DNA from: Candidatus Omnitrophota bacterium
GTDB lineage: Bacteria > Omnitrophota > Gorgyraeia > Zapsychrales > Zapsychraceae
Direction: 5' to 3'
NCBI GenBank assembly: GCA_015233115.1
Contig: JADFYJ010000005.1
Location: 86,359-150,358 of the forward strand
Length of the DNA: 64,000 nucleotides
In this document: in pieces, positions 1 through 64,000 of the stretch
How the letters are laid out: each line of letters starts with the position of its first letter
Position numbering within the stretch: position 1 is the stretch's first letter
Notes under the pieces: generated by a model
What the model saw: only the letters and a program-made list of their open reading frames with translations
What the model was told of the DNA's origin: nothing
The model's database searches: none
Made by a program: the position numbers and the translations under genes

Positions 1-1162
1 ATTTTTGCCGCAAACTTTTTAGCGCGGCCGTTATCAAAACTACATCCCCCATAGAACTGAATTTGATGACCAAAATATTCTTCATCCCCAAAATTTCATC
101 ATAAACCGCTAAAGTCCTAACCGCCATTTTTTCCAGCGTATATTCCTGATCAATTTTTTTCTTTGCCTCAGCCGTCATGCGTTCGCATAACTCCCGGTCT
201 TTTAAAAGCCGGTTGACAGCGGCCACCATAGCGTCAATATCTTTGGCCGGAATCATTAATCCATTGCGTTCATGTTCAATAATATCGACCACCCCACCGA
301 CTTCAGTCGCCACCACCGGGACACCCACCGCCTGCGCTTCAATAATCGTACGGCCGAAAGATTCCTGGGTTATGCTGGGAACAACCAATACATCAACCTG
401 AGATAAAAGCTCAGGCACATCTTGCCGATTGCCTAAAAATTCAACCTGTGATCCTATTCCCAACCTTTTAATCAAAAGAATCACTTCATTTTTATATTCC
501 TGTTTATTCGCCGGAGCATCTCCGATAATCCAAATTTTAGCGTACGGATAAACACGCAGTACTTTGGACATGGCTTTAATAAAAAACGTGTGCCCTTTAA
601 TCGGCGTCAACCGGCCGACGACCGCGATAACCGGATTCGTTTTAATTTTAATCTCATGTTTGAATTGGGAGAACCGATCCTGATCTACACTGCGCGGAAT
701 GCAGCGGATATTATCCGCGGGCACTTTATACGTATCAATCATATGCCGGCCAATCACCCGACTAGGCACAATCACCAATTTGGACCACCCCATAATCTTG
801 CTATACCAAGGATTTTTATAAAAGCCATGACAGGTCGTAATGAAAGTAGCCGGAGTTTTTTTCGACGCGAAATACGCGATCCATCCGGGAATACGCGAAC
901 GGGCATGAACAATATCCACTTTTTCATCAAGGATAATCTGCCGCAATTTTTTAATCATGAAAAACATCCGAATCGGATTTTTTTCATGCACCGGCAATTG
1001 ATAATGTTTACTGCCTTCATCCACCAAACGCTTAACCAGCAAGCCGCCATTGGAGATAACAATCGAAGCATGCCCGTGCTGAACCAAATATTTAGCAAAA
1101 TCCACAGTTCCGGTCTCAACCCCGCCCACATTTAATTCAGGTAAAATTTGTAAAATACGCAT
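1..1162 (-). CDS. GT4 (GT-B) glycosyltransferase, probably LPS core. The minus-strand frame runs without a stop from the GT4 C-terminus into a GT9 heptosyltransferase-like N-terminus (MKNILVIKFSSMGDVVLITAALKSLRQK) and off the window edge
   Basis: Minus-strand translation from ATG at 1162 gives MRILQILPELNVGGVETGTVDFAKYLVQHGHASIVISNGG...QESFGRTIIEAQAVGVPVVATEVGG...LAVYDEILGMKNILVIKFSSMGDVV. These are GT4 hallmark motifs. I checked the frame by hand and found no stop before position 1. Confidence 0.75.
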   Translation of the reverse strand, partial: MRILQILPELNVGGVETGTVDFAKYLVQHGHASIVISNGGLLVKRLVDEGSKHYQLPVHEKNPIRMFFMIKKLRQIILDEKVDIVHARSRIPGWIAYFASKKTPATFITTCHGFYKNPWYSKIMGWSKLVIVPSRVIGRHMIDTYKVPADNIRCIPRSVDQDRFSQFKHEIKIKTNPVIAVVGRLTPIKGHTFFIKAMSKVLRVYPYAKIWIIGDAPANKQEYKNEVILLIKRLGIGSQVEFLGNRQDVPELLSQVDVLVVPSITQESFGRTIIEAQAVGVPVVATEVGGVVDIIEHERNGLMIPAKDIDAMVAAVNRLLKDRELCERMTAEAKKKIDQEYTLEKMAVRTLAVYDEILGMKNILVIKFSSMGDVVLITAALKSLRQK

Positions 1163-1335
1163 ATGGCTCTCTCCAAAAAAAATTACAAAATAAAAATAAA
1201 CAATCCGCGTGCCCTGCACTATTTTTTATTAAGTGACAAAGTAACCGAGTACGCCGTCCGCAGGTGCTCCCGGCACTACTCGGACATTACGTCCTCGGTC
1301 GCAGCGTTATTATATCTTCGCGAACATCTTTTCAA

Positions 1336-1456
1336 ACCGCGTGCCCCATACACAAGGTTTGTGTTTAAACCAAAACACCGAGCGAGTTCAGCTCCGCTTA
1401 GGAGCTGCTGTTTGAGCGAATGATTTGGTTTAAATGCAAACCGCCCTACCGCGCGC
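1336..1456. repeat. structured intergenic repeat, copy 1 (about 120 bp): inverted arms ggtttgtgtttaaacc / ggtttaaatgcaaacc around core gagcgagtt-cagctccgcttaggagctg-ctgtttgagcgaa
   Basis: Near-identical to copy at 38689-38816; related to 7084-7198 and 45176-45257. Confidence 0.85.
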
Positions 1457-1469
1457 TTTATTAAAAATG

Positions 1470-3461
1470 TTATATAATTTGTTTCAATCTATTATAAATT
1501 TTTGCCGCGTCATCAATCGGCCGGGTGATAATTTTTTTCCCAGCCATTTGTGAAAGAATTTCCCCCGTTTGATTGACGTTGGCAGTGACTACATAATTTT
1601 GTTCATTCAACCGGTCCACAAAAATTTCATGCTTAAATCGCTTACGCATAAACGTTTTCTTGAATGTAGGCTTAAATACCAAAGTTGGCTTACCCGATGT
1701 TACAGCTTCGGAAACCATCGATATACTATCGCCGGACACCACTAATAAATCTGCCGCACCCAATATGCCTCCCAGTGCTTCTGTAAAATTATTTTTGCTC
1801 GCGATGACCAGCACCGGACACAGAGCATTGTTCTCCAATTCTTTGAGCAATAACGCTTCCACATCAGCCGCTGTCCGCCGTGATGATGTGACCAGCAATT
1901 TCATTCTCTGTTGACCAGCAAACTGTTTTAACTGCTCCACCAATATCCGGATCTGCTCAAACGTGATTGACATATTTTTGGAATCACCGCCGATCAAAAT
2001 CCCTATTTTTAAACATTTATCCGCTTTCACTTGTGGATAACGTTCGAAAAGTTTTTGCCTCATATCACTCAAATAAGCCGGAGAAATAAGATTTGGTGCC
2101 CCTTGGGTGATCACCACATCTTTATAGGTTTGGCCTATTTTCAAATCATGTTGAGGAAGAATTAACGCATTAAAACATTTAAACCGCATCAAACCAGGAC
2201 GTTGAATGCCAATTCTTTTAGCTCCGGTTTCCTGGGCTAAAACGTAATTGATCCCCGCCATGGAAGACCCGCACGAAATCACATAATCTGCTTTAATTTT
2301 CTCGATTCGGGCATAGACCTCAGGCATCAAGAACGGTTTTAACAAAATAATATACCCTTCCCGAATCAAAGGACTCATTAAAAAAGTAACGAGCGATGCC
2401 CAGCGTGATGCCCAAATATTGCGGAATTTGATTTCACAGATCTCAACCGTTGACTCAATATTTTTTTCTTTCAAACATTGCTGTACTAACCCAGCCACCG
2501 CTTGCGCCTGATGGACATGTCCGGCTTTTCCATCGGATAAAATTACCAGATGAGCCTGGGACGAATGTTTCCAAACTCGATAAGTCCATAAATATTCATG
2601 CGGCCGTGAGCGGATTGAATCTTCCATGGTTTTCACACATAGCCGTAAATTCGTCTCAATATCTTTTTGCAAATCTCCGGTGTTGATCATTTTTATTTCC
2701 GGAAACATCTTAAAATAATTCCGACCATTCTTTAAACGGGTAATACTCACCATACAGACCGGGACATCATATTTAAGCGCCAAACGGACGCCACCCGTCG
2801 ACATAGACGCGGTCCGCCCAAAAAAAGGGACACGAAATCCGTCAGCGCCGCCTTGATCGATTACAATCCCAGTTGAATGGTTGCTTTTGAGCGCTTTAAT
2901 AAAATCTCTCGGCCCCATCCCTGTCGATAACGACACCGCCCCATGTTTGGTTCGGTATTCATTTAACAAAGCATTTAATTTTGGATACCGCTTGTGAGGA
3001 TTAACCATGATTTTATAGCGAAAGCCTAAAAATCCGGCTAACGCACTGGCCAATTCCCAGTTTCCCAAATGCATGGCAAAAAAAAGCAAACCATGGCCGC
3101 GGTCCAGAATTTTTCGAGCCTCTTCAATCCCGTTTATTTCAATCAATTCATGAAAATTTTTTGAATTTAAAATCGGAAAACGCAGAAATTCAATAATATT
3201 TTGTCCGAACTGAATAAAAAAAGCTTTTACGAGCGCATGCAATTCTTTAGGCGTTTTTGTCTCTCCAAAAGCTTGTTTCAAATTGTAATAGCACAACCGA
3301 CGTTTTTTGGAGTTTGTCCAATACGCCACATGGCCCATGCCACGGCCAACTATTAACGCAATTTTAACAGGTAACGCGCAAATAAACGCGGCAAACCCTC
3401 TAATGAGGAAACAACAAAGCGATTCTACCAAGTATTTGATCCTTTCCTTCTGTAACATCAA
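1470..3461 (-). CDS. lpxL: fusion protein: N-terminal lipid A lauroyl/myristoyl acyltransferase (LpxL/HtrB family, about 300 aa) plus C-terminal ELM1/DUF1022-like GT-B-fold domain (about 360 aa)
   Basis: N-terminus has a TM helix then ...FAMHLGNWELASALAGFLGF...IVIDQGGADGFRVPFFGRTASMSTGGVRLALKYDVPV (LPLAT/LpxL motifs). The C-terminal half starts HLVILSDGKAGHVHQAQAVAGLV...KIGILIGGDSKNMS...LLVVSGDSISMVSEAVTSGKPTLVF, as in PF06258-like proteins. Confidence 0.8.
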   Translation of the reverse strand: MMLQKERIKYLVESLCCFLIRGFAAFICALPVKIALIVGRGMGHVAYWTNSKKRRLCYYNLKQAFGETKTPKELHALVKAFFIQFGQNIIEFLRFPILNSKNFHELIEINGIEEARKILDRGHGLLFFAMHLGNWELASALAGFLGFRYKIMVNPHKRYPKLNALLNEYRTKHGAVSLSTGMGPRDFIKALKSNHSTGIVIDQGGADGFRVPFFGRTASMSTGGVRLALKYDVPVCMVSITRLKNGRNYFKMFPEIKMINTGDLQKDIETNLRLCVKTMEDSIRSRPHEYLWTYRVWKHSSQAHLVILSDGKAGHVHQAQAVAGLVQQCLKEKNIESTVEICEIKFRNIWASRWASLVTFLMSPLIREGYIILLKPFLMPEVYARIEKIKADYVISCGSSMAGINYVLAQETGAKRIGIQRPGLMRFKCFNALILPQHDLKIGQTYKDVVITQGAPNLISPAYLSDMRQKLFERYPQVKADKCLKIGILIGGDSKNMSITFEQIRILVEQLKQFAGQQRMKLLVTSSRRTAADVEALLLKELENNALCPVLVIASKNNFTEALGGILGAADLLVVSGDSISMVSEAVTSGKPTLVFKPTFKKTFMRKRFKHEIFVDRLNEQNYVVTANVNQTGEILSQMAGKKIITRPIDDAAKIYNRLKQII

Positions 3462-4479
3462 AACAAATATCCAAAACTAATAATCGGATATCTTCTGACA
3501 AAAATTTCAAAAACAAATTAATTTTAACCGCATCTTTGCGCGTCGTAACTAAAATTTTAATTTTTTCAACATTGCAACCCATGTTCATACTCTTAAAATC
3601 TTCTTCAGTATAAGAATGATGATCGATAAAATGAAACCCTTTAATCACGCAAGCGCCCAACTGCTCTAAAGTATGTTTAAATGAAGTCGGATCCGCGATA
3701 CTGCAAAAATATCCCACCACTTGCCCATTCACAAAATCTATTGAAAAAGAACCAGGATGTCGCACATCATAAAACCCAGCTGGTCTATGCACTCCCTGGC
3801 AAACTAACACACTCGGCCCACTTTCAGAAACGCTTTTAAGCACGCTTTGCGAATTTTTTCTCATTAAATCTGTCTTTGTTAAAACAACGACGTGAGCACG
3901 TTTTAAACTTTTTACTGGTTCACGCAGAATTCCTGATGGAAGTAAAGAGCCATTACCCCAGGGATTCGTCGCGTCAACGGCCACCAAATCAAGATCCCGC
4001 TTTAACTGACGATGTTGAAACCCATCATCAAGAATAAACACATCCGCCGGATGTTCATTTAAATAATTTTTAGCATTCAAATAACGGTTAGGACCGATTA
4101 AAACTGGCACATCTTTTACCATTTGCTGGACCACCTGAGCTTCATCACTTAACACCTTACCGCCGTGATGATCCTTGTCCATATAACCACGCATGAGCAC
4201 CACTGGCTTTAATCCCATGGATTTAAATGTCTCAGCCAGCCATATCGCAATGGGTGTTTTTCCTACACCCCCCACTACAATATTTCCAACTGAAATGACC
4301 GGCCGAGGCAGACGGTAAGTTGGCATAAGCCCCGCGTCAAACAGCCCATTACGTGCCTTGATAATTAAACCGTATAAAATCGATAACACAAATAAAAACA
4401 AAACCAAAATAGTCGGCACAATCCCGCGTTTTTCCCCTCGCATCACTGTCCAAAAATATATCTTTAATTTCTCATTCAT
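3400..4479 (-). CDS. lpxK: tetraacyldisaccharide 4'-kinase
   Basis: VISVGNIVVGGVGKTPIAIWLAETF... P-loop and LpxK family similarity across the full length. Its 3' end overlaps the start of the downstream fused gene by 62 nt. Confidence 0.9.
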   Translation of the reverse strand: MNEKLKIYFWTVMRGEKRGIVPTILVLFLFVLSILYGLIIKARNGLFDAGLMPTYRLPRPVISVGNIVVGGVGKTPIAIWLAETFKSMGLKPVVLMRGYMDKDHHGGKVLSDEAQVVQQMVKDVPVLIGPNRYLNAKNYLNEHPADVFILDDGFQHRQLKRDLDLVAVDATNPWGNGSLLPSGILREPVKSLKRAHVVVLTKTDLMRKNSQSVLKSVSESGPSVLVCQGVHRPAGFYDVRHPGSFSIDFVNGQVVGYFCSIADPTSFKHTLEQLGACVIKGFHFIDHHSYTEEDFKSMNMGCNVEKIKILVTTRKDAVKINLFLKFLSEDIRLLVLDICFDVTEGKDQILGRIALLFPH

Positions 4480-4496
4480 AATAGTCCAATTTTATA

Positions 4497-4565
4497 AGCA
4501 TGTAGCATATAGCATGTGGCATGTAGTGAAAACTTGCTACATGCCACATGCTATATGCTATTGCA
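4497..4565. repeat. paired repeat-array element (TACATGC/TAGCATG 7-mer type), compact palindrome between kdtA stop and lpxK start
   Basis: agcatgtagcatatagcatgtggcatgtag-tgaaaacttg-ctacatgccacatgctatatgctattgc. Confidence 0.85.
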
Positions 4566-5823
4566 AATAGTCAATTATCGCCGCCATAGTCCGGTCAGTC
4601 GCCCCGCGTCCAATCTCTAAAGTTTTTTTCGCCGCATCGCCTAATTGTGCCCTTAGTTTGGGAGATTTTAAAAGGTATTTGATCTGCACGCTAAGTTCTT
4701 CTGGATTCTTAACCCGGATAATCGCTTTTTGAGACAAAAAAAGAGTCATGACATCTTTAAAATTTTGGGTATTAGGCCCGACTAAAATCGGTTTTCCAAA
4801 CGCTGCGGGTTCGATCATATTCTGCCCACCCTTAGCGGTTAAAGACTTCCCCATAAAGACCAAAGTAGCCAAACGGTATAAAGACCGCAATTTTCCAATT
4901 ACATCGACGATTATGACTGAATTTGCCGGAAGGTCTTCGCCTTCCTTGTAACTGGAATATTTAATTGGCACAAACCCCTTACGTTTCATTAAATCAACCA
5001 GCTCATCCGCGCGTTCAACATGACGCGGTGTGATAATTAATCGAACATCAGGAAAATCAAAAGTTAAATCCTTATACACATCAGACAAAATATCTTCTTC
5101 ACCATCATGCGTGCTGCCGCCAATGATAAATTGATATTTAACCGGCAATTTCAAGTATTCTTCTGCCACATTGTCCGTAATAGGAGCTAAATCGAATTTT
5201 AAATTCCCACATATTTCAACCCGACCGCGGTCAACCCCCAAATCGCATACCCGTTGGGCATCAGTTGGAGACTGCATACAAAACCGCGCCACACAATTGA
5301 GAACTGGTTTCATCAACCACTTCGCCAATTGATAATGGCTAAAAGAACGATCAGAAATTCTTCCATTCACCAAAACAATCGGAACTTTTTTCTTCGTTAA
5401 AGCATAAAACAAATTGGGCCAAAATTCCGTCTCAGCCGAAATATAAATTCTTGGATTAACAATTTTTATAAATTTTCTAACAATCCAACTCAAATCAAGC
5501 GGCGCGTACAAAACCGTCACATTTTTTCCGATCAATTTTTGCTTTGCTAAATCATTTCCGGTTTTCGTCACAGTCGTCACAATTAAATGATGCTCAGGAA
5601 AACGGTTCCCAACCCGGACAATAAGATCGCAGACAGCCAAAACCTCTCCAACGCTGACAGCGTGAATCCAGATATTATTCGTCTTTTTAATTTTATTTCT
5701 GACATCCACTGGCATAACCCCAAAACGCATCTTAAAATCCGCATGCCATTTTTTCTTAATAAACAGCACCGGAATATAAGCAATCACAAATATCAAAAAT
5801 ATAAAATCGTAAAGAATAAACAT
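4558..5823 (-). CDS. waaA: 3-deoxy-D-manno-octulosonic acid (Kdo) transferase
   Basis: N-terminal TM anchor, IWIHAVSVGEVLAV..., EFWPNLF..., C-terminal GT-B half. KdtA/WaaA family. Confidence 0.9.
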   Translation of the reverse strand: MFILYDFIFLIFVIAYIPVLFIKKKWHADFKMRFGVMPVDVRNKIKKTNNIWIHAVSVGEVLAVCDLIVRVGNRFPEHHLIVTTVTKTGNDLAKQKLIGKNVTVLYAPLDLSWIVRKFIKIVNPRIYISAETEFWPNLFYALTKKKVPIVLVNGRISDRSFSHYQLAKWLMKPVLNCVARFCMQSPTDAQRVCDLGVDRGRVEICGNLKFDLAPITDNVAEEYLKLPVKYQFIIGGSTHDGEEDILSDVYKDLTFDFPDVRLIITPRHVERADELVDLMKRKGFVPIKYSSYKEGEDLPANSVIIVDVIGKLRSLYRLATLVFMGKSLTAKGGQNMIEPAAFGKPILVGPNTQNFKDVMTLFLSQKAIIRVKNPEELSVQIKYLLKSPKLRAQLGDAAKKTLEIGRGATDRTMAAIIDYLQ

Positions 5824-5837
5824 AAAATTCCTAAGCT

Positions 5838-6107
5838 AATAGTATGTAGTACGTAGTATGTGGTATGTAGCAAAAACAAAAAACAAAAAAATCGATGATA
5901 AAACTCTAACCACGCAAAAAACCTTTGTTAAAAAACATTAAATCGTTTTTGTTTGAAACACATTAAATATTAATTTTTATCTAATCCCGAATAATTTTTC
6001 GAATAATCATTTATATCTCTATACATTAAAACTGCATCTAAACATTTTTTTACGACACACTGCTTGCACAACAATCGCTTTTTCACCACATACCACATAC
6101 TACATAC
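5838..6107. repeat. paired repeat-array element (TACATAC type): L arm 5838-5877, AT-rich spacer, core caatcgctttttc 6072-6084, R arm 6085-6107
   Basis: L aatagtatgtagtacgtagtatgtggtatgtagcaaaaac; R accacataccacatactacatac. Between xerC stop and kdtA start. Confidence 0.8.
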
Positions 6108-6112
6108 TTTTT

Positions 6113-6973
6113 TCAAGCTCTCGGATGCGCCAAATCATAAATTTTTTTTAAACGGTCAGTTGTAACATGGGTATAAATCTGAGTTGTTGATAGATTAACA
6201 TGCCCTAACAACTCTTGAACCGCCCTCAAGTCCGCGCCCCGATTAAGCAAATGCGTGGCGAATGAATGACGCAAAACATGCGGCGATACATGTGAATTCA
6301 AGGCTGCTTTAACCACATATTTATTGACTATATTCCTTACACTCCGATCCGTTAAGCGAGTCCCTTGCTTATTTAAAAAAATCGCTTTTGCCGCTGAAAC
6401 CCTGCTTTTTAAATAATCCCGGATGCTTAAAATGGCTGTCTCTCCTAACGGAACCAACCTTTCTTTCTTACCCTTACCCGCGACTTTGGCCACGCCGCCG
6501 ATCATATCTACATGCTCCACATCAAGCCCTACTAACTCACTCACCCGCATGCCTGATCCGTATAAAACCTCAAGAATAGCCCGGTCGCGTTTATCATCGA
6601 TAGCCGCTATAGGCGCGCTTTCAATGAATTTCGTCATATCTTCTTCACTTAAAAATTTCGGCAGCAGCTTTTCTTTTTTAGGCGACATGAGTAAAGACGC
6701 CGGGTTACTTTTAACCAAACCCTCACGTTCCAAAAATCTAAAAAAACTCCTTAAACTCGACAATTTTCTAGACAAAGACCTGCTCTTAAAATTCAAAGTT
6801 CGCAAATGTGCCAAATATTTACGCAACAAAAGATAATCTACGTTATCAACCGCAACCTCGCCAATAAATCCAAAAAATTCCACTAAATCAATCCGGTAAT
6901 TCAATACCGTGTGCGGAGAATAATTCTTTTCAACCTGTAAATACGAAATAAACTTATCCACAAACCGGTTCAT
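6113..6973 (-). CDS. xerC: tyrosine site-specific recombinase XerC/XerD family
   Basis: MNRFVDKFISYLQVEKNYSPHTVLNYRIDL... N-terminal SAM-like domain; C-terminus RHSFATHLLNRGADLRAVQELLGHVNLSTTQIYTHV. The ORF-track N-terminal extension (to 7210) runs through a repeat element and is rejected. ATG at 6973. Confidence 0.88.
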   Translation of the reverse strand: MNRFVDKFISYLQVEKNYSPHTVLNYRIDLVEFFGFIGEVAVDNVDYLLLRKYLAHLRTLNFKSRSLSRKLSSLRSFFRFLEREGLVKSNPASLLMSPKKEKLLPKFLSEEDMTKFIESAPIAAIDDKRDRAILEVLYGSGMRVSELVGLDVEHVDMIGGVAKVAGKGKKERLVPLGETAILSIRDYLKSRVSAAKAIFLNKQGTRLTDRSVRNIVNKYVVKAALNSHVSPHVLRHSFATHLLNRGADLRAVQELLGHVNLSTTQIYTHVTTDRLKKIYDLAHPRA

Positions 6974-7083
6974 ATGCAATCCTTCTTTTAAAAGAAGCAT
7001 TATACTACAAATTATATTAATTAATAGATTTTGAAATAGAAATATAAGAAGAATAAATGAAGCTAAAATCAATCTAAAAAAAC

Positions 7084-7198
7084 TAGGGCCGTACAAACGC
7101 CACATTGCAATCAAATCCCAGAGCGAGTTTCCGTGGCGCCTCGCCACGGTTGTTTGAGCGAAGGATTTGATTGCAATGTGGCCGCAATAGGCCCACGT
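7084..7198. repeat. structured intergenic repeat, variant copy: 20-bp perfect inverted arms gccacattgcaatcaaatcc / ggatttgattgcaatgtggc around core cagagcgagtt-tccgtggcgcctcgccacgg-ttgtttgagcgaa
   Basis: Read from sequence between topA stop and xerC start. Confidence 0.8.
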
Positions 7199-7227
7199 AA
7201 TATAAATCAAAATTGAAATTTACAGAT

Positions 7228-9210
7228 TTATATTGTCGCACTTTTTTCATCTGCAAGTTTATTTTCTTCCGGCAATTCATTGCTGACATAGGTGCATTTC
7301 GGATACTTGGAACATCCGTAAAACTCACCTTTTTTAGAATGACGCTTGATAATTTCACCTTCTTGGCACGTGGGGCATTTGATTCCAGTCGTATAAGGTT
7401 TAGCGAATTTACATTCCGGAAATCCTGAACAACTTAAGAACCGACCGCGGCGTCCCCACTTGATCACCATTTGCTTACCGCAATCCGGGCAATTCTGGTC
7501 AACATAATGGATAGTTTTTTCCGTATTCGCTTCTGCCAGAACCAATTCTTTCTTGAACGGCTCATAAAAATTCTGGAGCAGTTTTAAATACGTCATGCGG
7601 CCTTCCTCAACTTCATCCAGCTCTTCTTCCATCTGCGCCGTAAAACCTATATCCATAACTTTGGAGAAACGCTCCACAAGAAGATCAATGACTTTCATCC
7701 CCAGATCCGTCGGCGCTAAATAGCCTCCCTTTTCCCGCAAAACATAATTACGCAAAACTATGGTTTGAATAATCGCCGCGTAAGTACTTGGGCGGCCAAT
7801 GCCTTCTTCTTCCAAAGATTTAACCAAACTTGCTTCAGAAAAACGGGGCGGCGGTTTGGTAAAATGCTGAGTCGGCTTCAATTCCATTAAATTCAATTTA
7901 TCCCCTTCAACATAGTGGGAAAAATCCGCTTTACCTTCCTCTTCCTCATTTTGCGGATATACAGTCAAATGTCCGTCAAAAATTAAAGTCGAACCTGAAG
8001 CCGCGAACAAACAATTAGCCGCTTGAATCTCCATCCTGCGATATTGATATTCCGCGGATTCCATCTGACAGCTGACAAAACGATTCCAAATTAATTGATA
8101 TAATTTAAATTGATCGCCATCAAGAAATGACCTCACTTCTTCCGGGGTGCGATAGACATCAGACGGGCGGATAGCCTCATGCGCTTCTTGGGCGGACTTA
8201 CGAGACTTGTAAACATTGGGTGTTTCCGGTAAATATTTTGCGCCATGTTTTTCCCCGATATACGCACGAACACGGGCCACGGCTTCCAGCGACAAATTCA
8301 CAGAATCAGTACGCATGTAGGTAATCAAACCAATCGTCTCTCCACCCAATTCCACACCTTCATACAATTGCTGCGCGAGCAACATAGTTTTTGCCGCATT
8401 GTAGCGTAATTTATTAAATGCTTCTTGCTGTAATGTACTGGTGATAAACGGAGGATTCGGCTTTTTACGGACTGAACGGCTGGAAATACTAGTCACCAAA
8501 TAATCAGACGTCTTTAATTTACCCACCAAATCTTCCGTGATTTGTTGATTGCCTAATTCAAATTTCTCCCCATCAATCTTATCCAAATTCGCCGTTAAAA
8601 TATCCGTACGCCCGATTTTCTGAAGATCAGCGGCGATTTGCCAATATTCTTTAGGATTGAAAGCTAAAATAGAACGTTCCCGCTCCACAATCATTCTAAG
8701 CGCGACAGACTGCACGCGGCCGGCGCTTAGACGTGACCCTATTTTTTTCCACAATAAAGGGCTGATCTGATAACCGACTAATCGGTCTAATACCCGGCGG
8801 GCAACCTGCGCGTCAATTTTTTTATGATCAAAATCGCGCGGATGTTCAAAAGCTTTTAAAACCGCTTCTTTAGTGATTTCCTGAAACGTCACACGGAAAT
8901 TCTTTTTCCCTTCACCCAAATGCTCAACTAAATTCCAACCAATCGCTTCTCCTTCCCGGTCAGGATCAGTCGCGAAATAGATGGTATCAGCGCCTTCAAT
9001 ATCTTTTTTAAGTTTGGTCATGATTTTAGATTTACTACGCACCACGATAAAATGCGGAGCAAAATCATGCTCAAGGTCTATGCCCAAAGTTGATTTCGGC
9101 AAATCAACCAAATGTCCCATCGACGCCACCACTTTAAATTTACTGCCCAAAATTTTATTAATCGTCTTAACTTTAGCCGGAGACTCCACAATCACAATCG
9201 ATTTAGCCAT
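7228..9210 (-). CDS. topA: DNA topoisomerase I
   Basis: TOPRIM N-terminus, active-site region ...TYMRTDS..., C-terminal zinc-ribbon repeats (CPDCGKQMVIKWGRRGRFLSCSGFPECKF; CPTCQEGEIIKRHSKKGEFYGCSKYPKC). Confidence 0.93.
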   Translation of the reverse strand: MAKSIVIVESPAKVKTINKILGSKFKVVASMGHLVDLPKSTLGIDLEHDFAPHFIVVRSKSKIMTKLKKDIEGADTIYFATDPDREGEAIGWNLVEHLGEGKKNFRVTFQEITKEAVLKAFEHPRDFDHKKIDAQVARRVLDRLVGYQISPLLWKKIGSRLSAGRVQSVALRMIVERERSILAFNPKEYWQIAADLQKIGRTDILTANLDKIDGEKFELGNQQITEDLVGKLKTSDYLVTSISSRSVRKKPNPPFITSTLQQEAFNKLRYNAAKTMLLAQQLYEGVELGGETIGLITYMRTDSVNLSLEAVARVRAYIGEKHGAKYLPETPNVYKSRKSAQEAHEAIRPSDVYRTPEEVRSFLDGDQFKLYQLIWNRFVSCQMESAEYQYRRMEIQAANCLFAASGSTLIFDGHLTVYPQNEEEEGKADFSHYVEGDKLNLMELKPTQHFTKPPPRFSEASLVKSLEEEGIGRPSTYAAIIQTIVLRNYVLREKGGYLAPTDLGMKVIDLLVERFSKVMDIGFTAQMEEELDEVEEGRMTYLKLLQNFYEPFKKELVLAEANTEKTIHYVDQNCPDCGKQMVIKWGRRGRFLSCSGFPECKFAKPYTTGIKCPTCQEGEIIKRHSKKGEFYGCSKYPKCTYVSNELPEENKLADEKSATI

Positions 9211-9221
9211 TTATCGTCCTA

Positions 9222-10355
9222 TTATTTTATTGCAAAAATTTTTCCAGGTTTTTGTGTGATCAACTTTTTGAGTTCTAATTCTAGCAAAATTAAATTCAAT
9301 TGGGAAACCGGAATATCAATATTTTTTACTAACTCATCAATATGCTCGGTTCCTTTTTTGATAAGAGCATATACTAACTGCTGTGAATCTGTCAATCCCT
9401 GCTTCAAATCATCGACGGTGTTTGGCGGCAATGATCCAGGGATTACGCATAATTTATTTTCTAAACATGCGGATATAGGCAAAGATAATTCTTCCAGCAC
9501 ATCTTCCACGCAGGTAATTAATCGGGCGCCCTGTTTGATTAATTGATTAGTGCCGCTGGCTGTATATGAATCCACTTTTCCCGGAACAGCAAAAACTTCC
9601 CGATTCTGCTCAAGAGCGGTATCTGCCGTAATTAATGCGCCGCTGCGTAGCGCTGCTTCAACGACAATAACACCTAACGACAATCCGCTAATGATTCGAT
9701 TTCTTCGTGGAAAATTATATGGCATAGGTTCGGTATGCATGGGAAACTCTGAAATAACTAAACCATTTATTCCGATCTCTTCTGCTAATTTTTTATTTTC
9801 TGGCGGGTATATGTTGGCTAGTCCTGAACCTAGCACAGCGACAGTAGCGCCTTTGCCTCTAAGCGCGCCTTTATGCGCGGCAGTATCAACACCGCGCGCC
9901 ATTCCCGATATGACTGAAATTCCTAACTCTGCCAGCCGCAAAGCGAATTTATCCGCGATAGATAAACCATACATGGAAGCATGACGCGAACCTACTAAAG
10001 CAACAGATAATTCAGAAATTTTTTTAAGCGCTCCTTTTACATAAAGGACGGCTGGGCAGTCTGAAATGCCATTAAGCCGAGCCGGAAAATTCTCATCTTG
10101 ATAAACCCAAAAACTAACGGTGAATTTTGATAACGCCTGATATTCCTCGTCTAAAAAACGTGGTATTTCAAATTTCAAAAAATTTTGGATAACACTCTTG
10201 GGAATAATATTGGAAAGAATTAAATCGCTTTCGCTGGCATTAACAACGGCAGACGGAGCGCCAAAAAAATCAACGAGTTTTCTAATCCGCTGAGGGCCCA
10301 AACCATTTATAGCGTTTAACACTAATACCGCATCTCTATCATTGATATTCATCAT
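9222..10355 (-). CDS. dprA: DNA processing protein A (Smf)
   Basis: LVGSRHASMYG...GMARGVDTAAHKGAL...GLVISEFPMHTEPMPYNFPRRNRIISGLSLGVIVVEAALRSGALITA. Conserved dprA-topA-xerC neighbourhood. Confidence 0.9.
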   Translation of the reverse strand: MMNINDRDAVLVLNAINGLGPQRIRKLVDFFGAPSAVVNASESDLILSNIIPKSVIQNFLKFEIPRFLDEEYQALSKFTVSFWVYQDENFPARLNGISDCPAVLYVKGALKKISELSVALVGSRHASMYGLSIADKFALRLAELGISVISGMARGVDTAAHKGALRGKGATVAVLGSGLANIYPPENKKLAEEIGINGLVISEFPMHTEPMPYNFPRRNRIISGLSLGVIVVEAALRSGALITADTALEQNREVFAVPGKVDSYTASGTNQLIKQGARLITCVEDVLEELSLPISACLENKLCVIPGSLPPNTVDDLKQGLTDSQQLVYALIKKGTEHIDELVKNIDIPVSQLNLILLELELKKLITQKPGKIFAIK

Positions 10356-10857
10356 ACCATTTCAAAATTTCCTGACCGATCTTCTCTGCTGTTTTGCCAT
10401 CGGTCAGAATTTCCTTATGCGCCGCCTGTTTGTAAAAAATTTCACGCGTAGAAAGCATATCCTGAATTGTTTTTAGAGTATCCGGCACATTAAGTAAAGG
10501 ACGATGGGAATAATGCCTGACTCGTTCTAAAACCGTATCAGGACGAGTAGACAAATAAACCACACAACCTAACGTTCGCAACACCTCAACATTTTTTTGA
10601 TCCAAAACTACGCCACCGCCGCAATCAATCACAATTTCGAGTTTATCCTTTAATTCTTCAACAGCGGCTTTTTCCAACCCTCGAAACACCGCTTCCCCGT
10701 TTTTGACAAAAATATCTTTAATAGAACTATTCGCCCGCTCTTCAATCATCCGGTCTGTTGACACAACCGGCCAGCCTAAATTCTTTCCCAGCCATTGAGC
10801 GACAGTTGACTTACCAGCGCCCATGAATCCAATTAAAATGATTACTTTGCGTAACAT
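10339..10857 (-). CDS. aroK: shikimate kinase
   Basis: MLRKVIILIGFMGAGKSTVAQWLGKNLGWPVVSTDRMIEE... P-loop, size 172 aa. Confidence 0.9.
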   Translation of the reverse strand: MLRKVIILIGFMGAGKSTVAQWLGKNLGWPVVSTDRMIEERANSSIKDIFVKNGEAVFRGLEKAAVEELKDKLEIVIDCGGGVVLDQKNVEVLRTLGCVVYLSTRPDTVLERVRHYSHRPLLNVPDTLKTIQDMLSTREIFYKQAAHKEILTDGKTAEKIGQEILKWYDEYQ

Positions 10858-10929
10858 ATATTTGAATCCCCTTAATTTTTAATTTTTAAATCATAACACA
10901 TTATTTGATATTTTGTCAAATTCGAATTT

Positions 10930-11030
10930 AAAAACAAATTTAAACTCGAATTTGAAATCGGAGAATTCTTATCATAATTTAAAAACAAATTTAAACTCGA
11001 ATTTGAATTCAAAGAATTCTTATCATAATT
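10930..11030. repeat. tandem direct duplication of a roughly 50-bp unit (2 copies) in the aroK / pilin divergent promoter region
   Basis: aaaaacaaatttaaactcgaatttgaaatcggagaattcttatcataatt then aaaaacaaatttaaactcgaatttgaattcaaagaattcttatcataatt. Each unit contains the palindrome aaattcgaattt. Confidence 0.85.
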
Positions 11031-11122
11031 AAAATACACATTTGATTTCAAATGGTTTTGACACTCAACTTATAATATGCCATACTTTAATTAAGCGAAA
11101 CAAAAACTTTGAGGAAATTAAT

Positions 11123-11554
11123 ATGAAAAATACTAAAGGCTTTACTTTAATGGAATTAATGATTGTAGTTATAGTGATTGGCGTCCTTGCCGCGGTCGCA
11201 TTGCCCAGCTTCAATCGAGTCACAGAAATCAGCCGCGCCCAACATGGTATTGATTGGCTTAGAAACGCTTATGGAGCCCAAAGAGCTTTTTTTGTTGCAA
11301 ATGACATCTATACCGGTGCCTTTGCTGATCTTGATGTGGATCTTCTTTATACCGTAAATAATTTCTCCGCAAAAAGTGTAGGGGTGACTGCTACCTCTTG
11401 CGCTTCGATTACCAGAGATGCGGCGTCTGGTTTTGGCTATGGGTTAACCATGAATTGCACAACTGGCTTAATCACTTGCACGGCTGGGGCTGGAGGCACT
11501 GCTGCTGCTGACGCTATAATTTGTGGTCTACTGGGCCACGGAAGTCCTTTTTAA
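11123..11554 (+). CDS. type IV pilin / pseudopilin (prepilin-type N-terminal cleavage/methylation domain)
   Basis: MKNTKG|FTLMELMIVVIVIGVLAAVALP class III signal peptide (G/FTLxE), RBS gaggaaa upstream. Cys-rich C-terminus. The upstream M of the ORF track is rejected. This is the only plus-strand gene in the first 29 kb. Confidence 0.85.
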   Translation: MKNTKGFTLMELMIVVIVIGVLAAVALPSFNRVTEISRAQHGIDWLRNAYGAQRAFFVANDIYTGAFADLDVDLLYTVNNFSAKSVGVTATSCASITRDAASGFGYGLTMNCTTGLITCTAGAGGTAAADAIICGLLGHGSPF

Positions 11555-11610
11555 ATCTAAGCTTTCTTTTCTTTTACTTTTTTCTCGACTATCTTTCCCT
11601 CTGTACTTCT

Positions 11611-12429
11611 TTATAACCTATACCCATTCAATATCCACACAATAATCGGCGGGCCAAAAAATAAAGAAATTATTGCTCCTAAAACTATAAATGGTCCATA
11701 GGCAATTGTACTGTCTTTCGTCCTGATTTTTTCTACAAGTCCGTACACAGCGCCAAATAATGGGGCCAAAAAAAATGTTAATATAGCCAGTTTCCATCCT
11801 AAGAACGCCCCCACCATGGCGAGTAATTTTACGTCACCGCCTCCCATAGATTCTTTTTTAAATAACATATCACCCAGCAATCCCATTAAATAAATTGAAC
11901 CACCACCGGCCAATACTCCAACCAAAGACCATCCTAATGATTTCAAATGAATTAACCAATCAAAACCCGCTATGGCTTGTAACCCATGCATTTCTGGTAT
12001 AAAAAAACTGAAAATCAAACCGAAAATCATCCCTCCCACGCTGATTTCATCAGGAATAATACGGTGGGCAAAGTCAACAAAAGTCGCCACAATAAAACAG
12101 GACATCATAAACACATAGGGTAAATAAAATTTAGAAAGACCGAAATAAACATACATCAAATAAAAAACCACAGCCGTTAATAATTCGACTAAAAAATATA
12201 TGATGGAAAACTTTTCTTTGCAATAACGGCACTGCCCTCCCAGTATCCAATAACTGATCAAGGGAATATTGTCAAACCAGGGAATCATTTTCTGACACTT
12301 AAAACAATGTGACCGCGGCACAACAATCGATTGTTCAAGCGGCATGCGGACTATACACACATTCAAGAAGCTGCCCACCATGGCGCCAAATATAAAAAGA
12401 AAGATGCCGATCACATCAATGCTTACCAT
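11611..12429 (-). CDS. pilD: prepilin peptidase (A24 family)
   Basis: N-terminal zinc-binding CxxC...CxxC (HCFKCQKMIPWFDNIPLISYWILGGQCRYCK) plus polytopic membrane domain with catalytic Asp region. Confidence 0.9.
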   Translation of the reverse strand: MVSIDVIGIFLFIFGAMVGSFLNVCIVRMPLEQSIVVPRSHCFKCQKMIPWFDNIPLISYWILGGQCRYCKEKFSIIYFLVELLTAVVFYLMYVYFGLSKFYLPYVFMMSCFIVATFVDFAHRIIPDEISVGGMIFGLIFSFFIPEMHGLQAIAGFDWLIHLKSLGWSLVGVLAGGGSIYLMGLLGDMLFKKESMGGGDVKLLAMVGAFLGWKLAILTFFLAPLFGAVYGLVEKIRTKDSTIAYGPFIVLGAIISLFFGPPIIVWILNGYRL

Positions 12430-13288
12430 AACAAACCTCCTCGAGTTTATCCCGCATCAAAAGTTTCACGCCCACATCGATCTCCTGCTCTGCCCAATGC
12501 TGTAAAGCCAACACCGCTTGATAATACAGCATGCCCAATCCATTGGCAGACCTGGCTCCGGCATGAACTGCCGCCTGAAGAAGCAAAGTTTGCGCCGGAT
12601 TGTAAATCAAATCATAAACCAGCATATGCGAATGTAATAATTTTGGATTAATCAAAAGTGGATCTGTTGGTTTCATCCCAACAGTTGTGGTATTGATCAA
12701 AATATCGCACAATTCAATATTCAAATCTTCAACGGAAGTAACAGTTGAAACATTATCCACATTCATCCGTTGGCCTAAATCCGCCACCAAATCGACTGCT
12801 TTTTGAGGCGTGCGATTAATTATTTTAATAGACTCGGGCCGTTCAATATCCAAACATAAAGACGTTAAAATCGCCCGGCTAGCCCCTCCCGCGCCAAGGA
12901 TGGCAATACGCTGATCCGCAGTTGAAACTCCCAATTCAGCCAAATGACAAATGAACCCAGGTCCATCTGTATTATAGCCGGTTAGTTTCCGTTTATCGTC
13001 AATCATAATCGTATTTACTGCGCCAGCCTTTTCAGCAAACGGCGATAGTGCATCCAAAAAAGGAATCACTTTCTCTTTATACGGCACAGTAACGTTTAAC
13101 CCGAATATCGGCGACGAAACCTCTTTCAATGATTGAAAAAATCCGTCCAATTCATTGTCCTTAAGCGGAAAAAGTTTGTAAACCGCGTCCACTTCCAAAG
13201 CCTCAAACGCCGTATTCAGCATAGCCGGCGAAAAACTGTGCGCTACCGGATTCCCGATAAGTCCATAAGTAGATTGTTGGTCATCCAT
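12416..13288 (-). CDS. aroE: shikimate dehydrogenase
   Basis: YGLIGNPVAHSFSPAMLNTAFEAL...NVTVPYKEKV...TDGPGF...ILGAGGASRAI. Confidence 0.9.
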   Translation of the reverse strand: MDDQQSTYGLIGNPVAHSFSPAMLNTAFEALEVDAVYKLFPLKDNELDGFFQSLKEVSSPIFGLNVTVPYKEKVIPFLDALSPFAEKAGAVNTIMIDDKRKLTGYNTDGPGFICHLAELGVSTADQRIAILGAGGASRAILTSLCLDIERPESIKIINRTPQKAVDLVADLGQRMNVDNVSTVTSVEDLNIELCDILINTTTVGMKPTDPLLINPKLLHSHMLVYDLIYNPAQTLLLQAAVHAGARSANGLGMLYYQAVLALQHWAEQEIDVGVKLLMRDKLEEVCYGKH

Positions 13289-14808
13289 TATTTTTTTACC
13301 GATAATATTTTATTCACCGCATTTATATACGCTTTCGCCGATGCTTCGACAATGTCTGTGCTGGCACCGTGAGCGATCACTGTTTCTTGTTTGGCTTTCA
13401 GTTTAATCGTGACCTCACCGATCGCGTCCTCACCTTGAGTCACAGAATGGATATTATAATCCAATAATTCTCCTTTAACTTTTGTGATCAAATCAATGGC
13501 TTTATAACACGCGTCCACAGGCCCGTCACCGGTCAAAGTTTTCGTGACAACCTTACCGCTGGATTTTAACGCAATGGTCATCATAGGTTCAACCTGGGTT
13601 CCGCTTTTGTATTCCAGACTGTGCAGAGTCCAGATATTTTTTACAATACGGACTTCATCCTCAATGATCGCGAAAAGATCCTCGTCATATATTTCTTTTT
13701 TCTTGTCTGCCACAATCTTGAAACGTTCAAACGCCTGATCAATTTGAGCTTCAGTCAATTTGATGCCCAGCAATTTCAAACGTTCAGAAAAACCATGGCG
13801 GCCGGAATGCTTGCCCAAAACCAACCCAGTTCCGGTAAACCCGACATCTTCCCCATGGATCACTTCATACGTCGAACGTTCAGCCAAAACGCCATGCTGG
13901 TGAATTCCCGATTCATGCAGAAAAGCATTACCACCGACAATGGCTTTATTTGGCGCGACCGCGAAACCTGACGCTTTGCTCACCAGACGGGAAACCCTGC
14001 ATATCTCTGCTGTCTTGATATTTGTTTCGCAATGATAAATATCCTTACGTGTTTTTAACGCCATAACAATTTCTTCCATAGCCGCATTGCCGGCCCGCTC
14101 ACCTATGCCATTGACTGTGCATTCCACCTGACGCGCGCCATTTTCAACCGCGGCCAGCGAATTAGATACGGACAGCCCCAAATCATCATGACAATGAACG
14201 GAAATAACAGCTTTGTTGATATTAGGCACATTATTCTTCACATGAGCAATTAACTGACCAAACAAAGACGGAACCGTATACCCCACCGTATCCGGAATAT
14301 TGACGGTTGTCGCGCCGGCTTTAATGACCGCTTCGATCACTTTACACAAAAAATCCCGGTCTGATCGCGACGCGTCTTCAGCAGAAAATTCCACATCCGC
14401 CATTTTACCGCGGGCATATTTAACAGCTTCGATCGCCATAGCCAAAACTTCATCTGGCGACTTCTTTAATTTGAATTTCATGTGAATATTGGAGGTGGCC
14501 AAAAAAACATGGATCCGCCCGTGCTTGGCGTTTTTTAACGCATCATAAGCCGCATCAATATCTTTTTTCACCGAGCGAGCTAAACCCGCCACAATCGACT
14601 TCTTGACATTTTTCGCCACCAGTTTAACCGATTCAAAGTCGCCGGGCGAACTGACCGGAAAACCCGCCTCAATAATATCAACCCCCATATACTCCAATGC
14701 CGAAGCAATGGCCAGTTTCTCATCCCGGTTCATGCTGGCGCCAGGAGCCTGCTCCCCGTCGCGCAATGTCGTATCAAAAATTAACACCTTATCCATTTTT
14801 TTTATCAT
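13288..14808 (-). CDS. leuA: 2-isopropylmalate synthase / (R)-citramalate synthase family
   Basis: VLIFDTTLRDGEQAPGASMNRDEKLAIASALEYMGVDIIEAGFP... DRE-TIM barrel plus LeuA dimerisation domain. LeuA versus CimA cannot be decided from sequence alone. Confidence 0.85.
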   Translation of the reverse strand: MIKKMDKVLIFDTTLRDGEQAPGASMNRDEKLAIASALEYMGVDIIEAGFPVSSPGDFESVKLVAKNVKKSIVAGLARSVKKDIDAAYDALKNAKHGRIHVFLATSNIHMKFKLKKSPDEVLAMAIEAVKYARGKMADVEFSAEDASRSDRDFLCKVIEAVIKAGATTVNIPDTVGYTVPSLFGQLIAHVKNNVPNINKAVISVHCHDDLGLSVSNSLAAVENGARQVECTVNGIGERAGNAAMEEIVMALKTRKDIYHCETNIKTAEICRVSRLVSKASGFAVAPNKAIVGGNAFLHESGIHQHGVLAERSTYEVIHGEDVGFTGTGLVLGKHSGRHGFSERLKLLGIKLTEAQIDQAFERFKIVADKKKEIYDEDLFAIIEDEVRIVKNIWTLHSLEYKSGTQVEPMMTIALKSSGKVVTKTLTGDGPVDACYKAIDLITKVKGELLDYNIHSVTQGEDAIGEVTIKLKAKQETVIAHGASTDIVEASAKAYINAVNKILSVKK

Positions 14809-14871
14809 AAATTATGCTCCGCTTACAAAAAAAGATTAAACTAAAAACAAAAAAACGATAATTTTGTAACG

Positions 14872-14990
14872 GGCGATCAGGAGATCGCCCCTACGACCAA
14901 GGACGCAATGTCCGCGTAGTGCTGGAAACTCCGCGCGCTGTACAACAGCTAAATACATATTTTTTTTATTTCGTAGGGGCGATCTCCCGA
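14872..14990. other. leuA leader: two 27-nt GC-rich hairpins (gggcgatcaggagatcgcccctacga / tcgtaggggcgatctcccgatcgccc) that are reverse complements of each other and bracket a 65-nt spacer. Possible attenuator or regulatory RNA.
   Basis: Read directly from the sequence. Located 60-180 nt upstream of the leuA start on the transcribed strand. No T-box consensus seen. Confidence 0.4.
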
Positions 14991-15056
14991 TCGCCCGCAT
15001 CAATCGTTTTTAAATAAAAAACAAAAACAATAATGTCAAAATTATATCCTGATATC

Positions 15057-15092
15057 ATAAAAAAGACCATAGAAAATTCTATGGTCTTTTTA
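15057..15092. terminator. bidirectional intrinsic terminator
   Basis: ataaaaaa-gaccatagaaaattctatggtc-tttttatt. Perfect 9-bp stem with A-run on one side and T-run on the other. Confidence 0.6.
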
Positions 15093-15140
15093 TTATAGGC
15101 CGCTGAGACCGTGGCCTCACGTTTTTATCTTCAACAATTA

Positions 15141-15176
15141 CTTTTTTTAAAAAAGGGCGATTCGTGAATCGCCCCT
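15141..15176 (-). terminator. intrinsic terminator downstream of ilvC
   Basis: gggcgattcgtgaatcgccc hairpin followed on the minus strand by ttttttaaaaaaag. Confidence 0.65.
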
Positions 15177-15182
15177 GCGCTT

Positions 15183-15215
15183 GCCACATACCACATGCTA
15201 CATGCTACATGCTAT
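15183..15215. repeat. half element: R arm only (TACATGC type), directly after ilvC stop; a core-like catcaatcgttttt lies at 14998-15011
   Basis: gccacataccacatgctacatgctacatgctat. Confidence 0.7.
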
Positions 15216-15217
15216 TT

Positions 15218-16207
15218 TTATTCCATCCAAGGCATCATACCGCGCAATTTTTTGCCAACAGCCTCAATCGGATGTTTGGCGGATGCTTGACGGTATTTAT
15301 TAAAATTCGGCCTGCCTTTTTTATTTTCCTCAATCCATTCTTTGGCAAATTTGCCGGTTTGGATTTCTTTGAGAATTTTCTGCATCTCAGCGCGGGTCTT
15401 TTTGTTAATAATCCTCGGACCACGGGAATAATCGCCATATTCCGCTGTATCAGAAACTCTGCGGCGCATGCCGTCGATACCTTTGGAATAAATCAAATCT
15501 GTGATCAACTTTAACTCATGCAGACATTCGTAATACGCGATTTCAGGAGCGTATCCGGCATTCACTAATGTTTCAAAACCGGCATAAATCAATTCACTGC
15601 ATCCGCCGCATAAAACCACTTGCTCGCCGAAAAGATCAGTTTCTGTCTCTTCTTTGAACGTTGTTTCAATAACGCCGGCGCGGGTGCCGCCAATGCCTTT
15701 AGCATAAGCTAACGCGTCTTTTAAAGCATGCTTTGAAGCATCCTGATAAATAGCCACCAAACAAGGAACGCCTTTTCCTTCTTCATATTGCTGACGAACT
15801 AAAGCGCCCGGCCCTTTAGGAGCGATCATCCACACGTCGACATTCTTCGGCGGAACAATCTGTTTAAAATGAATATTAAATCCGTGAGAAAACACTAATG
15901 ACTTACCAGGTTTCATTTCTGCGGCAATGAACTTATTATACATATCCGCTTGCACATGATCCTGAGTCAAAATCTGGATGATGTCGCCATCTTTAGCCGC
16001 TGTTGCCGCATCGACTGGTTTGAACCCATCTTTCAAAGCGATCTTATAATTTTCCGTATCCTTAAGTTCGCTGACAATCACTTTAAGTCCGCTATCACGC
16101 AAGTTCATGGCTTGACTACGACCCTGAATACCATAACCGATAATAGCAATTGTTTTGCCTTTTAATTGCTTTAAGTCTGCTTGTTTATCATTATAAATCT
16201 TAACCAT
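15218..16207 (-). CDS. ilvC: ketol-acid reductoisomerase
   Basis: [31 protein letters not shown]... Rossmann plus C-terminal knotted domain. 329 aa, class I KARI. Confidence 0.93.
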
Positions 16208-16237
16208 ACTGTGTCCTTTCCGTGTTCAAATTTTAAA

Positions 16238-16350
16238 AGTAACAAAGTGACAAAGTAACAGAGTAACAAAGAAACAACAAAAAACGAACGTTTTTTTGCA
16301 TCAATCGCTTTTGTCTCTGTCACTCGGTTACTTGGTTACTCGGTTACTTT
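16238..16350. repeat. paired repeat-array element (GTAACAGAG 9-mer type): L 16238-16278, palindromic mini-loop aaaaaacgaacgttttttt, core catcaatcgctttt 16299-16312, R 16314-16350
   Basis: Between ahcY stop and ilvC start. Arms are mutual reverse complements. Confidence 0.85.
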
Positions 16351-16351
16351 C

Positions 16352-17767
16352 TTAATATCTGTAATGTTCCGGCTTATACGGTCCTTCGACTGATACGCCG
16401 ATATACTTCGCCTGCTTAGGCGTTAATTTCGTTAATTTCGCGCCGACTTTTTCCAAATGCAGGCGAGCCACTTCTTCATCAAGTCTTTTAGGCAAACGAT
16501 AAACATCGACAGGATATTTATTCGTCCACAATTCAATTTGCGCCAAAGTCTGGTTAGTAAATGAATTGCTCATAACGAACGAAGGATGTCCGGTCGCGCA
16601 GCCCAAATTGACTAAACGGCCTTCAGCCAAAAGTAAAATAGCGTGTCCATCAGGAAAAACAAATTGATCGACTTGCGGTTTAATATTAATCCGCTTGATC
16701 CCTTTTCCCTGCATGAGACCTGCCACTTCAATTTCATTGTCAAAATGGCCGATGTTACACACAATCGCCATATGCTTCATTTTAGCCATATGCGCGGAGG
16801 TAATGATTTCCGCGTTACCCGTTGCTGTAACAAAAATATCGCCTTCTGCCAAACAATCTTCCACAGTCTTAACTTCAAAACCTTCCATGGACGCTTGCAA
16901 AGCGCAGATCGGGTCAATCTCAGTGACAATGACGCGGGCGCCGTAGGTACTTAAGGAGCGGGCACAACCTTTGCCCACATCGCCGTAACCGCACACCACA
17001 GCCACTTTACCAGCTAACATAACGCCGGTCGCGCGCTTTATACCGTCTGCCAATGATTCGCGGCAGCCGTATAAATTATCGAATTTCGATTTTGTCACTG
17101 AATCATTCACATTAAACGCCGGGAATTTTAAAATTCCCGCTTCTTTCATTTGATATAAACGATGAACGCCGGTCGTGGTCTCTTCGGACACGCCCTTCAT
17201 GCGTTTCATCATTTTATGCCAAATTTTCGGCGTTTCTTTAAGCATGTCTTTCAAACACGCGTAAAGTTCCTGTTCATCTTCCGTCGAAACTTTAGCGTTT
17301 AAAACTTTTGGATTGTCTTCAGCTTCAAAACCTTTATGCATCATCAAGGTCGCGTCGCCGCCGTCATCCACGATCAAATCCGGGCCATCTCCATCCGGCC
17401 AGATCAAAGCTTTCTTGGTACACCACCAATATTCCTTTAAAGTCTCACCCTTCCAGGCATACACCGGCACGCCGTAATCAACAATCGCTGCCGCAGCTGC
17501 GTCAACGGTCGAGAAAATATTACAGCTCACCCAGCGGACATCCGCGCCTAATTCCACGAGTGTTTTGATCAACACCGCGGTCTGGGTCGTCATATGCAAT
17601 GACCCCATGATCCGGCTGCCTTTAAGGATTTTTTTTGATCCGTATTTTTTCCGTAAAGCCATAAGGCCTGGCATTTCAATTTCTGCCAATTCGATCTCTT
17701 TATGACCAAGCTCGGCCAACGAAAGATCTCTCACCTTAAAATCTTTTCGTTTAATAACGTCGTTCAT
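16352..17767 (-). CDS. ahcY: adenosylhomocysteinase
   Basis: [29 protein letters not shown]...[20 protein letters not shown]... Full-length SAH hydrolase. Confidence 0.93.
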
Positions 17768-18924
17768 TACACTCCCTTTTTAAGAATTGAAGCCATGTCA
17801 GTTTTTTCCCAAGTAAACTCATTACGGCCAAAATGACCATAGGCAGCAGTCTTGCGGAAAACCGGTTTACGTAAATCTAATTTTGTGATAATGCCTTTAG
17901 GCGTTAAATCAAAATTCTTACGAATCAACTGAACTAAAATTTGTTCGGACACTGTACCAGTACCAAACGTATCCACAAAAATACTTAATGGTTCAGGATA
18001 ACCAATCGCGTAGCTTAACTGAATCAAACATTTTTTAGCTAAACCGGCTGCCACGATATTTTTGGAAATATAACGAGCCATGTAAGCCGCAGAACGGTCT
18101 ACCTTGGTCGGATCTTTTCCTGAAAATGCGCCGCCGCCGTGAGGAACCACGCCGCCGTAAGTATCCACAATAATCTTACGTCCGGTCATACCTGTATCTG
18201 ATTGCGGGCCGCCCACTACAAATTTACCGGTTTCATTGACAAAAAATTTAGTTTTCTTATCAATTAATTTACCAACAATCGGCTGTGCGATCACGTCGAT
18301 AATCTCGTTACGCGCTTTAGTCGTGATTTTTTTACCCGTCTTATCCAAAATATCTTCAGTATGCTGACAAGCCAAAACCACCGCATCAACGCGTGTTGGT
18401 TGACCATTGTCATATTCGACAGTCACTTGACTCTTGCAATCCGGCCCTAAATATTTCAACTCATTGCTCTTGCGCACTTCTTCAACACGTTTGACCAATT
18501 TATGCGCTAATGTAATAGGAAGCGGCATATATTCTTTGGTTTCATCCGTCGCGTAACCATACATAATTCCCTGATCGCCTGCCCCGCCGGCGTCAACACC
18601 TTGAGAAATATCCGGAGACTGGGCATTGATCGCGTTTAAGATCGAGCAGGTTCTGCCGTCAAAACCATATTTTTGATGAGTATATCCAATATCTTCCAAA
18701 AGACCGCGCACCAATTTTGGAACGTCAATGTACGTTTTGGTGGTAATTTCACCGCCGACGATAACCAAGCCCATGGTAACAAATGTTTCGCAAGCCACAC
18801 GGCCCATAGGATCATCTTTTAAAACCGCATCCAACACTGAGTCGGAAATTTGATCGCAGACCTTATCCGGATGTCCAGCACCCACTGATTCTGAAGTAAT
18901 GAAATAATTTCCTTTCACCTTCAA
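17767..18924 (-). CDS. metK: S-adenosylmethionine synthetase
   Basis: [28 protein letters not shown]...[24 protein letters not shown]. Start is TTG at 18924 or GTG at 18918 (RBS aaaggcggg). Confidence 0.93.
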
Positions 18925-18965
18925 CCCGCCTTTCTTTAATGATGCATGTTATGAATATTTTAATA

Positions 18966-19364
18966 AGTAACAGAGTAACAGAGTAACAGAGTAACAGAGT
19001 AACAGAGTAACAGAGTGACCGAGTAAAAAACTAAAAAAGCGAATGAGTAAAAACGTCTAAGTAACAAAGTAACGACAAACTGAATAAAAAAGCTACTGAG
19101 TAAAAGCAGCTAAGTAATAAAACTCCAAAATAACAACGCTCCAAACTAACAGAAAAAATGAAATTGGTCAAAAAAAATATTATGATTTTTAAAAAGCAAA
19201 AAAACAATAAAAGTTAAAAAAAATTATCTTATTAAACTTACATCGTTTCTCTAACTTACCGCTTTATTCTCATCAATCGCCTTTTCTCACCAATCGCCTT
19301 TTTCTCTGTTACTCTGTTACTCGATTACTTGGTTACTCTTTGCTCTCGGTTACTTTGTCACTCC
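18966..19364. repeat. paired repeat-array element (GTAACAGAG type): L has 6 perfect agtaacaga units plus degenerate copies to about 19110; AT-rich spacer; two core copies (catcaatcgcctttt, caccaatcgccttttt) 19271-19303; R 19304-19364
   Basis: Between the nucleotidyltransferase 3' end and metK start. The R arm supplies the nucleotidyltransferase stop codon. Confidence 0.85.
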
Positions 19365-20090
19365 AAATCTCTTCTGGGCTTCATAATACGACTCAACACT
19401 GCCGATATCATACCATGTTCCCGTAAATTTAAAACCAAAAACATCCGTCTGTTTATAAAGCCATTTGATATAATCACCCGCTTTATCCGCGGTCTTGCAT
19501 TCATGCAAATACTGCGCGACTGATCCTAATAAATGAGCCGGCAAATAATAAAAACACATCGCGATCAGCGTTGATTTTGGCTGAGCCGGTTTCTCTTCAA
19601 ATAATGTCACTTTTCGGTCAGCATCAATTGCGACTACCCCGAACAATTTCGCTTCTTCTAAATTTCCGATATCATACAGACCAATCGCCGCCGCGTTTTT
19701 CTTTTGAGCAAACAGGACATATTCTTCCACGTTATAATCAAACAAGTTATCGCCGCCAACCACCAAGAGATCATCTTTAATAGGATAATTATCTAAGGTG
19801 AAATGTATATCTCCGATTGACCCTAAACGGGTTTCCGGCGTGTCAGTTTTATCATTGACAATAGTAACTTTGTAAGGAACCTCTAATTTTTTTGACCAAT
19901 CCACGAACTGGTTGTAAAATTTATTATTCGTGACCACAATCACTTCATTCAAACCATTCAAATTTCTGATCCGGTCCAAAATATAATTGATCAACGGCTT
20001 CCCATTAATCGCTAAAAGCGCTTTAGCCGTATCTTTAATAATCGGATAAAGACGAGTGCCATAACCAGCCGCCAGAACCAAAACTTTCAT
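19350..20090 (-). CDS. sugar-phosphate nucleotidyltransferase (NTP_transferase family, glucose-1-P thymidylyl/uridylyltransferase-like)
   Basis: MKVLVLAAGYGTRLYPI...KALL...GKPLI... with RBS aaagga. The ORF-track TTG start at 20105 is rejected. The last codons (VTK-stop) are made from the GTAACAGAG repeat arm. Confidence 0.8.
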   Translation of the reverse strand: MKVLVLAAGYGTRLYPIIKDTAKALLAINGKPLINYILDRIRNLNGLNEVIVVTNNKFYNQFVDWSKKLEVPYKVTIVNDKTDTPETRLGSIGDIHFTLDNYPIKDDLLVVGGDNLFDYNVEEYVLFAQKKNAAAIGLYDIGNLEEAKLFGVVAIDADRKVTLFEEKPAQPKSTLIAMCFYYLPAHLLGSVAQYLHECKTADKAGDYIKWLYKQTDVFGFKFTGTWYDIGSVESYYEAQKRFGVTK

Positions 20091-20110
20091 GCTCGATCCT
20101 TTCAAAAATG

Positions 20111-20194
20111 CGGTTTTTAGTTTTTGGTTGTTAGTTGTTGGTTATAAAAACTATCGTTTTTTCCAAAAACCAAAAACCATCAACAATCAACCAT
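20111..20194. repeat. paired repeat-array element (GGTTTTTGGTTGTT type): L 20111-20145, loop aaaaactatcgtttttt, R 20163-20194
   Basis: Between ptsI stop and nucleotidyltransferase start. Confidence 0.85.
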
Positions 20195-20197
20195 GAT

Positions 20198-21961
20198 TTA
20201 TTCATTCTTCGCATTGAATAAATCCGGCACGAATTCTTTCAACGCTTTTTGCGCCAAAGTTTCGACTTCATGTCCGGTAGACAATTGCAATGCTTCATTA
20301 GCCACTTTTTGCGTGTTAGCAAACGAAACAGTGCGAATCATCTTTTTAATCTGCAAAATACTCAACGGCGACATACTTAAACAATCCACGCCCAGACCGA
20401 TCAGAAGCAAAGCCAAATGCGGCTCATTAGCCATTTCGCCGCAAACACTCACTTCTTTCCCCTGCGCGTGCGCCGCATCAACGGTGAGTTTAATCAAACG
20501 CAGGACTCCGGGATGTCCGGGTTGGTACATGTCCGCGGTTTGTTCATTAACCCGGTCAACAGCCAAAGTATATTGAATCAAGTCATTTGTTCCAATGCTA
20601 AAAAACGCCGCTTCTTTTGCCAACAAATCAGCAGTCATGGCGGCAGATGGAACTTCTATCATGATCCCAACTTTTAAGGCTTCATCAAAAGGAATGTTTT
20701 CCCGTCTTAAAGACGCCCGTACTTCATCCAAAATCGCGTTCGCTTTACGTAAATCTTCAGGCCCGCTGATCATAGGGTACATAATTTGCAATTTCCCAAA
20801 ATGCGAGGCGCGCAAAATCGCCCGTAACTGTGTTTTAAAAATATCCGGGCAGGCGAGACAAAATCGAATCGCGCGCCATCCCCAATAGGCGTACATCTCT
20901 TTGGGGATCTGCAAACTGGAAATAAATTTATCTCCGCCTAAATCTAAGGTTCGGATCGTGACAATTTGCCCCGCCATAATTCCCAAAACTCGTTTATACG
21001 CGTCGAACTGTTCATCTTCTGTCGGCATATCCGTCCGGTTCATGTAGAAAAATTCTGTCCGGTAAAGCCCAATTCCCTCAGCAAAATTTATCTTAGCGCT
21101 GGACGCTTCTCCCTCTAACTCGAGATTCGCGTACAATTGGATACGCCGGCCATCAGTGGTTTCTGCCGGCAAATTCTTGATATCTTGAAATTGGCCGCGA
21201 AACTCTTCCATGCGGTTTTTTTCTTTTTCATAAAACGCAATTGTTTCGGCCGCCGGATTAATGATCAATAGCCCTTTGCGGCCGTCCACGATCAAATAAT
21301 CCTGGTTCTGAACCTGCAACGTAGCATCTTTCAAACCAACAATAGCAGGCACTCCCAAAGTTTTAGCCATAATGGCCGTATGCGATGTGCGCCCGCCAAT
21401 ATCTGTGGCAAAAGCGATAATATTCTGATTGTACATACTCGCCGTATCAGACGGCGATAAATCATGACTAATAATAATCAAAGACTCCGTAATTGAATTA
21501 AGATCATGCAATTTATGTTCGCCCACCAAATTTTTTAAAACCCGGCGGCCGACATCATTGATATCAGTAACGCGTTCCCGCAAATATTCATCTTCAATCT
21601 TTGAAAAAATTTTCACATATTTTTTAATCACCTCAGAAAATATATATTCACATCCTAAATGTTCTTTCTTGATCCGCTTCACCACTTCTTCAATTAAAGC
21701 GCGATCTTCCAAAACCAATAAATGAGCATCGAACAATTGCGCGTGTTCACCCAAAAGCTCATTACTCATTTTCTTTTTAATCTCAATGATTTCCTGCCGG
21801 GTATGGATCAACGCTTCTTCAAAACGCGCGATTTCGATAGGAACTTCTTTTTCCAGAATAGCCCGCGGCGTGACCAAATATTCCTGTTTATCAAGAATAA
21901 AAGCCAAACCGGACGCAATGCCTGGTGCCGCTGGAACACCTTTTAAAACAATTTCTTTCAT
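20198..21961 (-). CDS. ptsI: phosphoenolpyruvate-protein phosphotransferase (PTS Enzyme I)
   Basis: N-terminal HPr-binding domain, phosphohistidine domain (...GGRTSHTAIMAKTLGVPAIVG...), C-terminal PEP-utilising TIM barrel. Confidence 0.93.
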   Translation of the reverse strand: MKEIVLKGVPAAPGIASGLAFILDKQEYLVTPRAILEKEVPIEIARFEEALIHTRQEIIEIKKKMSNELLGEHAQLFDAHLLVLEDRALIEEVVKRIKKEHLGCEYIFSEVIKKYVKIFSKIEDEYLRERVTDINDVGRRVLKNLVGEHKLHDLNSITESLIIISHDLSPSDTASMYNQNIIAFATDIGGRTSHTAIMAKTLGVPAIVGLKDATLQVQNQDYLIVDGRKGLLIINPAAETIAFYEKEKNRMEEFRGQFQDIKNLPAETTDGRRIQLYANLELEGEASSAKINFAEGIGLYRTEFFYMNRTDMPTEDEQFDAYKRVLGIMAGQIVTIRTLDLGGDKFISSLQIPKEMYAYWGWRAIRFCLACPDIFKTQLRAILRASHFGKLQIMYPMISGPEDLRKANAILDEVRASLRRENIPFDEALKVGIMIEVPSAAMTADLLAKEAAFFSIGTNDLIQYTLAVDRVNEQTADMYQPGHPGVLRLIKLTVDAAHAQGKEVSVCGEMANEPHLALLLIGLGVDCLSMSPLSILQIKKMIRTVSFANTQKVANEALQLSTGHEVETLAQKALKEFVPDLFNAKNE

Positions 21962-22227
21962 TCTGGAGTTTCCTTTTTCAATAACGCTTCCAACTCACAA
22001 ATGACTTTTTCTGCGTCGACACCTTCCGCGGTTATCACCACAGATGAATTAAATTGCGCGCCTAAGGTCAAAATACCCATAATCGACCGGCCATTCACCT
22101 CTTCATCGCCTTTGCGCAAAGTGACAATCGATTCATGCTTGGATACGATCTGCACAAACATGGCCGAAGGCCTCGCATGCAACCCCTGAGGATTACGAAT
22201 TATGATTTCTTTTTGTATTTTTACCAT
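21958..22227 (-). CDS. ptsH: phosphocarrier protein HPr
   Basis: MVKIQKEIIIRNPQGLHARPSAMFV... (His15) and GRSIMGILTLGA (Ser46 region). 89 aa. Confidence 0.92.
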   Translation of the reverse strand: MVKIQKEIIIRNPQGLHARPSAMFVQIVSKHESIVTLRKGDEEVNGRSIMGILTLGAQFNSSVVITAEGVDAEKVICELEALLKKETPE

Positions 22228-22229
22228 TT

Positions 22230-23477
22230 TTATCTTTTAATCACACGATATTGTTCAATTAATTTAATAACAGCTTTATTTAATTTTTTAGAATCATGGC
22301 GCAAATAATCCGTAACACTCAAAAGATCCGTCGCATAGGTAATATATCCCATTTCCCGGATCTTGTCGCAATCCGGAATAACCGGATACGAATTTTGCGC
22401 TTTATACCGTCCTAACGCGTCAGATGGAGCATCTAAATTATTATTCAAAATACACGCGTCCACCACTTTTACATCAGCGTGATCGACTAAAGCTTTGAGG
22501 TGGTCGCTCGCGGAGTAGCCATCCGACTCTCCATTCTGGGTCATCATATTGCACACATAAATCTTAAACGCCGCTGACTTGACCAAAGCCTGGCTCATTC
22601 CATCGATAATTAAATTAGGAATAACGCTGGTATACAAACTTCCCGGACCCATAATAATCGCGTCCGCGTCCGCAATCGCGTCTAAGGCATCTTGAGTCGG
22701 CTTCGCTTCTTCACCCGTCAAATAAATCCGTTTTACCCGTGATTTGGTGTTGGGAATATCCGCTTCTCCGCGTGTCACCGAACCATCTTCATATTCCGCT
22801 ACCAAATGAATATTATTTACAGTTGAAGGCACCACCTTGCCCCTAATCGCCAAGACCCGGCTGGTTTCTTTAACCGCTCTTTCAAAATCACGGCCCGTCA
22901 CCTGAAACATGGCCGTCAAAAATAAATTCCCAAAATTATGCCCTTTAAATTCTGATTCATTCGCAAACCGAAACTGAAATAATTCACCCATCAAAGCCGG
23001 CGCGTCTGCCAAAGCCACCAAACAATTCCGGATATCTCCTGGCGCGACAATATCAAAAGCTTCTCTTAAACGTCCGGATGACCCGCCGCTATCGGCCACT
23101 GTCACAATCGCAGTAATATTAGAGGTGTATTCTTTCAAGCCCGATAATAAATGGGACAGGCCATGTCCTCCGCCTATCGCGACAATTTTGGGCCCTCGTT
23201 CCAAATATCGTCGCTGATACAAAATGCTCACCAAATCCTGCTCGCCCTTAGGCAAAAACAATGTCAAAAGCGATACAATCGTTTTTGAAACACCCAACAC
23301 AATCAATACAATTCCGCATAAAATCCATAATGTCCCTAACACCCGCACAAAAACATAATCAAACTTTGAACTTAAAGCCGCACCAATCCCCACGACGACA
23401 ACCCCGGCTAAAACAGTAAATAGCCAGCGTTTCACGCGCATCCCCGGATAAAGTATTTTAAAACGGTCGTTCGGCAT
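22230..23477 (-). CDS. yvcK: YvcK/UPF0052 (CofD-like, gluconeogenesis factor family) with an unusual N-terminal extension of about 75 aa containing two TM helices
   Basis: IVAIGGGHGLSHLLSGLKEYTSNITAIVTVADSGGSSGRLREAF...PGDIRNCLVALAD...GHNFGNLFL. N-terminus is hydrophobic. Confidence 0.82.
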   Translation of the reverse strand: MPNDRFKILYPGMRVKRWLFTVLAGVVVVGIGAALSSKFDYVFVRVLGTLWILCGIVLIVLGVSKTIVSLLTLFLPKGEQDLVSILYQRRYLERGPKIVAIGGGHGLSHLLSGLKEYTSNITAIVTVADSGGSSGRLREAFDIVAPGDIRNCLVALADAPALMGELFQFRFANESEFKGHNFGNLFLTAMFQVTGRDFERAVKETSRVLAIRGKVVPSTVNNIHLVAEYEDGSVTRGEADIPNTKSRVKRIYLTGEEAKPTQDALDAIADADAIIMGPGSLYTSVIPNLIIDGMSQALVKSAAFKIYVCNMMTQNGESDGYSASDHLKALVDHADVKVVDACILNNNLDAPSDALGRYKAQNSYPVIPDCDKIREMGYITYATDLLSVTDYLRHDSKKLNKAVIKLIEQYRVIKR

Positions 23478-23480
23478 ATT

Positions 23481-23957
23481 TTAAATAGCGGCTAAACGGA
23501 TATCTTCTTGTTCAATAATCTTCATAATCGTTGTTTCATCTTTGGCGGTCTTCAAACTATCGCGGATAAATTTATCTTTTAAAATACGCGAAATTTTTGC
23601 GAGAGCCTTTAAATGCGGGCCAGCTGAATCAACCGGCGCCACCAACAAAAAGAAAATATGCGCCAATTCTCCGTCTAGAGAATCAAAATTAACACCTTTT
23701 TTACTGATCCCCAGACACCCAACTAATTCCTTCGCCGCGTCGCATTTCGCATGGGGAATCGCGATTCCCTGACCAATAGCGGTTGACCCAAGTTCCTCAC
23801 GCGCCATTAATACGTCAATCACTTTGTTCTTATTTTTTTTATCAATCAAACCGGCATTTAACAAAAGCTCGACCAATTCTGTGATGACCGCTGGTTTAGT
23901 GTCGCTTTTAAGGTCCGCGCATACGGCCTTTTTGTCGAGGAAATCAGAAATTTTCAT
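23481..23957 (-). CDS. ptsN: PTS EIIA-Ntr (nitrogen regulatory IIA)
   Basis: LDKKAVCADLKSDTKPAVITELVELL... and GQGIAIPHAKC (phospho-His). 158 aa. Confidence 0.88.
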   Translation of the reverse strand: MKISDFLDKKAVCADLKSDTKPAVITELVELLLNAGLIDKKNKNKVIDVLMAREELGSTAIGQGIAIPHAKCDAAKELVGCLGISKKGVNFDSLDGELAHIFFLLVAPVDSAGPHLKALAKISRILKDKFIRDSLKTAKDETTIMKIIEQEDIRLAAI

Positions 23958-24079
23958 ACAACCTCCTTAAATTATTATTATATATTAGAATGAGTAGATC
24001 GAAGTTTAATGTCCCGTATTCCAGTGAAAATAGTATTTAAGAGTGTAGTATAAAAGTTAAAAAAAAACAACAATAAAAT

Positions 24080-24118
24080 ATAAGCAAAAAACCCTGAACC
24101 ATGTGAGGTTCAGGGTTG
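24080..24118 (-). terminator. intrinsic terminator after tRNA-Gly
   Basis: aaccctgaacc-atgtga-ggttcagggtt hairpin followed on the minus strand by ttttttgcttat. Confidence 0.6.
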
Positions 24119-24151
24119 CACCCTGAACTCAACGTAGTTCAGGGGATAATT

Positions 24152-24228
24152 TGGAGCGGCGGATGGGATTCGAACCCACGACATCGTCCTTGGCAAGGAC
24201 GCATTCTAGCCAACTGAATTACCGCCGC
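24152..24228 (-). tRNA. tRNA-Gly (anticodon GCC), CCA encoded
   Basis: Minus-strand GCGGCGGTAATTCAGTTGGCTAGAATGCGTCCTTGCCAAGGACGATGTCGTGGGTTCGAATCCCATCCGCCGCTCCA. Cloverleaf folded by hand; anticodon loop TTGCCAA. Confidence 0.85.
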
Positions 24229-24240
24229 AAAAGATTGTTT

Positions 24241-24325
24241 TGACGGTTGATAGTTGATGGTTTTTGGTTTTTAGAAAAAACAATTGTTTTGATAACCAAC
24301 AACCACAAACCAAGAACCAAAAACG
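24241..24325. repeat. paired repeat-array element (GGTTTTTGG type) in the tRNA-Gly / tRNA-Leu spacer
   Basis: tgacggttgatagttgatggtttttggttttt-agaaaaaacaattgttttgat-aaccaacaaccacaaaccaagaaccaaaaacg. Confidence 0.8.
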
Positions 24326-24343
24326 TTAAATTTGTAAACCTAC

Positions 24344-24425
24344 TGGGCGGAAGAGGACTTGAACCTCCATGAGTCGCCCCACTAGTTCCTAAGACTAGCG
24401 CGTCTACCAATTTCGCCATCCGCCC
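24344..24425 (-). tRNA. tRNA-Leu (anticodon TAG), long variable arm, CCA not encoded
   Basis: Minus-strand GGGCGGATGGCGAAATTGGTAGACGCGCTAGTCTTAGGAACTAGTGGGGCGACTCATGGAGGTTCAAGTCCTCTTCCGCCCA. 7-bp acceptor stem; anticodon loop CTTAGGA. Confidence 0.82.
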
Positions 24426-24430
24426 GAAAA

Positions 24431-24736
24431 AAAGTGACAAAGTAACAGAGTAACCAAGTAACAGAGAAAAAATAGAAAATTTTTATAAAAGACTAACAAA
24501 ACTAAAAAATAACTAAAGTAAAGCATAAGCAAAAAATAAAAAAACTTTAAAAAATTAAAACCGTTTTTTCTTATTTTGTCGCAAACGCTTTTTGGATATC
24601 GTTAATTATGTCTTGCAACCTTTTTCAGTCCGTTACCCTTTTCCCAGCCATCTTTTTTCAATGCTACTCGATGTCATCGCTTTGCCATCAACAGCTTTTA
24701 CTCTGTTACTTTGTCACTCGGTTACTCTGTTACTTG
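24431..24736. repeat. paired repeat-array element (GTAACAGAG type) in the tRNA-Leu / tRNA-Lys spacer: L 24431-24466, AT-rich spacer, core-like catcgctttgccatcaacagctttta, R 24701-24736
   Basis: Read from sequence. Confidence 0.8.
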
Positions 24737-24756
24737 AACAGAATAACAATATAAAG

Positions 24757-24829
24757 TGAGCCACCCGCGACTCGAACGCGGCACCCCAGCCTTAAAAGGG
24801 CTGTGCTCTACCGGATGAGCTAGTGGCTC
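24757..24829 (-). tRNA. tRNA-Lys (anticodon TTT)
   Basis: Minus-strand GAGCCACTAGCTCATCCGGTAGAGCACAGCCCTTTTAAGGCTGGGGTGCCGCGTTCGAGTCGCGGGTGGCTCA. Anticodon loop CTTTTAA. Confidence 0.82.
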
Positions 24830-24912
24830 ATAAAATGCTCACTTAACAGAACGTATCTTTTAGCAAAAATAACCCGTTACGTCAACACAAAAAACAATTA
24901 AATTTTAATTCT

Positions 24913-25473
24913 TTATTCCATCAAACTTTTACTTTTTTGCTCTAAAAGCTCGTCAATCTCTTTAATATAACGATCCGTGATTTTCTGAATCTCCTCGTGA
25001 GAACGATAATATTCATCTTCCGTCATGGATTTATCAACTGTCTCCATTTTTTTCATCTTATCATTAATCTCGCGGCGTATAGACCGTAATGACACGCGTG
25101 ATTTTTCCGCCATGTCTTTGACGACTTTTTTCATCTCATTGCGGCGTTCTTCAGATAAAGCCGGAATATTTAAACGCACCACTTTTCCATCATTAGAACA
25201 GGTCGCCCCTAAAGTAGACGAATTTACCGATTTTTCAATTTCAGGAATAACGCCTGGATCCCAAGGCTGAATTAATACTGTACGGGGATCAGGAATGGAA
25301 ATTGAAGCAATTTGTTTGACAGTCATATGCGTGCCGCAATAATCAATATGTAAGCCTTCTATAAGCCCGGGATGAGCGCGGCCGGTCCGCACCTCATTAA
25401 ATTCACGTTTAGCTGCTTCCACCGCTTTTTTCATTTTATCATCAGTCTGCTTAATCATTTCTTTTCCCAGCAT
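24913..25473 (-). CDS. frr: ribosome recycling factor
   Basis: Full-length RRF, 186 aa: ...VRTGRAHPGLIEGLHIDYCGTHMTVKQIASISIPDPRTVLIQPWD... Confidence 0.92.
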   Translation of the reverse strand: MLGKEMIKQTDDKMKKAVEAAKREFNEVRTGRAHPGLIEGLHIDYCGTHMTVKQIASISIPDPRTVLIQPWDPGVIPEIEKSVNSSTLGATCSNDGKVVRLNIPALSEERRNEMKKVVKDMAEKSRVSLRSIRREINDKMKKMETVDKSMTEDEYYRSHEEIQKITDRYIKEIDELLEQKSKSLME

Positions 25474-25482
25474 AATTCCTCC

Positions 25483-26202
25483 TTATCGTACAATCGTCCC
25501 AATCTTTTCACCTAAAACCGCGCGTTTAATATTTCCGACCTGTAACAAATTAAACACCACAATCGGCATTTTATTATCCATACACATACTGATCGCCGTA
25601 GCATCCATCACTTTTAAATTTTGTTTCAGCGCGTCAATAAACTGTATTTCATCGTACTTGACCGCGCTTTTATTTTTAACCGGATCATCTGAATAAACGC
25701 CATCAACTTTTGTTGCTTTCATGATCACGTCAGCGTTAATTTCGCTAGCGCGCAGCGCCGCAGCTGTGTCGGTCGTAAAATACGGATTTCCTGTTCCGCC
25801 AACAAAAATAACTACGCGTCCCTTTTCCAAATGACGCACCGCTCGTCTACGGATATACGGCTCAGCCACCGAAGTCATGGTAATCGCAGACATCACCCGT
25901 GTAGCCAATCCTAAATGCTCCAAGGCATTTTGCAAAGCCAAACCATTCATAATCGTAGCTAGCATACCCATTGAATCTGCGACTGTACGCTCTAAGTCGA
26001 ATGATTTTGAAGCGACCTGCCCTCTAAAAATATTTCCGCCGCCTACAACGATCCCTATTTTTACACCAAGATCAGCCACTTCTTTTATTTGGGTTGCAAA
26101 AGACACACAAGTATCAGCATCGATCCCGTGTTCCAACGGCCCCATTAATGCTTCGCCGCTCAGCTTAAGAAGAATCTTTTTGTAAATTGGTTTTTCGCTC
26201 AT
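25483..26202 (-). CDS. pyrH: UMP kinase
   Basis: [14 protein letters not shown]...[12 protein letters not shown]... amino-acid kinase fold, 239 aa. Confidence 0.92.
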
Positions 26203-26220
26203 GTCTGGTCCAAATTTTTT

Positions 26221-26350
26221 AAGTATGTAGTATGTCGTATGTTATGAAACAAACAAAGCAACTTGTCCAGATGTTTTACATATTAATTTATTCGCTGTTT
26301 TGCACAAATCGCTTTTCACCACATACTACATGCCACATACTACATGCTAT
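26221..26350. repeat. paired repeat-array element (TACATAC type) inside the rpsB-tsf-pyrH-frr operon, between tsf stop and pyrH start: L 26221-26246, core caaatcgcttttc 26305-26317, R 26318-26350
   Basis: Read from sequence. Confidence 0.85.
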
Positions 26351-26354
26351 TATT

Positions 26355-26879
26355 TTATTCGCCGATCTTGTAACGAACATAACGATGAATAAATATATTT
26401 TCACCAATGCTCGCTATTAAATTCGTAACGCAATCTTTAACGGATTTGCTGGGATCTTTTACAAACGGCTGATCCAACAAACACACTTCTTTATAATATT
26501 GTTCAGCATTCGCGGCGGCCTTAACTTCTGCTTCCGGCACATCTTCACGGTTGATATATTTCGGATTAAATGCCGCTATATGCATAGCAATATTTTTAGT
26601 CAAAGCGATAAAATTTTCACTTTTCGCCACAAAATCAGTTTCACAGGATATTTCCAAAATAACTGCTAATTTATTTCCCGGATGAATATAAGTTTCAATC
26701 CGTCCTTCTTTAGCTTGGCGGCCGCTTTTTTTAGCTGCAATTTCTAGCCCACGATCCATTAAAACTTTTTTTGCTTTTTCAAAATCACCATTCGATGATT
26801 CAAGCGCTTTTTTACATTCAATGACTCCACATGAAGTCATTTCCCGAAGCTTTTTAATATCCTCTGATGAAACAGCCAT
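26355..26879 (-). CDS. tsf: elongation factor Ts (short form)
   Basis: N-terminal UBA-like domain (IKKLREMTSCGVIECKKALESSNGDFEKAKKVL) plus dimerisation domain. 174 aa. Confidence 0.9.
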   Translation of the reverse strand: MAVSSEDIKKLREMTSCGVIECKKALESSNGDFEKAKKVLMDRGLEIAAKKSGRQAKEGRIETYIHPGNKLAVILEISCETDFVAKSENFIALTKNIAMHIAAFNPKYINREDVPEAEVKAAANAEQYYKEVCLLDQPFVKDPSKSVKDCVTNLIASIGENIFIHRYVRYKIGE

Positions 26880-26896
26880 ATATATCTTTCCCTTCC

Positions 26897-27631
26897 TTAA
26901 TTTTTATCTTCTTGAGCAGACTTTTCTTTAATGGTATGCGCGGTTTTAAATTCGTTTCTTCCTTGTACAATGCTTTCAGTAACAATGTTGGCAATCAAAC
27001 TGATGGACTTTAATGCATCATCATTACCAGGAATCGGAAAATTGATATCATCCGGATCACCATTCGTATCAATGATCGCAATAACCGGAATACCTAATTT
27101 TTTTGCTTCACGAACCGCATTCTGCTCTTTGTGAGGATCTACGATAAAAATCGCCTGGGGCACATCTTTCATGTCCAAAATTCCGCCAAAATTAAAAAGT
27201 AATTTTTCACGTTCTTTAGTCAAACGGGCAATTTCTTTTTTCTTTAAGTTATCCCAAACCCCATTTTCTTTCATTTTATCAATTTCACGTAAACGAGCTA
27301 CAGAACCTTTAACCGTCTGAAAATTCGTCAAAAGACCACCTGACCAGCGGTTCTTTACATAATACATTTCCGCACGGTTTGCTTCCTGTTCAACCGTCAT
27401 TTGGGCTTGCTTTTTTGTCCCGACAAACATAATTTTCCCGCCCTTTAAAGCAATATCACGGGCAAAATCTTTAGCTTGATTTAAACAGGCTAAAGTTTTT
27501 TCTAAATCGATAATATAAATGCCGCTTCTTTGACCAAAAATAAATTTCTTCATTTTCGGATTCCAACGTTTTGTCTGGTGTCCGAAATGCACACCGGCTT
27601 CCAACATTTTTTTGATCACTTCATCAATCAT
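26897..27631 (-). CDS. rpsB: 30S ribosomal protein S2
   Basis: MLEAGVHFGHQTKRWNPKMKKFIFGQRSGIYIIDLEKT... Confidence 0.93.
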   Translation of the reverse strand: MIDEVIKKMLEAGVHFGHQTKRWNPKMKKFIFGQRSGIYIIDLEKTLACLNQAKDFARDIALKGGKIMFVGTKKQAQMTVEQEANRAEMYYVKNRWSGGLLTNFQTVKGSVARLREIDKMKENGVWDNLKKKEIARLTKEREKLLFNFGGILDMKDVPQAIFIVDPHKEQNAVREAKKLGIPVIAIIDTNGDPDDINFPIPGNDDALKSISLIANIVTESIVQGRNEFKTAHTIKEKSAQEDKN

Positions 27632-27779
27632 AAAACCTCCATTTGATTTGTTTCAACTTTATACCTTCTCCAAGCTTTTAGCAGCGTTGTTCCAGTATAA
27701 AATTGTTATAAATTGAAAATATAATCTGATGTGGGCGATAGTATATACAAAATTATTTGGTTTTTCAATAGTTATTTTT

Positions 27780-29576
27780 TCATGCCTGAAACTGCATGGT
27801 ATACAATTTGTTATAAAGAGGACAATTTTCTATGAGCTCTTCATGTCTTCCTTGCCCAACAATCTGACCTTTTTCGATAACAACAATCATATCGGCTTTT
27901 TTAATCGTTGATAACCGATGCGCAATAGCTACCACAGTACGGCCCTTCATAAATTCATAAAGCGCGGTCTGAATAAATTGCTCAGATTCAGAATCCAAAT
28001 GCGACGTTGCCTCATCTAAAATAAGAATAGGCGCATTTTTTAATATGGCTCTGGCAATCGTGATCCGTTGTTTTTCCCCGCCGGATAAACGAAATCCTCG
28101 ATCCCCAACGATGGTGTCATATCCGTGCGGCATCTTCATTACAAATAGATGAGCAAAAGCTTTTTTTGCCGCATCCTCAATTTGCTCTTGTGTAACTCCC
28201 GGCATCCCATAAGCAATGTTAGCTTTCACGGTATCATTAAACAAGATCGCTTCCTGGGAAACAACTCCAATTTGACCACGCAATGATTTGAATGTCACAT
28301 CCTTAATATCAATGCCGTCAATGCTCACTAGTCCGCTGGTCGAATCGTAAAAACGAGGGATCAAATTAACCAGTGTTGTTTTCCCCGTGCCAGTCGGCCC
28401 TACTATAGCGACCACTTGGCCGCTCTTGACTTCCAAATTTATCCCTTTTAACACCATCCCAGATTCCTGTTGATAAGAGAAATCCACCTGGTCGATTTTG
28501 ATCACAGACGAAAATTTAGGCAGGTCCATCGCGTCCGATTTTTCTTTGACGACAACTTCCGCGTCTAAAACTTCATAAATACGCACGTTTGCCGCTAAAC
28601 CCTGCTGGATCAACGCCACCGCATTGCCCAGTTTTTTTACGGGGCTGATGATCAACATGATAGAACCGATAAACATCCCCAATATACCAAATGACATTTT
28701 ATGTTCCATGACCGGGGCGGCCAGCGCTGAAATGACGCCCACCACAAAAAGCCCAGCAATAGTTTCAATCAAAGGCGAGATCACAATCAACCGGCGGACC
28801 GATTTCATCTTTAGTTTATAAAAATCCTGATTTCTGACCCGAAATCGTTCCTTTTCATATTTCTCGGAACAGAAAGCTTTAACCACCCGAATGCCGGAAA
28901 TTGTTTCCAGAAGATGAGAATTAATATCCGCCATTTTTTCCTGCGTACCCCTTGATATCTTGCGTAGTTTTTTACCTATCACAGTAAGAGGAATGGCAAT
29001 AAGCGGAAAAACAAAAAATATCACCATAGCTCCGCGCGGATAAAGACCAAACGCTGTGATCACACAAAAAATAATCATAAAAGTCTGCCGGAACAGATCA
29101 ATACACGCGTACGATACCGCGTTTTCAACGACATTAACATCATTGGTGATCCGCGAAATCAATTCTCCAGTTCGTTTTTTACTAAAATATTCCATGGATA
29201 AATCCTGAATCTTCGAATATAAAAGGTAGCGAATATCCCGCATGACCCTTTGCGAAACAGCATTAATTAAAAATTCGTATGTCACGGTCATAATCTGTTT
29301 TAAAAAGAACCCGGCCAAAAATATAGTTAACCCTCCCTTTAACAATACCTTACGGTCCATCGTATTAATCATATGAACCAAATCAGTAATAAATTTTGGC
29401 AAATGAGGATTGGGAAGGATCATTTGTTGGTCAGTAAATATTCGGTCGATCAGGGGCACCAGCATGGAAAACTGAAAAACCTGAAAAATACTCCCAAAAA
29501 AAATCGCCACGATCGCGATAATAAAAATCTTAAGATGCGGCTTAAGAAACTTTAATAATTTTATATAATTATTCAT
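27780..29576 (-). CDS. msbA: ABC exporter, fused permease-ATPase, MsbA-like lipid A / LPS flippase
   Basis: 6-TM N-terminal domain; Walker A GPTGTGKTT, signature LSGGEKQRITIARAIL, Walker B ILILDEATSHLD. Divergent from lpxB. Confidence 0.85.
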   Translation of the reverse strand: MNNYIKLLKFLKPHLKIFIIAIVAIFFGSIFQVFQFSMLVPLIDRIFTDQQMILPNPHLPKFITDLVHMINTMDRKVLLKGGLTIFLAGFFLKQIMTVTYEFLINAVSQRVMRDIRYLLYSKIQDLSMEYFSKKRTGELISRITNDVNVVENAVSYACIDLFRQTFMIIFCVITAFGLYPRGAMVIFFVFPLIAIPLTVIGKKLRKISRGTQEKMADINSHLLETISGIRVVKAFCSEKYEKERFRVRNQDFYKLKMKSVRRLIVISPLIETIAGLFVVGVISALAAPVMEHKMSFGILGMFIGSIMLIISPVKKLGNAVALIQQGLAANVRIYEVLDAEVVVKEKSDAMDLPKFSSVIKIDQVDFSYQQESGMVLKGINLEVKSGQVVAIVGPTGTGKTTLVNLIPRFYDSTSGLVSIDGIDIKDVTFKSLRGQIGVVSQEAILFNDTVKANIAYGMPGVTQEQIEDAAKKAFAHLFVMKMPHGYDTIVGDRGFRLSGGEKQRITIARAILKNAPILILDEATSHLDSESEQFIQTALYEFMKGRTVVAIAHRLSTIKKADMIVVIEKGQIVGQGRHEELIENCPLYNKLYTMQFQA

Positions 29577-29588
29577 AAAAAAATTTAT

Positions 29589-29700
29589 ACGGTTTTTGGT
29601 TGATGATTTTTAGTTTTTAAAGAAAAGTTTTTTATCAAAAATCGCTTTGCCATCAAGGCCTTTTCTTTGTTACTCTGTTACACTGTTACTCTGTTACTTA
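29589..29700. repeat. hybrid element in the divergent msbA/lpxB region: L arm of GGTTTTTGG type (29589-29618), core caaaaatcgctttgccatcaaggccttttc, R arm of GTAACAGAG type (29667-29700). The two arms are not complementary.
   Basis: Read from sequence. Confidence 0.8.
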
Positions 29701-29928
29701 TTATTATATATTTAAGGGGCGATATTATCACACGGATTGACTTTTGTCGAGCCCTTTGTTACCATAAATGTCAGTAAAAAAAGAAGGGAGAAAAGAGACG
29801 ATAGAAAATAGACAAACATAAAAATAAAACCAAAACAACATAAAACAATTTTTTAAAATTCCGTTGATTTTATGTTACGAATTCGCTTTTTTATTTTTCT
29901 ATTTTCTATAATCATCAAAATATATTTT

Positions 29929-31116
29929 ATGCCATTCACAAGCGACCCTCAGAAAACTAAACACATATTTATTATCGCCGGCGAAGCATCAGGCGATATC
30001 CATGCCAGCCATTTGGTCGAAGCGATCAAACGCAAACAGCCATCCTGGCATTTTTCTGGACTGGGCGGAGAACATTTAAAAAATGCAGGTGTGCAAATTT
30101 ACGAAGATCTCACCCAAATGGCCTTTATTGGCGTCTGGGACGTGCTGATCCATTTCCCCCAAATCAAAGCCATATTCGACCGGACAATTCATCGCATCAA
30201 AAGTTCAGCACCAGATGCGGTGATTTTAGTTGATTATCCAGGATTCAACCTCCGCTTAGCTAAAAAAATTAAAAAGATGGGTATCAAAGTAATTTACTAC
30301 ATCAGCCCCCAGGTTTGGGCCTGGAAAAAGAAACGCGTTTTTTTTATACAAAAATATACTGATCGGATGATGGTTTTTTTCAATTTCGAAAAAGATTTTT
30401 ACGCCCAATTTGGCATAACGGTAGATTATGTGGGACATCCCCTCGTAGATATGGTGAAACCCGCCATAAAAGCGGACTTAATCCGTCAAAAATTATCCTT
30501 ACTGAGCGACCGTTTAACAGTAGGATTATTACCCGGATCCCGCCACAAAGAAATTGAATCTCTGCTGGATCCGATGCTGGCCGCCTGTCGAATTTTGAAA
30601 AAAAATTTTTCCTGGATACAATTTGTCCTGGTCAAAGCGCCAACGATATCCCGGGAACATTTAGAGAGTCATTTAAAAAACTATTCCGATCTACACGCCA
30701 AAATTTCGGAAGAAGGCAATTACAATTCCATCAATGCCTGTGACGTGTGCGTGGTCGCCTCGGGCACTGCCACGCTGGAAGTCGCCTTACTGGAAAAACC
30801 CATGGTCATTATCTACAAAACTAATTTTCTGACTTATATCCTGGGTAAAATACTCATTAATATCAAATTCCTGGGCCTTCCCAATATAATTGCCGGAAAA
30901 TCTATTGTCACTGAATTAATTCAAAACCAGGCCAATCCTCCCCGCATAGCTGCTGAAATCCGTTCAATCGTAACCGATGAAATAAAAATTGCCGGAATAA
31001 AATCGGAACTTAAAAATCTAAAACATAAGTTAGATCAAGGCGGGGCAGCCGAACGCGCGGCGGATATAGTAATAAAGACAATTTTGTCCGAAAAATGTGA
31101 CAATGTGACAATGTGA
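29929..31116 (+). CDS. lpxB: lipid-A-disaccharide synthase
   Basis: KHIFIIAGEASGDIHASHLVEAIK...LGGEHLKNAGV...VILVDYPGFNLRLAKKIKKMGIKVIYYISPQVWAWKKKR. GT19. The C-terminal residues CDNVTM-stop are encoded by a TGTGACAA tandem repeat. Confidence 0.9.
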   Translation: MPFTSDPQKTKHIFIIAGEASGDIHASHLVEAIKRKQPSWHFSGLGGEHLKNAGVQIYEDLTQMAFIGVWDVLIHFPQIKAIFDRTIHRIKSSAPDAVILVDYPGFNLRLAKKIKKMGIKVIYYISPQVWAWKKKRVFFIQKYTDRMMVFFNFEKDFYAQFGITVDYVGHPLVDMVKPAIKADLIRQKLSLLSDRLTVGLLPGSRHKEIESLLDPMLAACRILKKNFSWIQFVLVKAPTISREHLESHLKNYSDLHAKISEEGNYNSINACDVCVVASGTATLEVALLEKPMVIIYKTNFLTYILGKILINIKFLGLPNIIAGKSIVTELIQNQANPPRIAAEIRSIVTDEIKIAGIKSELKNLKHKLDQGGAAERAADIVIKTILSEKCDNVTM

Positions 31117-31172
31117 CAGTGTGACAATGCAAAAACGTTCTGCAGGGAAAAAGCGTTACATTGTTACTTTAC
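31094..31172. repeat. TGTGACAA 8-mer tandem array (4.5 units) plus inverted partial copy gttacattgttac between convergent lpxB and batE. Encodes the last residues and stop of both genes.
   Basis: aatgtgacaatgtgacaatgtgacagtgtgacaatg ... cgttacattgttactttac. Confidence 0.85.
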
Positions 31173-31926
31173 TTTTATCAACCTTTTCTAAAACTCCCGT
31201 CTCCACCCATCCACTTTTCCCGTCCATGCGCTCGATCTTACTCCACCCATCCTGTTCTTCTTTAACCCGCACTTCTGTGCCTTCATAAAGCGTAAAATAT
31301 GTGGTTGCATCTTTTCTAGGCTCAAACCGCGCGTCACTCTGGGACATAATAACGGACAATCCCCGATCCAAATATATTTTTACTCCCAATCCAAACATTA
31401 AACACAATATCAAAATAACGCTTATCCCGATAAGAACCTTCCGTCCAATAGGAAGCCACCTCATGTAATACGACCCCACAAATAAACTCCCGCTCAAAAA
31501 TAAAATCCAGCCTAACAGTCCTATAATTCCATCAAAAGAACATCTATTAACCGTATCCGCGACCCAGGAATTCTTTTCTGCTATTTTAGGCCCTTTAACC
31601 GTGTCCAATGCATGCTGCAGATTAAATTGAACATCCCGATCATATGGCGTAAGCCGCAAGGCTCTTTCATATTCTAAAACTGTTTTACCTAACTTATTAT
31701 TTTTAAAATACGCGTTGCCTAAATTATAATGAATTGGTCCGCTCTCCATATCCCGGCTGAGAATTTGTTCATAAATATCAATGCTTTCTTTATATTTCCC
31801 TTGACGGTATAAGTCCGTGGCTTGTTTAAAATCATCTTGCGCCATATCCACGATAACATCCGCCCCGACCCGCGCCGCGGATAAGGCAAGAAATAAAAAA
31901 ACCAAACCATTTAAAAACCGTTTCAT
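31156..31926 (-). CDS. batE: BatE-like protein: signal peptide, TPR repeats, TM helices, C-terminal SH3-like domain
   Basis: ...DLYRQGKYKESIDIYEQIL...YNLGNAYFKNNKLGKTVLEYERALRL... then TM segments and ...DGWSKIERMDGKSGWVE. Last gene of the Bat operon. Confidence 0.75.
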   Translation of the reverse strand: MKRFLNGLVFLFLALSAARVGADVIVDMAQDDFKQATDLYRQGKYKESIDIYEQILSRDMESGPIHYNLGNAYFKNNKLGKTVLEYERALRLTPYDRDVQFNLQHALDTVKGPKIAEKNSWVADTVNRCSFDGIIGLLGWILFLSGSLFVGSYYMRWLPIGRKVLIGISVILILCLMFGLGVKIYLDRGLSVIMSQSDARFEPRKDATTYFTLYEGTEVRVKEEQDGWSKIERMDGKSGWVETGVLEKVDKSKVTM

Positions 31927-31959
31927 GCAAAATCCTTTCGAAAATCTATAACATTTTTT

Positions 31960-32042
31960 AGTTCATGGTTGTTGGTTTTTAGTTGTTGGGTATAAAATTA
32001 TTCTTTTTTTCCAAAAACCAAAAACTATCAACTATCAACCAT
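31960..32042. repeat. paired repeat-array element (GGTTTTTGG type) between batD stop and batE start; loop aaaattattcttttttt
   Basis: Read from sequence; the R arm abuts the batD stop codon. Confidence 0.85.
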
Positions 32043-33836
32043 TTAATAATTACGTTCTAAATAATCTATTATCTTCTCCGCTTTTATATAAGCCTCCCGC
32101 ATACGGTGACCATCAATTTTCGCTTGAGCAAACCTCACCGCGTCACATTCATCAAATAAACTGGCAACAGCTGAAGAAACATTTTGCCAGCGCGTATCCC
32201 CTTTAAACCGTTCGTTTAATTTAACTGAGGCTATTTCTCCAAGCGGCAAATCAAATTTATTGACCATATAAAGAGCTACGGTTTCAAACAAAACATCATA
32301 AAATTCTTTAACCTTTTGCCGCTCTAAAAATTCCATAGCTTTGGCAAAACCCTGCCGAGCATGTCGCGGAGCTTTTAAACTCTTGGCGAATTTTGAATCT
32401 GTCCTCAGCCGCTCATTGTAGAAAAAATAATAATACGCTGATCCCCATACTCCTAAAATCAAAAACCATAATAAATAAAAACCAAAATGATAGTAAAAAT
32501 GATCCCCGAAACGATGGACGCTCCCCCAATCTTCTTTAATAAACAATATGTCCTCACCTAATTTTTCCGGTTCAAGGCGTTTGATCTTTTTGTCAAATTC
32601 AACCACTTTTAACTGATCGCCAGCTTCCGCAGGAGTGACCTCTAATTTAAAAGGCCCTTTGGTAATACTCCGGTATTGCCCGATCGCCGGATCGAAATAC
32701 GAAAATGTCAAAACCGGGAATTCCTTGATATTTTGATCCTTCGGAATGGCGACTTGCTCTAACGATTTCGTATTATCCTGGATCTTAACCGTCGGATCAT
32801 AATCTTTAAATTGATCAAATCGATTAATTTCAGGGAATTTTAAATCGCGCAAATTGCCTTCTCCCGTGACCGACATTTTAACAGTTAAAGGGTCTCCCAC
32901 TTTAACTGCGGTCGGCGACACGGTCGCATCAAAATCAAATTTTCCAACCGCTCCAGAAAAATGGTCTGGCTGTCCTTGAACAGGTAAATCTTTGACCGTC
33001 AAATTAATTATCCCGGAGTTCAGTGTTATTGGCCGCTTATCCTGAAGATTAAAAAAATCATTCATAAAATTCTGATCAAAAACATCCCCAAATTGATTTT
33101 GAAGATTATTACTGCTTGACTTGGCGATTAAAATCTGGCAAGTCGTGGTCGCAGGTTTAAAAATAATTGTTCCGGATTTTTTAGGATAAAAATAGCGTTC
33201 AAAAACCACCACATTGTACCGTACCCCATTGATCACTTGTTGGCCCTGCTTCGGCTCTAAATAATCTTCAAAATTAATCCCCGCCGCATCGAGTTTAGGA
33301 TATTCAATGTCACCCACTTTTAAATCTGCGACAAATAATCCAATCTGGATTTTAACTTTTTCTCCGACATAAACCTCATTTTTTTCAAACCGCTGAGCTA
33401 AAAATATCTTATCCTCTAAGTTCTTTACTTGCCCCCCGTCGGCAGGCTTTGCCGCAGACGTTGCTTGAACATTGACTTTAATAGGAATAGACGAAAATTG
33501 TTTCCCATCCGCGTCAGCCGTTAACGCCGGAATCGTAAACACTCCAACTTTTTTGGGGTACAATGCGTAATTAAAAGTAATCGACGAGCTGTATTGTCCA
33601 TTAACTATCGACACTCTGCGGGAGGGGCCAACGTATTTTACATCAAACCCATCAATAGCTTTCACTTCAACCGGAGTTGCATTCTGCGCGCCATTAACCG
33701 TCAAACTCAATTGAATCGCCGAATCCAATCCCACCGTAGTCCGATCCACTTCAGCAAAAAACTTAATCTCCGCGAAAGCCAATTGGCCAATGCCCAACAC
33801 AATTAGAAAAAATAATATAGTTATTTTTTTATTCAT
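32043..33836 (-). CDS. batD: BatD (oxygen tolerance protein family)
   Basis: Signal peptide, beta-rich body, C-terminal multi-TM region (FYYHFGFYLLWFLILGVWGSAYYYFFY). 597 aa, sits in the conserved Bat position. Confidence 0.8.
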   Translation of the reverse strand: MNKKITILFFLIVLGIGQLAFAEIKFFAEVDRTTVGLDSAIQLSLTVNGAQNATPVEVKAIDGFDVKYVGPSRRVSIVNGQYSSSITFNYALYPKKVGVFTIPALTADADGKQFSSIPIKVNVQATSAAKPADGGQVKNLEDKIFLAQRFEKNEVYVGEKVKIQIGLFVADLKVGDIEYPKLDAAGINFEDYLEPKQGQQVINGVRYNVVVFERYFYPKKSGTIIFKPATTTCQILIAKSSSNNLQNQFGDVFDQNFMNDFFNLQDKRPITLNSGIINLTVKDLPVQGQPDHFSGAVGKFDFDATVSPTAVKVGDPLTVKMSVTGEGNLRDLKFPEINRFDQFKDYDPTVKIQDNTKSLEQVAIPKDQNIKEFPVLTFSYFDPAIGQYRSITKGPFKLEVTPAEAGDQLKVVEFDKKIKRLEPEKLGEDILFIKEDWGSVHRFGDHFYYHFGFYLLWFLILGVWGSAYYYFFYNERLRTDSKFAKSLKAPRHARQGFAKAMEFLERQKVKEFYDVLFETVALYMVNKFDLPLGEIASVKLNERFKGDTRWQNVSSAVASLFDECDAVRFAQAKIDGHRMREAYIKAEKIIDYLERNY

Positions 33837-33901
33837 AGTCTTAACCGTTGGACCACCGCGTCGGTGGACCAGGATCCACCGACGCGGAGGCCTGCATTAT
33901 T

Positions 33902-34882
33902 TTACCAGTCCTTCTCCGGCTGCCCCAAACCTTTGCCCGGATTTAAATTTAGTGTTCCTTTAGGCTCTTCATTATTTTGGTAGTCATTTAACAATGACTG
34001 AGGACTTTTCTGGCTCTGAGGAGCGTTCCCAGAATTTTTATCCTGGTCATTAGAATTATTTTTACCATCATCATTTTTATTTTGATCATTGTTGCCATTT
34101 TTACCATCATTATTATTCTTTTGATCATTGCTGTCACTTTTTCCATCATTATTTTTGTCCTGGTCATTCTTGTCTTTTTTGTCATCCTTATTTTTATCCT
34201 GGCCATTCCTGTCGTTTTTATCATCCTTATTTTTATCCTCGCCATTCTGATCCTGCTGACTTTTATCCTTCCCGCCACCATTACTCCCACCGCCACCACC
34301 TCCGCCTCCGCCTCCACCTCCCCCTCCACCGCCGCCACCTGAATCACGCTCACAAGACCCATCCTCGTTCCAATATTTAGACGGCATCTTCTTTTTTTTG
34401 TTCAACCGTTCAATTTCTTGTGTCATCAAACTTGAATTGTAAACCACGTCCTGATCATGTGGCGCAATCTTTAAAGCTTCCTGATATGATCCGATAGCGT
34501 CATTAACCAATTTTTTCGCGGCATCTAGATCACACCCTGCTTCTTTGACACGGGCCATCCGATAAAAAATATTACCGCGATTATAATAAGCCTTTTCCCT
34601 TATTGCAAAATTATCCGATAATAAAGCCTTATCAATATAACTTTTTGATTTATCAAACTCGGAAATTTTGTACAACGCTGTTGCCGTGTTATAATTCGCC
34701 ATGGCAGATTCCGGATCTTTCGCGACCGCGTCTTTGAAATACTCAACCGACTGCTCATACCGCCCCTGCCGATAAAGCTTATTCCCTTTGCGGAGATCCT
34801 TGGTCTCTTCATTGGCAAAAACGTTCACGCTTACACCTGCCAGGAAAAAAAATATTGTGAATATTATAAAATATTGTTTCAT
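33902..34882 (-). CDS. batC: BatC-like secreted TPR protein with 18-residue poly-Gly and an about 120-aa Asp/Lys/Asn-rich repetitive tail
   Basis: SP plus TPRs (YRQGRYEQSVEYFKDAVAKDPESAMANYNTATALYK...), then GGGGGGGGGGGGGGGGGG and DKNKDDKNDRNGQDKNKDDKKDKNDQ... encoded by imperfect tandem DNA repeats. Confidence 0.75.
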   Translation of the reverse strand: MKQYFIIFTIFFFLAGVSVNVFANEETKDLRKGNKLYRQGRYEQSVEYFKDAVAKDPESAMANYNTATALYKISEFDKSKSYIDKALLSDNFAIREKAYYNRGNIFYRMARVKEAGCDLDAAKKLVNDAIGSYQEALKIAPHDQDVVYNSSLMTQEIERLNKKKKMPSKYWNEDGSCERDSGGGGGGGGGGGGGGGGGGSNGGGKDKSQQDQNGEDKNKDDKNDRNGQDKNKDDKKDKNDQDKNNDGKSDSNDQKNNNDGKNGNNDQNKNDDGKNNSNDQDKNSGNAPQSQKSPQSLLNDYQNNEEPKGTLNLNPGKGLGQPEKDW

Positions 34883-34971
34883 GATCGCATTAACGTTTTT
34901 TTGCTTTTGATTTCTTTAATTATTAGCCGTGTTTTAAGTAAAGGCCATAAACAACGGTTACCCTATGCTTT

Positions 34972-36015
34972 TTATAAATCGTTTTTTCCTTTACCACCTT
35001 TACCACTTTTAATAAACATCCCCGGCCTAATCCATAAAACAGTATCTAAAATTAAAAACAAAATAGCAATCAACAAGGGGATCTGAAATCTTTCAAAATA
35101 ACGCTTCTCCACTTTCGCTTCAAACTCTTTCTTATCCCATCCGGATAAATATTGATTGTAGATAAGATTTAATCCAAACTCAACGCCGCTGGCCTTAATA
35201 TATGTCCCTTGAGTGGCTGACGCAATCGACTCTAAAATATTTTCGCTGAGACGAGTTTTAACAAAATTTTCTTTATCATCTTTTAAAAATTCCTGACCTC
35301 CCTCAGAATTTTTGATCGGAATCAAATCTCCATCTTTTGTTCCGACACCAATACAAAAAATCTTAACTCCCTGACTGCTGGCCAGATCTGCCACCTTCAG
35401 CGGATCGCCTTCCCAATTTTCCCCGTCTGTAATCAAAATAACGGCTTTGTATTTTCCCGGGCTTTGGTTATATCCTTTTAATGCTTCAGACAATCCGCGT
35501 TCAATATTTGTTCCTCCACGCGAAATAACATCATAATTCAAATTATTCATGGCCATTATAAAACCATTATAATCCACAGTTAAAGGACAGATAGATACAG
35601 CGCTTCCCGCAAACGCGACTAAACCAACTCTATCTCCCTTTAAATTTTCCAATAAATCGCGGATAGCCAATTTAGTCCGCTCCAAACGATTAGGTTTGAC
35701 GTCTGTACTTAACATGCTTTTTGATACGTCCACAACTAATACAATGTCCAAACCCACTCGTTTAGATTTTTCCCAAGTATAACCCCACAACGGCCGCATG
35801 AGCGCAAACATAGAAAACGATAAAACAATAAGGATAATCCCCATACTTACACGGCGAAGTAATATCAAAGAGGGATGCATTAATTGCCGCAAAAGATCTG
35901 TCTGCCCGAATGCTTCCAGAGTCCTCTGGTAAGCACGGTCGAAAAATACAAACAACCCTGCAACAATAAAAATAATCCAAATCAAATTTAAAAAATATAA
36001 ATCAGCAAAATGCAT
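34972..36015 (-). CDS. batB: BatB-like von Willebrand factor A domain membrane protein
   Basis: N-terminal TM helices, then MIDAS region LDIVLVVDVSKSMLSTD...RLERTKLAIRDLLENLKGDRVGLVAFAG. Confidence 0.85.
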   Translation of the reverse strand: MHFADLYFLNLIWIIFIVAGLFVFFDRAYQRTLEAFGQTDLLRQLMHPSLILLRRVSMGIILIVLSFSMFALMRPLWGYTWEKSKRVGLDIVLVVDVSKSMLSTDVKPNRLERTKLAIRDLLENLKGDRVGLVAFAGSAVSICPLTVDYNGFIMAMNNLNYDVISRGGTNIERGLSEALKGYNQSPGKYKAVILITDGENWEGDPLKVADLASSQGVKIFCIGVGTKDGDLIPIKNSEGGQEFLKDDKENFVKTRLSENILESIASATQGTYIKASGVEFGLNLIYNQYLSGWDKKEFEAKVEKRYFERFQIPLLIAILFLILDTVLWIRPGMFIKSGKGGKGKNDL

Positions 36016-36028
36016 AATATATAACTCT

Positions 36029-36127
36029 ATGGTTTTTGGTTGTTGGTTTTTGGTTGTTGGTTTTTAGTTGTTGGTTGTTGAAAACATTCTTTTTTCCAAA
36101 AGCTACAAACCATCAACCATCAACCAT
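36029..36127. repeat. paired repeat-array element (GGTTTTTGGTTGTTGG type, 3.5 units) between batA stop and batB start; loop aaaacattcttttttcc
   Basis: Read from sequence. Confidence 0.85.
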
Positions 36128-36146
36128 AAACTAAAAAAATTTTATC

Positions 36147-37142
36147 TTACGGTATTTTTAAAAACAATGTATTCCGCAAAATCATTTCTCCAATTAACAC
36201 CCCCATAGCCACCAGCAAAAATATTTGAAAAAGTTCTTTATATTGAAAATACTGCTTCCCTTCCATCTTTACTTTTTCTAATGAATCAATCTCATTACAA
36301 ATGGCCGCTAATTCTTGCGTATCTGTTGCCCGATAATATTTCCCGCCTGTGCTGGATGCCACGGCTTTAAGCATTTCTTCATCAATTTCCACCCGAATAT
36401 TTTGATAAAAAACCCGGCCATACTGATCCTGTACTGGATACGGAGCCATACCTCTCACTCCGACACCAATCGTATAAATTTTTATCCCATATGATTTGGC
36501 AGCGAACGCCGCGTCAATAGGCGTCACTGTCCCCCGGTTATTCAATCCATCTGTTAATAAAATAATCACTTTACTTTTAGCTTTAGAATCACGCAAACGC
36601 AAAGTTGCCGACGCAATGGCTGAACCAATCGCCGTTCCATCATCGATTCCTCCCAGTTTCACTTCATCTAAATATTTCGCGATCCAGGTGTAATCCGTCG
36701 TTAAAGGACAAACCGTATACGCGGTTCCCCCAAAAATAACTAACCCGATCCGGTCTGAAACCCGTCTGGATATAAAGTCGCTGACCTGATTTTTAACGGT
36801 ATCTAAACGGGAAATCCGTTTCCCATCCACTTGAAAATCCAACGACGCCATACTGCCGGAATCATCCAACGCCAGCATAATATCAATACCTTCCATTTGT
36901 GAATTGGACTTATCCAATAACAAACGCGGACCAGCCAGCGCAAAAATAAATAATCCTATTGATACCAATCTCAAAATAAACATACTGGTATCACCCTGGA
37001 TCCGCCAGTTTTTCCCCGCAGAGCCCGCGATAAATTTCGAGGGGAATTTGATGCCGCTAGGCCGCGACATATTCCGCTGCACCCATAACACAATAACGGC
37101 GATGGGTATAAAAAATAAAATCCAAAAATTTTTAAAGTCCAT
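36147..37142 (-). CDS. batA: BatA-like vWA domain membrane protein
   Basis: TM helices, GIDIMLALDDSGSMAS...RLDTVKNQVSDFISRRVSDRIGLVIFGGTAY. Confidence 0.85.
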   Translation of the reverse strand: MDFKNFWILFFIPIAVIVLWVQRNMSRPSGIKFPSKFIAGSAGKNWRIQGDTSMFILRLVSIGLFIFALAGPRLLLDKSNSQMEGIDIMLALDDSGSMASLDFQVDGKRISRLDTVKNQVSDFISRRVSDRIGLVIFGGTAYTVCPLTTDYTWIAKYLDEVKLGGIDDGTAIGSAIASATLRLRDSKAKSKVIILLTDGLNNRGTVTPIDAAFAAKSYGIKIYTIGVGVRGMAPYPVQDQYGRVFYQNIRVEIDEEMLKAVASSTGGKYYRATDTQELAAICNEIDSLEKVKMEGKQYFQYKELFQIFLLVAMGVLIGEMILRNTLFLKIP

Positions 37143-37752
37143 GAGTCATCGTTTCTCCGACTAATCTCCGTACCAGCGCCATACTCACTTCAGCATCGGT
37201 CACATTTGAATGAAATCGCGCGAATTTAACCATATCACAATGCGTTAAAAAATCCGCCAAATTTTTTCGGTGATCTTCAGTTAACACCGCGCGGGTTTTA
37301 GGCGCTAACAAAAATTCTTCTGTCGTCATTTCTGGCGCGGATATAGAAAACCGCTCTTCAATATATTGCCGTAAAATATCACTTAACTCGGAAAAATATA
37401 TTTTATATCCTTCTCGTTGAGGCAAGCGTTGTTTTTCTAAAGCATCAATCCGCTCAAAAGTTCTTTCCCATAAAGTTTTAGGCACGGCAACCGGTTCTTT
37501 TTTCTTTCTTAAAGAGAATATAACAAAAATAACCCCTCCGATCACGACCAGCAACACAATAATCCAGGGGATAATAGAAGTCACTTCGCCCAAAACCCCC
37601 ACCGTGATCGTCGGCTTAACATCACGAATATCCCCGTCCGGTTGTTGAGCAAAAGATAGACCAGGAATAAGCAAAAGATGAAAAGCTAAAAGAAAACAAT
37701 ATGAAATAATATTTTTTCGCTTCACATTTACCACCTTTATCACCTTTATCAC
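37132..37752 (-). CDS. DUF4381-like small membrane protein of Bat/MoxR operons
   Basis: Signal peptide/TM, second TM, C-terminal ...FLTHCDMVKFARF... Position between DUF58 and batA is typical for DUF4381. Confidence 0.6.
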   Translation of the reverse strand: MIKVIKVVNVKRKNIISYCFLLAFHLLLIPGLSFAQQPDGDIRDVKPTITVGVLGEVTSIIPWIIVLLVVIGGVIFVIFSLRKKKEPVAVPKTLWERTFERIDALEKQRLPQREGYKIYFSELSDILRQYIEERFSISAPEMTTEEFLLAPKTRAVLTEDHRKNLADFLTHCDMVKFARFHSNVTDAEVSMALVRRLVGETMTHGL

Positions 37753-38654
37753 TTCTTATGTGAACGCTTTTTAAAGAAATTTATAATTTCATCAACATAC
37801 GATTTATTCGTGAATATATCAATCATGTCAACCCGCGCGCGTCTTAACATCCTTTCCCTCTCAGTGAACCGTTTAACATTCCAGGCCTGATACTCTTCCC
37901 TGACAGATTGACTACTGCAATCCAAGGTAAAAATTTCTCCGGTTTCCGCGTCTTCTAAATAAACCAATCCCCGGTCCGGTAAATTAAATTCGCGCGGGTC
38001 ATTCAGCGTAATAGCGACGATATCGTGTCGTTTATTGGCGATTGAAATAGTCTTTTGAAGGACTTCAGTTTTTTTGTTTTGGACTTTAGCTGTTTCTGTT
38101 ATGAAATCAGAAATTAAAAAAACAATGGCTTTGCGGGTCATGGTAAGAATTAGGAAATCCAATGCCGCTACAATATCGGTAGTTTTTCCTTGGGGTTCAT
38201 AATATAAAACCTCACGAATGACCCTAAGGACATGACTTCGGCCTTTACGCGGTGGAATAAATTTTTCAACTTTATCGGTAAAAATGATCAACCCGACTTT
38301 ATCATTATTTTGTATCGCGGACAATGCTAACACAGCGGATATTTCTGCTGCGATCTGATTCTTGAGATTATTGACTGATCCAAACCTGAGCGAACGGGAC
38401 ATGTCGACCATGATCATAACCGTTAATTCGCGTTCTTCCACAAATTTTTTTACGTAAGGCTTTCCCGTACGCGCGGTCACATTCCAATCAATGGTCCGTA
38501 TATCATCGCCGATCTGATATTCACGCACCTCGTCAAACTCAATACCCTGCCCTTTAAAAACACTGTGATATTGACCGGCAAAAAGATCCGTGACCAAACG
38601 CGAAGTCTTGATCTCGATCCGACGTATCTTTTTAAATATCTCTTTTGGAATCAT
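37749..38654 (-). CDS. DUF58 protein (vWA-like partner of MoxR)
   Basis: ...GQYHSVFKGQGIEFDEVREYQIGDDIRTIDWNVTARTGKPYVKKFVEERELTVMIMVDMSRSL... Confidence 0.88.
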   Translation of the reverse strand: MIPKEIFKKIRRIEIKTSRLVTDLFAGQYHSVFKGQGIEFDEVREYQIGDDIRTIDWNVTARTGKPYVKKFVEERELTVMIMVDMSRSLRFGSVNNLKNQIAAEISAVLALSAIQNNDKVGLIIFTDKVEKFIPPRKGRSHVLRVIREVLYYEPQGKTTDIVAALDFLILTMTRKAIVFLISDFITETAKVQNKKTEVLQKTISIANKRHDIVAITLNDPREFNLPDRGLVYLEDAETGEIFTLDCSSQSVREEYQAWNVKRFTERERMLRRARVDMIDIFTNKSYVDEIINFFKKRSHKK

Positions 38655-38688
38655 AATAAAAACAGTATATGAAAAATTAAAAACTATA

Positions 38689-38816
38689 ACCGCGTGCCCA
38701 ACCTCAAGGTTTGTGTTTAAACTGAATCACCGAGCGAGTTCAGCTCCGCTTAGGAGCTGCTGTTTGAGCGAATGATTTGGTTTAAATGCAAACCGCCTAA
38801 CCGCGCGCTTTACTGG
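38689..38816. repeat. structured intergenic repeat, copy 2 (full length)
   Basis: ccgcgtgcccaacctcaaggtttgtgtttaaactgaatcaccgagcgagttcagctccgcttaggagctgctgtttgagcgaatgatttggtttaaatgcaaaccgcctaaccgcgcgc between moxR stop and DUF58 start. Confidence 0.85.
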
Positions 38817-38840
38817 ACGATTCTTTCCCACTCATTGTTT

Positions 38841-39838
38841 TTATGGAACCGGCACTTCATTAAAAATTCGCGTCACCACATCTTCAGAAGTTTTTTCTTC
38901 CGCTTCAGCTTCATACGTGACAATCACGCGGTGGCGCAAAACATCCATTCCAATAGACTTCACATCCTGCGGAGTCACATAGCCTCTGCCCTGCAAAAAA
39001 GCATACGCTTTCGAAGCAATGGTTAAATTGATCGTGGCGCGCGGAGATCCGCCGTACTGAATCAATCCTTTAAGATCATTTAATTTGTATTTTTCCGGAT
39101 AACGGGTCGCGTCGACGATATCCACAATATATTTCTGCACTTTATCATCCACATAAATATCATCGACGACACTGCGGGCGCGTAAGATCTGCTCCGGCGT
39201 CATGATCGGCAACACCTCAATCGTGTGGGATGTAAAACTCATTCTTTTGAGAATTTCCAATTCTTCTTCTTTTGTAGGATACGTCAGCTTGACTTTAAGC
39301 ATGAAACGGTCAACTTGTGCTTCAGGTAATCGATAAGTACCTTCTTGTTCAATGGGGTTCTGAGTCGCCAATACCATAAATAGATCGTCTAACTTCATGG
39401 TGTTGTTGCCCAGGGTAATTTGACGTTCCTGCATAGATTCGAGTAAGGCACTCTGAACTTTAGCCGGAGCACGGTTAATTTCGTCAGCCAAAATCAAATT
39501 TCCAAATAAAGGACCTTTTTGTATCCTAAATTCCGTAGTTCTCTGGTCATAAATCAAAGTTCCAGTCAAATCAGCTGGAAGCATATCCGGAGTAAATTGA
39601 ATACGCTGAAATTTTGCTTGAATCGTTGACGCGAGAGTTTTAACAGCCGTTGTTTTGGCCAAGCCCGGTACGCTTTCAATCAGCACATGCCCATTCGCCA
39701 TTAATCCAACCAACAGACGGTCCAACAAATAACTTTGCCCAACAATAACCTTTTGACACTCAGACAAAATTTTTCTGACAAACGCGCTTTCATGCCGCAC
39801 CTTCTCATTTAATGCCGTGATATCCATAAAAGACATAT
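38841..39838 (-). CDS. moxR: MoxR-family AAA+ ATPase
   Basis: VIVGQSYLLDRLLVGLMANGHVLIESVPGLAKTTAVKTLAS...FMVLATQNPIEQEGTYRLPEAQVDRF. ATG at 39838. The longer ORF-track N-terminus runs into a repeat arm. Confidence 0.9.
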
Positions 39839-39852
39839 ACGTTCTCCTTTTA

Positions 39853-40134
39853 AATAGTAACCGAGTAACAAAGCAACCGCGTAACAAAAAAACAGAACAA
39901 CATCGTAATATTTTGACAATACAAAAACATTAAATTTTAAAAAAATAAAACATAGATATGACGTTACCAATAAAATATTTAATAAAACGAATAAAAGTTA
40001 AAAAATATATTTTCAAAATATTTTCAAATAAATAACATAATTTTATTATTGCGATATCATCAACGCCTTACCAACATCGCTTTACCATCAAGCGCTTTTT
40101 CTCTGTTACTCTGTTACTCGGTTACTTTGTTACG
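39853..40134. repeat. paired repeat-array element (GTAACAGAG type): L 39853-39896, AT-rich spacer, triple core 40058-40101, R 40102-40134
   Basis: Between the stop of the 1095-aa gene and moxR start. Confidence 0.8.
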
Positions 40135-40136
40135 TA

Positions 40137-43100
40137 TTAATTAAAAAATACATCAACCCGTTCTACTTTACGGGAACGAATATCTAGTGCATATGGAGCA
40201 GTGAGCACCCCTGATTCTACAACGATCGGCTTTTTATTATTCATATACGTCAAATGGACTTCTTTAATTACAACCCGGTCTTTCCCATAGGTATTTTTTC
40301 TGCCCGGATTATGATATACCACGATCATGGATCCAAACAATGTAAACGCGTACGCATTTTTAGGAATTTCCACCATCCGCTGGTGGTTTAAACTGTCAAT
40401 ATAAGTCATCTCAGTTTTTTGTTCAGTAAAAATCCAACCCGGTAAAGCAGGACTAAATTCTAGCACTAAACCTTTTTTATTGTCAAGATAGAATGGTTTT
40501 TTTCCAACATTCATTAACATCCAAATATGCAGGAACTCCGCCGTGCTCCCCGATAAACGCGCCACAAACCCCTGGCCATGAAGATTAATATCTTGATGGG
40601 CGCTCGAAACCAAAAAGGATGAATTTTCCAAAATACTACGGCCATATACCTCCGGCTTCATAAAAGGCACCAACACCTGTTTAAAATTAGCGTAAAAATC
40701 ATCCGCTAAATCACAGCGCAATAACTCCAGCATCAACTTGTATTCCATATGTAGCCAGACGGATTCATTTTCGAGCCAACCAGCGGGAAAGACCCGGGAA
40801 CGTCCAATATCCGTCGAGCTGGAAGACAAATCCGCGTTCACTTTATACATCTTCAATTTTTTATCAAACAGGTCACTGCGTCGGACATCCTCATATAATT
40901 TCCGGGCTGAGTCACCTACTCCCTCTGTTCTTAACGCATGCACATAGCCTTCTAAAAACAAAGGCAGCCGGTGTAATTCAAATTTTTTGGGCCGAATTAA
41001 TTTTTTAGTTTTATCGATCAGCTCATATTCCTTAACTTCATGAAAAAAGTAAGTGGATAAAAATCCTTTTTCATCTTTTGCCAATTCAACGGCTTTAGTG
41101 GTCTTTGTTACAACCGCATTCAAAAAAGTCTTGATTTCTTTTAAAGTCATTTCCTGCTCATGACCTTGAATACCCTTGCGGACTTTCCCACGATAATGCT
41201 CTTTAATATCATTCGCTTTGGTCCAAAACGCCAAGGGGTTTGGTTCTAGTGATAACACATTTGTCAAACCTGAAATAAATGTGGCCAGCTCTTCGAAAAC
41301 CGTCACTTTGACTGTATCCGCTATACTTAACTCATTCACCGCATTGATTAAAAATTGCGCGAAGCGTTTGACTTCATAGGTCTCGCAGATTGATGAACCT
41401 AATAAGCCCGGCAAACCATTTAACGAATCGTACCAACTCGGTTTATCTGCCTCCATTTCAATTCCTATGTTACTAGGATCTAACGTCGCAACTTTATTGG
41501 CTAACAGGCAAAGCATTTTTACAAACAAATTAGTGCGATAAACAACACCGCCCCCATTCATAGTTTTGATCTTATGTTCAGCGACATCGCCGACTTCAGA
41601 CACTCCACCTTTGGCCACAGACGAATACTGCCTGACCCCTTTATCTGTCAGCACGTATCGTTTATCTCTAGGCAAAACATAGTGATCACTATGATAAAAA
41701 GAAAATTCTTTTCGATCAAACAAAACACCTTTGAGATCTTCCGGGTAAACACTCAAATAACTTTCAACCAAATCAAGATTATAAGCCCAATGGTCAATCC
41801 AAAATCCTTCGCCATGGTCAGCCATTTCATTTTTATGGCAAACTTCAAGAACCTTACCTAAAAATTCTTTTTTGTCGACGGTCAACTGAATATGATGCAG
41901 ATAAATAAACCGGAGAAGCTCTCCTGGTAAAAAAGATTTTTTTAGAAATTCGAGTAACTTCTCCTGATCCGAAGGCGCAGCGCTTCCGGCTAACACCGTC
42001 TTTATTTTTTCAACATCATTAACCAAAAAAGTCGTCCCTTTAATGATCAAAGGATTATAACCATCCGGCTGGATCAAATTAAGAAAATTCACCAAATGGC
42101 TGTCTTTAATGTCCGTGTTAAACCATACATCATTCCTGCGATTCTGGTTCACATCGCGGTAATTACCATTTCCCTGAGAATAAAATGTCGACGCCACAAA
42201 AAAATAATTATAATCACGTTCTAGATCACCATGTTTCCGGCTATAGACGTTGAAAGCCACGTCTCCGTCCGTTGTTTTTAAAGAAACGGGCAATCCGCCT
42301 CGTAAAATATTATCCAAAAATGTGTGCTGGCTATAAAGATCAAATTCAAGAGATGAGCTTTTGGTCAACGCGAAATTTTTTATCTGATCAATGAGCTCTT
42401 TATTCCGTGCGGCTTTTTGACTGATAAAATTTTCTCCTCCCACAACCTGCTGAACAATGCTGTTTAATTGCCCAACTTCATGAGCATATCCAAACAGAGA
42501 ACTAATCGTTTGTTCTCCTCCCGGTTCAATGACCGTGACCCAATGACTCATCGCCGACGGAGTCCGGTTGGCAGTCTGTTGTACCTCTGGAACTTTAAAA
42601 TCAGCCTTTAAAAATTCCGCGGGCGCGATGAAATCGTTACAATGATCAAATACAATGGCTGACTCAACCAAAGGCGGCAACAATACATTTTTCCCGCTTT
42701 CATTTTTAAAGCTAAAAAAGAAATTCCCTTCTTTAATCTCATTAACTTCCGGACGGTCTGCCACTTCCACATTCAAATGATAATAAGGTGCTTTATTGTC
42801 TAAATTTTGCACTTTCACCCAAGCCTCAACCGTACGGCACATATTTTTACTAACCCAATCATTAATCCCATACGGAATAATAACCGGCAAACCATCCACC
42901 ACTTCGATTTCGCGGCGCCTTGAACCCGTATTTTGAATGGTAACCCGGCGGACTAAACCAGCAAACGGCTCTTCCGGCAGTGTAAAATAATTAACTGTTA
43001 CAGTCATCTCCAAATCTTCATTTTTTTCAATGAGTGTCAAATCATGGGCCGTTATCGACATGGTCTGCGTGGTTTTATAATCCGTCCCTGGTAAAAAAGT

Positions 43101-43424
43101 CTGGAAAGGTTCCCAATAAATAGTTTTATCCGCATCTTTAATTTTAATAAAAGTTCGGAAGCCTTGCAACGAAGTCAGACGGTAAGATTTATTCGCGGGC
43201 TGAAATTCCATGATCGCTTTGTCTTTTGATTCAATCCCAAAACTAGCGATCCCCTGTCCGCGGTTGGTATAAAAAACCCACATCGGAATTCCCCAAAGTC
43301 CGGAAATTCCTGGGAAAAAATTACTGAAAGTTTTACTAAAATTATAATTTTCAATCAAAAAACTGCCATTATCCTGGTTTAAAAAATACCGTGCAGTTCT
43401 ATTCTGTTTGATCACTTCACTCAT
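40137..43424 (-). CDS. large (about 1095 aa) cytoplasmic protein, probably a glycoside hydrolase/phosphorylase-like enzyme (N-terminal beta-sandwich plus (alpha/alpha)6-type half; possibly GH94-like). Function unassigned.
   Basis: No signal peptide. Start MSEVIKQNRTARYF with RBS aagggcgaagg. Motifs YRDVNQNRRNDVWF and GFWIDHWAYNLDL. Size is comparable to 1,2-beta-oligoglucan phosphorylases. Family assignment is weak. Confidence 0.45.
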   Translation of the reverse strand: MSEVIKQNRTARYFLNQDNGSFLIENYNFSKTFSNFFPGISGLWGIPMWVFYTNRGQGIASFGIESKDKAIMEFQPANKSYRLTSLQGFRTFIKIKDADKTIYWEPFQTFLPGTDYKTTQTMSITAHDLTLIEKNEDLEMTVTVNYFTLPEEPFAGLVRRVTIQNTGSRRREIEVVDGLPVIIPYGINDWVSKNMCRTVEAWVKVQNLDNKAPYYHLNVEVADRPEVNEIKEGNFFFSFKNESGKNVLLPPLVESAIVFDHCNDFIAPAEFLKADFKVPEVQQTANRTPSAMSHWVTVIEPGGEQTISSLFGYAHEVGQLNSIVQQVVGGENFISQKAARNKELIDQIKNFALTKSSSLEFDLYSQHTFLDNILRGGLPVSLKTTDGDVAFNVYSRKHGDLERDYNYFFVASTFYSQGNGNYRDVNQNRRNDVWFNTDIKDSHLVNFLNLIQPDGYNPLIIKGTTFLVNDVEKIKTVLAGSAAPSDQEKLLEFLKKSFLPGELLRFIYLHHIQLTVDKKEFLGKVLEVCHKNEMADHGEGFWIDHWAYNLDLVESYLSVYPEDLKGVLFDRKEFSFYHSDHYVLPRDKRYVLTDKGVRQYSSVAKGGVSEVGDVAEHKIKTMNGGGVVYRTNLFVKMLCLLANKVATLDPSNIGIEMEADKPSWYDSLNGLPGLLGSSICETYEVKRFAQFLINAVNELSIADTVKVTVFEELATFISGLTNVLSLEPNPLAFWTKANDIKEHYRGKVRKGIQGHEQEMTLKEIKTFLNAVVTKTTKAVELAKDEKGFLSTYFFHEVKEYELIDKTKKLIRPKKFELHRLPLFLEGYVHALRTEGVGDSARKLYEDVRRSDLFDKKLKMYKVNADLSSSSTDIGRSRVFPAGWLENESVWLHMEYKLMLELLRCDLADDFYANFKQVLVPFMKPEVYGRSILENSSFLVSSAHQDINLHGQGFVARLSGSTAEFLHIWMLMNVGKKPFYLDNKKGLVLEFSPALPGWIFTEQKTEMTYIDSLNHQRMVEIPKNAYAFTLFGSMIVVYHNPGRKNTYGKDRVVIKEVHLTYMNNKKPIVVESGVLTAPYALDIRSRKVERVDVFFN

Positions 43425-43446
43425 CCTTCGCCCTTTCACTGTTATC

Positions 43447-44229
43447 TTAATTTGGATTCTTAAGCATTCTGAAATAATTATAATATCCGGACAATTTAAC
43501 AACCATTTCAACAGGAGTATGGTCACGGCTGCTTAAACGGATTCTTTTCAATTCATACACATCATGATTAAAGCGGTCTGATCCCCGATTAGTCGCGAAC
43601 GCGGCCTTAAACCCCGCTTCTTGAGTCATACGTTTGATCGGATCGCTAAACCCTCCTATAGGATAAGCCAGAAAATTTATCGGCGCTCCTAAACGCTCTT
43701 CAATTATCTTCTTGCTTTCAAAAATTTCCCGACGTTGTCCAGCAATATCAAAATCCAGTAAATACGCGTGACTAACGGTATGGCTTCCAAAAGCAATGCC
43801 ATTTTTAGCCATTTCCCTGATGTTAGATTCAGATAAAAAACTTTTGTTTTCAAACGCGGACGCGATCAAAAAAATGGTAGCCGGAATTTTATATTTTTTC
43901 AAAATCGGATAAGCATATTGATAATTATTATAGTTTCCATCATCAAAAGTGATGGCCACTGTATTATGCGGCATCTTGCTCCCCGCCTTGATCCTGTCGA
44001 CTAATTCAGTTAAAGTAATGACATTATAATGATGCTTGCGGAGAAAAGACATCTGCCAATCAAATTCTTCTGGAGAAACCCAATTGGGCGCTTGATGATC
44101 CAACACCTCAACATTGTGATACATCAAAACCGGGACAGTATATTGATCCCAAACCCAAATAAAAAATCCGCATACAGAAATAAATAATACGGCAATCCCC
44201 AACAAAATAATTTTAACTACTTTTTTCAT
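43447..44229 (-). CDS. polysaccharide deacetylase (NodB homology, CE4) with N-terminal membrane anchor
   Basis: MKKVVKIILLGIAVLFI... then ...AITFDDGNYNNYQYAYPILKKYKIPATIFLI...GSHTVSHAYL... Confidence 0.85.
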   Translation of the reverse strand: MKKVVKIILLGIAVLFISVCGFFIWVWDQYTVPVLMYHNVEVLDHQAPNWVSPEEFDWQMSFLRKHHYNVITLTELVDRIKAGSKMPHNTVAITFDDGNYNNYQYAYPILKKYKIPATIFLIASAFENKSFLSESNIREMAKNGIAFGSHTVSHAYLLDFDIAGQRREIFESKKIIEERLGAPINFLAYPIGGFSDPIKRMTQEAGFKAAFATNRGSDRFNHDVYELKRIRLSSRDHTPVEMVVKLSGYYNYFRMLKNPN

Positions 44230-44236
44230 TTTATTC

Positions 44237-44689
44237 CTAAACTGCAGACAACGCCGCTTTGACCAATTCACTAATCATTTTATTATCCGCACGCCCAGCG
44301 GCCTTAGCTACGACTTCTTTCATAATTCTTCCCATATCTTTCACCGTCACCGCGCCCATTTCTTTAACCACTTCCGCGACAATGATTTTAAGCTCATCTT
44401 CAGATAACTCCTGAGGCAAATATTTTTTTAATATCCCCATTTCCACCGTCTCTTTATCTACCAAATCAGGACGGTTACCCTGTTTAAATTGTTCGATCGA
44501 ATCCTGACGTTGTTTAATCTGTTTTTTAATAATAGCCACGACCTCCAAATCATCCAACTTTTCAACCCGTTTATCAATAATGACATTTTTAATCTGGGCC
44601 CGTAAAAAACTTAAGCATGAAGACGTGACAGAATTTTTATCCTTCATAGCTTGAACATAATCTTTTTGTATCTGCTGTTCTAAAAGCAT
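44237..44689 (-). CDS. yqeY: GatB/YqeY domain protein
   Basis: MLLEQQIQKDYVQAMKDKNSVTSSCLSFLRAQIKNVIID... 150 aa, typical YqeY. Confidence 0.85.
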   Translation of the reverse strand: MLLEQQIQKDYVQAMKDKNSVTSSCLSFLRAQIKNVIIDKRVEKLDDLEVVAIIKKQIKQRQDSIEQFKQGNRPDLVDKETVEMGILKKYLPQELSEDELKIIVAEVVKEMGAVTVKDMGRIMKEVVAKAAGRADNKMISELVKAALSAV

Positions 44690-44705
44690 TTTATACTCCT
44701 TTTAA

Positions 44706-44941
44706 AAGTATGTAGTATGCGGTCTGTCGTATGTAGCAAAAACGATAAAACCGTAAAAAATAAAACCAGAAAAACACGCTTATATTATGCCATAACAACC
44801 GCTGTAAAAAGCGATGACTGATAAAAAAATTTCACAAAAATTTATTCGTTTTTTAATAGATAATTTACTAATTACCCAACAATTAATAGTTTCCCAGTCC
44901 TTCAATTCACACCACATACGACATACGACATACTACATACC
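44706..44941. repeat. paired repeat-array element (TACATAC/TACGAC type): L 44706-44743, AT-rich spacer, R 44908-44941
   Basis: Between DUF167 stop and yqeY start. Confidence 0.75.
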
Positions 44942-45166
44942 ATTTTTAATTTCATTTATATTAATTGTTTTGTTTCGTGATTTCAATCCTTTTATGATCT
45001 CGATATTTGTCTTCCTGACATCATAATAATCCGCTAAAAAATCAATGACTGCTTTATTAGCTTTGCCTTCCACAGCCGGCGCAGTCAAATGTAATTTCAA
45101 CTGTCCATTCTCGTCCTTCAACAAATTCTTTTTAGCACCAGGGGTGACTTTAATATTTATAATCAT
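44933..45166 (-). CDS. DUF167 (YggU/UPF0235) protein
   Basis: MIINIKVTPGAKKNLLKDENGQLKLHLTAPAVEGKANKAVIDFLADYY... The longer ORF-track start would overlap repeat copy 3. Confidence 0.75.
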   Translation of the reverse strand: MIINIKVTPGAKKNLLKDENGQLKLHLTAPAVEGKANKAVIDFLADYYDVRKTNIEIIKGLKSRNKTININEIKNGM

Positions 45167-45175
45167 AAATTTAAT

Positions 45176-45257
45176 CCGCGTGCCCAACACAAGGTTTGTG
45201 TTTAAACCGAATCACCGAGCGCCTGCCTGCCGGCAGGCAGGAGTTCAGCTCCGCTTA
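45176..45257. repeat. structured intergenic repeat, copy 3 (truncated, with inserted palindrome gcctgcctgccggcaggcagg)
   Basis: Shares ccgcgtgcccaacacaaggtttgtgtttaaaccgaatcaccgagcg...agttcagctccgctta; ends at the ygjP stop codon. Confidence 0.75.
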
Positions 45258-46019
45258 CAATTCCGGTATCACCATCTCCCCCTGATGCTGTCTTAACCAT
45301 TTCTTCCGTTCGCGGTAATCGGGCATAAATGTTTCGACTTGCTTCCAAAAACGCGGAGAATGATTAGCTTCAATCAAATGACACAATTCATGCACTGCCA
45401 CATAATCAATAACTGCCAGAGGGGCTAAAACAACTTGCCAGTTTATATTAATAGAACGGTTTCCCTTATGGCAGTTTCCCCATACTCTTTTCTGAGTACG
45501 CACCGCTATGGTTTCAGGTTCGACCCCAATAATCCGGCTATAATGAAATATCCTTCCCCCCACAATTTCTTTAGCCTGCGCCTTATACCAATCAATCAAT
45601 AAATTACGGATCACCCCTTGAACCGCGTCTTTTGCGTCTCCCGCAACCTTAATATCCCATTTTACACCATCGAAGAACAGAACAGACCGACCTTCAGCTA
45701 TCTCGATAATCGACAATGGATATTTTGAACCCAAAAATAAAAACTCTTCCCCATGCTTGAATTCTTTGCTCCAACCCGCGCCACGCTGTTGAACTTCGGT
45801 CAATTTTGACCATATCCAATCCGACCGTTCGCGTATGAATTCATGGACCCCGTCTAATGAAACAGATACGGGTACCGACACTTTAACGCGGCATTGAGAA
45901 TCAACACTGATAGACAGACTCCTGCGTCTGGGGGAACGAGCTAAAGTATAATTCAGTTCTCCCTGAGGCGTTTTAACACAACAAGCCAGTTTGGCAACCG
46001 GACGAAAATATTTTCGCAT
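45255..46019 (-). CDS. ygjP: YgjP-like metal-dependent hydrolase (DUF45 / M48-like, HExxH)
   Basis: ...WGNCHKGNRSININWQVVLAPLAVIDYVAVHELCHLIEANHSPRFW... Confidence 0.85.
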   Translation of the reverse strand: MRKYFRPVAKLACCVKTPQGELNYTLARSPRRRSLSISVDSQCRVKVSVPVSVSLDGVHEFIRERSDWIWSKLTEVQQRGAGWSKEFKHGEEFLFLGSKYPLSIIEIAEGRSVLFFDGVKWDIKVAGDAKDAVQGVIRNLLIDWYKAQAKEIVGGRIFHYSRIIGVEPETIAVRTQKRVWGNCHKGNRSININWQVVLAPLAVIDYVAVHELCHLIEANHSPRFWKQVETFMPDYRERKKWLRQHQGEMVIPEL

Positions 46020-46093
46020 ATCTGTAACATACCAGAAACCGTAAACAAAAAAACCAAAAAGTAATAAAACTTTTTGGTTTTTTTATTTTATCA

Positions 46094-46165
46094 GGGCGGT
46101 TCGTAAACCGCCCATAAACAATCGCTTTTTCATTGTCACATTGTTACATTGTCACACTGTCACGC
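46094..46165. repeat. GC hairpin gggcggttcgtaaaccgccc, core caatcgctttttc, and R arm of TGTCACA type (attgtcacattgttacattgtcacactgtcacgc) after the PilZ gene stop
   Basis: Read from sequence. Confidence 0.75.
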
Positions 46166-46166
46166 T

Positions 46167-47276
46167 TTACTTTACAACCTGCACATCAATATTAACTTTT
46201 TTGCCGCTTTCTGTTTGTGATTGATTTAAATCCCCTGACTTGTAACGCCCTTCATCAACCTTGACAGCTTGCCCACCTTTAAACAAAAATCCATTATTTC
46301 CCAAAACCGTACGAGCATGATCGCGTTCGCGTAAGGCTTTATGTTGAATTTCGTCTGCATCTTGCTGAAATTTGTGGATCTTTGATTTAACTAATCTCAT
46401 CCGGTCTTTGTAAAGGCGAATGAGTTCTTTTCCTTCAGGAATATTATTGATTTCACCTTCGTAATAACGGACTTTTCCATTTAATGTTTCAACTTCAGTC
46501 GTTAATTTTGCGTTTTTCTCATTTAACAATGCCAGATTTTGGTTAAATTCTTCTGTTAATTTAGCATTTTGCTCGGTCATTTGCCGGACTTGCTCCTGCA
46601 GTTGAGTATTTGCTGTTTTTTCTTGAGCTAATTGCTGTTGGGCCTGCGCCAACATGGTTTGAGTTTCCGCGAGAGCCGCTTTCGTTGTTGCCAGCTCTTT
46701 AGTAACCACTTCCAATTGTTGTTTAGTTTCTGTATACAATTGATGATAAGTTTGGGTTAATTTTGTCTGACCATCAATCGCTACTGTTAAATTTTGAGTC
46801 GTCTTGTTCAAACTGTTGTAAATTGAACCGCTGGTCCATACTGAATAAACCACAATCCACGCTAAAAAAATTGACGCAGCAACATTTAAAACAATCAGCC
46901 AGCCGCGCATTTTCTTTTCTTTTTCAATACCATCTTGAACTCGGCGGCGTAACGCATTCGCCAAATCTTCAGAAACATTTTCAAACTTAATGCCCCAATA
47001 ATGTTTGCTGTCATTTTTAGGTTTTGACCAGATCACGCGTCCTTGAGATGGAACAACACCAAAATCCCCTTCCTTGGCACGAAAATTAAAATTCCCGTTC
47101 ATACTTGAATCGTGTGGGGCATCAGTCTCTAACAACATGCCGGACGCACTAATGTTGCGCATACTGCCTTTTCCCTGAGCCGCCCCGCCCTCTTGCGACC
47201 AAAGAATATCTTTTTTTTCTTTTACGCGCACATCCATACGCGACTCGTTTAAAATAGTACTGACACGATTTGCCAT
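46167..47276 (-). CDS. membrane-anchored PilZ-domain c-di-GMP receptor with long extracytoplasmic coiled coil
   Basis: Strong RBS aaggagg. N-terminal PilZ motifs RxxxR (SRMDVR) and N/DxSxxG (NISASGMLLE); one TM (LIVLNVAASIFLAWIVVYSVW); then about 150 aa Q/E/K-rich heptad coiled coil plus about 70-aa C-terminal domain. Confidence 0.7.
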   Translation of the reverse strand: MANRVSTILNESRMDVRVKEKKDILWSQEGGAAQGKGSMRNISASGMLLETDAPHDSSMNGNFNFRAKEGDFGVVPSQGRVIWSKPKNDSKHYWGIKFENVSEDLANALRRRVQDGIEKEKKMRGWLIVLNVAASIFLAWIVVYSVWTSGSIYNSLNKTTQNLTVAIDGQTKLTQTYHQLYTETKQQLEVVTKELATTKAALAETQTMLAQAQQQLAQEKTANTQLQEQVRQMTEQNAKLTEEFNQNLALLNEKNAKLTTEVETLNGKVRYYEGEINNIPEGKELIRLYKDRMRLVKSKIHKFQQDADEIQHKALRERDHARTVLGNNGFLFKGGQAVKVDEGRYKSGDLNQSQTESGKKVNIDVQVVK

Positions 47277-47475
47277 AGAATAAACCTCCTTAATTGAACT
47301 TAGGACATGTTCTTAATTCCAAAAACCTCTCAGATTAAGTGCGTGTCCCCATTAACAAACAGGGTCGACAAAAACAGATTATTTTTAATTGTCAAGTAAT
47401 TTTCGTATAAAAATAAAAGTTGGTGATTAAGTATATCCTATTATTTTCAATATGGCAAGTTTTTTGGCTTTTCTC

Positions 47476-49344
47476 TTATTTTAAAATTTTATCTAACAAT
47501 CCGTTAATTAAATCTTTGCCTGGCTTTTCATTTTGCGGCTCTGAAGTTGTCCCGGCTGGTTGAGCAGGCTGGCCGGAGGACTCTTGAGGATTTATTTTTA
47601 AAGCTTTATATATCAAGCCTTTAATTTCCTCTTTCCCTCTATTATTAATGTAGTTTTTAGCCACATCTTTCAAATCTGGAAAAATTTTAAATTTAACCGC
47701 TGGACCCTGATAAGGCTTAAATGGAAAATGCATGCGTCCATCTTGTTGCAATAAATATTTGAGATCTGGAGACGATCCTAATAATTCTCCTGACAATTCC
47801 GCATCCATATACATATCCATGGCAAAATTTAAATTTTGCGTGAGATCCATATCTCCGTTAAAATTCACTTCAAAGCCCTGAGCCTTGACCAAACCTTTGC
47901 TGAAAACCAATTTATTATTGGCAAATTGTAGATCTGAAGAAACCATTTCAAATTCCGTATCTTTTGAACCAAGATAGTTTTTATATTTTTCCGCAAGGTT
48001 AGCTTCTGCTTTAGCGCCCAAATTAGGAATAAATGAAACTTGATCCAACACGAATTTTAATAAATTGAAATCCAATATTTTCATGCCATCCACCCGCGCG
48101 TCGCCGTTAGCTCCCAAATTAGCAATTCCTACCCCGCTCATGGTCATTTTTCCGTTAATCTTTCCAGCTAATTTAAACGGCATTTTAAAAATAGACGTTA
48201 ATTCACCCAAATCAACCGCTTTTACTTCCGCGATTCCGCTTAACGTTTGCGTTTTTAAATAATCTTTTACATCTGCGTCAACAGTCACATGACCTTGAGC
48301 TAAATCCAGGGATACTTCTTTAACCAAGGCATCTTTTTCGTTCACTTCTGCCCTTAATTTAATATTTGAAATAGGATCTTTCAGCCATTCAGTCGCAATA
48401 CTGCCATCATCAATAGTAGCCCGGCTAACCAATTGGGATAAACCCTGCGGGCTTAAATCCAACGAATCCACATCAACCAGGGTCATCACTTTGGGACTTG
48501 CTTTCAGCTTAGCCGCGTCGATTTGTGGACACAATTTTTTTACACCGTCCATATCCAATTGACTCGAATCAATTTTAACTTTAATATTATGTAAACTGAT
48601 TTGACTCGTTTTTAAATCAATTTTAAACCCGCCTTCCGCCGAAACCAAAGGCTGTCCCTTAGTTAAAATATCCACACTCGCTTTAAATGGTACCCACTTA
48701 TCCAAACCAAAATCATTAACCTGAACATTAATATTATTAATCGCCAGCGCCAAAGGACCGGCGGTTTGTTTTTGCGCGTACAACACACTCCCATTGTCTA
48801 CTCTTATATTAGTAACTACGATATTAGGCATCGCGGCAGGAGCATTGGAAACATTTGTAGAAGGTTTGGTATTCGGCTGTGGCTGGCCCTGAGACTGTGC
48901 CTGCGACGGTACTGGTGTAGTTGGCTTATTATTCAATTGTTGCGCCAAATAAGTAAAATTATTCGAACCGTCTGCCAGCATAATAAAATGGATAACTGGC
49001 TTACTTAAAACCAAATGCGTCACAACTAATTGACGCTGAACAATCAAAGGCCAAATTTTAACACCCACTTCAACTGAATCTAGTTCAACTAAAAATGGAT
49101 TATCAAACAGTTTATCATCGGGCAGCTTAATCCCCTTTAACGCCAGCACAAACCCGTCTTTAAGCTTAAAATTCAATTCAATCTTCGACAATTCAATATT
49201 ACGCCCAACCGCTTCCTGAGCCTTAGCCACAATCACCGGTCTAAATTGATCAAAATTATAACACTTAAAAAAAACAAACAAGCCGGCAACCAAAACAACA
49301 CCCAATATGACCAAAACCCGTAAAACCATCGATAATTTTTTCAT
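47476..49344 (-). CDS. AsmA-family protein (AsmA/TamB-like envelope biogenesis)
   Basis: N-terminal signal-anchor (MKKLSMVLRVLVILGVVLVAGLFVF), then about 600 aa of beta-rich AsmA-like sequence with the family's N-terminal region (...RNIELSKIELNFKLKDGFVLALKGIKL...). Confidence 0.6.
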   Translation of the reverse strand: MKKLSMVLRVLVILGVVLVAGLFVFFKCYNFDQFRPVIVAKAQEAVGRNIELSKIELNFKLKDGFVLALKGIKLPDDKLFDNPFLVELDSVEVGVKIWPLIVQRQLVVTHLVLSKPVIHFIMLADGSNNFTYLAQQLNNKPTTPVPSQAQSQGQPQPNTKPSTNVSNAPAAMPNIVVTNIRVDNGSVLYAQKQTAGPLALAINNINVQVNDFGLDKWVPFKASVDILTKGQPLVSAEGGFKIDLKTSQISLHNIKVKIDSSQLDMDGVKKLCPQIDAAKLKASPKVMTLVDVDSLDLSPQGLSQLVSRATIDDGSIATEWLKDPISNIKLRAEVNEKDALVKEVSLDLAQGHVTVDADVKDYLKTQTLSGIAEVKAVDLGELTSIFKMPFKLAGKINGKMTMSGVGIANLGANGDARVDGMKILDFNLLKFVLDQVSFIPNLGAKAEANLAEKYKNYLGSKDTEFEMVSSDLQFANNKLVFSKGLVKAQGFEVNFNGDMDLTQNLNFAMDMYMDAELSGELLGSSPDLKYLLQQDGRMHFPFKPYQGPAVKFKIFPDLKDVAKNYINNRGKEEIKGLIYKALKINPQESSGQPAQPAGTTSEPQNEKPGKDLINGLLDKILK

Positions 49345-49429
49345 AAAATTCCCCAATCTTTTTTTACTATATTTGCAAAGCATAAAAGATAATTATTAAC
49401 ATTTTAAGGGTAAGCGTCAAGAAAAAAAA

Positions 49430-52400
49430 TTATTTAAGATATTTCCCGACATCTTTAAAAGTCGGGTCGATTTCGCGGATGGCGGAGAAAATGCGGCGGG
49501 ATTCAGCGGTGTTGCCTTTGGAGTTTAAATCCAGGGCTCTTTGATACATGCGGTCTAATTGGGAAGACAAATCCATTTGAACCTGTTTGCGGTCTACGTC
49601 AATTTCTTGCTGACGTTTCTTCATTAAATCCAATAATTGATCCCGTTGATCTTGGGCGTCTTGCAAATTGTTTTGATTTTGAATATCTTCCCGTTTAGCT
49701 TTGGGCTCGCCAGCAGCAAGGGCTTCGTTTGACTTTTGAATCTTTACGTCTTTTAAATTTACCGATTGTTCCAATTGACGTAAAGAGTCCCGGTCTTTTT
49801 GAAGTTGAGTTTCTTCGTGATTGATTTGTTTTTCAAGACGATCAAGATCCTGATCTTCTTTGTCTATCCGGCCTTGGTTATTTTTATCCTCTTTCCGGGC
49901 TTTTGCTGTATATTCGTTAATCCTTGTTTTATTCGCTTCCTTGACAATTTTCCGAATTTGCCGAGATTGTTGATCTACTTTTCGCTGCATATTCACGGTG
50001 AATTTATGATCCAAATTACCGTCGGCTAAAAGAGCATTGAGTACCCCAACTTTTTTCTCTGCCAACCTCACATCTTTTTGATCAACATAAGACAACAAAT
50101 CATTATATGCATCTGTCACATTGGCCTGTAAGTCTTTTTGAAGATCTACTTTTTCTTCAGCATGTTTAGCTATAGGAGCTTTTCCCATATTCACAGCCTC
50201 AGATAACTTAATCTTTTGAGCCGCTAATTTTCCCCGGATAGAATGAACAAAACGTTTATCAAGAGAAGGGTTAGCCAGCATCTTTTCCGTTTCATTAATT
50301 TTTTTCGATGCTAATTCGAGCTTTTGTTCATTGACCGAATCCACAACTTCGTCAAACTCTTGGCGCACATCATTTTGTAGATTGTTTTGGACAACAGCCA
50401 TTTTGACAGCATCGGACTGATCCGCTACCGTTGGTTCCGAAGCCGCCATCTTGGTTTCAGCAAACGATGCCATACCTGATGGTTTTAGAGGAACAACTTT
50501 TTTAACCTCCGGCCTGCTGACTGGTTTAGTAATTATTTCTTGAGTTTTATATTTTTCATCTGCTTCAACAGCTTTCAATACGTCATCACAACGCCGGATC
50601 ATTTTCGAAGCAGACTTATATCCAGGATATATTTTTTCTACTGAATTAAATTTAATCCGGGCACTTCTATAGTCACCCGCATTATAGGCTGACATAGCTT
50701 CTCTATATAAAACACCCGCGTCTTTCTGCCAACGTTTTAATTCAACAAAATCGGTTTTTTCTAACAACGAGTTAACTTTACTTTTTTCTTGCCGCAATAT
50801 TCTTTGCTGATTAGCCTCAGTTTCAATCTGTTTCTTTTTATAAATTTCAAGTTCCACCGCCAGTCTTCTGCGCTCTTCACTTCGATCATGCGCTTCAGCA
50901 CGTCGGATCTCACTTTGTGTTACCTGATTACCGCTGTCCTGAGGCTGTGATTTCGAGATCTGAGATGACGGAGAATTAACCACTTCCTCTTTTCTGGCTG
51001 GGACAATTTTTTCAACTTCAGCTGTTTTTTTCGCTTCTTCTACTAAATGGACAGCTTCGCGCTCATTTTCAGCTATTGCTAATTGTTGTTCAGCACAAAA
51101 TTCTGTCAATGCATCTAATTCCACGCTCATATCTTCTTCTATCAACTCCGGTGGTTCAGCCATATCTGGGACAGCATTAGTTAAAATATCGCGCTCAAGC
51201 GCTTTGGTTAAACGATTTTCCTCTTTAGATCGCAACTTGGCAACCTGCCCGTTATTACGTTCTTTGGCGTCAATTTCCTTTCGGAACTGGGCATACTGCA
51301 TATCCCGGATATGTTCCCGGGCATTTTCTTTCGCTTTAAGTGAAGCAATCTGAGCCACAGATCCTGAAACATATCCATCTAATTGTTCACGATCCAACCG
51401 ATGCTCTTCAGTCGCCTTGGTTTTTGCTTCATTGATTTGCTGTGCTTCAGCACGAATGGCCTGATTTATTTTACTAATATATTCATCAATATTTTTATGT
51501 CTGCCCGGGACTGTTGCTTTAGCTAAATAAAATTTCCTTTTCGCTTGAACAAATTGTGACGCATTGTAAAATTCAACCGCTTGATCAAAATATTTATCAC
51601 ATAATTTATCTGAGTCCATGACTTCCGACGTTTCCAGACTGCCCCTCTTATTTTCCACGATCTGGTTTTTAACTTTTTGCTGTTCTAAAGCAACCTTAAT
51701 CAATTCTAAATATCGTTGTGACGAGCGATATCCGGGACTTTTAAATTCAACCAGATTGAATTTTTCACGAGCGATTTCATATTCTTGAGCTTTATATAAA
51801 GAAACAGCTTCAAAATACATATTCTCAATATCTTTGTCATTTAACGATTGCGCGACCTGAGGTTCAGACAAAACCGACGGAGCACTGGTTGGAACAGATA
51901 CTGGAGGCAAGACCACCGGATTTTCCCCTGGCCGTGCCTTCTCTATATACTTCTTTTGTTTCTCAAGAAGCTTATCAATTTTGAGAAGATATTTTTCTGT
52001 ATCCCGGTAATTCGGTTTCATCGTATTCACATCTTCAAAAATTTTCTTTGACCGTTCGTACTGTTTAGCCCGATATAAATCAATACCGTGCTGATAAACC
52101 TTGTTCAATGACTGCGAATCAACATTAGTAAAATCATCGTGTTCGGAAATGGAATGAGAGGATGAAGCAACCGGTGGAACAGGATAATTTTGGTTGATCA
52201 CGGGCTTAACGCCTTTTTCTTTTCCAATGGTATCGTCAATCTTCTTCAAATATTTCGCGGTCTGTTTATACTGCGGACTTAAACGCTCGACCTGATTAAA
52301 ACGGGTCCGGGCTAAAGGATAATTCTTATTATCAAACAAAGAAACCGCGGTCGTATAAATCTCATCTATCTCTTTTTGAATGGCTAAGGGAATTTTAGCT

Positions 52401-54307
52401 TTAACGCCTTGTTCAAATTTATTTTTTTCCCACGCGCCTTTATTAACCTCAGGTTGAAATTGATTCGATTCCTCATCGATCTTTTTTAGATAATCAGCGG
52501 TATCTTTATAATTTGGGTAAACCGCTTCAACCTGAATAAATTTCCTTTTTGATTCGGAAAAATTATTTTCTTTAAAAAATTTTAACGCTAATTGATATTT
52601 TGTTTCCGCTTCTTCAGTGAACTTTAACTTGCGTTCCTCGATAGCTTTCTGTACAAACATATTCTCTGCTTGCGCGCCGGTCAAAACGGGAGAAACTTCC
52701 AGCCCTTTCCCGCCTTTTAAAGCTTTTTTATTTTGGCCGACCGCTTTATTCGTCTTAACCTCAGGCAAGTTAGGCTCATATCTAGCTTTTTTCAGGCTAT
52801 ATTCTGGCTTAACCGGAACCGGCACACCTGTCGCTTTGCTGATCAAGTTAAGATAATTATTGGTGGCCTTATAATTAGAATAAAGTTCCTTAACCTGCAA
52901 AAATTTTTCTTGCGCCAGAGCATATTTTTTCTGATCATAAAAACGCAGAGCCTCAATATAAAGCTTTTTGATTTCTTCCCCATTAGTCCGCAGCGATTCT
53001 TTATCTTCCCAATCTTGAATTTTTTTAAGGAACGAACGTGTCGCTTTATATTCCGGAGCAATCGCTTCTACAGAATCAAATTGAATTTTGGCCTTGGTAT
53101 ATTGCTGCAAATTAAACAAGGCAACAGCCCCTTCATAAATAAATTGGGCTTCATCATAAATACGTTTTTGAGTTTTCTCGTCAGTTAAAGCTTCTTGCTT
53201 CTCCTTAGTCGCTTCTTCCTGCTTATCATCAAGCCGCTCTTCACGGACTTGCTTTGAAAAGAAGGTAACCTTCTCATCATTCGTCAGAATTTTTCCATCC
53301 TGCGGTCCTTGCGCGTTTAATTTGGCCAGATACCGCTGAGTAAATTTATAATCCGGCACGATCCATTCCACTTCTTTAAACCGTTCTAAGGCCTGAGTAT
53401 ATTGTCCGATTTTATATAAACGGATCGCTTCCGTATAAAACTTTTCAGCTTGAACCACGGATTTATGCTGACGGTCTTTTTCTTCTGAGTCTATTTTTTT
53501 ACGCCACTCTTCTTTTTTCTTGCGGGCGGCATCCGTCTGATCTTTTAATTTTTTCTCGATGATCTGGGCTTGATCTTTTTGGATCTCCTGATCAATAACC
53601 ATGAGATAACTGCGGGCGGCTTTGTAATCCGGAAACATTTCTTCGACGGATTCAAATTGTTCTTTCGCGGGGAGATATTTGGCTTGTTGAAAAAGCTTTA
53701 CAGCAGCTTCATAAACTTTATCCACTTCCTTAGCACTAAAACCGCGTTCTTGTTCAAGTTGCTTTATACGGGTATTTTCTTCTTCAGCCAAAACTTTTTC
53801 TTGTTTTTTAAAACGGCTCGAACTGATCCCGATATATCCCTTCATTTCCGGATGTTCGGTAATCTTAATCGCTTTATCCCAATATTCGCGTGCCTGATCA
53901 TATTTGCCGTCCTCATAAAACTGCATAGCTTTTTGATAATACTCGCGGGCTTTTTCTTCGCGTTGTTGATTCCGCCGGAACTTAGCCTGTTCTTCCAGCT
54001 TCACATTAACTTTTTCAATCTTCGCTTTAGAACGTTTAATCAAATCTTTAATATTTACAACAAAACCATCTTCGGTTTTTTCTTCGCGCAAAGTTTTTTC
54101 TTTATTGATAAGAGCTGGTGCTAACGCGGGCAGAGTTGTTTTTTCAATAGACGAATCTTGCGGCTGGACTACTCCGGCAGGGGTCAGATCGGCAACAGCC
54201 GACGTCGAGGTTTTCGCGGCAGGCCCAGCGGCGAAAACTATCCTCGCCGAGAGCGTAAACGCAAACCCCAATGAAACGATCAATAAAGTGCGGTTGAGAC
54301 CTCTCAT
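49430..54307 (-). CDS. giant (1625 aa) secreted repeat protein: signal peptide plus at least 14 copies of an about 70-100-aa TPR-like unit with charged coiled-coil linkers
   Basis: SP MRGLNRTLLIVSLGFAFTLSARIVFA. Recurring unit such as YYQKAMQFYEDGKYDQAREYWDKAIKI / VYEAAVKLFQQAKYLPAKEQFESVEEMFPDYKAARSYLMVI / IYDEAQFIYEGAVALFNLQQYTKAKIQFDSVEAIAPEYKATRSFLKKI. Confidence 0.8.
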   Translation of the reverse strand: MRGLNRTLLIVSLGFAFTLSARIVFAAGPAAKTSTSAVADLTPAGVVQPQDSSIEKTTLPALAPALINKEKTLREEKTEDGFVVNIKDLIKRSKAKIEKVNVKLEEQAKFRRNQQREEKAREYYQKAMQFYEDGKYDQAREYWDKAIKITEHPEMKGYIGISSSRFKKQEKVLAEEENTRIKQLEQERGFSAKEVDKVYEAAVKLFQQAKYLPAKEQFESVEEMFPDYKAARSYLMVIDQEIQKDQAQIIEKKLKDQTDAARKKKEEWRKKIDSEEKDRQHKSVVQAEKFYTEAIRLYKIGQYTQALERFKEVEWIVPDYKFTQRYLAKLNAQGPQDGKILTNDEKVTFFSKQVREERLDDKQEEATKEKQEALTDEKTQKRIYDEAQFIYEGAVALFNLQQYTKAKIQFDSVEAIAPEYKATRSFLKKIQDWEDKESLRTNGEEIKKLYIEALRFYDQKKYALAQEKFLQVKELYSNYKATNNYLNLISKATGVPVPVKPEYSLKKARYEPNLPEVKTNKAVGQNKKALKGGKGLEVSPVLTGAQAENMFVQKAIEERKLKFTEEAETKYQLALKFFKENNFSESKRKFIQVEAVYPNYKDTADYLKKIDEESNQFQPEVNKGAWEKNKFEQGVKAKIPLAIQKEIDEIYTTAVSLFDNKNYPLARTRFNQVERLSPQYKQTAKYLKKIDDTIGKEKGVKPVINQNYPVPPVASSSHSISEHDDFTNVDSQSLNKVYQHGIDLYRAKQYERSKKIFEDVNTMKPNYRDTEKYLLKIDKLLEKQKKYIEKARPGENPVVLPPVSVPTSAPSVLSEPQVAQSLNDKDIENMYFEAVSLYKAQEYEIAREKFNLVEFKSPGYRSSQRYLELIKVALEQQKVKNQIVENKRGSLETSEVMDSDKLCDKYFDQAVEFYNASQFVQAKRKFYLAKATVPGRHKNIDEYISKINQAIRAEAQQINEAKTKATEEHRLDREQLDGYVSGSVAQIASLKAKENAREHIRDMQYAQFRKEIDAKERNNGQVAKLRSKEENRLTKALERDILTNAVPDMAEPPELIEEDMSVELDALTEFCAEQQLAIAENEREAVHLVEEAKKTAEVEKIVPARKEEVVNSPSSQISKSQPQDSGNQVTQSEIRRAEAHDRSEERRRLAVELEIYKKKQIETEANQQRILRQEKSKVNSLLEKTDFVELKRWQKDAGVLYREAMSAYNAGDYRSARIKFNSVEKIYPGYKSASKMIRRCDDVLKAVEADEKYKTQEIITKPVSRPEVKKVVPLKPSGMASFAETKMAASEPTVADQSDAVKMAVVQNNLQNDVRQEFDEVVDSVNEQKLELASKKINETEKMLANPSLDKRFVHSIRGKLAAQKIKLSEAVNMGKAPIAKHAEEKVDLQKDLQANVTDAYNDLLSYVDQKDVRLAEKKVGVLNALLADGNLDHKFTVNMQRKVDQQSRQIRKIVKEANKTRINEYTAKARKEDKNNQGRIDKEDQDLDRLEKQINHEETQLQKDRDSLRQLEQSVNLKDVKIQKSNEALAAGEPKAKREDIQNQNNLQDAQDQRDQLLDLMKKRQQEIDVDRKQVQMDLSSQLDRMYQRALDLNSKGNTAESRRIFSAIREIDPTFKDVGKYLK

Positions 54308-54365
54308 TTATTATTTAGTGTCTTCTTTTTATTATTATAAAAGATGGGATCCCCCAATTTTGTTT

Positions 54366-57300
54366 TTATTCTATCACACCCTTCTTAGCATCTTCCAGAA
54401 GTTTCTCTAATATTTTCTTAGCTTTTTCATATTGCCCAGTGCGGTAATAATCGTCTGCCTTTTGTTTCATATCCACCAATTGTTTTTCCTGCGCAACACG
54501 GGTCCGAATATAGGAAGCGGCCTCTTCATACATCATCTGCCCGGTTAATACAATGTCGCGATAGATATCGAAAGACTCTTCCCAACTGCCGCGATTGGCA
54601 GATTTTTGCGCTAATTTATAATAGGTGTTGAGCTCCTGCATAATAGGACTTTGCGGATTAGACAATTCCTGTTCAACCATGGCCCAGGCCCAATGACTAA
54701 TCTTTTCCTCAACCCAACGGTCATTGGAGCGGGCAATTTCATCCGGAGTCCGGTCATAAAATTTACCTGTCAGACGGACAAACGGGCCGCGAGACGCAAA
54801 GCTTAATGACGTAAGATCATCATTATAATCCGTAAAATTAAAGCCAACGCCTAATTGCGCGAAATCGTTCAACCGGCGTGCCGCCTCGATCAAGAAGCCG
54901 GATTTCATATCCCGTGATTCATGTTGAGCTAAAATCCTGAATTCTCCGCCGATCATCCAGTCGCGGTCAATCTTATAATTAATACGGTGAATCATCAACC
55001 ACGTATGGGTGTTAGTAAAATCAAATCCGGCCACTTTTTCCTTGGCCATCCGGTACGCGAATTTTTCTCCCACTTGCCAATGTTCGTCAATATCATACAA
55101 ACCTTCGGCGGAGAAAATATCCGCGATGCTCTGTTGAATATCCGAATTCGTAGCGTCCGCCTGACTGGCCGGAGACTGTTCTTCTTTGTGGGTCACTTCA
55201 CCAATCAAATTTAATTTATCCATCATCAAAGGACGATAGGCCGCGCCTAAGGTCACTTGATGCAGCATGGCGATCGTTCCCGTACCAATTGACGGGATAC
55301 CCGTTGAGGTTAAAGTTGTTTCCTGATCCATATTTTGGGAATTCGTATATTGCCCTTTCGCGTAAAGGGTCAATTCCGGCGACACTTTACCCTGCGCGGA
55401 GGCGTAAACCAAATATTGATTCATATCCGAACTTCCCGTATCCTTGCGGTATTCCGCTTTAACCGACGAGGTCAGCACTTTTTCTCCGGTCTGTTCATCC
55501 GCCTTCGCGTATCCAACACCGAGGGTATACGCGTCACGATCCGTGATTGTTCCGTTGTAATTCTGCACTTTGCCGCGTTCATAACTGCCCGACAGCGCCC
55601 AGCGATCACCAATATCCCCGGTTAAACCAAAAATATTAGACTGAGTAATGGAATCCGGCGCGTCCGCTAATTGACGGGTTAACGTTCCCTTTAAACGCAC
55701 ATTGTCTTTCTCCCGAACCAAACCGTATTCATCACCCGTCGACTTTTGACTGCCGGCTTGACCAAAAGACCGCGTCGTCAACATAGATACTTCACTGTTT
55801 AATTTCTTTTCTGTTCCAAACGTCAACTTAGTATCTTTGCCGTCACGCGTCGTATCGGCCACCGATATCCCGCTGGTCGTCGTCGTATTAGGATCCACTT
55901 GAGACCGCCCGCCAAAGGTCATCACCATATCCTGATCCAATGAATTCGTCGCGTAGGATAATTTCGACTCAACCGCACTGTCTCGATCGATTTGAGACTT
56001 GCCTCCAAAACTCACTAATTTTTTGGGTTCTTTATCCTGCAAATCTGTTAACCCCACATCTGTTTCGATTTTGTTTTTCTCATTCGGACTATATTCCGCG
56101 CCGACCGTGGCCTGATTCTGGCCCAAAGCCGTATTATACGTTTGCGAAGTGGCACCGGTAGACGTAGATATAGACGGATTAGCCGCGATATCATAATTAG
56201 CTTTTAAGACCAGCTTGCCTGCTGTGACCGACTTGTTGACATCATATTTGGCCGCCATTTGCGCGGAAGCGCCCATCTGGCCATTAGTATATTTTAGATC
56301 AACGGTGGTTTTATCAGTGGGTTTAATCGTGGCGCCGACAGTGTTTTGATCATTAGGCGTTCCGGATAAGGTCTGTTGTCGTCTGGCCATCACACTCAAC
56401 TTATCATTGACTTGATAATCAGCCTGAAACGCCAGCAGGGTCCCTTGGCCCGGAGAAGCAAAGGTGGTATCTCCTGGGCTTAAAGCATTGGCCGCTTGGT
56501 TAGAAAACTCAGCCGTCAAACGGAGTTTGCTGTTGACATCATGCACAATTTGCGCCAAGGTCGTCGTAGTCTTTTGCCCTCCGACCTGCAGTTTGGTTTG
56601 CGTGCTCCCTCCGTCTAGTAAAGTCTGAATATCATGCCGTAACCTTAAACGGGTATGATCCGTGATATCATACGTCGCGGCTAAAGAAACCAACTCTTTG
56701 CCTTGCTGGGCCGTCGAATCTGTGGTCGAGAAATTATTATCAATCCACCGATATGCGGCCGTCAGACCTAGACGGTTAAACAACGTCGCGTCGCCGGAAA
56801 TCCCATACGCTTTATTTTTAGATCCAGCTGGAGCGCTGACGCTCGTAAAGGATAAACCACCGTCCGTAGATAAATATGTATCCTGGGCATTGGATGTCGT
56901 TTCCGCGACCTCCGCTTTAACTTTGGCGTTATCGCCGACATGCAAGGTCGCGTCTGTGCCGGTCAATTGATAATTGCCGCCCTGTTGTTCTTCCTTGACA
57001 TATGTTTCCCCAATGATCAAATGATTTCCAATCGCTTTAGCCAGACGGGTTCCTTCGCTGGCCTCATTCATCGTGCCAGAGACGCTGTACGCGTAATCCG
57101 CGACTACATACACCAGGTTTCCGTCAAGAATATTATTCGACACAATCGATGTTGAGGTCACAATCTGCGGCACCGGCCGCCAGAATATAACCCGGCCGCT
57201 CGGATAATCAATATCATAGTCTGACCCTTCCTTTAAATCCTGAGTACTGACGACAACACCCGTCACGCGATCGCGGACTTCCGCGCGAATCTTGTCTGAA

Positions 57301-60300
57301 CCTTCCACGACTTCTTTATTTTTTAGATAATACAATGATGTGCCAGTGGCCAAAAATTCGTTATGCGCGGTCTTTTGATGTGCCTGTGCGTAAAACACCA
57401 CCGCCTTGGTATCAGGCTCGCCGAATTTGGTCGTTCCTAAAGATTCCAGATCCACCTTGCCGCCGTAATAACTCCGGGCAAAACGGGCAAAATCGGTATC
57501 TTTAAAATCAATTGAGTAATTGCTCCATTGGGCGCTGGATTTATCCCATTCCACCAATAAATATAACGGCCCTTGCGTATCCGTCGCTGAATAATTGATG
57601 GATGAATTGTCCCCATAAACCGGGTAGAATTTATCCGGATCCAATTTCTTGAATAAAGCGCTGTTTTGACGGTCGGTATCTAAACTTGATGTGATCAAAT
57701 ATTTCCCAAGAATTTTTCCCTTCAAATAGTACGCAGCCCGTCCCTGACTATACAAGCCGGTATTATATTGATCCGCCGGGCTGACCGCTTCCATATTGCC
57801 TTTGTTAAAATTATATCCGACTTTTTCATCTCCCATACCGACGAGAAACATATAATTTTCACCGACTCGCACATTTTTGACATACGTTTTCCCTCCGATA
57901 ACATTATCGCCCGGGGCAGCGGCCAAAGGAATTCCAGTCGGAGAAACCAGTGTCCCAGCCGGCAAAGCCGGTGCTCCGAGTGTTGGTATAACATTTACGG
58001 GTGATGCCCCTTCAGCCGGTACAGCGGGTATCCCTTCTTGCACCAGAAAATCATAATTTCCGTTAGGCATAATCAATCTGATCGTATTGATGTCGTCCGC
58101 GACTTTACCATTAAGAACATCCTGCGCTGTAACTTTTGTTCGCGTCGTTAAAGGCACATCCATTTCCAACCTGCCATCTTTTTTGATCTGGATCGACTTT
58201 AAGTTACCAGCCAATTTACTGATGACCACCATCTCTCCATTCAAACTAATGGACTGCTTGGCGAGATTATTTGTCTCCGACGCTTGCCGTACCCAATCCG
58301 CGTAATTCGTAGGATTCAGTTTTGTGTCAGCCTGAGTTTCTTTATCTAAGCTCAACTTGGTAATATCACGGGCATCCTCTTGTGCTTGCTTTTGCCGGGC
58401 AAATTCATCCACATCACGAAACACAATCGGACGAATCTTGGTTTCATCCGTACGGTTATGTTCGTCTTTCGCGATAAAATAATATTCATAATCTTTTTTC
58501 ACATCGATATACCGGCCCATTTGATCTTTCCCGTCCCAAAATATCGGATCATCTATCGTATACCGGTCGCCCTCGAATTTCTTGACCAAACTCTTGGTGT
58601 ATTTATCCTGGATAATTAATTTCCATTGACTGATAAAAAGCGGATAATTCGTGAATATCCTAAACTCTACTTTATTAAGGAATATTCCATCACGAATATC
58701 GATTTGATTGCCAAACATATCCGCGTTCAATAACGGCACTGGAACAGTCTGGTCTTTCTGAACTGTAACATTTTTCATAAAGAATTGCGCGTCGTCACTC
58801 TTGAACCGGCCATAATCCATGTTCACACCAAAATTCACTTTATTGATCATGCCGTTGGTCACATCAATAATGACCGCTTTATCTGTCGTCAAATACGCGC
58901 CTTCCGGTAAGGTCCGTTCATCCAAGCGAACCACGTGGCGTCCAGGAGTTAAGCCCGGAATACTAAACTGTCCATTTTTATCCGTCGTGATAACTGTACC
59001 GTCTTCCATGGCCAACGTCACATTTGGCACAGGCTCTTCACGGATCACGTCTTGACCCATAGCGGAATATTCCGGAGCATCTTGAATACCATTTTCATTC
59101 TGATCCCAGAACACTTTTCCGATAACAGTTCCCATATCGAACAACGGATCCATCGCCACTTTAATATTAACCCTGGAGGTATTGGATAATTTAGTACCAT
59201 TACGATAAACCGCTTGCGCTTTATTTTCATATGTTCCCGGAACCACTCCTGAACCAACCACTAATTGATATTTTAAAGTCCTGGCCATGCCGGGAGTCAT
59301 TTTATGATCAGCGTTACCGATATAAAACATCAAAGGCCGGTTCCCAATCGGGTCAGCCGTCGGAAGGCCGTCTAAAGTCACCCGACCCGGCAAGAATTTA
59401 AATCCAGGAGGTATGATATCTTTTAAATACGGGTCAATAATATCATTGCTGCTAATACTTTCCATCTTCACGGTGTAGGTCGCAACTTCGCCCACGTGAA
59501 TTTGATTTTTATTAACGGATTTCTCGATCTTAATCAAAGTACCCGCTGAATCCACCGGCATATCCAACTGCATCACATTAGCGCCGACAGTAAAATGTTC
59601 ACCCAATGACCCGGTTGCCACAGTACGTCCGGCAGGGAATGTCTTTTCAACGGATGGGAAGTCATACCCGTTCACTTCAACCTTAATGTAATAATCACCA
59701 GGGGCAGCCAGGAAACTATAATATCCGTCGGCTAAAGTCGTGACCGGATTGGTATCCGTCACAGATAATTCTATATTGTCAGTCTTAGCCGGTAGATTCG
59801 TCGCGGCATTATAAATAGTGACCACAGCGCCTTTGATCAAATGATCAGATACAGAATCAAAAACATACCCGAATGGATCAACTAAAGAAACTGTGATGAT
59901 CCGGCTCGCTACCCCATCGCTCACCGCAACCAATTTTATAGCCCCTCTGGTCAAATCTGTGGTCAATATACCAGAATATGCTGTTCCACCAGCATTCTTA
60001 ACCAAGCTTCCCACTTTTTGCAACAGCAAGTTATGGGCAGCCGCGTCATCTTGCGCCAAAATATCAACCAAAACTGACGGAGTATCCGCGTTACCTGACA
60101 CCACCGGCCTAGGACTATTGACGCGGTCTGCCATAGCTGGAGAAACAATGACCGGCACTTGCTCAACAGTCGGGTTAGCGACGACTACAATTGGACGGTC
60201 AATGTATTTGATAAAAGCACCAGGATTAATTGGATCCGGCGCGTATAGCCTGAGCGCGTTTGCTCCAACAGCTAACTGCATATTGGAATACAAAGCCTTG

Positions 60301-63300
60301 TTCGGATCTTTTATATTAAGAGCGTCATTCGGGGCATTCTGGATGACAAAATTACCATTTGCATCCGTCGTAGCTCTGCCGATCTCATTGTCTGATCCGT
60401 CCTTGACTATCACCAATGTACCAGCAATTGCTGACCCGATGACTGTTACATACTGTCCAACCGTCTTTCCTGTGAAAGGATAATTGATATTCAAATTCAC
60501 AAAATTCCATTTAGGATTCGGGTTGACCACGTCATTATTTCCCAAATTCGTACACATGTTACAAATCAAATCATTTCCTGGCGCGCCCAGTACATCCGAA
60601 TCCTGCACTTTCAAATTCTGGGTAGACAAACCTGCCGCCAATAAATTCAAATTCCAAGTTCCTGGAGATGCGGTTGAAAGCAGACTTGTATACCCGGTTG
60701 TATCCCCATTGATGCCCTCAGTTCCGCGGACATTAAATGACCCGCCCACCGCAATAGTCTGAGTTGACCCGGCCGCAAATTTGATCGTCTTGGTGAGTTC
60801 ATTAGAATAAAGTGAATAAAACGTTGTGCTTCCGGTGATGGTCGCCGTACTTGCGGTATTAAAATTAATTTCACCAGTTCCAGGTGTAAATAAGCCCGGA
60901 TTGGTTCTGGTAAAACTTCCGGCGATTTTAAAGGTATTATGATTGTTCGCGTCAATAGTGGCCGGCGCTTTTAATTCACCGCCGGTGATGCTGACATCAT
61001 GCAGAACAGCTATTTTTCCGTTTACCGCGTTTAATATGCCATTAGTCGCAGCCGCACCATTCAACAGCAAATCATGGCCCACCGTCAAAAGGTTAGACGC
61101 ATTTGAAGTATCTAGAGAACCATTGGTAATCGTTAAATCATGATTAACCACCAAATCCGCAGTCGTGCGGTAATTATCCGGTACAGCGTTTATGTCATTG
61201 AGGATTAAATTATAATATGGAATATTAAGGATAGTACGCTGATTCAATACCCCATTATTGTCTCCAGTATAAATAAAGGTTCCACGGAATCCGGCATCAA
61301 CCTGAATAGTCGGAGTTTCTGTTCCCAGCATTTTGATCGTCCCATCATCAACACCCGCGGCATTATTGAATATTTTCCCAGTCATGATAATGTTGATGCC
61401 ATTTAAAGTCACGACAGCGCCGTTCGCGACTTTTAAATCTACGATCGAAACCGGTGTAGCCAAAGTAGGCTGATTCGGCACATTCGGAATCTTCGCGCCA
61501 TCTATTGGTCGAGGAATAAAGCCCAGATCCCAGTTCAAAGGATCATCCCAGCTCGTACCATTAGAACCATTCCAGACATCTTCGGCAGGACCAAACAACC
61601 AATTCGTATTATTGCCGTTAATTTGCGTTGAATTCGACGGCACCAAAAGAACACCAGCGTCAGCACGGCCTTTAACATTAGAGTCTCTCACGTCCAGAAA
61701 ATCCAAATCCTGGATGCCGTGGAATTTAAGTTCAAAATACGCCTGCGTGGTTGGCGCTGAACTGTTAATAGAAAGCAGATTTCCTGCGGCACCTTTTAAC
61801 GTCAATTGATGCGCAATCAATGGCGAATTGGCTTTGGCCACCGTGGTATCAAACGTTAAAGTTGCTGGGACTGCTGTTGTTTTTGTCAAATCATAGAAAT
61901 TCGTATTAACCGCGGAAATAGTTTGATTAACACCATTTAAGAGCACTAAACCGCCATTCGCGTTAAAGTTGTCGCTCGTCACATTCCCGCCATTGGAAGT
62001 AAAATTCCCCTGCACAGAAAATGTTTTTCCTAACCCCGGAGCGGTAAAGGTACCCGCGGTCATCACAAATGATCCATTATTCCCTGCAGAATCTTTGTTC
62101 ACCACAATATTACCGTTACCAGCCGTGAAGACTCCGCCACCCATATTCAAATTCCCGCCCACGCCGGTCGCGTTAGCTACTGTTAAAGTTTTAGCGTTCG
62201 TGGAAATATCAAACGTGCCTTTGGTCAAGGTCAAAGAACCGAAAATATTTAGATTCTTGTCAATGATGAATGTATCGGTCGCATCAGCGTTATTAATAAT
62301 CACATTGTAATAATCCATCTTCACATCGCCAAAATTCGGCTGCGGCAGAGTACGCGTGGTATTTGTATTTACACCATCACCAGTAAACGTAAACGTACCA
62401 GCGTCTTTATTGGACGTCGTAATGTGTAATTGATCAATAAAACCCCATAAAAGAACATTACCGCTATTCGACAGATTAATGATCGTCGCTTTAAAACTGT
62501 TAAAATTAATGGTCGCGCCAGCTTGAACGCTCATTGTTCCTACATTAATATCCCCCGTCAAAACCGGTTGGACACCCCCAGAGCCAGTTACGTTAGGTAT
62601 GATGACATTGTCCCCAACAAAAGGCACAATACCTAAATCCCAGTTGGCAGCCACATTCCAATCTGAAGATGTGGTTCCCTTCCAGGTCAAAGTTCCCGTA
62701 TTAAATACCCAATGCGGACTGGGCTGAAGAGTGTCATTGCCGCCCACATCAATGGAATTACGCGCCACCATATCCAAATTCGCTGCGTTGCCATTTTTAA
62801 CTTTTAGATATTGCAGAGCCTGAGAACTGCCATTATTCATATTTACTGTAAACTGCACCGGAGTTCCATCATCATCATTACTGTTTAAAGACAATTCTGT
62901 TCCTACCCCTGTTCCTTTTAACGTCAATGTCCCCGCCACATACTGAATGCCAGTACTGTCAAATATCAACGTATCAGTCCCAATTTTATTTAAATTGTAA
63001 AACGCGTTGGTTGTCCCCAGCACAGACTGATTATTTCCAACTAACGTCACAGTAACGTTGGTTCCAATAAATGTCGCTGCTGCTGCCCCGGTCCAGTTTC
63101 CGGTTACATTCATATTCTGGCCATTCATGTCAAAAGTGCCTGCTGTATTAAAAAATGAGCCACCGATCACAGCCAAACCATTATTTAATTTCGCGGTTCC
63201 GGTACCGGTATGACTTAAATTATAAAACGAAGTATTAGGAAGATTAAGAGTTTGAATACCTGCTGGAGCATATAATTTAAACGTACCCGCTGTCGGAGTG

Positions 63301-63536
63301 TATGTCCCGTTGTTGGTCCAATCCCCGGTTAAGCCGACGGTGCCTGTCGTCGTAGAAATCGTCCCGGCATTGACAATACTCCCGGCCACATTCAACGTAT
63401 CATTATTAATTTTAACAGTAGACCCGGCAGGAATATTTAGGCCCTGAGCAAAACATAAAAAAGAAAGTCCGCTGATAAGAAATAATATCAGCAGAGCATT
63501 GCGAAAAAATGAAGTAAAAACTTTTTTCCCGAGCAT
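54366..63536 (-). CDS. giant (3056 aa) outer-membrane protein: signal peptide, about 1000-aa T/N/G-rich beta-helix-like repeat region, Ig-like / CarboxypepD_reg-like / DUF11-like domains, about 800-aa C-terminal beta-barrel, then about 130-aa TPR-like tail
   Basis: SP MLGKKVFTSFFRNALLILFLISGLSFLCFAQG. Repeats like NVTGNWTGAAAATFIGTNVTVTLVGNNQSV. Domain-like segments (VTIYNAATNLPAKTDNIELSVTDTNPVTTLADGYYSFLAAPGDYYIKVEVNGYDF; IEKSVNKNQIHVGEVATYTVKMESISSND). Long run of amphipathic beta-strands ending ...LGVGFNFTDY...FVRLTGKF. Tail YYRTGQYEKAKKILEKLLEDAKK. Confidence 0.8.
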   Translation of the reverse strand: MLGKKVFTSFFRNALLILFLISGLSFLCFAQGLNIPAGSTVKINNDTLNVAGSIVNAGTISTTTGTVGLTGDWTNNGTYTPTAGTFKLYAPAGIQTLNLPNTSFYNLSHTGTGTAKLNNGLAVIGGSFFNTAGTFDMNGQNMNVTGNWTGAAAATFIGTNVTVTLVGNNQSVLGTTNAFYNLNKIGTDTLIFDSTGIQYVAGTLTLKGTGVGTELSLNSNDDDGTPVQFTVNMNNGSSQALQYLKVKNGNAANLDMVARNSIDVGGNDTLQPSPHWVFNTGTLTWKGTTSSDWNVAANWDLGIVPFVGDNVIIPNVTGSGGVQPVLTGDINVGTMSVQAGATINFNSFKATIINLSNSGNVLLWGFIDQLHITTSNKDAGTFTFTGDGVNTNTTRTLPQPNFGDVKMDYYNVIINNADATDTFIIDKNLNIFGSLTLTKGTFDISTNAKTLTVANATGVGGNLNMGGGVFTAGNGNIVVNKDSAGNNGSFVMTAGTFTAPGLGKTFSVQGNFTSNGGNVTSDNFNANGGLVLLNGVNQTISAVNTNFYDLTKTTAVPATLTFDTTVAKANSPLIAHQLTLKGAAGNLLSINSSAPTTQAYFELKFHGIQDLDFLDVRDSNVKGRADAGVLLVPSNSTQINGNNTNWLFGPAEDVWNGSNGTSWDDPLNWDLGFIPRPIDGAKIPNVPNQPTLATPVSIVDLKVANGAVVTLNGINIIMTGKIFNNAAGVDDGTIKMLGTETPTIQVDAGFRGTFIYTGDNNGVLNQRTILNIPYYNLILNDINAVPDNYRTTADLVVNHDLTITNGSLDTSNASNLLTVGHDLLLNGAAATNGILNAVNGKIAVLHDVSITGGELKAPATIDANNHNTFKIAGSFTRTNPGLFTPGTGEINFNTASTATITGSTTFYSLYSNELTKTIKFAAGSTQTIAVGGSFNVRGTEGINGDTTGYTSLLSTASPGTWNLNLLAAGLSTQNLKVQDSDVLGAPGNDLICNMCTNLGNNDVVNPNPKWNFVNLNINYPFTGKTVGQYVTVIGSAIAGTLVIVKDGSDNEIGRATTDANGNFVIQNAPNDALNIKDPNKALYSNMQLAVGANALRLYAPDPINPGAFIKYIDRPIVVVANPTVEQVPVIVSPAMADRVNSPRPVVSGNADTPSVLVDILAQDDAAAHNLLLQKVGSLVKNAGGTAYSGILTTDLTRGAIKLVAVSDGVASRIITVSLVDPFGYVFDSVSDHLIKGAVVTIYNAATNLPAKTDNIELSVTDTNPVTTLADGYYSFLAAPGDYYIKVEVNGYDFPSVEKTFPAGRTVATGSLGEHFTVGANVMQLDMPVDSAGTLIKIEKSVNKNQIHVGEVATYTVKMESISSNDIIDPYLKDIIPPGFKFLPGRVTLDGLPTADPIGNRPLMFYIGNADHKMTPGMARTLKYQLVVGSGVVPGTYENKAQAVYRNGTKLSNTSRVNIKVAMDPLFDMGTVIGKVFWDQNENGIQDAPEYSAMGQDVIREEPVPNVTLAMEDGTVITTDKNGQFSIPGLTPGRHVVRLDERTLPEGAYLTTDKAVIIDVTNGMINKVNFGVNMDYGRFKSDDAQFFMKNVTVQKDQTVPVPLLNADMFGNQIDIRDGIFLNKVEFRIFTNYPLFISQWKLIIQDKYTKSLVKKFEGDRYTIDDPIFWDGKDQMGRYIDVKKDYEYYFIAKDEHNRTDETKIRPIVFRDVDEFARQKQAQEDARDITKLSLDKETQADTKLNPTNYADWVRQASETNNLAKQSISLNGEMVVISKLAGNLKSIQIKKDGRLEMDVPLTTRTKVTAQDVLNGKVADDINTIRLIMPNGNYDFLVQEGIPAVPAEGASPVNVIPTLGAPALPAGTLVSPTGIPLAAAPGDNVIGGKTYVKNVRVGENYMFLVGMGDEKVGYNFNKGNMEAVSPADQYNTGLYSQGRAAYYLKGKILGKYLITSSLDTDRQNSALFKKLDPDKFYPVYGDNSSINYSATDTQGPLYLLVEWDKSSAQWSNYSIDFKDTDFARFARSYYGGKVDLESLGTTKFGEPDTKAVVFYAQAHQKTAHNEFLATGTSLYYLKNKEVVEGSDKIRAEVRDRVTGVVVSTQDLKEGSDYDIDYPSGRVIFWRPVPQIVTSTSIVSNNILDGNLVYVVADYAYSVSGTMNEASEGTRLAKAIGNHLIIGETYVKEEQQGGNYQLTGTDATLHVGDNAKVKAEVAETTSNAQDTYLSTDGGLSFTSVSAPAGSKNKAYGISGDATLFNRLGLTAAYRWIDNNFSTTDSTAQQGKELVSLAATYDITDHTRLRLRHDIQTLLDGGSTQTKLQVGGQKTTTTLAQIVHDVNSKLRLTAEFSNQAANALSPGDTTFASPGQGTLLAFQADYQVNDKLSVMARRQQTLSGTPNDQNTVGATIKPTDKTTVDLKYTNGQMGASAQMAAKYDVNKSVTAGKLVLKANYDIAANPSISTSTGATSQTYNTALGQNQATVGAEYSPNEKNKIETDVGLTDLQDKEPKKLVSFGGKSQIDRDSAVESKLSYATNSLDQDMVMTFGGRSQVDPNTTTTSGISVADTTRDGKDTKLTFGTEKKLNSEVSMLTTRSFGQAGSQKSTGDEYGLVREKDNVRLKGTLTRQLADAPDSITQSNIFGLTGDIGDRWALSGSYERGKVQNYNGTITDRDAYTLGVGYAKADEQTGEKVLTSSVKAEYRKDTGSSDMNQYLVYASAQGKVSPELTLYAKGQYTNSQNMDQETTLTSTGIPSIGTGTIAMLHQVTLGAAYRPLMMDKLNLIGEVTHKEEQSPASQADATNSDIQQSIADIFSAEGLYDIDEHWQVGEKFAYRMAKEKVAGFDFTNTHTWLMIHRINYKIDRDWMIGGEFRILAQHESRDMKSGFLIEAARRLNDFAQLGVGFNFTDYNDDLTSLSFASRGPFVRLTGKFYDRTPDEIARSNDRWVEEKISHWAWAMVEQELSNPQSPIMQELNTYYKLAQKSANRGSWEESFDIYRDIVLTGQMMYEEAASYIRTRVAQEKQLVDMKQKADDYYRTGQYEKAKKILEKLLEDAKKGVIE

Positions 63537-63541
63537 TAAGA

Positions 63542-63594
63542 AAATGTGACAATGTTAAAATAGTAATTGTCATCCCCGAGAGCTTGAATCGGGG
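63542..63594. repeat. TGTGACAAT inverted pair (atgtgacaatg...attgtcat) plus GC hairpin ccccga-gagcttgaa-tcgggg immediately upstream of the giant OMP gene start
   Basis: Read from sequence. Confidence 0.6.
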
Positions 63595-63706
63595 ATCCGT
63601 GGTTAAATATATTAGTAATATATTAATTATATACTACCAAATCACCACACCAGCTCAAGCACAGATTGAAAAATTTTTGCTTTTATTATATTAAGGAAGG
63701 ATTTTA

Positions 63707-64000
63707 TCAGAGGGAAAATTTATTAAGCCAATCCAATTCTTTTCGGTCGGGATTTTCTTGATACCAACCGCCTTCGGAGAAACGCTTTAGCATTTCGAAA
63801 TATTCTTCATACATTAAACCAACCCGCTTTATGGAATAATTTTTCTCGGCGTGTTCACGGCAGTCTTTGGGTTTGATAAGATGAATATTTTTCGCGGCCC
63901 AAACAAATTGCTCGAAGGTGCGACAGCGAAATCCCGTTTTGCCGTGGACCACGGTTTCCGGAAAAACGCCAAAATCCGTTGATATAACCGGCGTGCCGCA
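63707..64000 (-). CDS. glycosyltransferase (GT4-like), C-terminal part only; gene starts beyond the window
   Basis: Minus-strand ...GTPVISTDFGVFPETVVHGKTGFRCRTFEQFVWAAKNI...EHAEKNYSIKRVGLMYEEYFEML matches the GT-B C-terminal motif. Confidence 0.6.
   Translation of the reverse strand, partial: CGTPVISTDFGVFPETVVHGKTGFRCRTFEQFVWAAKNIHLIKPKDCREHAEKNYSIKRVGLMYEEYFEMLKRFSEGGWYQENPDRKELDWLNKFSL

What the first reader, a model, noticed from the sequence alone, without database searches (positions are those of the whole stretch)
49430..54307. 1625-aa secreted protein built from at least 14 copies of one TPR-like unit that also appears in the tail of the upstream OMP
The recurring unit (aromatic-x3-A-x2-L/F-F-x4-Y-x2-A-x3-F-x2-V-E-x3-P-x-Y-K-x-T-x2-Y-L-x-K-I) is separated by E/K/Q-rich coiled-coil linkers. 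One extra unit forms the C-terminus of the giant OMP. This suggests a periplasmic filament or scaffold that docks onto the OMP tail, or a gene family expanded by unit duplication.
Basis: seen in the sequence. Interest (0 to 1): 0.6.

Follow-up and report, generated by a model that had tools for sequence, protein, structure and literature searches.

The report
Periplasmic TPR-bead protein partnering giant OMP
An exported 1625-residue protein from an uncultured Omnitrophota bacterium carries 12 small one-TPR-plus-cap-helix knobs on charged or proline-rich linkers, and it is almost always encoded right after a giant adhesin/beta-barrel outer-membrane protein whose extra helical tail occurs only where this partner occurs, which points to an undescribed cell-envelope module.

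Summary
The ORF, its signal peptide and the internal repeat are real. I find 12 units (9 strong, 3 weak), not 14 or more. Each unit is one canonical 34-residue TPR plus a capping helix. AlphaFold models each as a confident three-helix knob with no fixed arrangement between knobs. The linkers are charged single helices or Pro-rich disordered stretches, not heptad coiled coils.

The upstream 3056-aa protein ends in about 45 beta-strands and a roughly 125-aa helical tail. That tail contains two TPR-like hairpins. Their similarity to the unit beats shuffles, but it is no better than that of ordinary TPR proteins in the same window.

The tail–partner link rests on context:
- The gene pair is adjacent in 57 of 58 Omnitrophota genomes.
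- In metagenome loci, 19 of 21 tailed barrels are followed by a unit gene, against 0 of 38 tail-less barrels.
- One natural in-frame deletion fuses a barrel directly to its partner's rod.
- In Chlorobium luteolum a TolC-like outer-membrane protein with a unit-bearing tail precedes a relative of this protein.
- Another relative has about 30 units fused to a TolC-like domain.

Orthologues carry 1 to 20 units. The best reading is a periplasmic tether or scaffold that docks on the outer-membrane protein's tail. The docking itself is untested. This is a new variant of a known kind.

The parts
49430..54307 (-). Gene for the 1625-aa exported TPR-unit ('bead-on-string') protein; identical to NCBI MAG protein HQL26_04185, Candidatus Omnitrophica
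   Evidence: ORF list and translation; 100% identical database entry P0001
54230..54307 (-). Sec-type signal peptide (aa 1-26, cleavage predicted after VFA); no lipobox
   Evidence: Read from the sequence; hydrophobic N-terminal stretch; same feature in 60 of 75 orthologues by a crude test, and only 2 of 75 match a lipobox pattern
53819..54085 (-). Conserved N-module (aa 75-163): amphipathic helix 'GFVVNIKDLIKRSKAKIEKV', an RRNQQREEK stretch, and unit 0, a canonical TPR followed by 'ITEHPEMKGYI'. It is the most conserved part of the family.
   Evidence: Pfam TPR_2 42.8 bits against a cutoff of 27 at aa 120-151. Invariant and near-invariant columns cluster here. An exhaustive search with aa 75-245 finds 448 cluster representatives, nearly always matching near the protein's N-terminus.
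53576..53731 (-). Unit 1 (aa 193-244); present in every family member, including the short forms
   Evidence: 62.9 bits; position conserved at about 160-230 in all orthologues
53312..53452 (-). Unit 2 (aa 286-332)
   Evidence: 63.6 bits
53009..53155 (-). Unit 3 (aa 385-433)
   Evidence: 53.4 bits
52835..52978 (-). Unit 4 (aa 444-491)
   Evidence: 50.9 bits
52469..52615 (-). Unit 5 (aa 565-613)
   Evidence: 62.1 bits
52223..52375 (-). Unit 6 (aa 645-695)
   Evidence: 64.7 bits
51959..52108 (-). Unit 7 (aa 734-783)
   Evidence: 58.3 bits
51683..51832 (-). Unit 8 (aa 826-875)
   Evidence: 49.8 bits
51452..51598 (-). Unit 9 (aa 904-952), degenerate (PGRHK in place of P-x-Y-K)
   Evidence: 30.2 bits; 17.5 bits, iE 3e-7, with an HMM not trained on it
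50573..50722 (-). Unit 10 (aa 1196-1245), isolated within the long charged C-terminal half
   Evidence: 55.2 bits
49433..49561 (-). Unit 11 (aa 1583-1625) at the extreme C-terminus, with a truncated cap helix; a terminal unit is conserved in the long-form orthologues
   Evidence: 28.3 bits; last unit lies near the C-terminus in nearly all orthologues
49964..50392 (-). A second, different two-copy repeat (aa 1306-1365 and 1389-1448, 83-aa offset)
   Evidence: Dot-plot scores of 55-60 against a shuffle maximum of 53
54366..63536 (-). Upstream gene for the 3056-aa outer-membrane protein. Order of parts: signal peptide, Gly/Thr-rich N-terminal repeats, Big_6, CarboxypepD_reg, DUF11/CLIPPER and SpaA domains, a large beta-strand region, then a helical tail.
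54747..57119 (-). Predicted large beta-barrel region of the OMP (about aa 2140-2930; roughly 45 modelled strands); ends with the 'LTGKF' beta-signal-like motif
   Evidence: AlphaFold2 model, mean pLDDT 65. Best Foldseek PDB hits are SlpA, LptD and TonB-dependent transporters, at probability 1.0 but TM <=0.2. Tail-less homologues from other phyla end exactly at '...NLIGKF'.
54369..54746 (-). C-terminal helical tail of the OMP (aa 2931-3056). It has four modelled helices and two TPR-like hairpins (aa 2967-2995 and 3018-3046). Among the barrel homologues examined it occurs only in the Omnitrophota-type loci that also carry the partner gene.
   Evidence: pLDDT 73-89, helices at 2931-2959, 2964-2981, 2985-3032 and 3036-3050; conserved in 7 orthologues; hhalign and shuffle control; generic TPR hits
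47476..49383 (-). Downstream AsmA/DUF748-family protein (635 aa) with an N-terminal membrane anchor; the third member of the neighbourhood in most loci
   Evidence: Pfam AsmA 54.7 bits and DUF748 53 bits; weak TamB/AsmA NCBIfam hits; hydrophobic segment at aa 13-45; present downstream in 37 genome loci
46167..47276 (-). Bitopic c-di-GMP-receptor-like protein (369 aa): cytoplasmic PilZ domain (aa 13-113), one TM helix (about aa 125-147), and a periplasmic helical region
   Evidence: Pfam PilZ 43.6 bits; hydropathy and sequence; conserved downstream in many loci

Best explanation
The 1625-aa protein is exported to the periplasm. There it acts as a long, flexible, multivalent tether or scaffold that works together with the giant adhesin/beta-barrel outer-membrane protein encoded just upstream.

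Its conserved core is the N-module (an amphipathic helix plus one canonical TPR) followed by the first unit. I propose that this core docks on the two TPR-like hairpins of the helical tail that the outer-membrane protein carries after its last beta-strand. The last hairpin of that tail has no capping helix, so the partner could supply one.

The rest of the protein is a lineage-variable string of 1-20 single-TPR-plus-cap knobs. They are spaced by stiff charged helices or Pro-rich flexible linkers. This string would set reach and valency for contacts in the periplasm. The likeliest contacts are the AsmA-like and PilZ-TM-helical inner-membrane proteins encoded downstream, or peptidoglycan.

Shown here: the repeat anatomy, the export signal, the variation in unit number, the conserved synteny, the co-occurrence of tail and partner, one fusion variant, and the association of relatives with TolC-like outer-membrane proteins.

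Inferred: periplasmic location, the physical tail-to-N-module contact, and the tether or scaffold role.
For: (1) Anatomy. There are 12 units. The consensus from 661 copies is EEAEELYQEAVALYKKKKYEEAKEKFEEVEKLYPDYKSTRKYLKRIDKDI. It maps position by position onto a 34-aa TPR followed by one more helix. The best PDB sequence match is the last repeat plus solvating helix of designed CTPR proteins. In the AlphaFold2 model every unit is a three-helix knob with pLDDT above 90, while pTM is 0.28. In the N-terminal half helix C runs through the charged linker into helix A of the next unit, giving helices up to 71 residues long. The Pro-rich linkers are disordered.

(2) Export. The protein and its orthologues have a Sec signal peptide and no consistent lipobox.

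(3) Partnership. An ORF with the barrel and tail lies immediately upstream on the same strand in 57 of 58 Omnitrophota genome loci that have upstream DNA, and in 6 of 6 loci looked up individually. No terminator-like site lies in the 58-nt gap between the two genes.

(4) Tail and partner co-occur. Among 59 metagenome loci of the barrel family with at least 1.5 kb of downstream DNA, 19 of 21 tailed barrels are followed by a unit gene. The other two are followed by genes with only a weak unit match (L087: a short ORF with an N-module-like start; L105: a charged helical protein). None of 38 tail-less barrels is followed by one (Fisher p = 1.5e-13). A Brevundimonas homologue and two Omnitrophota paralogues that lack the TPR-like tail have no partner gene.

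(5) A natural fusion. P0080 is 70-81% identical to tailed OMPs of related loci. After 'FYDRTPEEIAR' it continues into the partner's charged rod (68% identity over 142 aa, E 7e-39). At DNA level this is an in-frame 1260-bp deletion that removes exactly the OMP tail and the partner's signal peptide, N-module and unit 1.

(6) The same plan on a different outer-membrane fold. In Chlorobium luteolum DSM 273 a relative (E 2.5e-26, N-module aligned) is encoded straight after a NodT/OEP-like lipoprotein. That lipoprotein has a C-terminal extension carrying a near-full unit (18.3 bits, HMM positions 2-43) plus a second hairpin. The pair sits between a 6678-aa adhesin gene and membrane-fusion-protein genes. 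In P0188 about 30 units are fused to an OEP domain in an RND efflux operon.

(7) Short forms show what is dispensable. They consist of the N-module, 1-3 units and 300-450 aa of almost pure E/R/K/Q helix. This shows that the core is the N-terminus and the remainder is a spacer.
Against: No interaction was tested, and multimer modelling was not available.

The tail's sequence similarity to the units is no better than that of generic TPR proteins, so sequence alone does not link tail and partner.

The co-occurrence statistics are not phylogenetically independent. Tailed barrels are essentially one clade (Omnitrophota), so co-inheritance could produce the pattern.

The fusion variant is one low-coverage metagenome contig.

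One genome locus (L064) has the partner gene without the OMP upstream.

No peptidoglycan-binding or other known effector domain was found in any family member screened, so the far end of the tether is unknown.

The barrel model is of only moderate confidence (pLDDT 65), and its closure and topology were not verified.
Confidence: 0.5

Rival explanations
1. It is a dedicated periplasmic assembly factor or holdase for the giant OMP. On this reading the TPR knobs bind unfolded beta-strand or beta-signal segments of the 3056-aa client, as BamD's TPRs bind beta-signals. With the TamB/AsmA-like protein downstream they help insert the unusually large barrel. The tail would then be incidental, or a handle for the chaperone.
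For: Weak, below-cutoff matches to BamD (TIGR03302, 44.8 bits) and to the LcrH/SycD TPR chaperones (54.4 bits). An AsmA/TamB-like gene is conserved downstream. The tight client-factor gene adjacency fits.
Against: The curated cutoffs are missed by a wide margin (81.4 and 104.8 bits), and the hits reflect generic TPR similarity. Unit number ranges from 1 to 20 while the barrel length stays similar. The fusion variant, and the relatives fused to or adjacent to TolC-like proteins (which are not beta-barrels of this kind), point to a stable structural attachment rather than transient chaperoning.
Confidence: 0.17
2. It is the TPR scaffold of a synthase-dependent exopolysaccharide secretion system, like AlgK/AlgE, BcsC, PgaA or PelB. 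On this reading the barrel is the porin, the PilZ-TM protein is an Alg44-like c-di-GMP-activated co-polymerase, and the neighbouring deacetylase modifies the polymer.
For: The neighbourhood holds a PilZ-TM-periplasmic protein, a membrane-anchored polysaccharide deacetylase and a large GH149-like protein, and this order recurs in many loci. A glycosyltransferase-like fragment lies upstream at the window's end.
Against: No membrane-embedded GT2 synthase is present in the conserved block. The gene upstream of the OMP varies between loci. Housekeeping genes (YgjP, YqeY) interrupt the block. Distant loci keep the OMP-partner pair but lose the deacetylase and the GH149-like gene. The OMP carries about 2000 aa of adhesin-type domains. 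No BcsC, PgaA or AlgK family hits were found.
Confidence: 0.08
3. It is a generic periplasmic TPR protein of the CpoB/YbgF or 'TolA-binding' type, with a general envelope role. Its adjacency to the OMP would reflect frozen gene order within one phylum, not a specific partnership.
For: Some databases name orthologues 'TolA-binding protein' or 'BamD'. The tail similarity is generic TPR. The co-occurrence is confounded by phylogeny.
Against: No tol-pal genes are in the neighbourhood and no CpoB model was hit. The pair survives where the rest of the neighbourhood changes. The arrangement 'OM protein with a TPR-bearing tail followed by an N-module/unit protein' recurs in a different phylum on an unrelated OM fold. 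There is also a barrel-to-rod fusion.
Confidence: 0.15
4. It is a surface-exposed or secreted cargo that crosses the outer membrane through the giant barrel (two-partner-like secretion) and forms part of the adhesive surface layer.
For: It has a signal peptide, a low-complexity modular build that could be threaded, and adjacency to a very large barrel.
Against: The OMP tail follows the last beta-strand, so by the established topology of BAM-inserted barrels it is periplasmic. Relatives are fused to the ends of TolC-like proteins, and those ends also lie in the periplasm. In the fusion variant the rod is attached at the barrel's C-terminus. No secretion motif or TpsA-like TPS domain was found.
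Confidence: 0.07

Closest known systems
Tetratricopeptide repeat (TPR) proteins, specifically the last repeat plus solvating helix of designed consensus TPRs (CTPR2/3; PDB 1na0, 1na3, 8bu0)
   Same: Each unit maps onto the 34-residue TPR consensus (small residue at position 8, Ala at 20, aromatic at 24, Pro at 32) and is followed by one capping helix. The best PDB sequence match is exactly the terminal repeat plus solvating helix. Unit 0 passes the Pfam TPR_2 cutoff.
   Different: TPRs normally occur as three or more directly adjacent repeats that form a superhelix with a ligand groove. Here single repeats are isolated by linkers of 15-340 residues. The model has pTM 0.28, and Foldseek matches to TPR solenoids have TM below 0.1. 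The units also carry their own strongly conserved P-[DGN]-Y-K-x-T-x-x-Y-L-x-x-I signature.
CpoB (YbgF) and BamD (YfiO), periplasmic TPR proteins of the Gram-negative envelope
   Same: They are exported TPR proteins that act at the outer membrane, and CpoB combines a helical N-terminal region with TPRs. Database names for some orthologues use these labels.
   Different: They are 5-10 times smaller and have contiguous TPR domains. BamD is a lipoprotein. The NCBIfam BamD score of 44.8 is far below its cutoff of 81.4, and no CpoB model was hit. There is no tol-pal or bam gene context.
OmpM/SlpA-type outer-membrane tethers (Deinococcus SlpA, PDB 8ae1)
   Same: A very large OM beta-barrel joined to a long periplasmic helical stalk. 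SlpA is the top Foldseek hit for the barrel model. This is a functional analogy for a barrel-anchored periplasmic spacer.
   Different: In SlpA/OmpM the stalk is an N-terminal trimeric coiled coil ending in a peptidoglycan-binding SLH domain, all on one chain. Here the helical part is C-terminal and mostly on a separate protein, has no heptads and no SLH domain, and the structural match has TM of only about 0.19.
TPR-plus-porin proteins of synthase-dependent polysaccharide secretion (BcsC, PgaA, PelB; AlgK with AlgE)
   Same: A periplasmic TPR scaffold coupled to an OM barrel, with PilZ and deacetylase genes nearby.
   Different: Those TPR domains are contiguous and lie N-terminal to a 16-18-strand porin. 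No synthase and no family hits were found here, and the barrel here carries about 2000 aa of adhesin domains.
TolA domain II, TonB, and ER/K single alpha-helix spacers
   Same: Long E/K/R/A-rich helices and Pro-rich stretches in periplasmic proteins, thought to act as spacers that span the periplasm. This comes from my own knowledge of those proteins. The short-form relatives are mostly such sequence, and linker 241-288 has 0.27 opposite-charge pairs at i/i+4 per residue.
   Different: TolA and TonB are anchored in the inner membrane and end in a globular domain. This protein has a cleavable signal peptide, TPR knobs along its length, and no TolA or TonB homology.
LapA/LapE-type giant-adhesin systems with c-di-GMP control
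   Same: A giant surface adhesin held at an OM channel, with an inner-membrane c-di-GMP receptor encoded nearby. The Chlorobium relative sits in an adhesin/OEP/MFP cluster.
   Different: There is no LapD, LapG, ABC transporter or retention module here. In Omnitrophota the adhesin is fused to its own barrel. This is an analogy only.

Membership tests
TPR repeat (Pfam clan TPR; TPR_2 PF07719) | 34-residue helix-turn-helix motif that matches a curated TPR model above its gathering score | tested here: met
   Unit 0 (aa 120-151) scores 42.8 bits against a cutoff of 27. The other 11 units do not reach any Pfam TPR cutoff individually (best is TPR_6 at 18.8, below 26.3). Their 661-copy consensus nevertheless aligns position by position with the TPR_2 consensus (my own mapping), and AlphaFold2 gives A/B helices.
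TPR repeat (Pfam clan TPR; TPR_2 PF07719) | Three or more directly adjacent repeats packed into a right-handed superhelix | tested here: not met
   Units are separated by 15-343 residues. The model has pTM 0.28 with disordered or single-helix linkers. Foldseek hits to TPR solenoids have TM 0.06-0.09.
BamD/YfiO (TIGR03302) | Score above the curated cutoff; lipoprotein signal peptide; about 240 aa with 5 contiguous TPRs | tested here: not met
   44.8 bits against a cutoff of 81.4. No lipobox: the signal peptide has no Cys, and the only Cys residues are at aa 903, 1071 and 1240. Length is 1625 aa.
CpoB/YbgF ('TolA-binding protein') | Match to the YbgF model; encoded in the tol-pal cluster; coiled-coil N-domain plus C-terminal TPR domain | tested here: not met
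   No YbgF/CpoB model among the NCBIfam or Pfam hits. The neighbours are the OMP, AsmA, PilZ, YgjP and YqeY, not tol-pal.
Type III secretion class II chaperones LcrH/SycD (TIGR02552) | Score above cutoff; about 160-aa cytoplasmic three-TPR protein in a T3SS locus | tested here: not met
   54.4 bits against a cutoff of 104.8. The protein has a signal peptide, is 1625 aa long, and has no T3SS genes nearby.
Synthase-dependent EPS secretion scaffold (BcsC/PgaA/PelB/AlgK) | Contiguous TPR domain coupled to a 16-18-strand porin; an adjacent inner-membrane glycosyltransferase synthase | tested here: not met
   No family hits. No synthase in the conserved block, and the gene upstream of the OMP varies. 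PilZ and deacetylase neighbours are present.
Outer-membrane beta-barrel protein (for the upstream 3056-aa partner) | Signal peptide; amphipathic beta-strands forming a closed barrel; C-terminal beta-signal ending in an aromatic residue | tested here: inconclusive
   A signal peptide is present. About 45 strands are modelled at mean pLDDT 65. Foldseek gives probability 1.0 to SlpA, LptD and TonB-dependent transporters, but TM is 0.2 or lower. Tail-less homologues end at '...NLIGKF'.
OmpM/SlpA OM-tether family | N-terminal SLH domain plus trimeric coiled-coil stalk plus C-terminal barrel | tested here: not met
   No SLH domain in either protein. The helical part is C-terminal. No heptad pattern was found.
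AsmA-like family (for the downstream 635-aa neighbour) | Match to AsmA/DUF748 above the Pfam cutoff; N-terminal membrane anchor | tested here: met
   AsmA 54.7 bits (cutoff 29.8) and DUF748 53 bits (cutoff 50). A hydrophobic segment starts at aa 13. The NCBIfam equivalog scores for AsmA and TamB are far below their cutoffs, so it is a family member but not an orthologue of either.

The most novel reading that the evidence does not exclude
The OM-protein tail and the N-module/unit string form a portable, split TPR-array connector. A short TPR-bearing tail on an outer-membrane protein (a beta-barrel adhesin in Omnitrophota, a TolC-like channel in Chlorobium) would be completed by the N-terminus of a separate string protein. 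That string's knobs and rods would then reach inner-membrane partners (the AsmA-like bridge, the PilZ-TM c-di-GMP receptor, or membrane-fusion proteins). The result would be a new kind of envelope-spanning coupling device, able to put display or anchoring of giant adhesins under c-di-GMP control in these ultra-small, possibly host-attached bacteria.
Probability: 0.2. Interest if true: 0.75.

Novelty: new variant of a known kind. Interest (0 to 1): 0.58.

Why it matters
Omnitrophota are an uncultured phylum of very small cells, suspected to live attached to or preying on other microbes. Their large surface proteins are thought to mediate attachment, but how those proteins are held in the envelope is unknown.

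This work defines a gene pair conserved in 57 of 58 Omnitrophota genome loci examined, often followed by an AsmA-like gene and a PilZ gene. It gives the first handle on that question: a giant adhesin fused to a very large barrel, plus a periplasmic string protein of an unusual build (isolated single TPRs with a cap helix on charged rods).

The same string family sits next to, or is fused to, TolC-like channels in other phyla, including the cultured Chlorobium luteolum. That suggests a general, undescribed accessory of outer-membrane channels, and one that can be tested experimentally.

The isolated TPR-plus-cap unit is also of interest for repeat-protein folding, because single TPRs are not normally expected to be stable on their own.

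Tried and rejected
- BLASTP self-comparison gave no off-diagonal hits because of HSP culling. I replaced it with a window dot plot.
- Foldseek on both models gave only generic matches: large barrels with TM 0.2 or lower, and TPR solenoids with TM below 0.1.
- A search with the N-module alone in the word-indexed protein database returned only 3 fragments. The exhaustive search was needed.
- An alignment of all 75 homologues failed internally, so I used 41.
- I looked for informative domain fusions among 105 further relatives. Only P0188 (OEP domain) was informative. P0152, which carries a helicase C fragment, is a short protein and I did not follow it up.
- I tested whether tail hairpin 2 is specifically of the 'unit 0' type. 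It scores 14-18 bits in some lineages, but ordinary TPR proteins in the window score 15-17 bits, so this is not specific.
- Literature searches on Omnitrophota giant proteins found nothing on this gene pair. A search on Chlorobium adhesin clusters found nothing relevant.
- DNA tandem repeats in the gene: none.
- The coiled-coil reading of the linkers is rejected for lack of heptads.
- The exopolysaccharide-secretion reading was considered and ranked low for lack of a synthase and because of the variable flanks.

Full report
**What is at the coordinates.** ORF 49430-54307 on the minus strand encodes 1625 aa. It is identical to a hypothetical protein of a Candidatus Omnitrophica MAG (HQL26_04185). 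The N-terminus is a Sec-type signal peptide (MRGLNRTLLIVSLGFAFTLSARIVFA|AG) without a lipobox, and orthologues have the same kind of N-terminus. Directly upstream, after a 58-nt gap with no terminator-like site, lies ORF 54366-63536, which encodes 3056 aa. Downstream come an AsmA/DUF748 protein, a PilZ protein, YgjP, YqeY, a polysaccharide deacetylase and a 1129-aa GH149-like protein.

**The repeat is real, but there are 12 copies.** An HMM from 9 obvious copies recovers them at 60-73 bits. It also finds three copies it was not trained on: aa 123-141, 907-949 and 1587-1625, with iE between 3e-5 and 3e-7. A deeper HMM built from 661 distinct copies in orthologues finds the same 12 and no more. 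A 40-residue BLOSUM62 dot plot has a maximum of 104, against 53 in 20 shuffles, and 65 window pairs exceed every shuffle. The dot plot also reveals a second, unrelated two-copy repeat at aa 1306-1365 and 1389-1448. There is no DNA-level tandem repeat. Unit-to-unit identity averages 35%, so the copies in this genome are old.

**What a unit is.** The 661-copy consensus is EEAEELYQEAVALYKKKKYEEAKEKFEEVEKLYPDYKSTRKYLKRIDKDI. Y7, A10, L13, Y14, A22, F26, P34, Y36, K37, T39, Y42, L43 and I46 are each conserved in 70-98% of copies.
- Positions 3-36 align residue by residue with the TPR_2 consensus (this mapping is my own).
- The K-x-T-x-x-Y-L-x-x-I segment is one further helix.
- The best PDB sequence match is the last repeat plus solvating helix of designed consensus TPR proteins.
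- Only the first, canonical copy passes a Pfam TPR cutoff (TPR_2, 42.8 bits).
- AlphaFold2 on aa 90-960 with 41 homologues (mean pLDDT 79.7) models every unit as helices A, B and C at pLDDT above 90, but pTM is only 0.28.
- In the N-terminal half, helix C continues through the charged linker into helix A of the next unit, giving helices up to 71 residues long. The Pro/Ser/Thr-rich linkers are disordered.
- The linkers show no heptad pattern.
- Foldseek matches to TPR solenoids have TM below 0.1.

The protein is therefore a string of isolated single-TPR-plus-cap knobs. It is not a contiguous TPR superhelix and not a coiled-coil filament.

**The upstream protein.** After a signal peptide it has Gly/Thr-rich repeats and then Big_6, CarboxypepD_reg, DUF11/CLIPPER and SpaA domains. 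CLIPPER is described as an isopeptide-bond domain (PMC12617251).
- AlphaFold2 on aa 2050-3056 (pLDDT 65) gives about 45 beta-strands followed by four helices at aa 2931-3050, with pLDDT 73-89.
- Foldseek's best PDB hits are large outer-membrane barrels (SlpA, LptD, TonB-dependent transporters), at probability 1.0 but TM 0.2 or lower.
- Homologues of about 1150-1200 aa (one from Brevundimonas, the others unnamed) end exactly at '...NLIGKF', a typical beta-signal. The Omnitrophota proteins continue after 'LTGKF' with 'YDRTPEE...' and about 125 more residues.
- In Brevundimonas the adhesin-type repeats are a separate 2832+-aa gene directly upstream of the barrel gene.

Calling it a giant OMP is reasonable, although I could not inspect barrel closure. 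The tail is an addition seen only in the Omnitrophota-type loci. By the established topology of BAM-inserted barrels it should lie in the periplasm.

**Is the tail 'one more unit'?**
- Profile-profile comparison of the 7-sequence tail alignment with the unit alignment gives two matches: aa 3018-3046 (probability 89%, score 31.7) and aa 2967-2995 (57%, 24.4). No column shuffle out of 200 reaches either score.
- Both matches confidently cover only unit columns 1-29, the A/B hairpin.
- Ordinary TPR proteins elsewhere in the window (31156-31926 and 33902-34882) score 13.5 and 8.3 bits against the unit HMM, while the tail scores 4.1 bits.
- Pfam TPR_2 hits the tail at 19 bits.
- A 'unit 0' HMM gives 14-18 bits on the last hairpin in some lineages, but ordinary TPR proteins give 15-17 bits.

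The tail is TPR-like and its similarity is above chance. Sequence alone does not show that it is the same unit.

**Evidence that the two proteins belong together.**
- All 75 homologues from the first search that carry an organism name are from Omnitrophota. A scan of GTDB species genomes gave 59 loci, again Omnitrophota-type MAGs. A few carry other labels on short or automatically named bins.
- An ORF with barrel and tail lies immediately upstream on the same strand in 57 of the 58 loci that have upstream DNA. The exception is L064. An AsmA-like gene follows in 37 loci and PilZ in many.
- A metagenome scan with the barrel alignment gave 80 loci. Among the 59 with at least 1.5 kb of downstream DNA, 19 of 21 tailed barrels are followed by a gene with at least one strong unit. 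The remaining two are followed by genes with only a weak unit match (L087: a short ORF with an N-module-like start; L105: a charged helical protein). None of 38 tail-less barrels is followed by one (Fisher p = 1.5e-13). This statistic is not phylogenetically independent.
- Within the phylum, two barrel paralogues that lack the TPR-like tail (P0080, P0082) have no partner gene downstream.

**A natural fusion.** P0080 is 70-81% identical to the tailed OMPs of loci L078, L082, L089 and L090. After 'FYDRTPEEIAR' it runs straight into sequence that is 68% identical over 142 aa (E 7e-39) to the charged rod of those loci's partner proteins. At DNA level this is a 1260-bp in-frame deletion relative to L090, with about 11 bp of overlap at the junction. 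The deletion removes exactly the OMP tail and the partner's signal peptide, N-module and first unit. That is the outcome expected if those parts exist only to join barrel and rod non-covalently. The evidence is one contig at about 6x coverage, so it needs read-level confirmation.

**Variation in the family.**
- Long forms have 4-20 units. The first three units sit at about residues 160, 260 and 360, one unit is terminal, and the middle arrays are variable, some with a 63-aa period.
- One orthologue has a unit pair that is 98% identical.
- Short forms (380-730 aa) have a signal peptide, the N-module, 1-3 units and 300-450 residues of almost pure E/R/K/Q helix.

The conserved core is therefore the N-module plus unit 1, and the remainder is a variable spacer. 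An exhaustive HMMER search with aa 75-245 finds 448 cluster representatives at E <= 1e-3 (181 at E <= 1e-10), nearly always matching near the N-terminus.

**Relatives outside the phylum.**
- P0153 is WP_011357132.1 of Chlorobium luteolum DSM 273 (E 2.5e-26). Its N-module aligns over 76 aa, including '...NPEMKSYI'.
- It is encoded straight after a NodT/OEP-like outer-membrane lipoprotein. The pair sits between a 6678-aa adhesin gene and three membrane-fusion-protein genes plus an HExxH intramembrane protease.
- That OEP protein has a C-terminal extension with a near-full unit (18.3 bits, HMM positions 2-43, aa 515-556) and a second hairpin at aa 579-598. This is the same tail plan on an unrelated outer-membrane fold.
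- P0188 has about 30 units at a period of about 59 aa, fused N-terminally to an OEP domain, in an operon with a membrane-fusion protein and two RND pumps.
- P0083 is a barrel of the same family with a bona fide TPR_12 domain fused at its C-terminus.

Unit strings thus recur as periplasmic appendages or neighbours of outer-membrane channel proteins.

**Interpretation.** The best-supported reading (about 0.5) is a periplasmic tether or scaffold. Its N-module would dock on the OMP's TPR-like tail, and its knobs and rods would provide reach and valency toward inner-membrane or cell-wall partners. The AsmA-like protein and the PilZ-TM-helical protein (PilZ at aa 13-113, TM helix at about aa 125-147) are the obvious candidates.

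The rivals are listed here, with details in the rival section:
- a dedicated assembly factor for the giant barrel (0.17);
- a generic envelope TPR protein whose synteny is merely frozen (0.15);
- an exopolysaccharide secretion scaffold (0.08);
- a surface cargo (0.07).

The protein is not a member of the BamD, CpoB, LcrH/SycD, BcsC/PgaA or OmpM families. The curated cutoffs or defining features were tested and not met.

**Novelty.** I found no description of this gene pair or of the unit in papers on Omnitrophota giant proteins, and no Pfam or NCBIfam model captures the unit. I class it as a new variant of a known kind: the motif is TPR, and periplasmic TPR scaffolds are known. The isolated single-TPR-plus-cap bead architecture and the tail-plus-string arrangement appear to be undescribed.

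Noticed in passing
window 49964-50392 (-), aa 1306-1365 and 1389-1448 of the 1625-aa protein: A second two-copy repeat unrelated to the TPR unit (e.g. VRQEFDEVVDSVNEQKLELASKKINETEKMLANPSLDKRF against VTDAYNDLLSYVDQKDVRLAEKKVGVLNALLADGNLDHKF). Dot-plot scores of 55-60 are just above the shuffle maximum of 53.
   Followed up: partly
window 46167-47276 (-): The 369-aa neighbour has a cytoplasmic PilZ domain, one TM helix and a long periplasmic helical region. This resembles the PilZ-TM-periplasmic plan of Alg44 (my recollection of that protein) and is a candidate c-di-GMP input to the envelope module. It also has a weak NCBIfam similarity to IcmG/DotF.
   Followed up: partly
L069 (contig of P0080) compared with L090 7905-9164: An in-frame 1260-bp deletion fuses an OMP barrel directly to its partner's E/R/K rod, with about 11 bp of junction overlap. 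The rod DNA is more similar between contigs (87-89%) than the barrel DNA (75-81%).
   Followed up: partly
L150 (Chlorobium luteolum DSM 273, CP000096 392583-418288): The cluster runs: 6678-aa adhesin, NodT-like OEP with a TPR-unit tail, 1901-aa unit protein, three membrane-fusion-protein genes, a daptide-type HExxH/M50 intramembrane protease, then another TPR protein and a TolC. No ABC transporter was seen in the stretch examined.
   Followed up: partly
L151 10001-17221 (P0188): A 2406-aa protein with about 30 single-TPR-plus-cap units at a period of about 59 aa, fused to a TolC-like OEP domain and followed by a membrane-fusion protein and two RND pumps.
   Followed up: partly
It occurs either fused to adhesin-type repeats or as a separate protein of about 1200 aa directly after a giant DUF11/SdrD_B/SpaA gene. 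This may be an undescribed way of anchoring or exporting giant adhesins.
   Followed up: partly
P0083 (1251 aa, partial, 'bacterium'): A barrel of the same family with a genuine TPR_12 domain fused after the last strand. This is another lineage in which a TPR domain is attached to the barrel's C-terminus.
   Followed up: no
window 40137-43526 (-): A 1129-aa protein with a partial match to GH149 beta-1,3-glucan phosphorylase (E 1e-38, far below the curated cutoff). It is conserved downstream in many Omnitrophota loci as a protein of about 1090 aa with no Pfam hit.
   Followed up: no
window 54001-62000 compared with 46001-54000: G+C is 44-47% across the OMP gene but 37-39% across the TPR-unit and AsmA genes. 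AT skew on the + strand is strongly negative (-0.17 to -0.19) over the TPR-unit gene, which reflects its Lys/Glu-rich coding strand.
   Followed up: no
window 63537-64000 (-): The C-terminal end of a glycosyltransferase-like protein (…PVISTDFGVFPETVVHGKTGF…) lies upstream of the OMP. The gene in this position differs between orthologous loci (a TPR protein, or proteins with fibre-like repeats).
   Followed up: partly
L016, L017 and others, L050, L055: Several loci with full Omnitrophota-type synteny carry other organism labels: Candidatus Elulimicrobium, 'uncultured Planctomycetales', Lysobacterales, Elusimicrobia. These are probably placeholder names or mis-binned contigs.
   Followed up: partly
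L064 1-3764: The only genome locus where the partner gene is not preceded by the OMP. Three ORFs without Pfam hits (416, 322 and 312 aa) lie upstream on a 4.8-kb contig.
   Followed up: partly
L004-L007 and many loci: A thioredoxin-DsbH/SPATA20-like gene of 650-750 aa is often inserted between the TPR-unit gene and the AsmA-like gene. It is absent from this window.
   Followed up: no

Follow-up and report, generated by a model that had tools for sequence, protein, structure and literature searches.

The minus strand of the window analysed here, a 64-kb stretch of DNA, carries a complete giant gene (54366..63536) that encodes 3056 aa plus a stop codon, starts with ATG and has no internal stops; all features given with coordinates below are on this strand. 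The exact protein is present in NCBI as MBF0478661.1, labelled "hypothetical protein," and comes from an Omnitrophota MAG, so the original prediction of an intact giant ORF from this lineage was correct on both counts. The 5′ leader (63547..63596), as read from the sequence, contains the inverted repeat TGACAAT-N12-ATTGTCA (63547-63572), which ends 10 nt upstream of the ATG, and the GC hairpin ATCCCCGA-N9-TCGGGGAT (63572-63596). Both elements had been proposed to lie directly 5′ of the start codon and both were found there, and a scan for terminators and promoters supported neither role for the hairpin. A Shine-Dalgarno motif is indeed absent at the start, but this is not a special feature of the gene and appears to be ordinary for the genome, since 21 of the 38 mechanical ORF starts in the window also lack one.

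The domain order of the protein is a signal peptide, a predicted beta-solenoid of ~1000 aa, an Ig-like stalk, a C-terminal module of 1043 aa, and a helical tail of 130 aa. The putative signal peptide (aa 1 to 30, MLGKKVFTSFFRNALLILFLISGLSFLCFA followed by QG; 63447..63536) was read directly from the translation and appears to be of the Sec type, with a basic n-region, a hydrophobic core, and the residues CFA-Q. The head (aa 31 to 1010; 60507..63446) was delimited by AF2 and repeat mapping. AF2 models the N-terminal 1000 aa as a solenoid with a mean pLDDT of 81.6 and strands of only 3 to 5 residues, and the head consists of three divergent repeats of ~350 aa that each close with the motif W..G....W....NWD.G..P. 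These repeats are visible only via shared homologs, and a BLAST self-comparison of the head at an E value of 1e-3 found no internal repeats. The best Foldseek match had an E value of 0.15, which is below significance, and every match listed was a beta-helix (Ag43, Hap, EspP, PL6 lyases, and tailspikes). The head has only 17 homologs, some of which carry TPS, PATR, or Cthe_2159 domains.

The Ig-like/CnaA-CnaB-type stalk (aa 1011 to 1575; 58812..60506) is recognised by Pfam and by NCBIfam TIGR01451 and comprises Pfam matches to Big_6 (aa 1031 to 1069), CarboxypepD_reg (aa 1223 to 1294), DUF11/CLIPPER (aa 1335 to 1444), and SpaA/SdrD_B-like (aa 1502 to 1567) domains. The Ig-like and DUF11 domains foreseen from the sequence are thereby borne out by both libraries, and the solenoid model is compatible with a beta-helix-like passenger. 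Between the stalk and the module lies a junction (aa 1576 to 1883; 57888..58811) made up of a FlgD-Ig-like beta domain, a charged helix, and a Pro/Ala-rich linker, for which Pfam gave no matches. The junction is conserved inside the tail-bearing clade described below, and relatives bear an OmpA-like domain at this position; in one of them (P0104), the equivalent place is occupied by FlgD_ig (658-715), OmpA (748-843), and Glucodextran_B (1028-1102).

The conserved C-terminal module spans aa 1884 to 2926. Its most conserved part in the alignment is the first ~300 aa (aa 1884 to 2199; 56940..57887), predicted by AF2 with a pLDDT of 80 to 95 to fold into a compact beta domain rather than a simple meander. 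Covariation pairs two non-adjacent model strands, 87-94 and 328-340 (z about 8), and a role as plug or docking domain is conceivable for this front domain. It is followed by an antiparallel meander of long strands (aa 2200 to 2927; 54756..56939), the predicted wall of an outer-membrane barrel, with ~38 predicted strands and the ending ...GPFVRLTGKF(Y). The AF2 model of aa 1860 to 3056 (1197 aa) has a pLDDT of 70.5 and a pTM of 0.62 and shows ~56 strands followed by 4 helices; the pLDDT is <50 in a stretch that holds ~14 of the predicted strands. The gap profile of an alignment of 225 sequences revealed an insertion of ~100 aa (aa 2439 to 2539, ~5 predicted strands; 55920..56222) that is missing from ~85% of the family members and has a pLDDT of 21 to 50.

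Generic features of BAM-type barrels, namely, an antiparallel meander, short periplasmic turns and long outer loops, dyad strands, and an aromatic end, were all found in the predicted module. The porin-type alternation of short and long loops runs along the meander and is unbroken through its middle (AF2 and DSSP), and the dyad hydrophobicity of the strands fits an outer-membrane barrel. The terminal aromatic residue of FVRLTGKF had been taken as the barrel end, which agrees with the finding that 140 of 226 homologs end within 3 residues of this point, with Y, F, or W as the terminal residue in 109 of the 140. Apart from the ApoB100 beta-belt, the structural matches of the module were all outer-membrane barrels, including TBDTs, SlpA, MtrB, LptD, SprA, and ushers (FimD); the TM-scores of the Foldseek matches to TBDTs, SlpA, LptD, SprA, and FimD were only 0.1 to 0.18, and there is therefore no global structural match. 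None of the sequence families in Pfam, NCBIfam, or PDB covers the module, and neither the protein nor the family profile retrieved a barrel relative from the PDB by sequence, only stalk domains and a chitoporin with an E value of about 0.14. In a ridge inverse covariance analysis of 225 sequences (Neff of 144), the covariation of adjacent strands averaged only z ~2.5, and no partner stood out for the last strand (z of about 3 at best, and 1.9 for strand 1). In insertion-free homologs, model strand 563-575 covaried with strand 679-689 (z 5.6), as for a continuous meander.

Taken as predictions, these computational results show an outer-membrane beta-barrel-type fold, with the putative closure of the barrel and its strand number read from the DSSP output, the pTM of 0.62, and the fold-search matches. 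The earlier estimate of an ~800-aa barrel is reasonable because ~730 aa of the module (roughly 2200 to 2927) is predicted long-strand meander. At ~38 strands in the AF2 model, the barrel would be far larger than the 12-strand type Va barrel, as anticipated, and closer in size to LptD and SprA, its structural neighbours being the largest known barrels (SlpA, MtrB, LptD, SprA, and ushers). The AlphaFold check suggested for the C-terminal region yielded long antiparallel strands and not the soluble beta-sandwiches that would have spoken against a barrel. The proposed likeness to an autotransporter holds for the order of passenger and barrel, but Pfam, NCBIfam, and PDB searches place the protein neither among the autotransporters nor in another named barrel family.

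The helical tail (aa 2928 to 3056; 54369..54755) begins with YDRTPDEIARS...W..HWAW, ends with a TPR-like helix pair, and was modelled by AF2 as four long helices (model residues 1072 to 1193, pLDDT about 90). While this supports the helical part of the predicted 130-aa TPR-like tail, the likeness to TPRs is weak, and a Pfam search of the tail did not find TPR. Similarly, the match claimed between the tail and the repeat unit of the protein encoded downstream applies to the last helix pair (a single local match of 20 aa, E = 0.002) but not to the rest of the tail. Only one Omnitrophota clade has the tail, which was found in 49 of 226 module homologs. The downstream gene (49430..54307) encodes a secreted protein of 1625 aa with repeated BamD/YbgF-like TPR pairs and charged coiled coils, and of the loci whose giant gene has the tail, 17 of 19 have a homolog of this protein immediately downstream, compared to none of ~58 tail-less loci. 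Since this co-occurrence comes from a single clade, shared ancestry could account for the association. Next to the partner gene is an AsmA/TamB-like gene (635 aa, Pfam AsmA and DUF748; 47476..49383), which is found downstream in 11 of the 19 tail-bearing loci and at no locus outside the clade. The conserved synteny extends beyond it to PilZ, YgjP, and YqeY further downstream. On these grounds we downgraded it as a functional partner, and its link to the giant protein, possibly as an accessory, is weak. A glycosyltransferase gene lies upstream of the giant gene, and a polysaccharide deacetylase gene is found nearby.

The module belongs to a large unnamed family of 2572 clusters at 50% identity, with at least 570 loci in species-representative genomes, and is either fused to other domains or encoded as a stand-alone protein. 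It is C-terminal in all cases, on proteins of 560 to 7612 aa, and the parts N-terminal to it vary greatly (beta-propellers, phosphoesterase, Calx-beta, Pmp repeats, PKD, and beta-helices). A DUF11-SdrD_B match precedes the module in nearly all of 69 loci, either within one protein or in the gene immediately before it. The window protein has both elements by which the family is defined, a C-terminal module of ~900 to 1040 aa and a DUF11-SdrD_B block preceding it, and is 39 to 50% identical to the members of its own clade. In fused Nitrospirota versions, OmpA directly precedes the module. At more than 20 gammaproteobacterial loci, the module is a stand-alone ORF of ~1220 aa with its own signal peptide, directly downstream of a gene for a giant Big_9/cadherin/DUF11/SdrD_B protein that has a Sec signal and ends in an OmpA-like domain, and the adhesin and the barrel are the only two genes conserved at these split loci. 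Lineages with the split form include Stenotrophomonas, Lysobacter, and Sinorhizobium plasmids, and RefSeq holds the adhesin-barrel pair on a Sinorhizobium meliloti plasmid, where the genes overlap by 4 nt, and on a Croceibacterium plasmid. The fused and two-gene forms occur in at least 8 phyla, including on plasmids of culturable Proteobacteria, and the family is also present in Vibrio campbellii; uncultured Omnitrophota, Brocadiia, and Nitrospirota are among its lineages. The barrel family is unnamed in the curated libraries (Pfam 2025 and NCBIfam 2026) and literature searches on Omnitrophota giant proteins, DUF11 and the outer membrane, Big_9 adhesins, and barrel strand counts gave no description of it. 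Database labels for the barrel are "hypothetical" or, for the Stenotrophomonas homologs in NCBI and UniRef, "TonB-dependent receptor."

On balance, we favour a barrel-anchored, autotransporter-like mode of surface display, in which a Sec-exported protein would have its own anchor and conduit in a giant, non-homologous barrel, and the barrel family may be an undescribed way to display giant surface proteins. The module would enter the outer membrane as a barrel of ~38 strands, presumably through recognition of its aromatic-ended last strand by BAM; typical family members would have ~30 to 34 strands, a figure extrapolated from their shorter module. The conserved 300-aa front domain may serve as a plug or a docking site. 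The solenoid head and the isopeptide-type Ig stalk would sit outside the cell, with the chain crossing via the barrel or beside it as in autotransporters, and the junction directly before the barrel would remain periplasmic. In most lineages, the OmpA-like peptidoglycan-binding domain at the junction would be the anchor, and in the Omnitrophota clade without this domain, the tail and the dedicated secreted TPR/coiled-coil partner would presumably make contact and do the periplasmic anchoring or assembly. More tentatively, and with less confidence than in display as such, we suggest an unrecognised class of outer-membrane display or secretion machine, in which one polypeptide chain would form a barrel of >30 strands that is not homologous to Omp85, autotransporters, ushers, or SprA. 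The lumen of such a barrel would have the width to accommodate a folded isopeptide Ig stalk or let it through, the adhesins would be held at the surface, and the OmpA domain, or here the tail and the TPR partner, would pin the complex to the cell wall. With its ~38 modelled strands, the barrel of the Omnitrophota protein would then match SprA, the largest known, or surpass it.

The same architecture could also be read without any display, as an SlpA/OmpM-like tether or structural porin with all N-terminal parts in the periplasm, stapling the outer membrane to the peptidoglycan or scaffolding the periplasm. The OmpA-like domain of relatives, directly N-terminal to the barrel or at the C terminus of the upstream protein, favours this, and its position between the Ig domains and the barrel fits an all-periplasmic N-terminal part equally well; a periplasmic location is also predicted for both the tail and the TPR partner. 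However, the N-terminal parts are 1900 to 6700 aa of adhesin-type modules (beta-helix, cadherin, Big_9, and isopeptide CLIPPER stalks) that are hypervariable between lineages. Such arrays are typical of surface proteins, their length exceeds the periplasm, and OmpA-ended CLIPPER proteins are regarded as putative surface fibrillar adhesins in PMC12617251, and a tether therefore seems improbable. It is also unlikely that the module forms two tandem barrels (aa 1884 to 2434 and ~2530 to 2926) or a sheet closed by oligomerization, with the ~38 strands being an AlphaFold artefact. HMMER aligns most homologs as two stretches around a variable middle, where the pLDDT falls below 50 and the query-specific 100-aa insertion is located, and this, the missing closure partner of the last strand, and the ApoB100 match would all fit a divided or open structure. 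Against it stand the pTM over the whole 1197-aa model, the hairpins with alternating short and long loops that continue through the middle, and the covariation of model strands 563-575 and 679-689 in insertion-free homologs.

That the barrel is instead a general translocon or channel for polysaccharide, for lipid (via the AsmA-like neighbour), or for other proteins as in SprA, with the adhesin part as an accessory, appears quite improbable. The AsmA/TamB-like gene in part of the clade, the glycosyltransferase and polysaccharide deacetylase genes, and the LptD and SprA matches point in this direction, but the AsmA gene is part of the longer synteny block and missing outside the clade, while the only invariant partner of the barrel across phyla is the giant protein that ends in DUF11/SdrD_B. 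Least probable is an assembly or annotation artefact in which at least two genes were merged by a frameshift or misassembly. Orthologs at two loci (L004 and L007) are split into 2 to 3 ORFs, but these contigs are, going by their names, 2 to 3.5x nanopore assemblies. The window ORF runs through 9.2 kb without a stop, and single colinear ORFs of 2316 to 4326 aa at 13 other, independent MAG loci count against an artefact, for which reason we dismissed it.

In the literature searched, no mechanism is described by which OmpA-ended, Sec-exported giant Ig-repeat adhesins cross or are retained in the outer membrane, and the only gene that we found conserved beside them is the large barrel. If this barrel is both conduit and anchor, it would represent a new branch of autotransporter-like secretion logic, widen the known size range of single-chain barrels, raise the question of how BAM/TAM assembles such barrels, and open a way to approach surface biology in uncultured Omnitrophota, Brocadiia, and Nitrospirota. 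Since the family is present in Stenotrophomonas, Lysobacter, Sinorhizobium plasmids, and Vibrio campbellii, this is testable by genetics and cryo-EM.

Compared to other large barrels, the family stands apart. The label of TonB-dependent receptor was rejected. Such receptors have a plug, a 22-strand barrel, and a TonB box, but Pfam found neither Plug (PF07715) nor TonB_dep_Rec when applied to the window protein and to stand-alone homologs of Stenotrophomonas, Sinorhizobium, and Croceibacterium, and the NCBIfam models for these receptors did not match the stand-alone homologs from Stenotrophomonas and Halopseudomonas. LptD combines an OstA/LptA-like jellyroll with a 26-strand barrel, for which Pfam and NCBIfam gave no matches here; its Foldseek E value was about 1e-6, with TM-scores of 0.11 to 0.15 on query normalisation and at most 0.28 on target normalisation. 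SprA, a single-chain barrel of 36 strands, has been described as the largest known (10.64898/2026.03.07.710327). The SprA/Sov translocon of the T9SS resembles the module in being a very large single-chain barrel and is among the Foldseek matches, but there is no sequence similarity in Pfam or NCBIfam, and the TM-scores to 6h3i, 6h3j, and 8gl8 are 0.11 to 0.18. Moreover, the cargo here is fused or adjacent and not recruited, the host is not a member of the Bacteroidota, CTD signals are absent, and no T9SS genes were found among the neighbours scanned. Deinococcus SlpA and Veillonella OmpM likewise pair a large barrel with a periplasmic peptidoglycan-anchoring element, but the window protein has neither an SLH domain nor a coiled-coil stalk, the N-terminal part of the present family is adhesin-like and hypervariable, and the superposition covers just 410 of ~1040 residues at 8.9 Å.

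The stalk has a closer counterpart. DUF11/CLIPPER stalks with an "OmpA-like anchoring domain" are considered putative fibrillar surface adhesins (PMC12617251), and the Acinetobacter silvestris protein B9T28_05395 treated there (PDB 9IFR, which was matched by our family profile) has a DUF11/CLIPPER, SdrD_B/CnaB-type stalk and an anchoring domain of this kind, as does the upstream gene product of the split systems. A barrel partner is absent from the excerpted description, and the window protein differs in lacking the OmpA domain and in being fused to its barrel.

Among the type V systems, inverse autotransporters (type Ve, intimin/invasin) share a peptidoglycan-binding periplasmic domain, a barrel, and an Ig-repeat passenger, and Nitrospirota relatives even contain Big_1 and Invasin_D3 domains. 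In the window protein, however, the order is reversed, with an N-terminal passenger; the barrel is predicted to be about three times larger, and Pfam matched neither IAT_beta nor LysM. The likeness to classical type Va autotransporters (Ag43, Hap, and EspP) is broader and includes, in one polypeptide, a Sec signal, a passenger at the N terminus that is predicted to be a beta-solenoid, and a C-terminal barrel, as well as a terminal aromatic beta-signal, with type Va passengers being among the nearest, although non-significant, folds to the head. The differences are a barrel with no PF03797 match (Pfam, E ≤ 0.1) and ~38 instead of 12 predicted strands, a conserved 300-aa domain ahead of the barrel wall, an Ig/CLIPPER stalk between passenger and barrel to which relatives add a predicted periplasmic OmpA domain, and a helical tail after the beta-signal. 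Type Vb two-partner secretion shares only its gene-pair logic with the form in Proteobacteria, where the genes of a giant Sec-exported exoprotein and a dedicated barrel are adjacent. Here, the gene order is cargo and then barrel, the cargo ends in an OmpA-like domain and has no N-terminal TPS domain, and Omp85 (Bac_surface_Ag), POTRA, and TPS gave no match in the window protein, the stand-alone barrels, or the partners. The split two-gene form relates to the fused form much as two-partner secretion does to the classical autotransporters.

The giant gene proved to be an uninterrupted, ATG-started reading frame of 3056 codons on the minus strand (54366..63536), as the original prediction had it, and its product, encoded on a contig of 150,826 bp, is exactly NCBI entry MBF0478661.1, [quoted passage not shown] That the frame is an assembly artefact is hardly credible, since 13 independent orthologs of 2316 to 4326 aa are also encoded as single ORFs. 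Both leader elements claimed earlier lie upstream of the ATG, an 8-bp GC hairpin (63572-63596) and an inverted repeat, TGACAAT/ATTGTCA, ending 10 nt ahead of the start; a consensus scan of these elements called neither a promoter nor a terminator. The start does lack an SD-like motif, as do 21 of the 38 mechanical ORF starts of the window. The N terminus reads as a putative Sec signal peptide, MLGKKVFTSFFRNALLILFLISGLSFLCFA followed, after the putative cleavage site, by QG. Within its coding region the scan flagged a terminator-like hairpin with a T-run (63468-63495, minus strand), probably a chance match.

The C-terminal part (aa 1860-3056) was modelled with AF2 on 53 sequences (pLDDT 70.5, pTM 0.62), which predicted about 56 strands with four long helices after them. 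Conservation and model confidence peak at the start of the conserved module (its first 300 aa, aa 1884-2199), and this region is not a simple meander, because model strand 87-94 covaries with strand 328-340 (z of about 8). From about aa 2200 to 2927 follow some 38 consecutive predicted strands of 9 to 16 residues each. Counted backward from the C terminus, turns of 2 to 4 residues alternate there with loops of 9 to 23, a modelled arrangement that matches classical porins and is in phase with a C terminus on the periplasmic side, and many wall strands show dyad hydrophobicity, in the query and as the average of 225 homologs. These features speak for the large C-terminal barrel that had been proposed, while its closure and strand number rest on the AF2 model. 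About 14 of the predicted strands lie in a region with pLDDT below 50, and the covariation test, of modest power (adjacent strands average about z 2.5), did not identify the partner of the last strand. We consider it unlikely that the module is something other than one closed barrel, a reading that overlaps in function with the one we prefer. An insertion of about 100 aa with about five predicted extra strands (aa 2439-2539; 55920-56222, minus strand), delimited from AF2 and the homolog alignment, falls within the barrel wall in a low-pLDDT stretch; some 85% of homologs do not have it, and strand number would differ within the family should it be real. Searches of PDB sequences with the window protein and with the family profile found no barrel relative. 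SprA, with 36 strands, has been described as the largest known single-chain barrel, and the SlpA barrel has 30 (10.64898/2026.03.07.710327). Provisionally, the roughly 38 strands modelled here, and perhaps 30 to 34 in typical members, a figure extrapolated from their shorter module and not from models, would lie within or above the SlpA-SprA size range.

The window protein is an ordinary member of the Omnitrophota clade of this family, and the interest rests with the family. A search of 50%-identity cluster representatives with aa 1884-2926 gave 2572 relatives at an E value of ≤1e-3 and 846 at ≤1e-30. The module is C-terminal in every relative, in host proteins of 560 to 7612 aa; 140 of 226 homologs end within 3 residues of it, and 109 of these 140 finish on Y, F, or W, which by sequence would be the usual beta-signal. 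N-terminal to the module stand PQQ beta-propellers, metallophosphoesterase, Calx-beta, Pmp repeats, PKD, and NosD-type beta-helices, suggesting an anchor that stays constant while its cargo varies. With one genome scanned for each species, at least 570 module loci were found, in Omnitrophota, Brocadiia, Elusimicrobia, Nitrospirota, Acidobacteriota, Gemmatimonadota, Deltaproteobacteria, and cultured Gammaproteobacteria (Stenotrophomonas, Lysobacter, Halopseudomonas, Leucothrix, and Kangiella). Longer extensions past the last strand occur at three homologous loci (L040:12596-14941, +781 aa; L024:2950-3663, +237 aa; L059:12614-13237, +207 aa) and are unrelated to the Omnitrophota tail. Directly upstream of one homolog (P0006, L003:6633-9934; GCA_041643015.1, JBGGHJ010000018.1) lies a DGR-like cassette with an FGE-sulfatase/C-lectin-type target candidate, bAvd, and reverse transcriptase, and a bAvd-like ORF is close to the homolog at another locus (L005:539-892).

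The Ig-like/DUF11 domains expected in the middle of the window protein were recognised by Pfam and NCBIfam as Big_6 (aa 1031-1069), CarboxypepD_reg (1223-1294), DUF11 (1335-1444), and SpaA (1502-1567), with no match at aa 1-1000 or 1575-3056. The head (aa 30-1010), modelled with AF2 on 29 sequences (pLDDT 81.6), is a predicted solenoid whose strands all have 3 to 5 residues with tight turns between them. A Foldseek search of this model against PDB gave no significant match (best E = 0.15); the structures listed, all nonsignificant, are nevertheless beta-helices throughout (among them Ag43, Hap, EspP, IgA protease, PL6 lyases, and tailspikes). Detectable head homologs number 17, some with TPS, PATR, or Cthe_2159 domains.

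At more than 20 gammaproteobacterial loci the module is a separate ORF of 1210 to 1270 aa that has its own signal peptide and stops at the module end. Directly upstream is encoded a giant protein with a Sec signal, Big_9, cadherin, and DUF11 repeats, an SdrD_B domain, and a canonical OmpA-like C terminus (...GHTD..G...YN..L..RRA.AV), and across the split loci compared these two genes are the only conserved ones. RefSeq annotation, an independent source, has this pair too: a Sinorhizobium meliloti T073 accessory plasmid encodes a 3362-aa "DUF11 domain-containing protein" overlapping by 4 nt a 1261-aa "hypothetical protein," and in Croceibacterium atlanticum a plasmid encodes a 2037-aa "OmpA family protein" (OmpA at 1947-2012) followed by a 1232-aa "hypothetical protein." The fused Nitrospirota forms carry the OmpA domain immediately ahead of the module, and in nearly all loci, fused and split alike, the module follows a DUF11-SdrD_B block. 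Since both forms exist, the barrel appears functionally tied to giant stalked proteins. In the part of PMC12617251 considered here, such stalk proteins of the CLIPPER (DUF11) type that bear an "OmpA-like anchoring domain" are presented as putative fibrillar adhesins of the cell surface, and no outer-membrane partner is mentioned for them. The stand-alone barrels have no Pfam or NCBIfam domain and are labelled "hypothetical protein" or "TonB-dependent receptor." The latter label (NCBI, UniRef) is attached to barrels of Stenotrophomonas and several Alphaproteobacteria (L086:8999-12664, P0294, P0307, and P0310, among others); no Plug or TonB_dep_Rec domain was found in them, and it is therefore probably a misannotation. 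The adhesin-barrel pair was also seen on 25 plasmid or chromid records in PLSDB, conjugative ones among them, such as S. meliloti T073 plasmid accessoryA (L090), and the system therefore appears horizontally mobile.

The tail had been described as TPR-like and related to the 1625-aa protein encoded downstream (MBF0478660.1). Its 130 aa are indeed helical (four predicted helices, AF2 pLDDT of about 90) and share one 20-aa stretch with that protein (E = 0.002), but Pfam sees no TPR in it; a few orthologous tails give faint TPR matches. The tail starts with a conserved motif, YDRTPEEIERAR..W...WAW, and 49 of 226 homologs have it, every one of them in a single Omnitrophota-centred clade. The downstream protein is secreted and has about a dozen BamD/YbgF-like TPR pairs and charged coiled coils. 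Its homolog lies directly downstream of the giant gene in 17 of 19 distinct tail-bearing loci (the window included) and in none of about 58 tail-less ones. The tail clade lacks the OmpA domain, and compared with P0104, a relative with OmpA at the equivalent position, the window protein has a junction shorter by about 190 aa; we infer from this that tail and TPR partner stand in for OmpA-mediated periplasmic anchoring or assembly. Alternatively, since this is one clade, shared ancestry may explain the co-occurrence. The AsmA-like gene further downstream (11 of 19 tail-bearing loci, 0 of about 58 tail-less) is weakly linked, as PilZ, YgjP, and YqeY are conserved past it in the same synteny block. 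The PilZ gene (46167-47276, minus strand), whose product joins this c-di-GMP receptor domain to a coiled-coil region, keeps its place in 8 related Omnitrophota loci. This may point to regulation of the surface system by c-di-GMP, or equally to simple synteny.

Elsewhere in the window are a 1129-aa ORF with no Pfam match (40137-43526, minus strand), whose ortholog in the syntenic position of homologous locus L004 is 66% identical, and a MoxR (AAA_3)/DUF58/VWA/BatA operon of the "aerotolerance" (Bat) type (36147-39887, minus strand). Across 1-64000 the minus strand encodes nearly all ORFs of ≥150 aa, and GC skew stays below zero (-0.08 to -0.30), consistent with one replichore in which genes strongly favour one strand.

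On balance we lean toward a Sec-exported, barrel-anchored surface display system with a periplasmic junction. After Sec export, the giant barrel would enter the outer membrane by its C-terminal beta-signal, and the solenoid head would be shown outside the cell on the Ig/CLIPPER stalk, with the chain running through or beside the barrel. The junction would stay in the periplasm, where OmpA in most lineages, and here the tail with the TPR partner, would hold it to the wall. We infer the localisation, threading, and contacts from features observed in sequences and models. An SlpA-like tether, with the N-terminal part in the periplasm, strikes us as improbable, and a translocon for other substrates as very improbable.

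The giant barrel lacks the defining features of each named barrel family compared: autotransporters, Omp85/TpsB, IAT_beta, SprA, LptD, SLH-porins, and TonB-dependent receptors. The giant adhesin-barrel system follows the logic of type V secretion: when fused it resembles type Va, when split type Vb, and in its peptidoglycan-binding junction type Ve. We tentatively raise the possibility that it is a distinct class of outer-membrane display machine.
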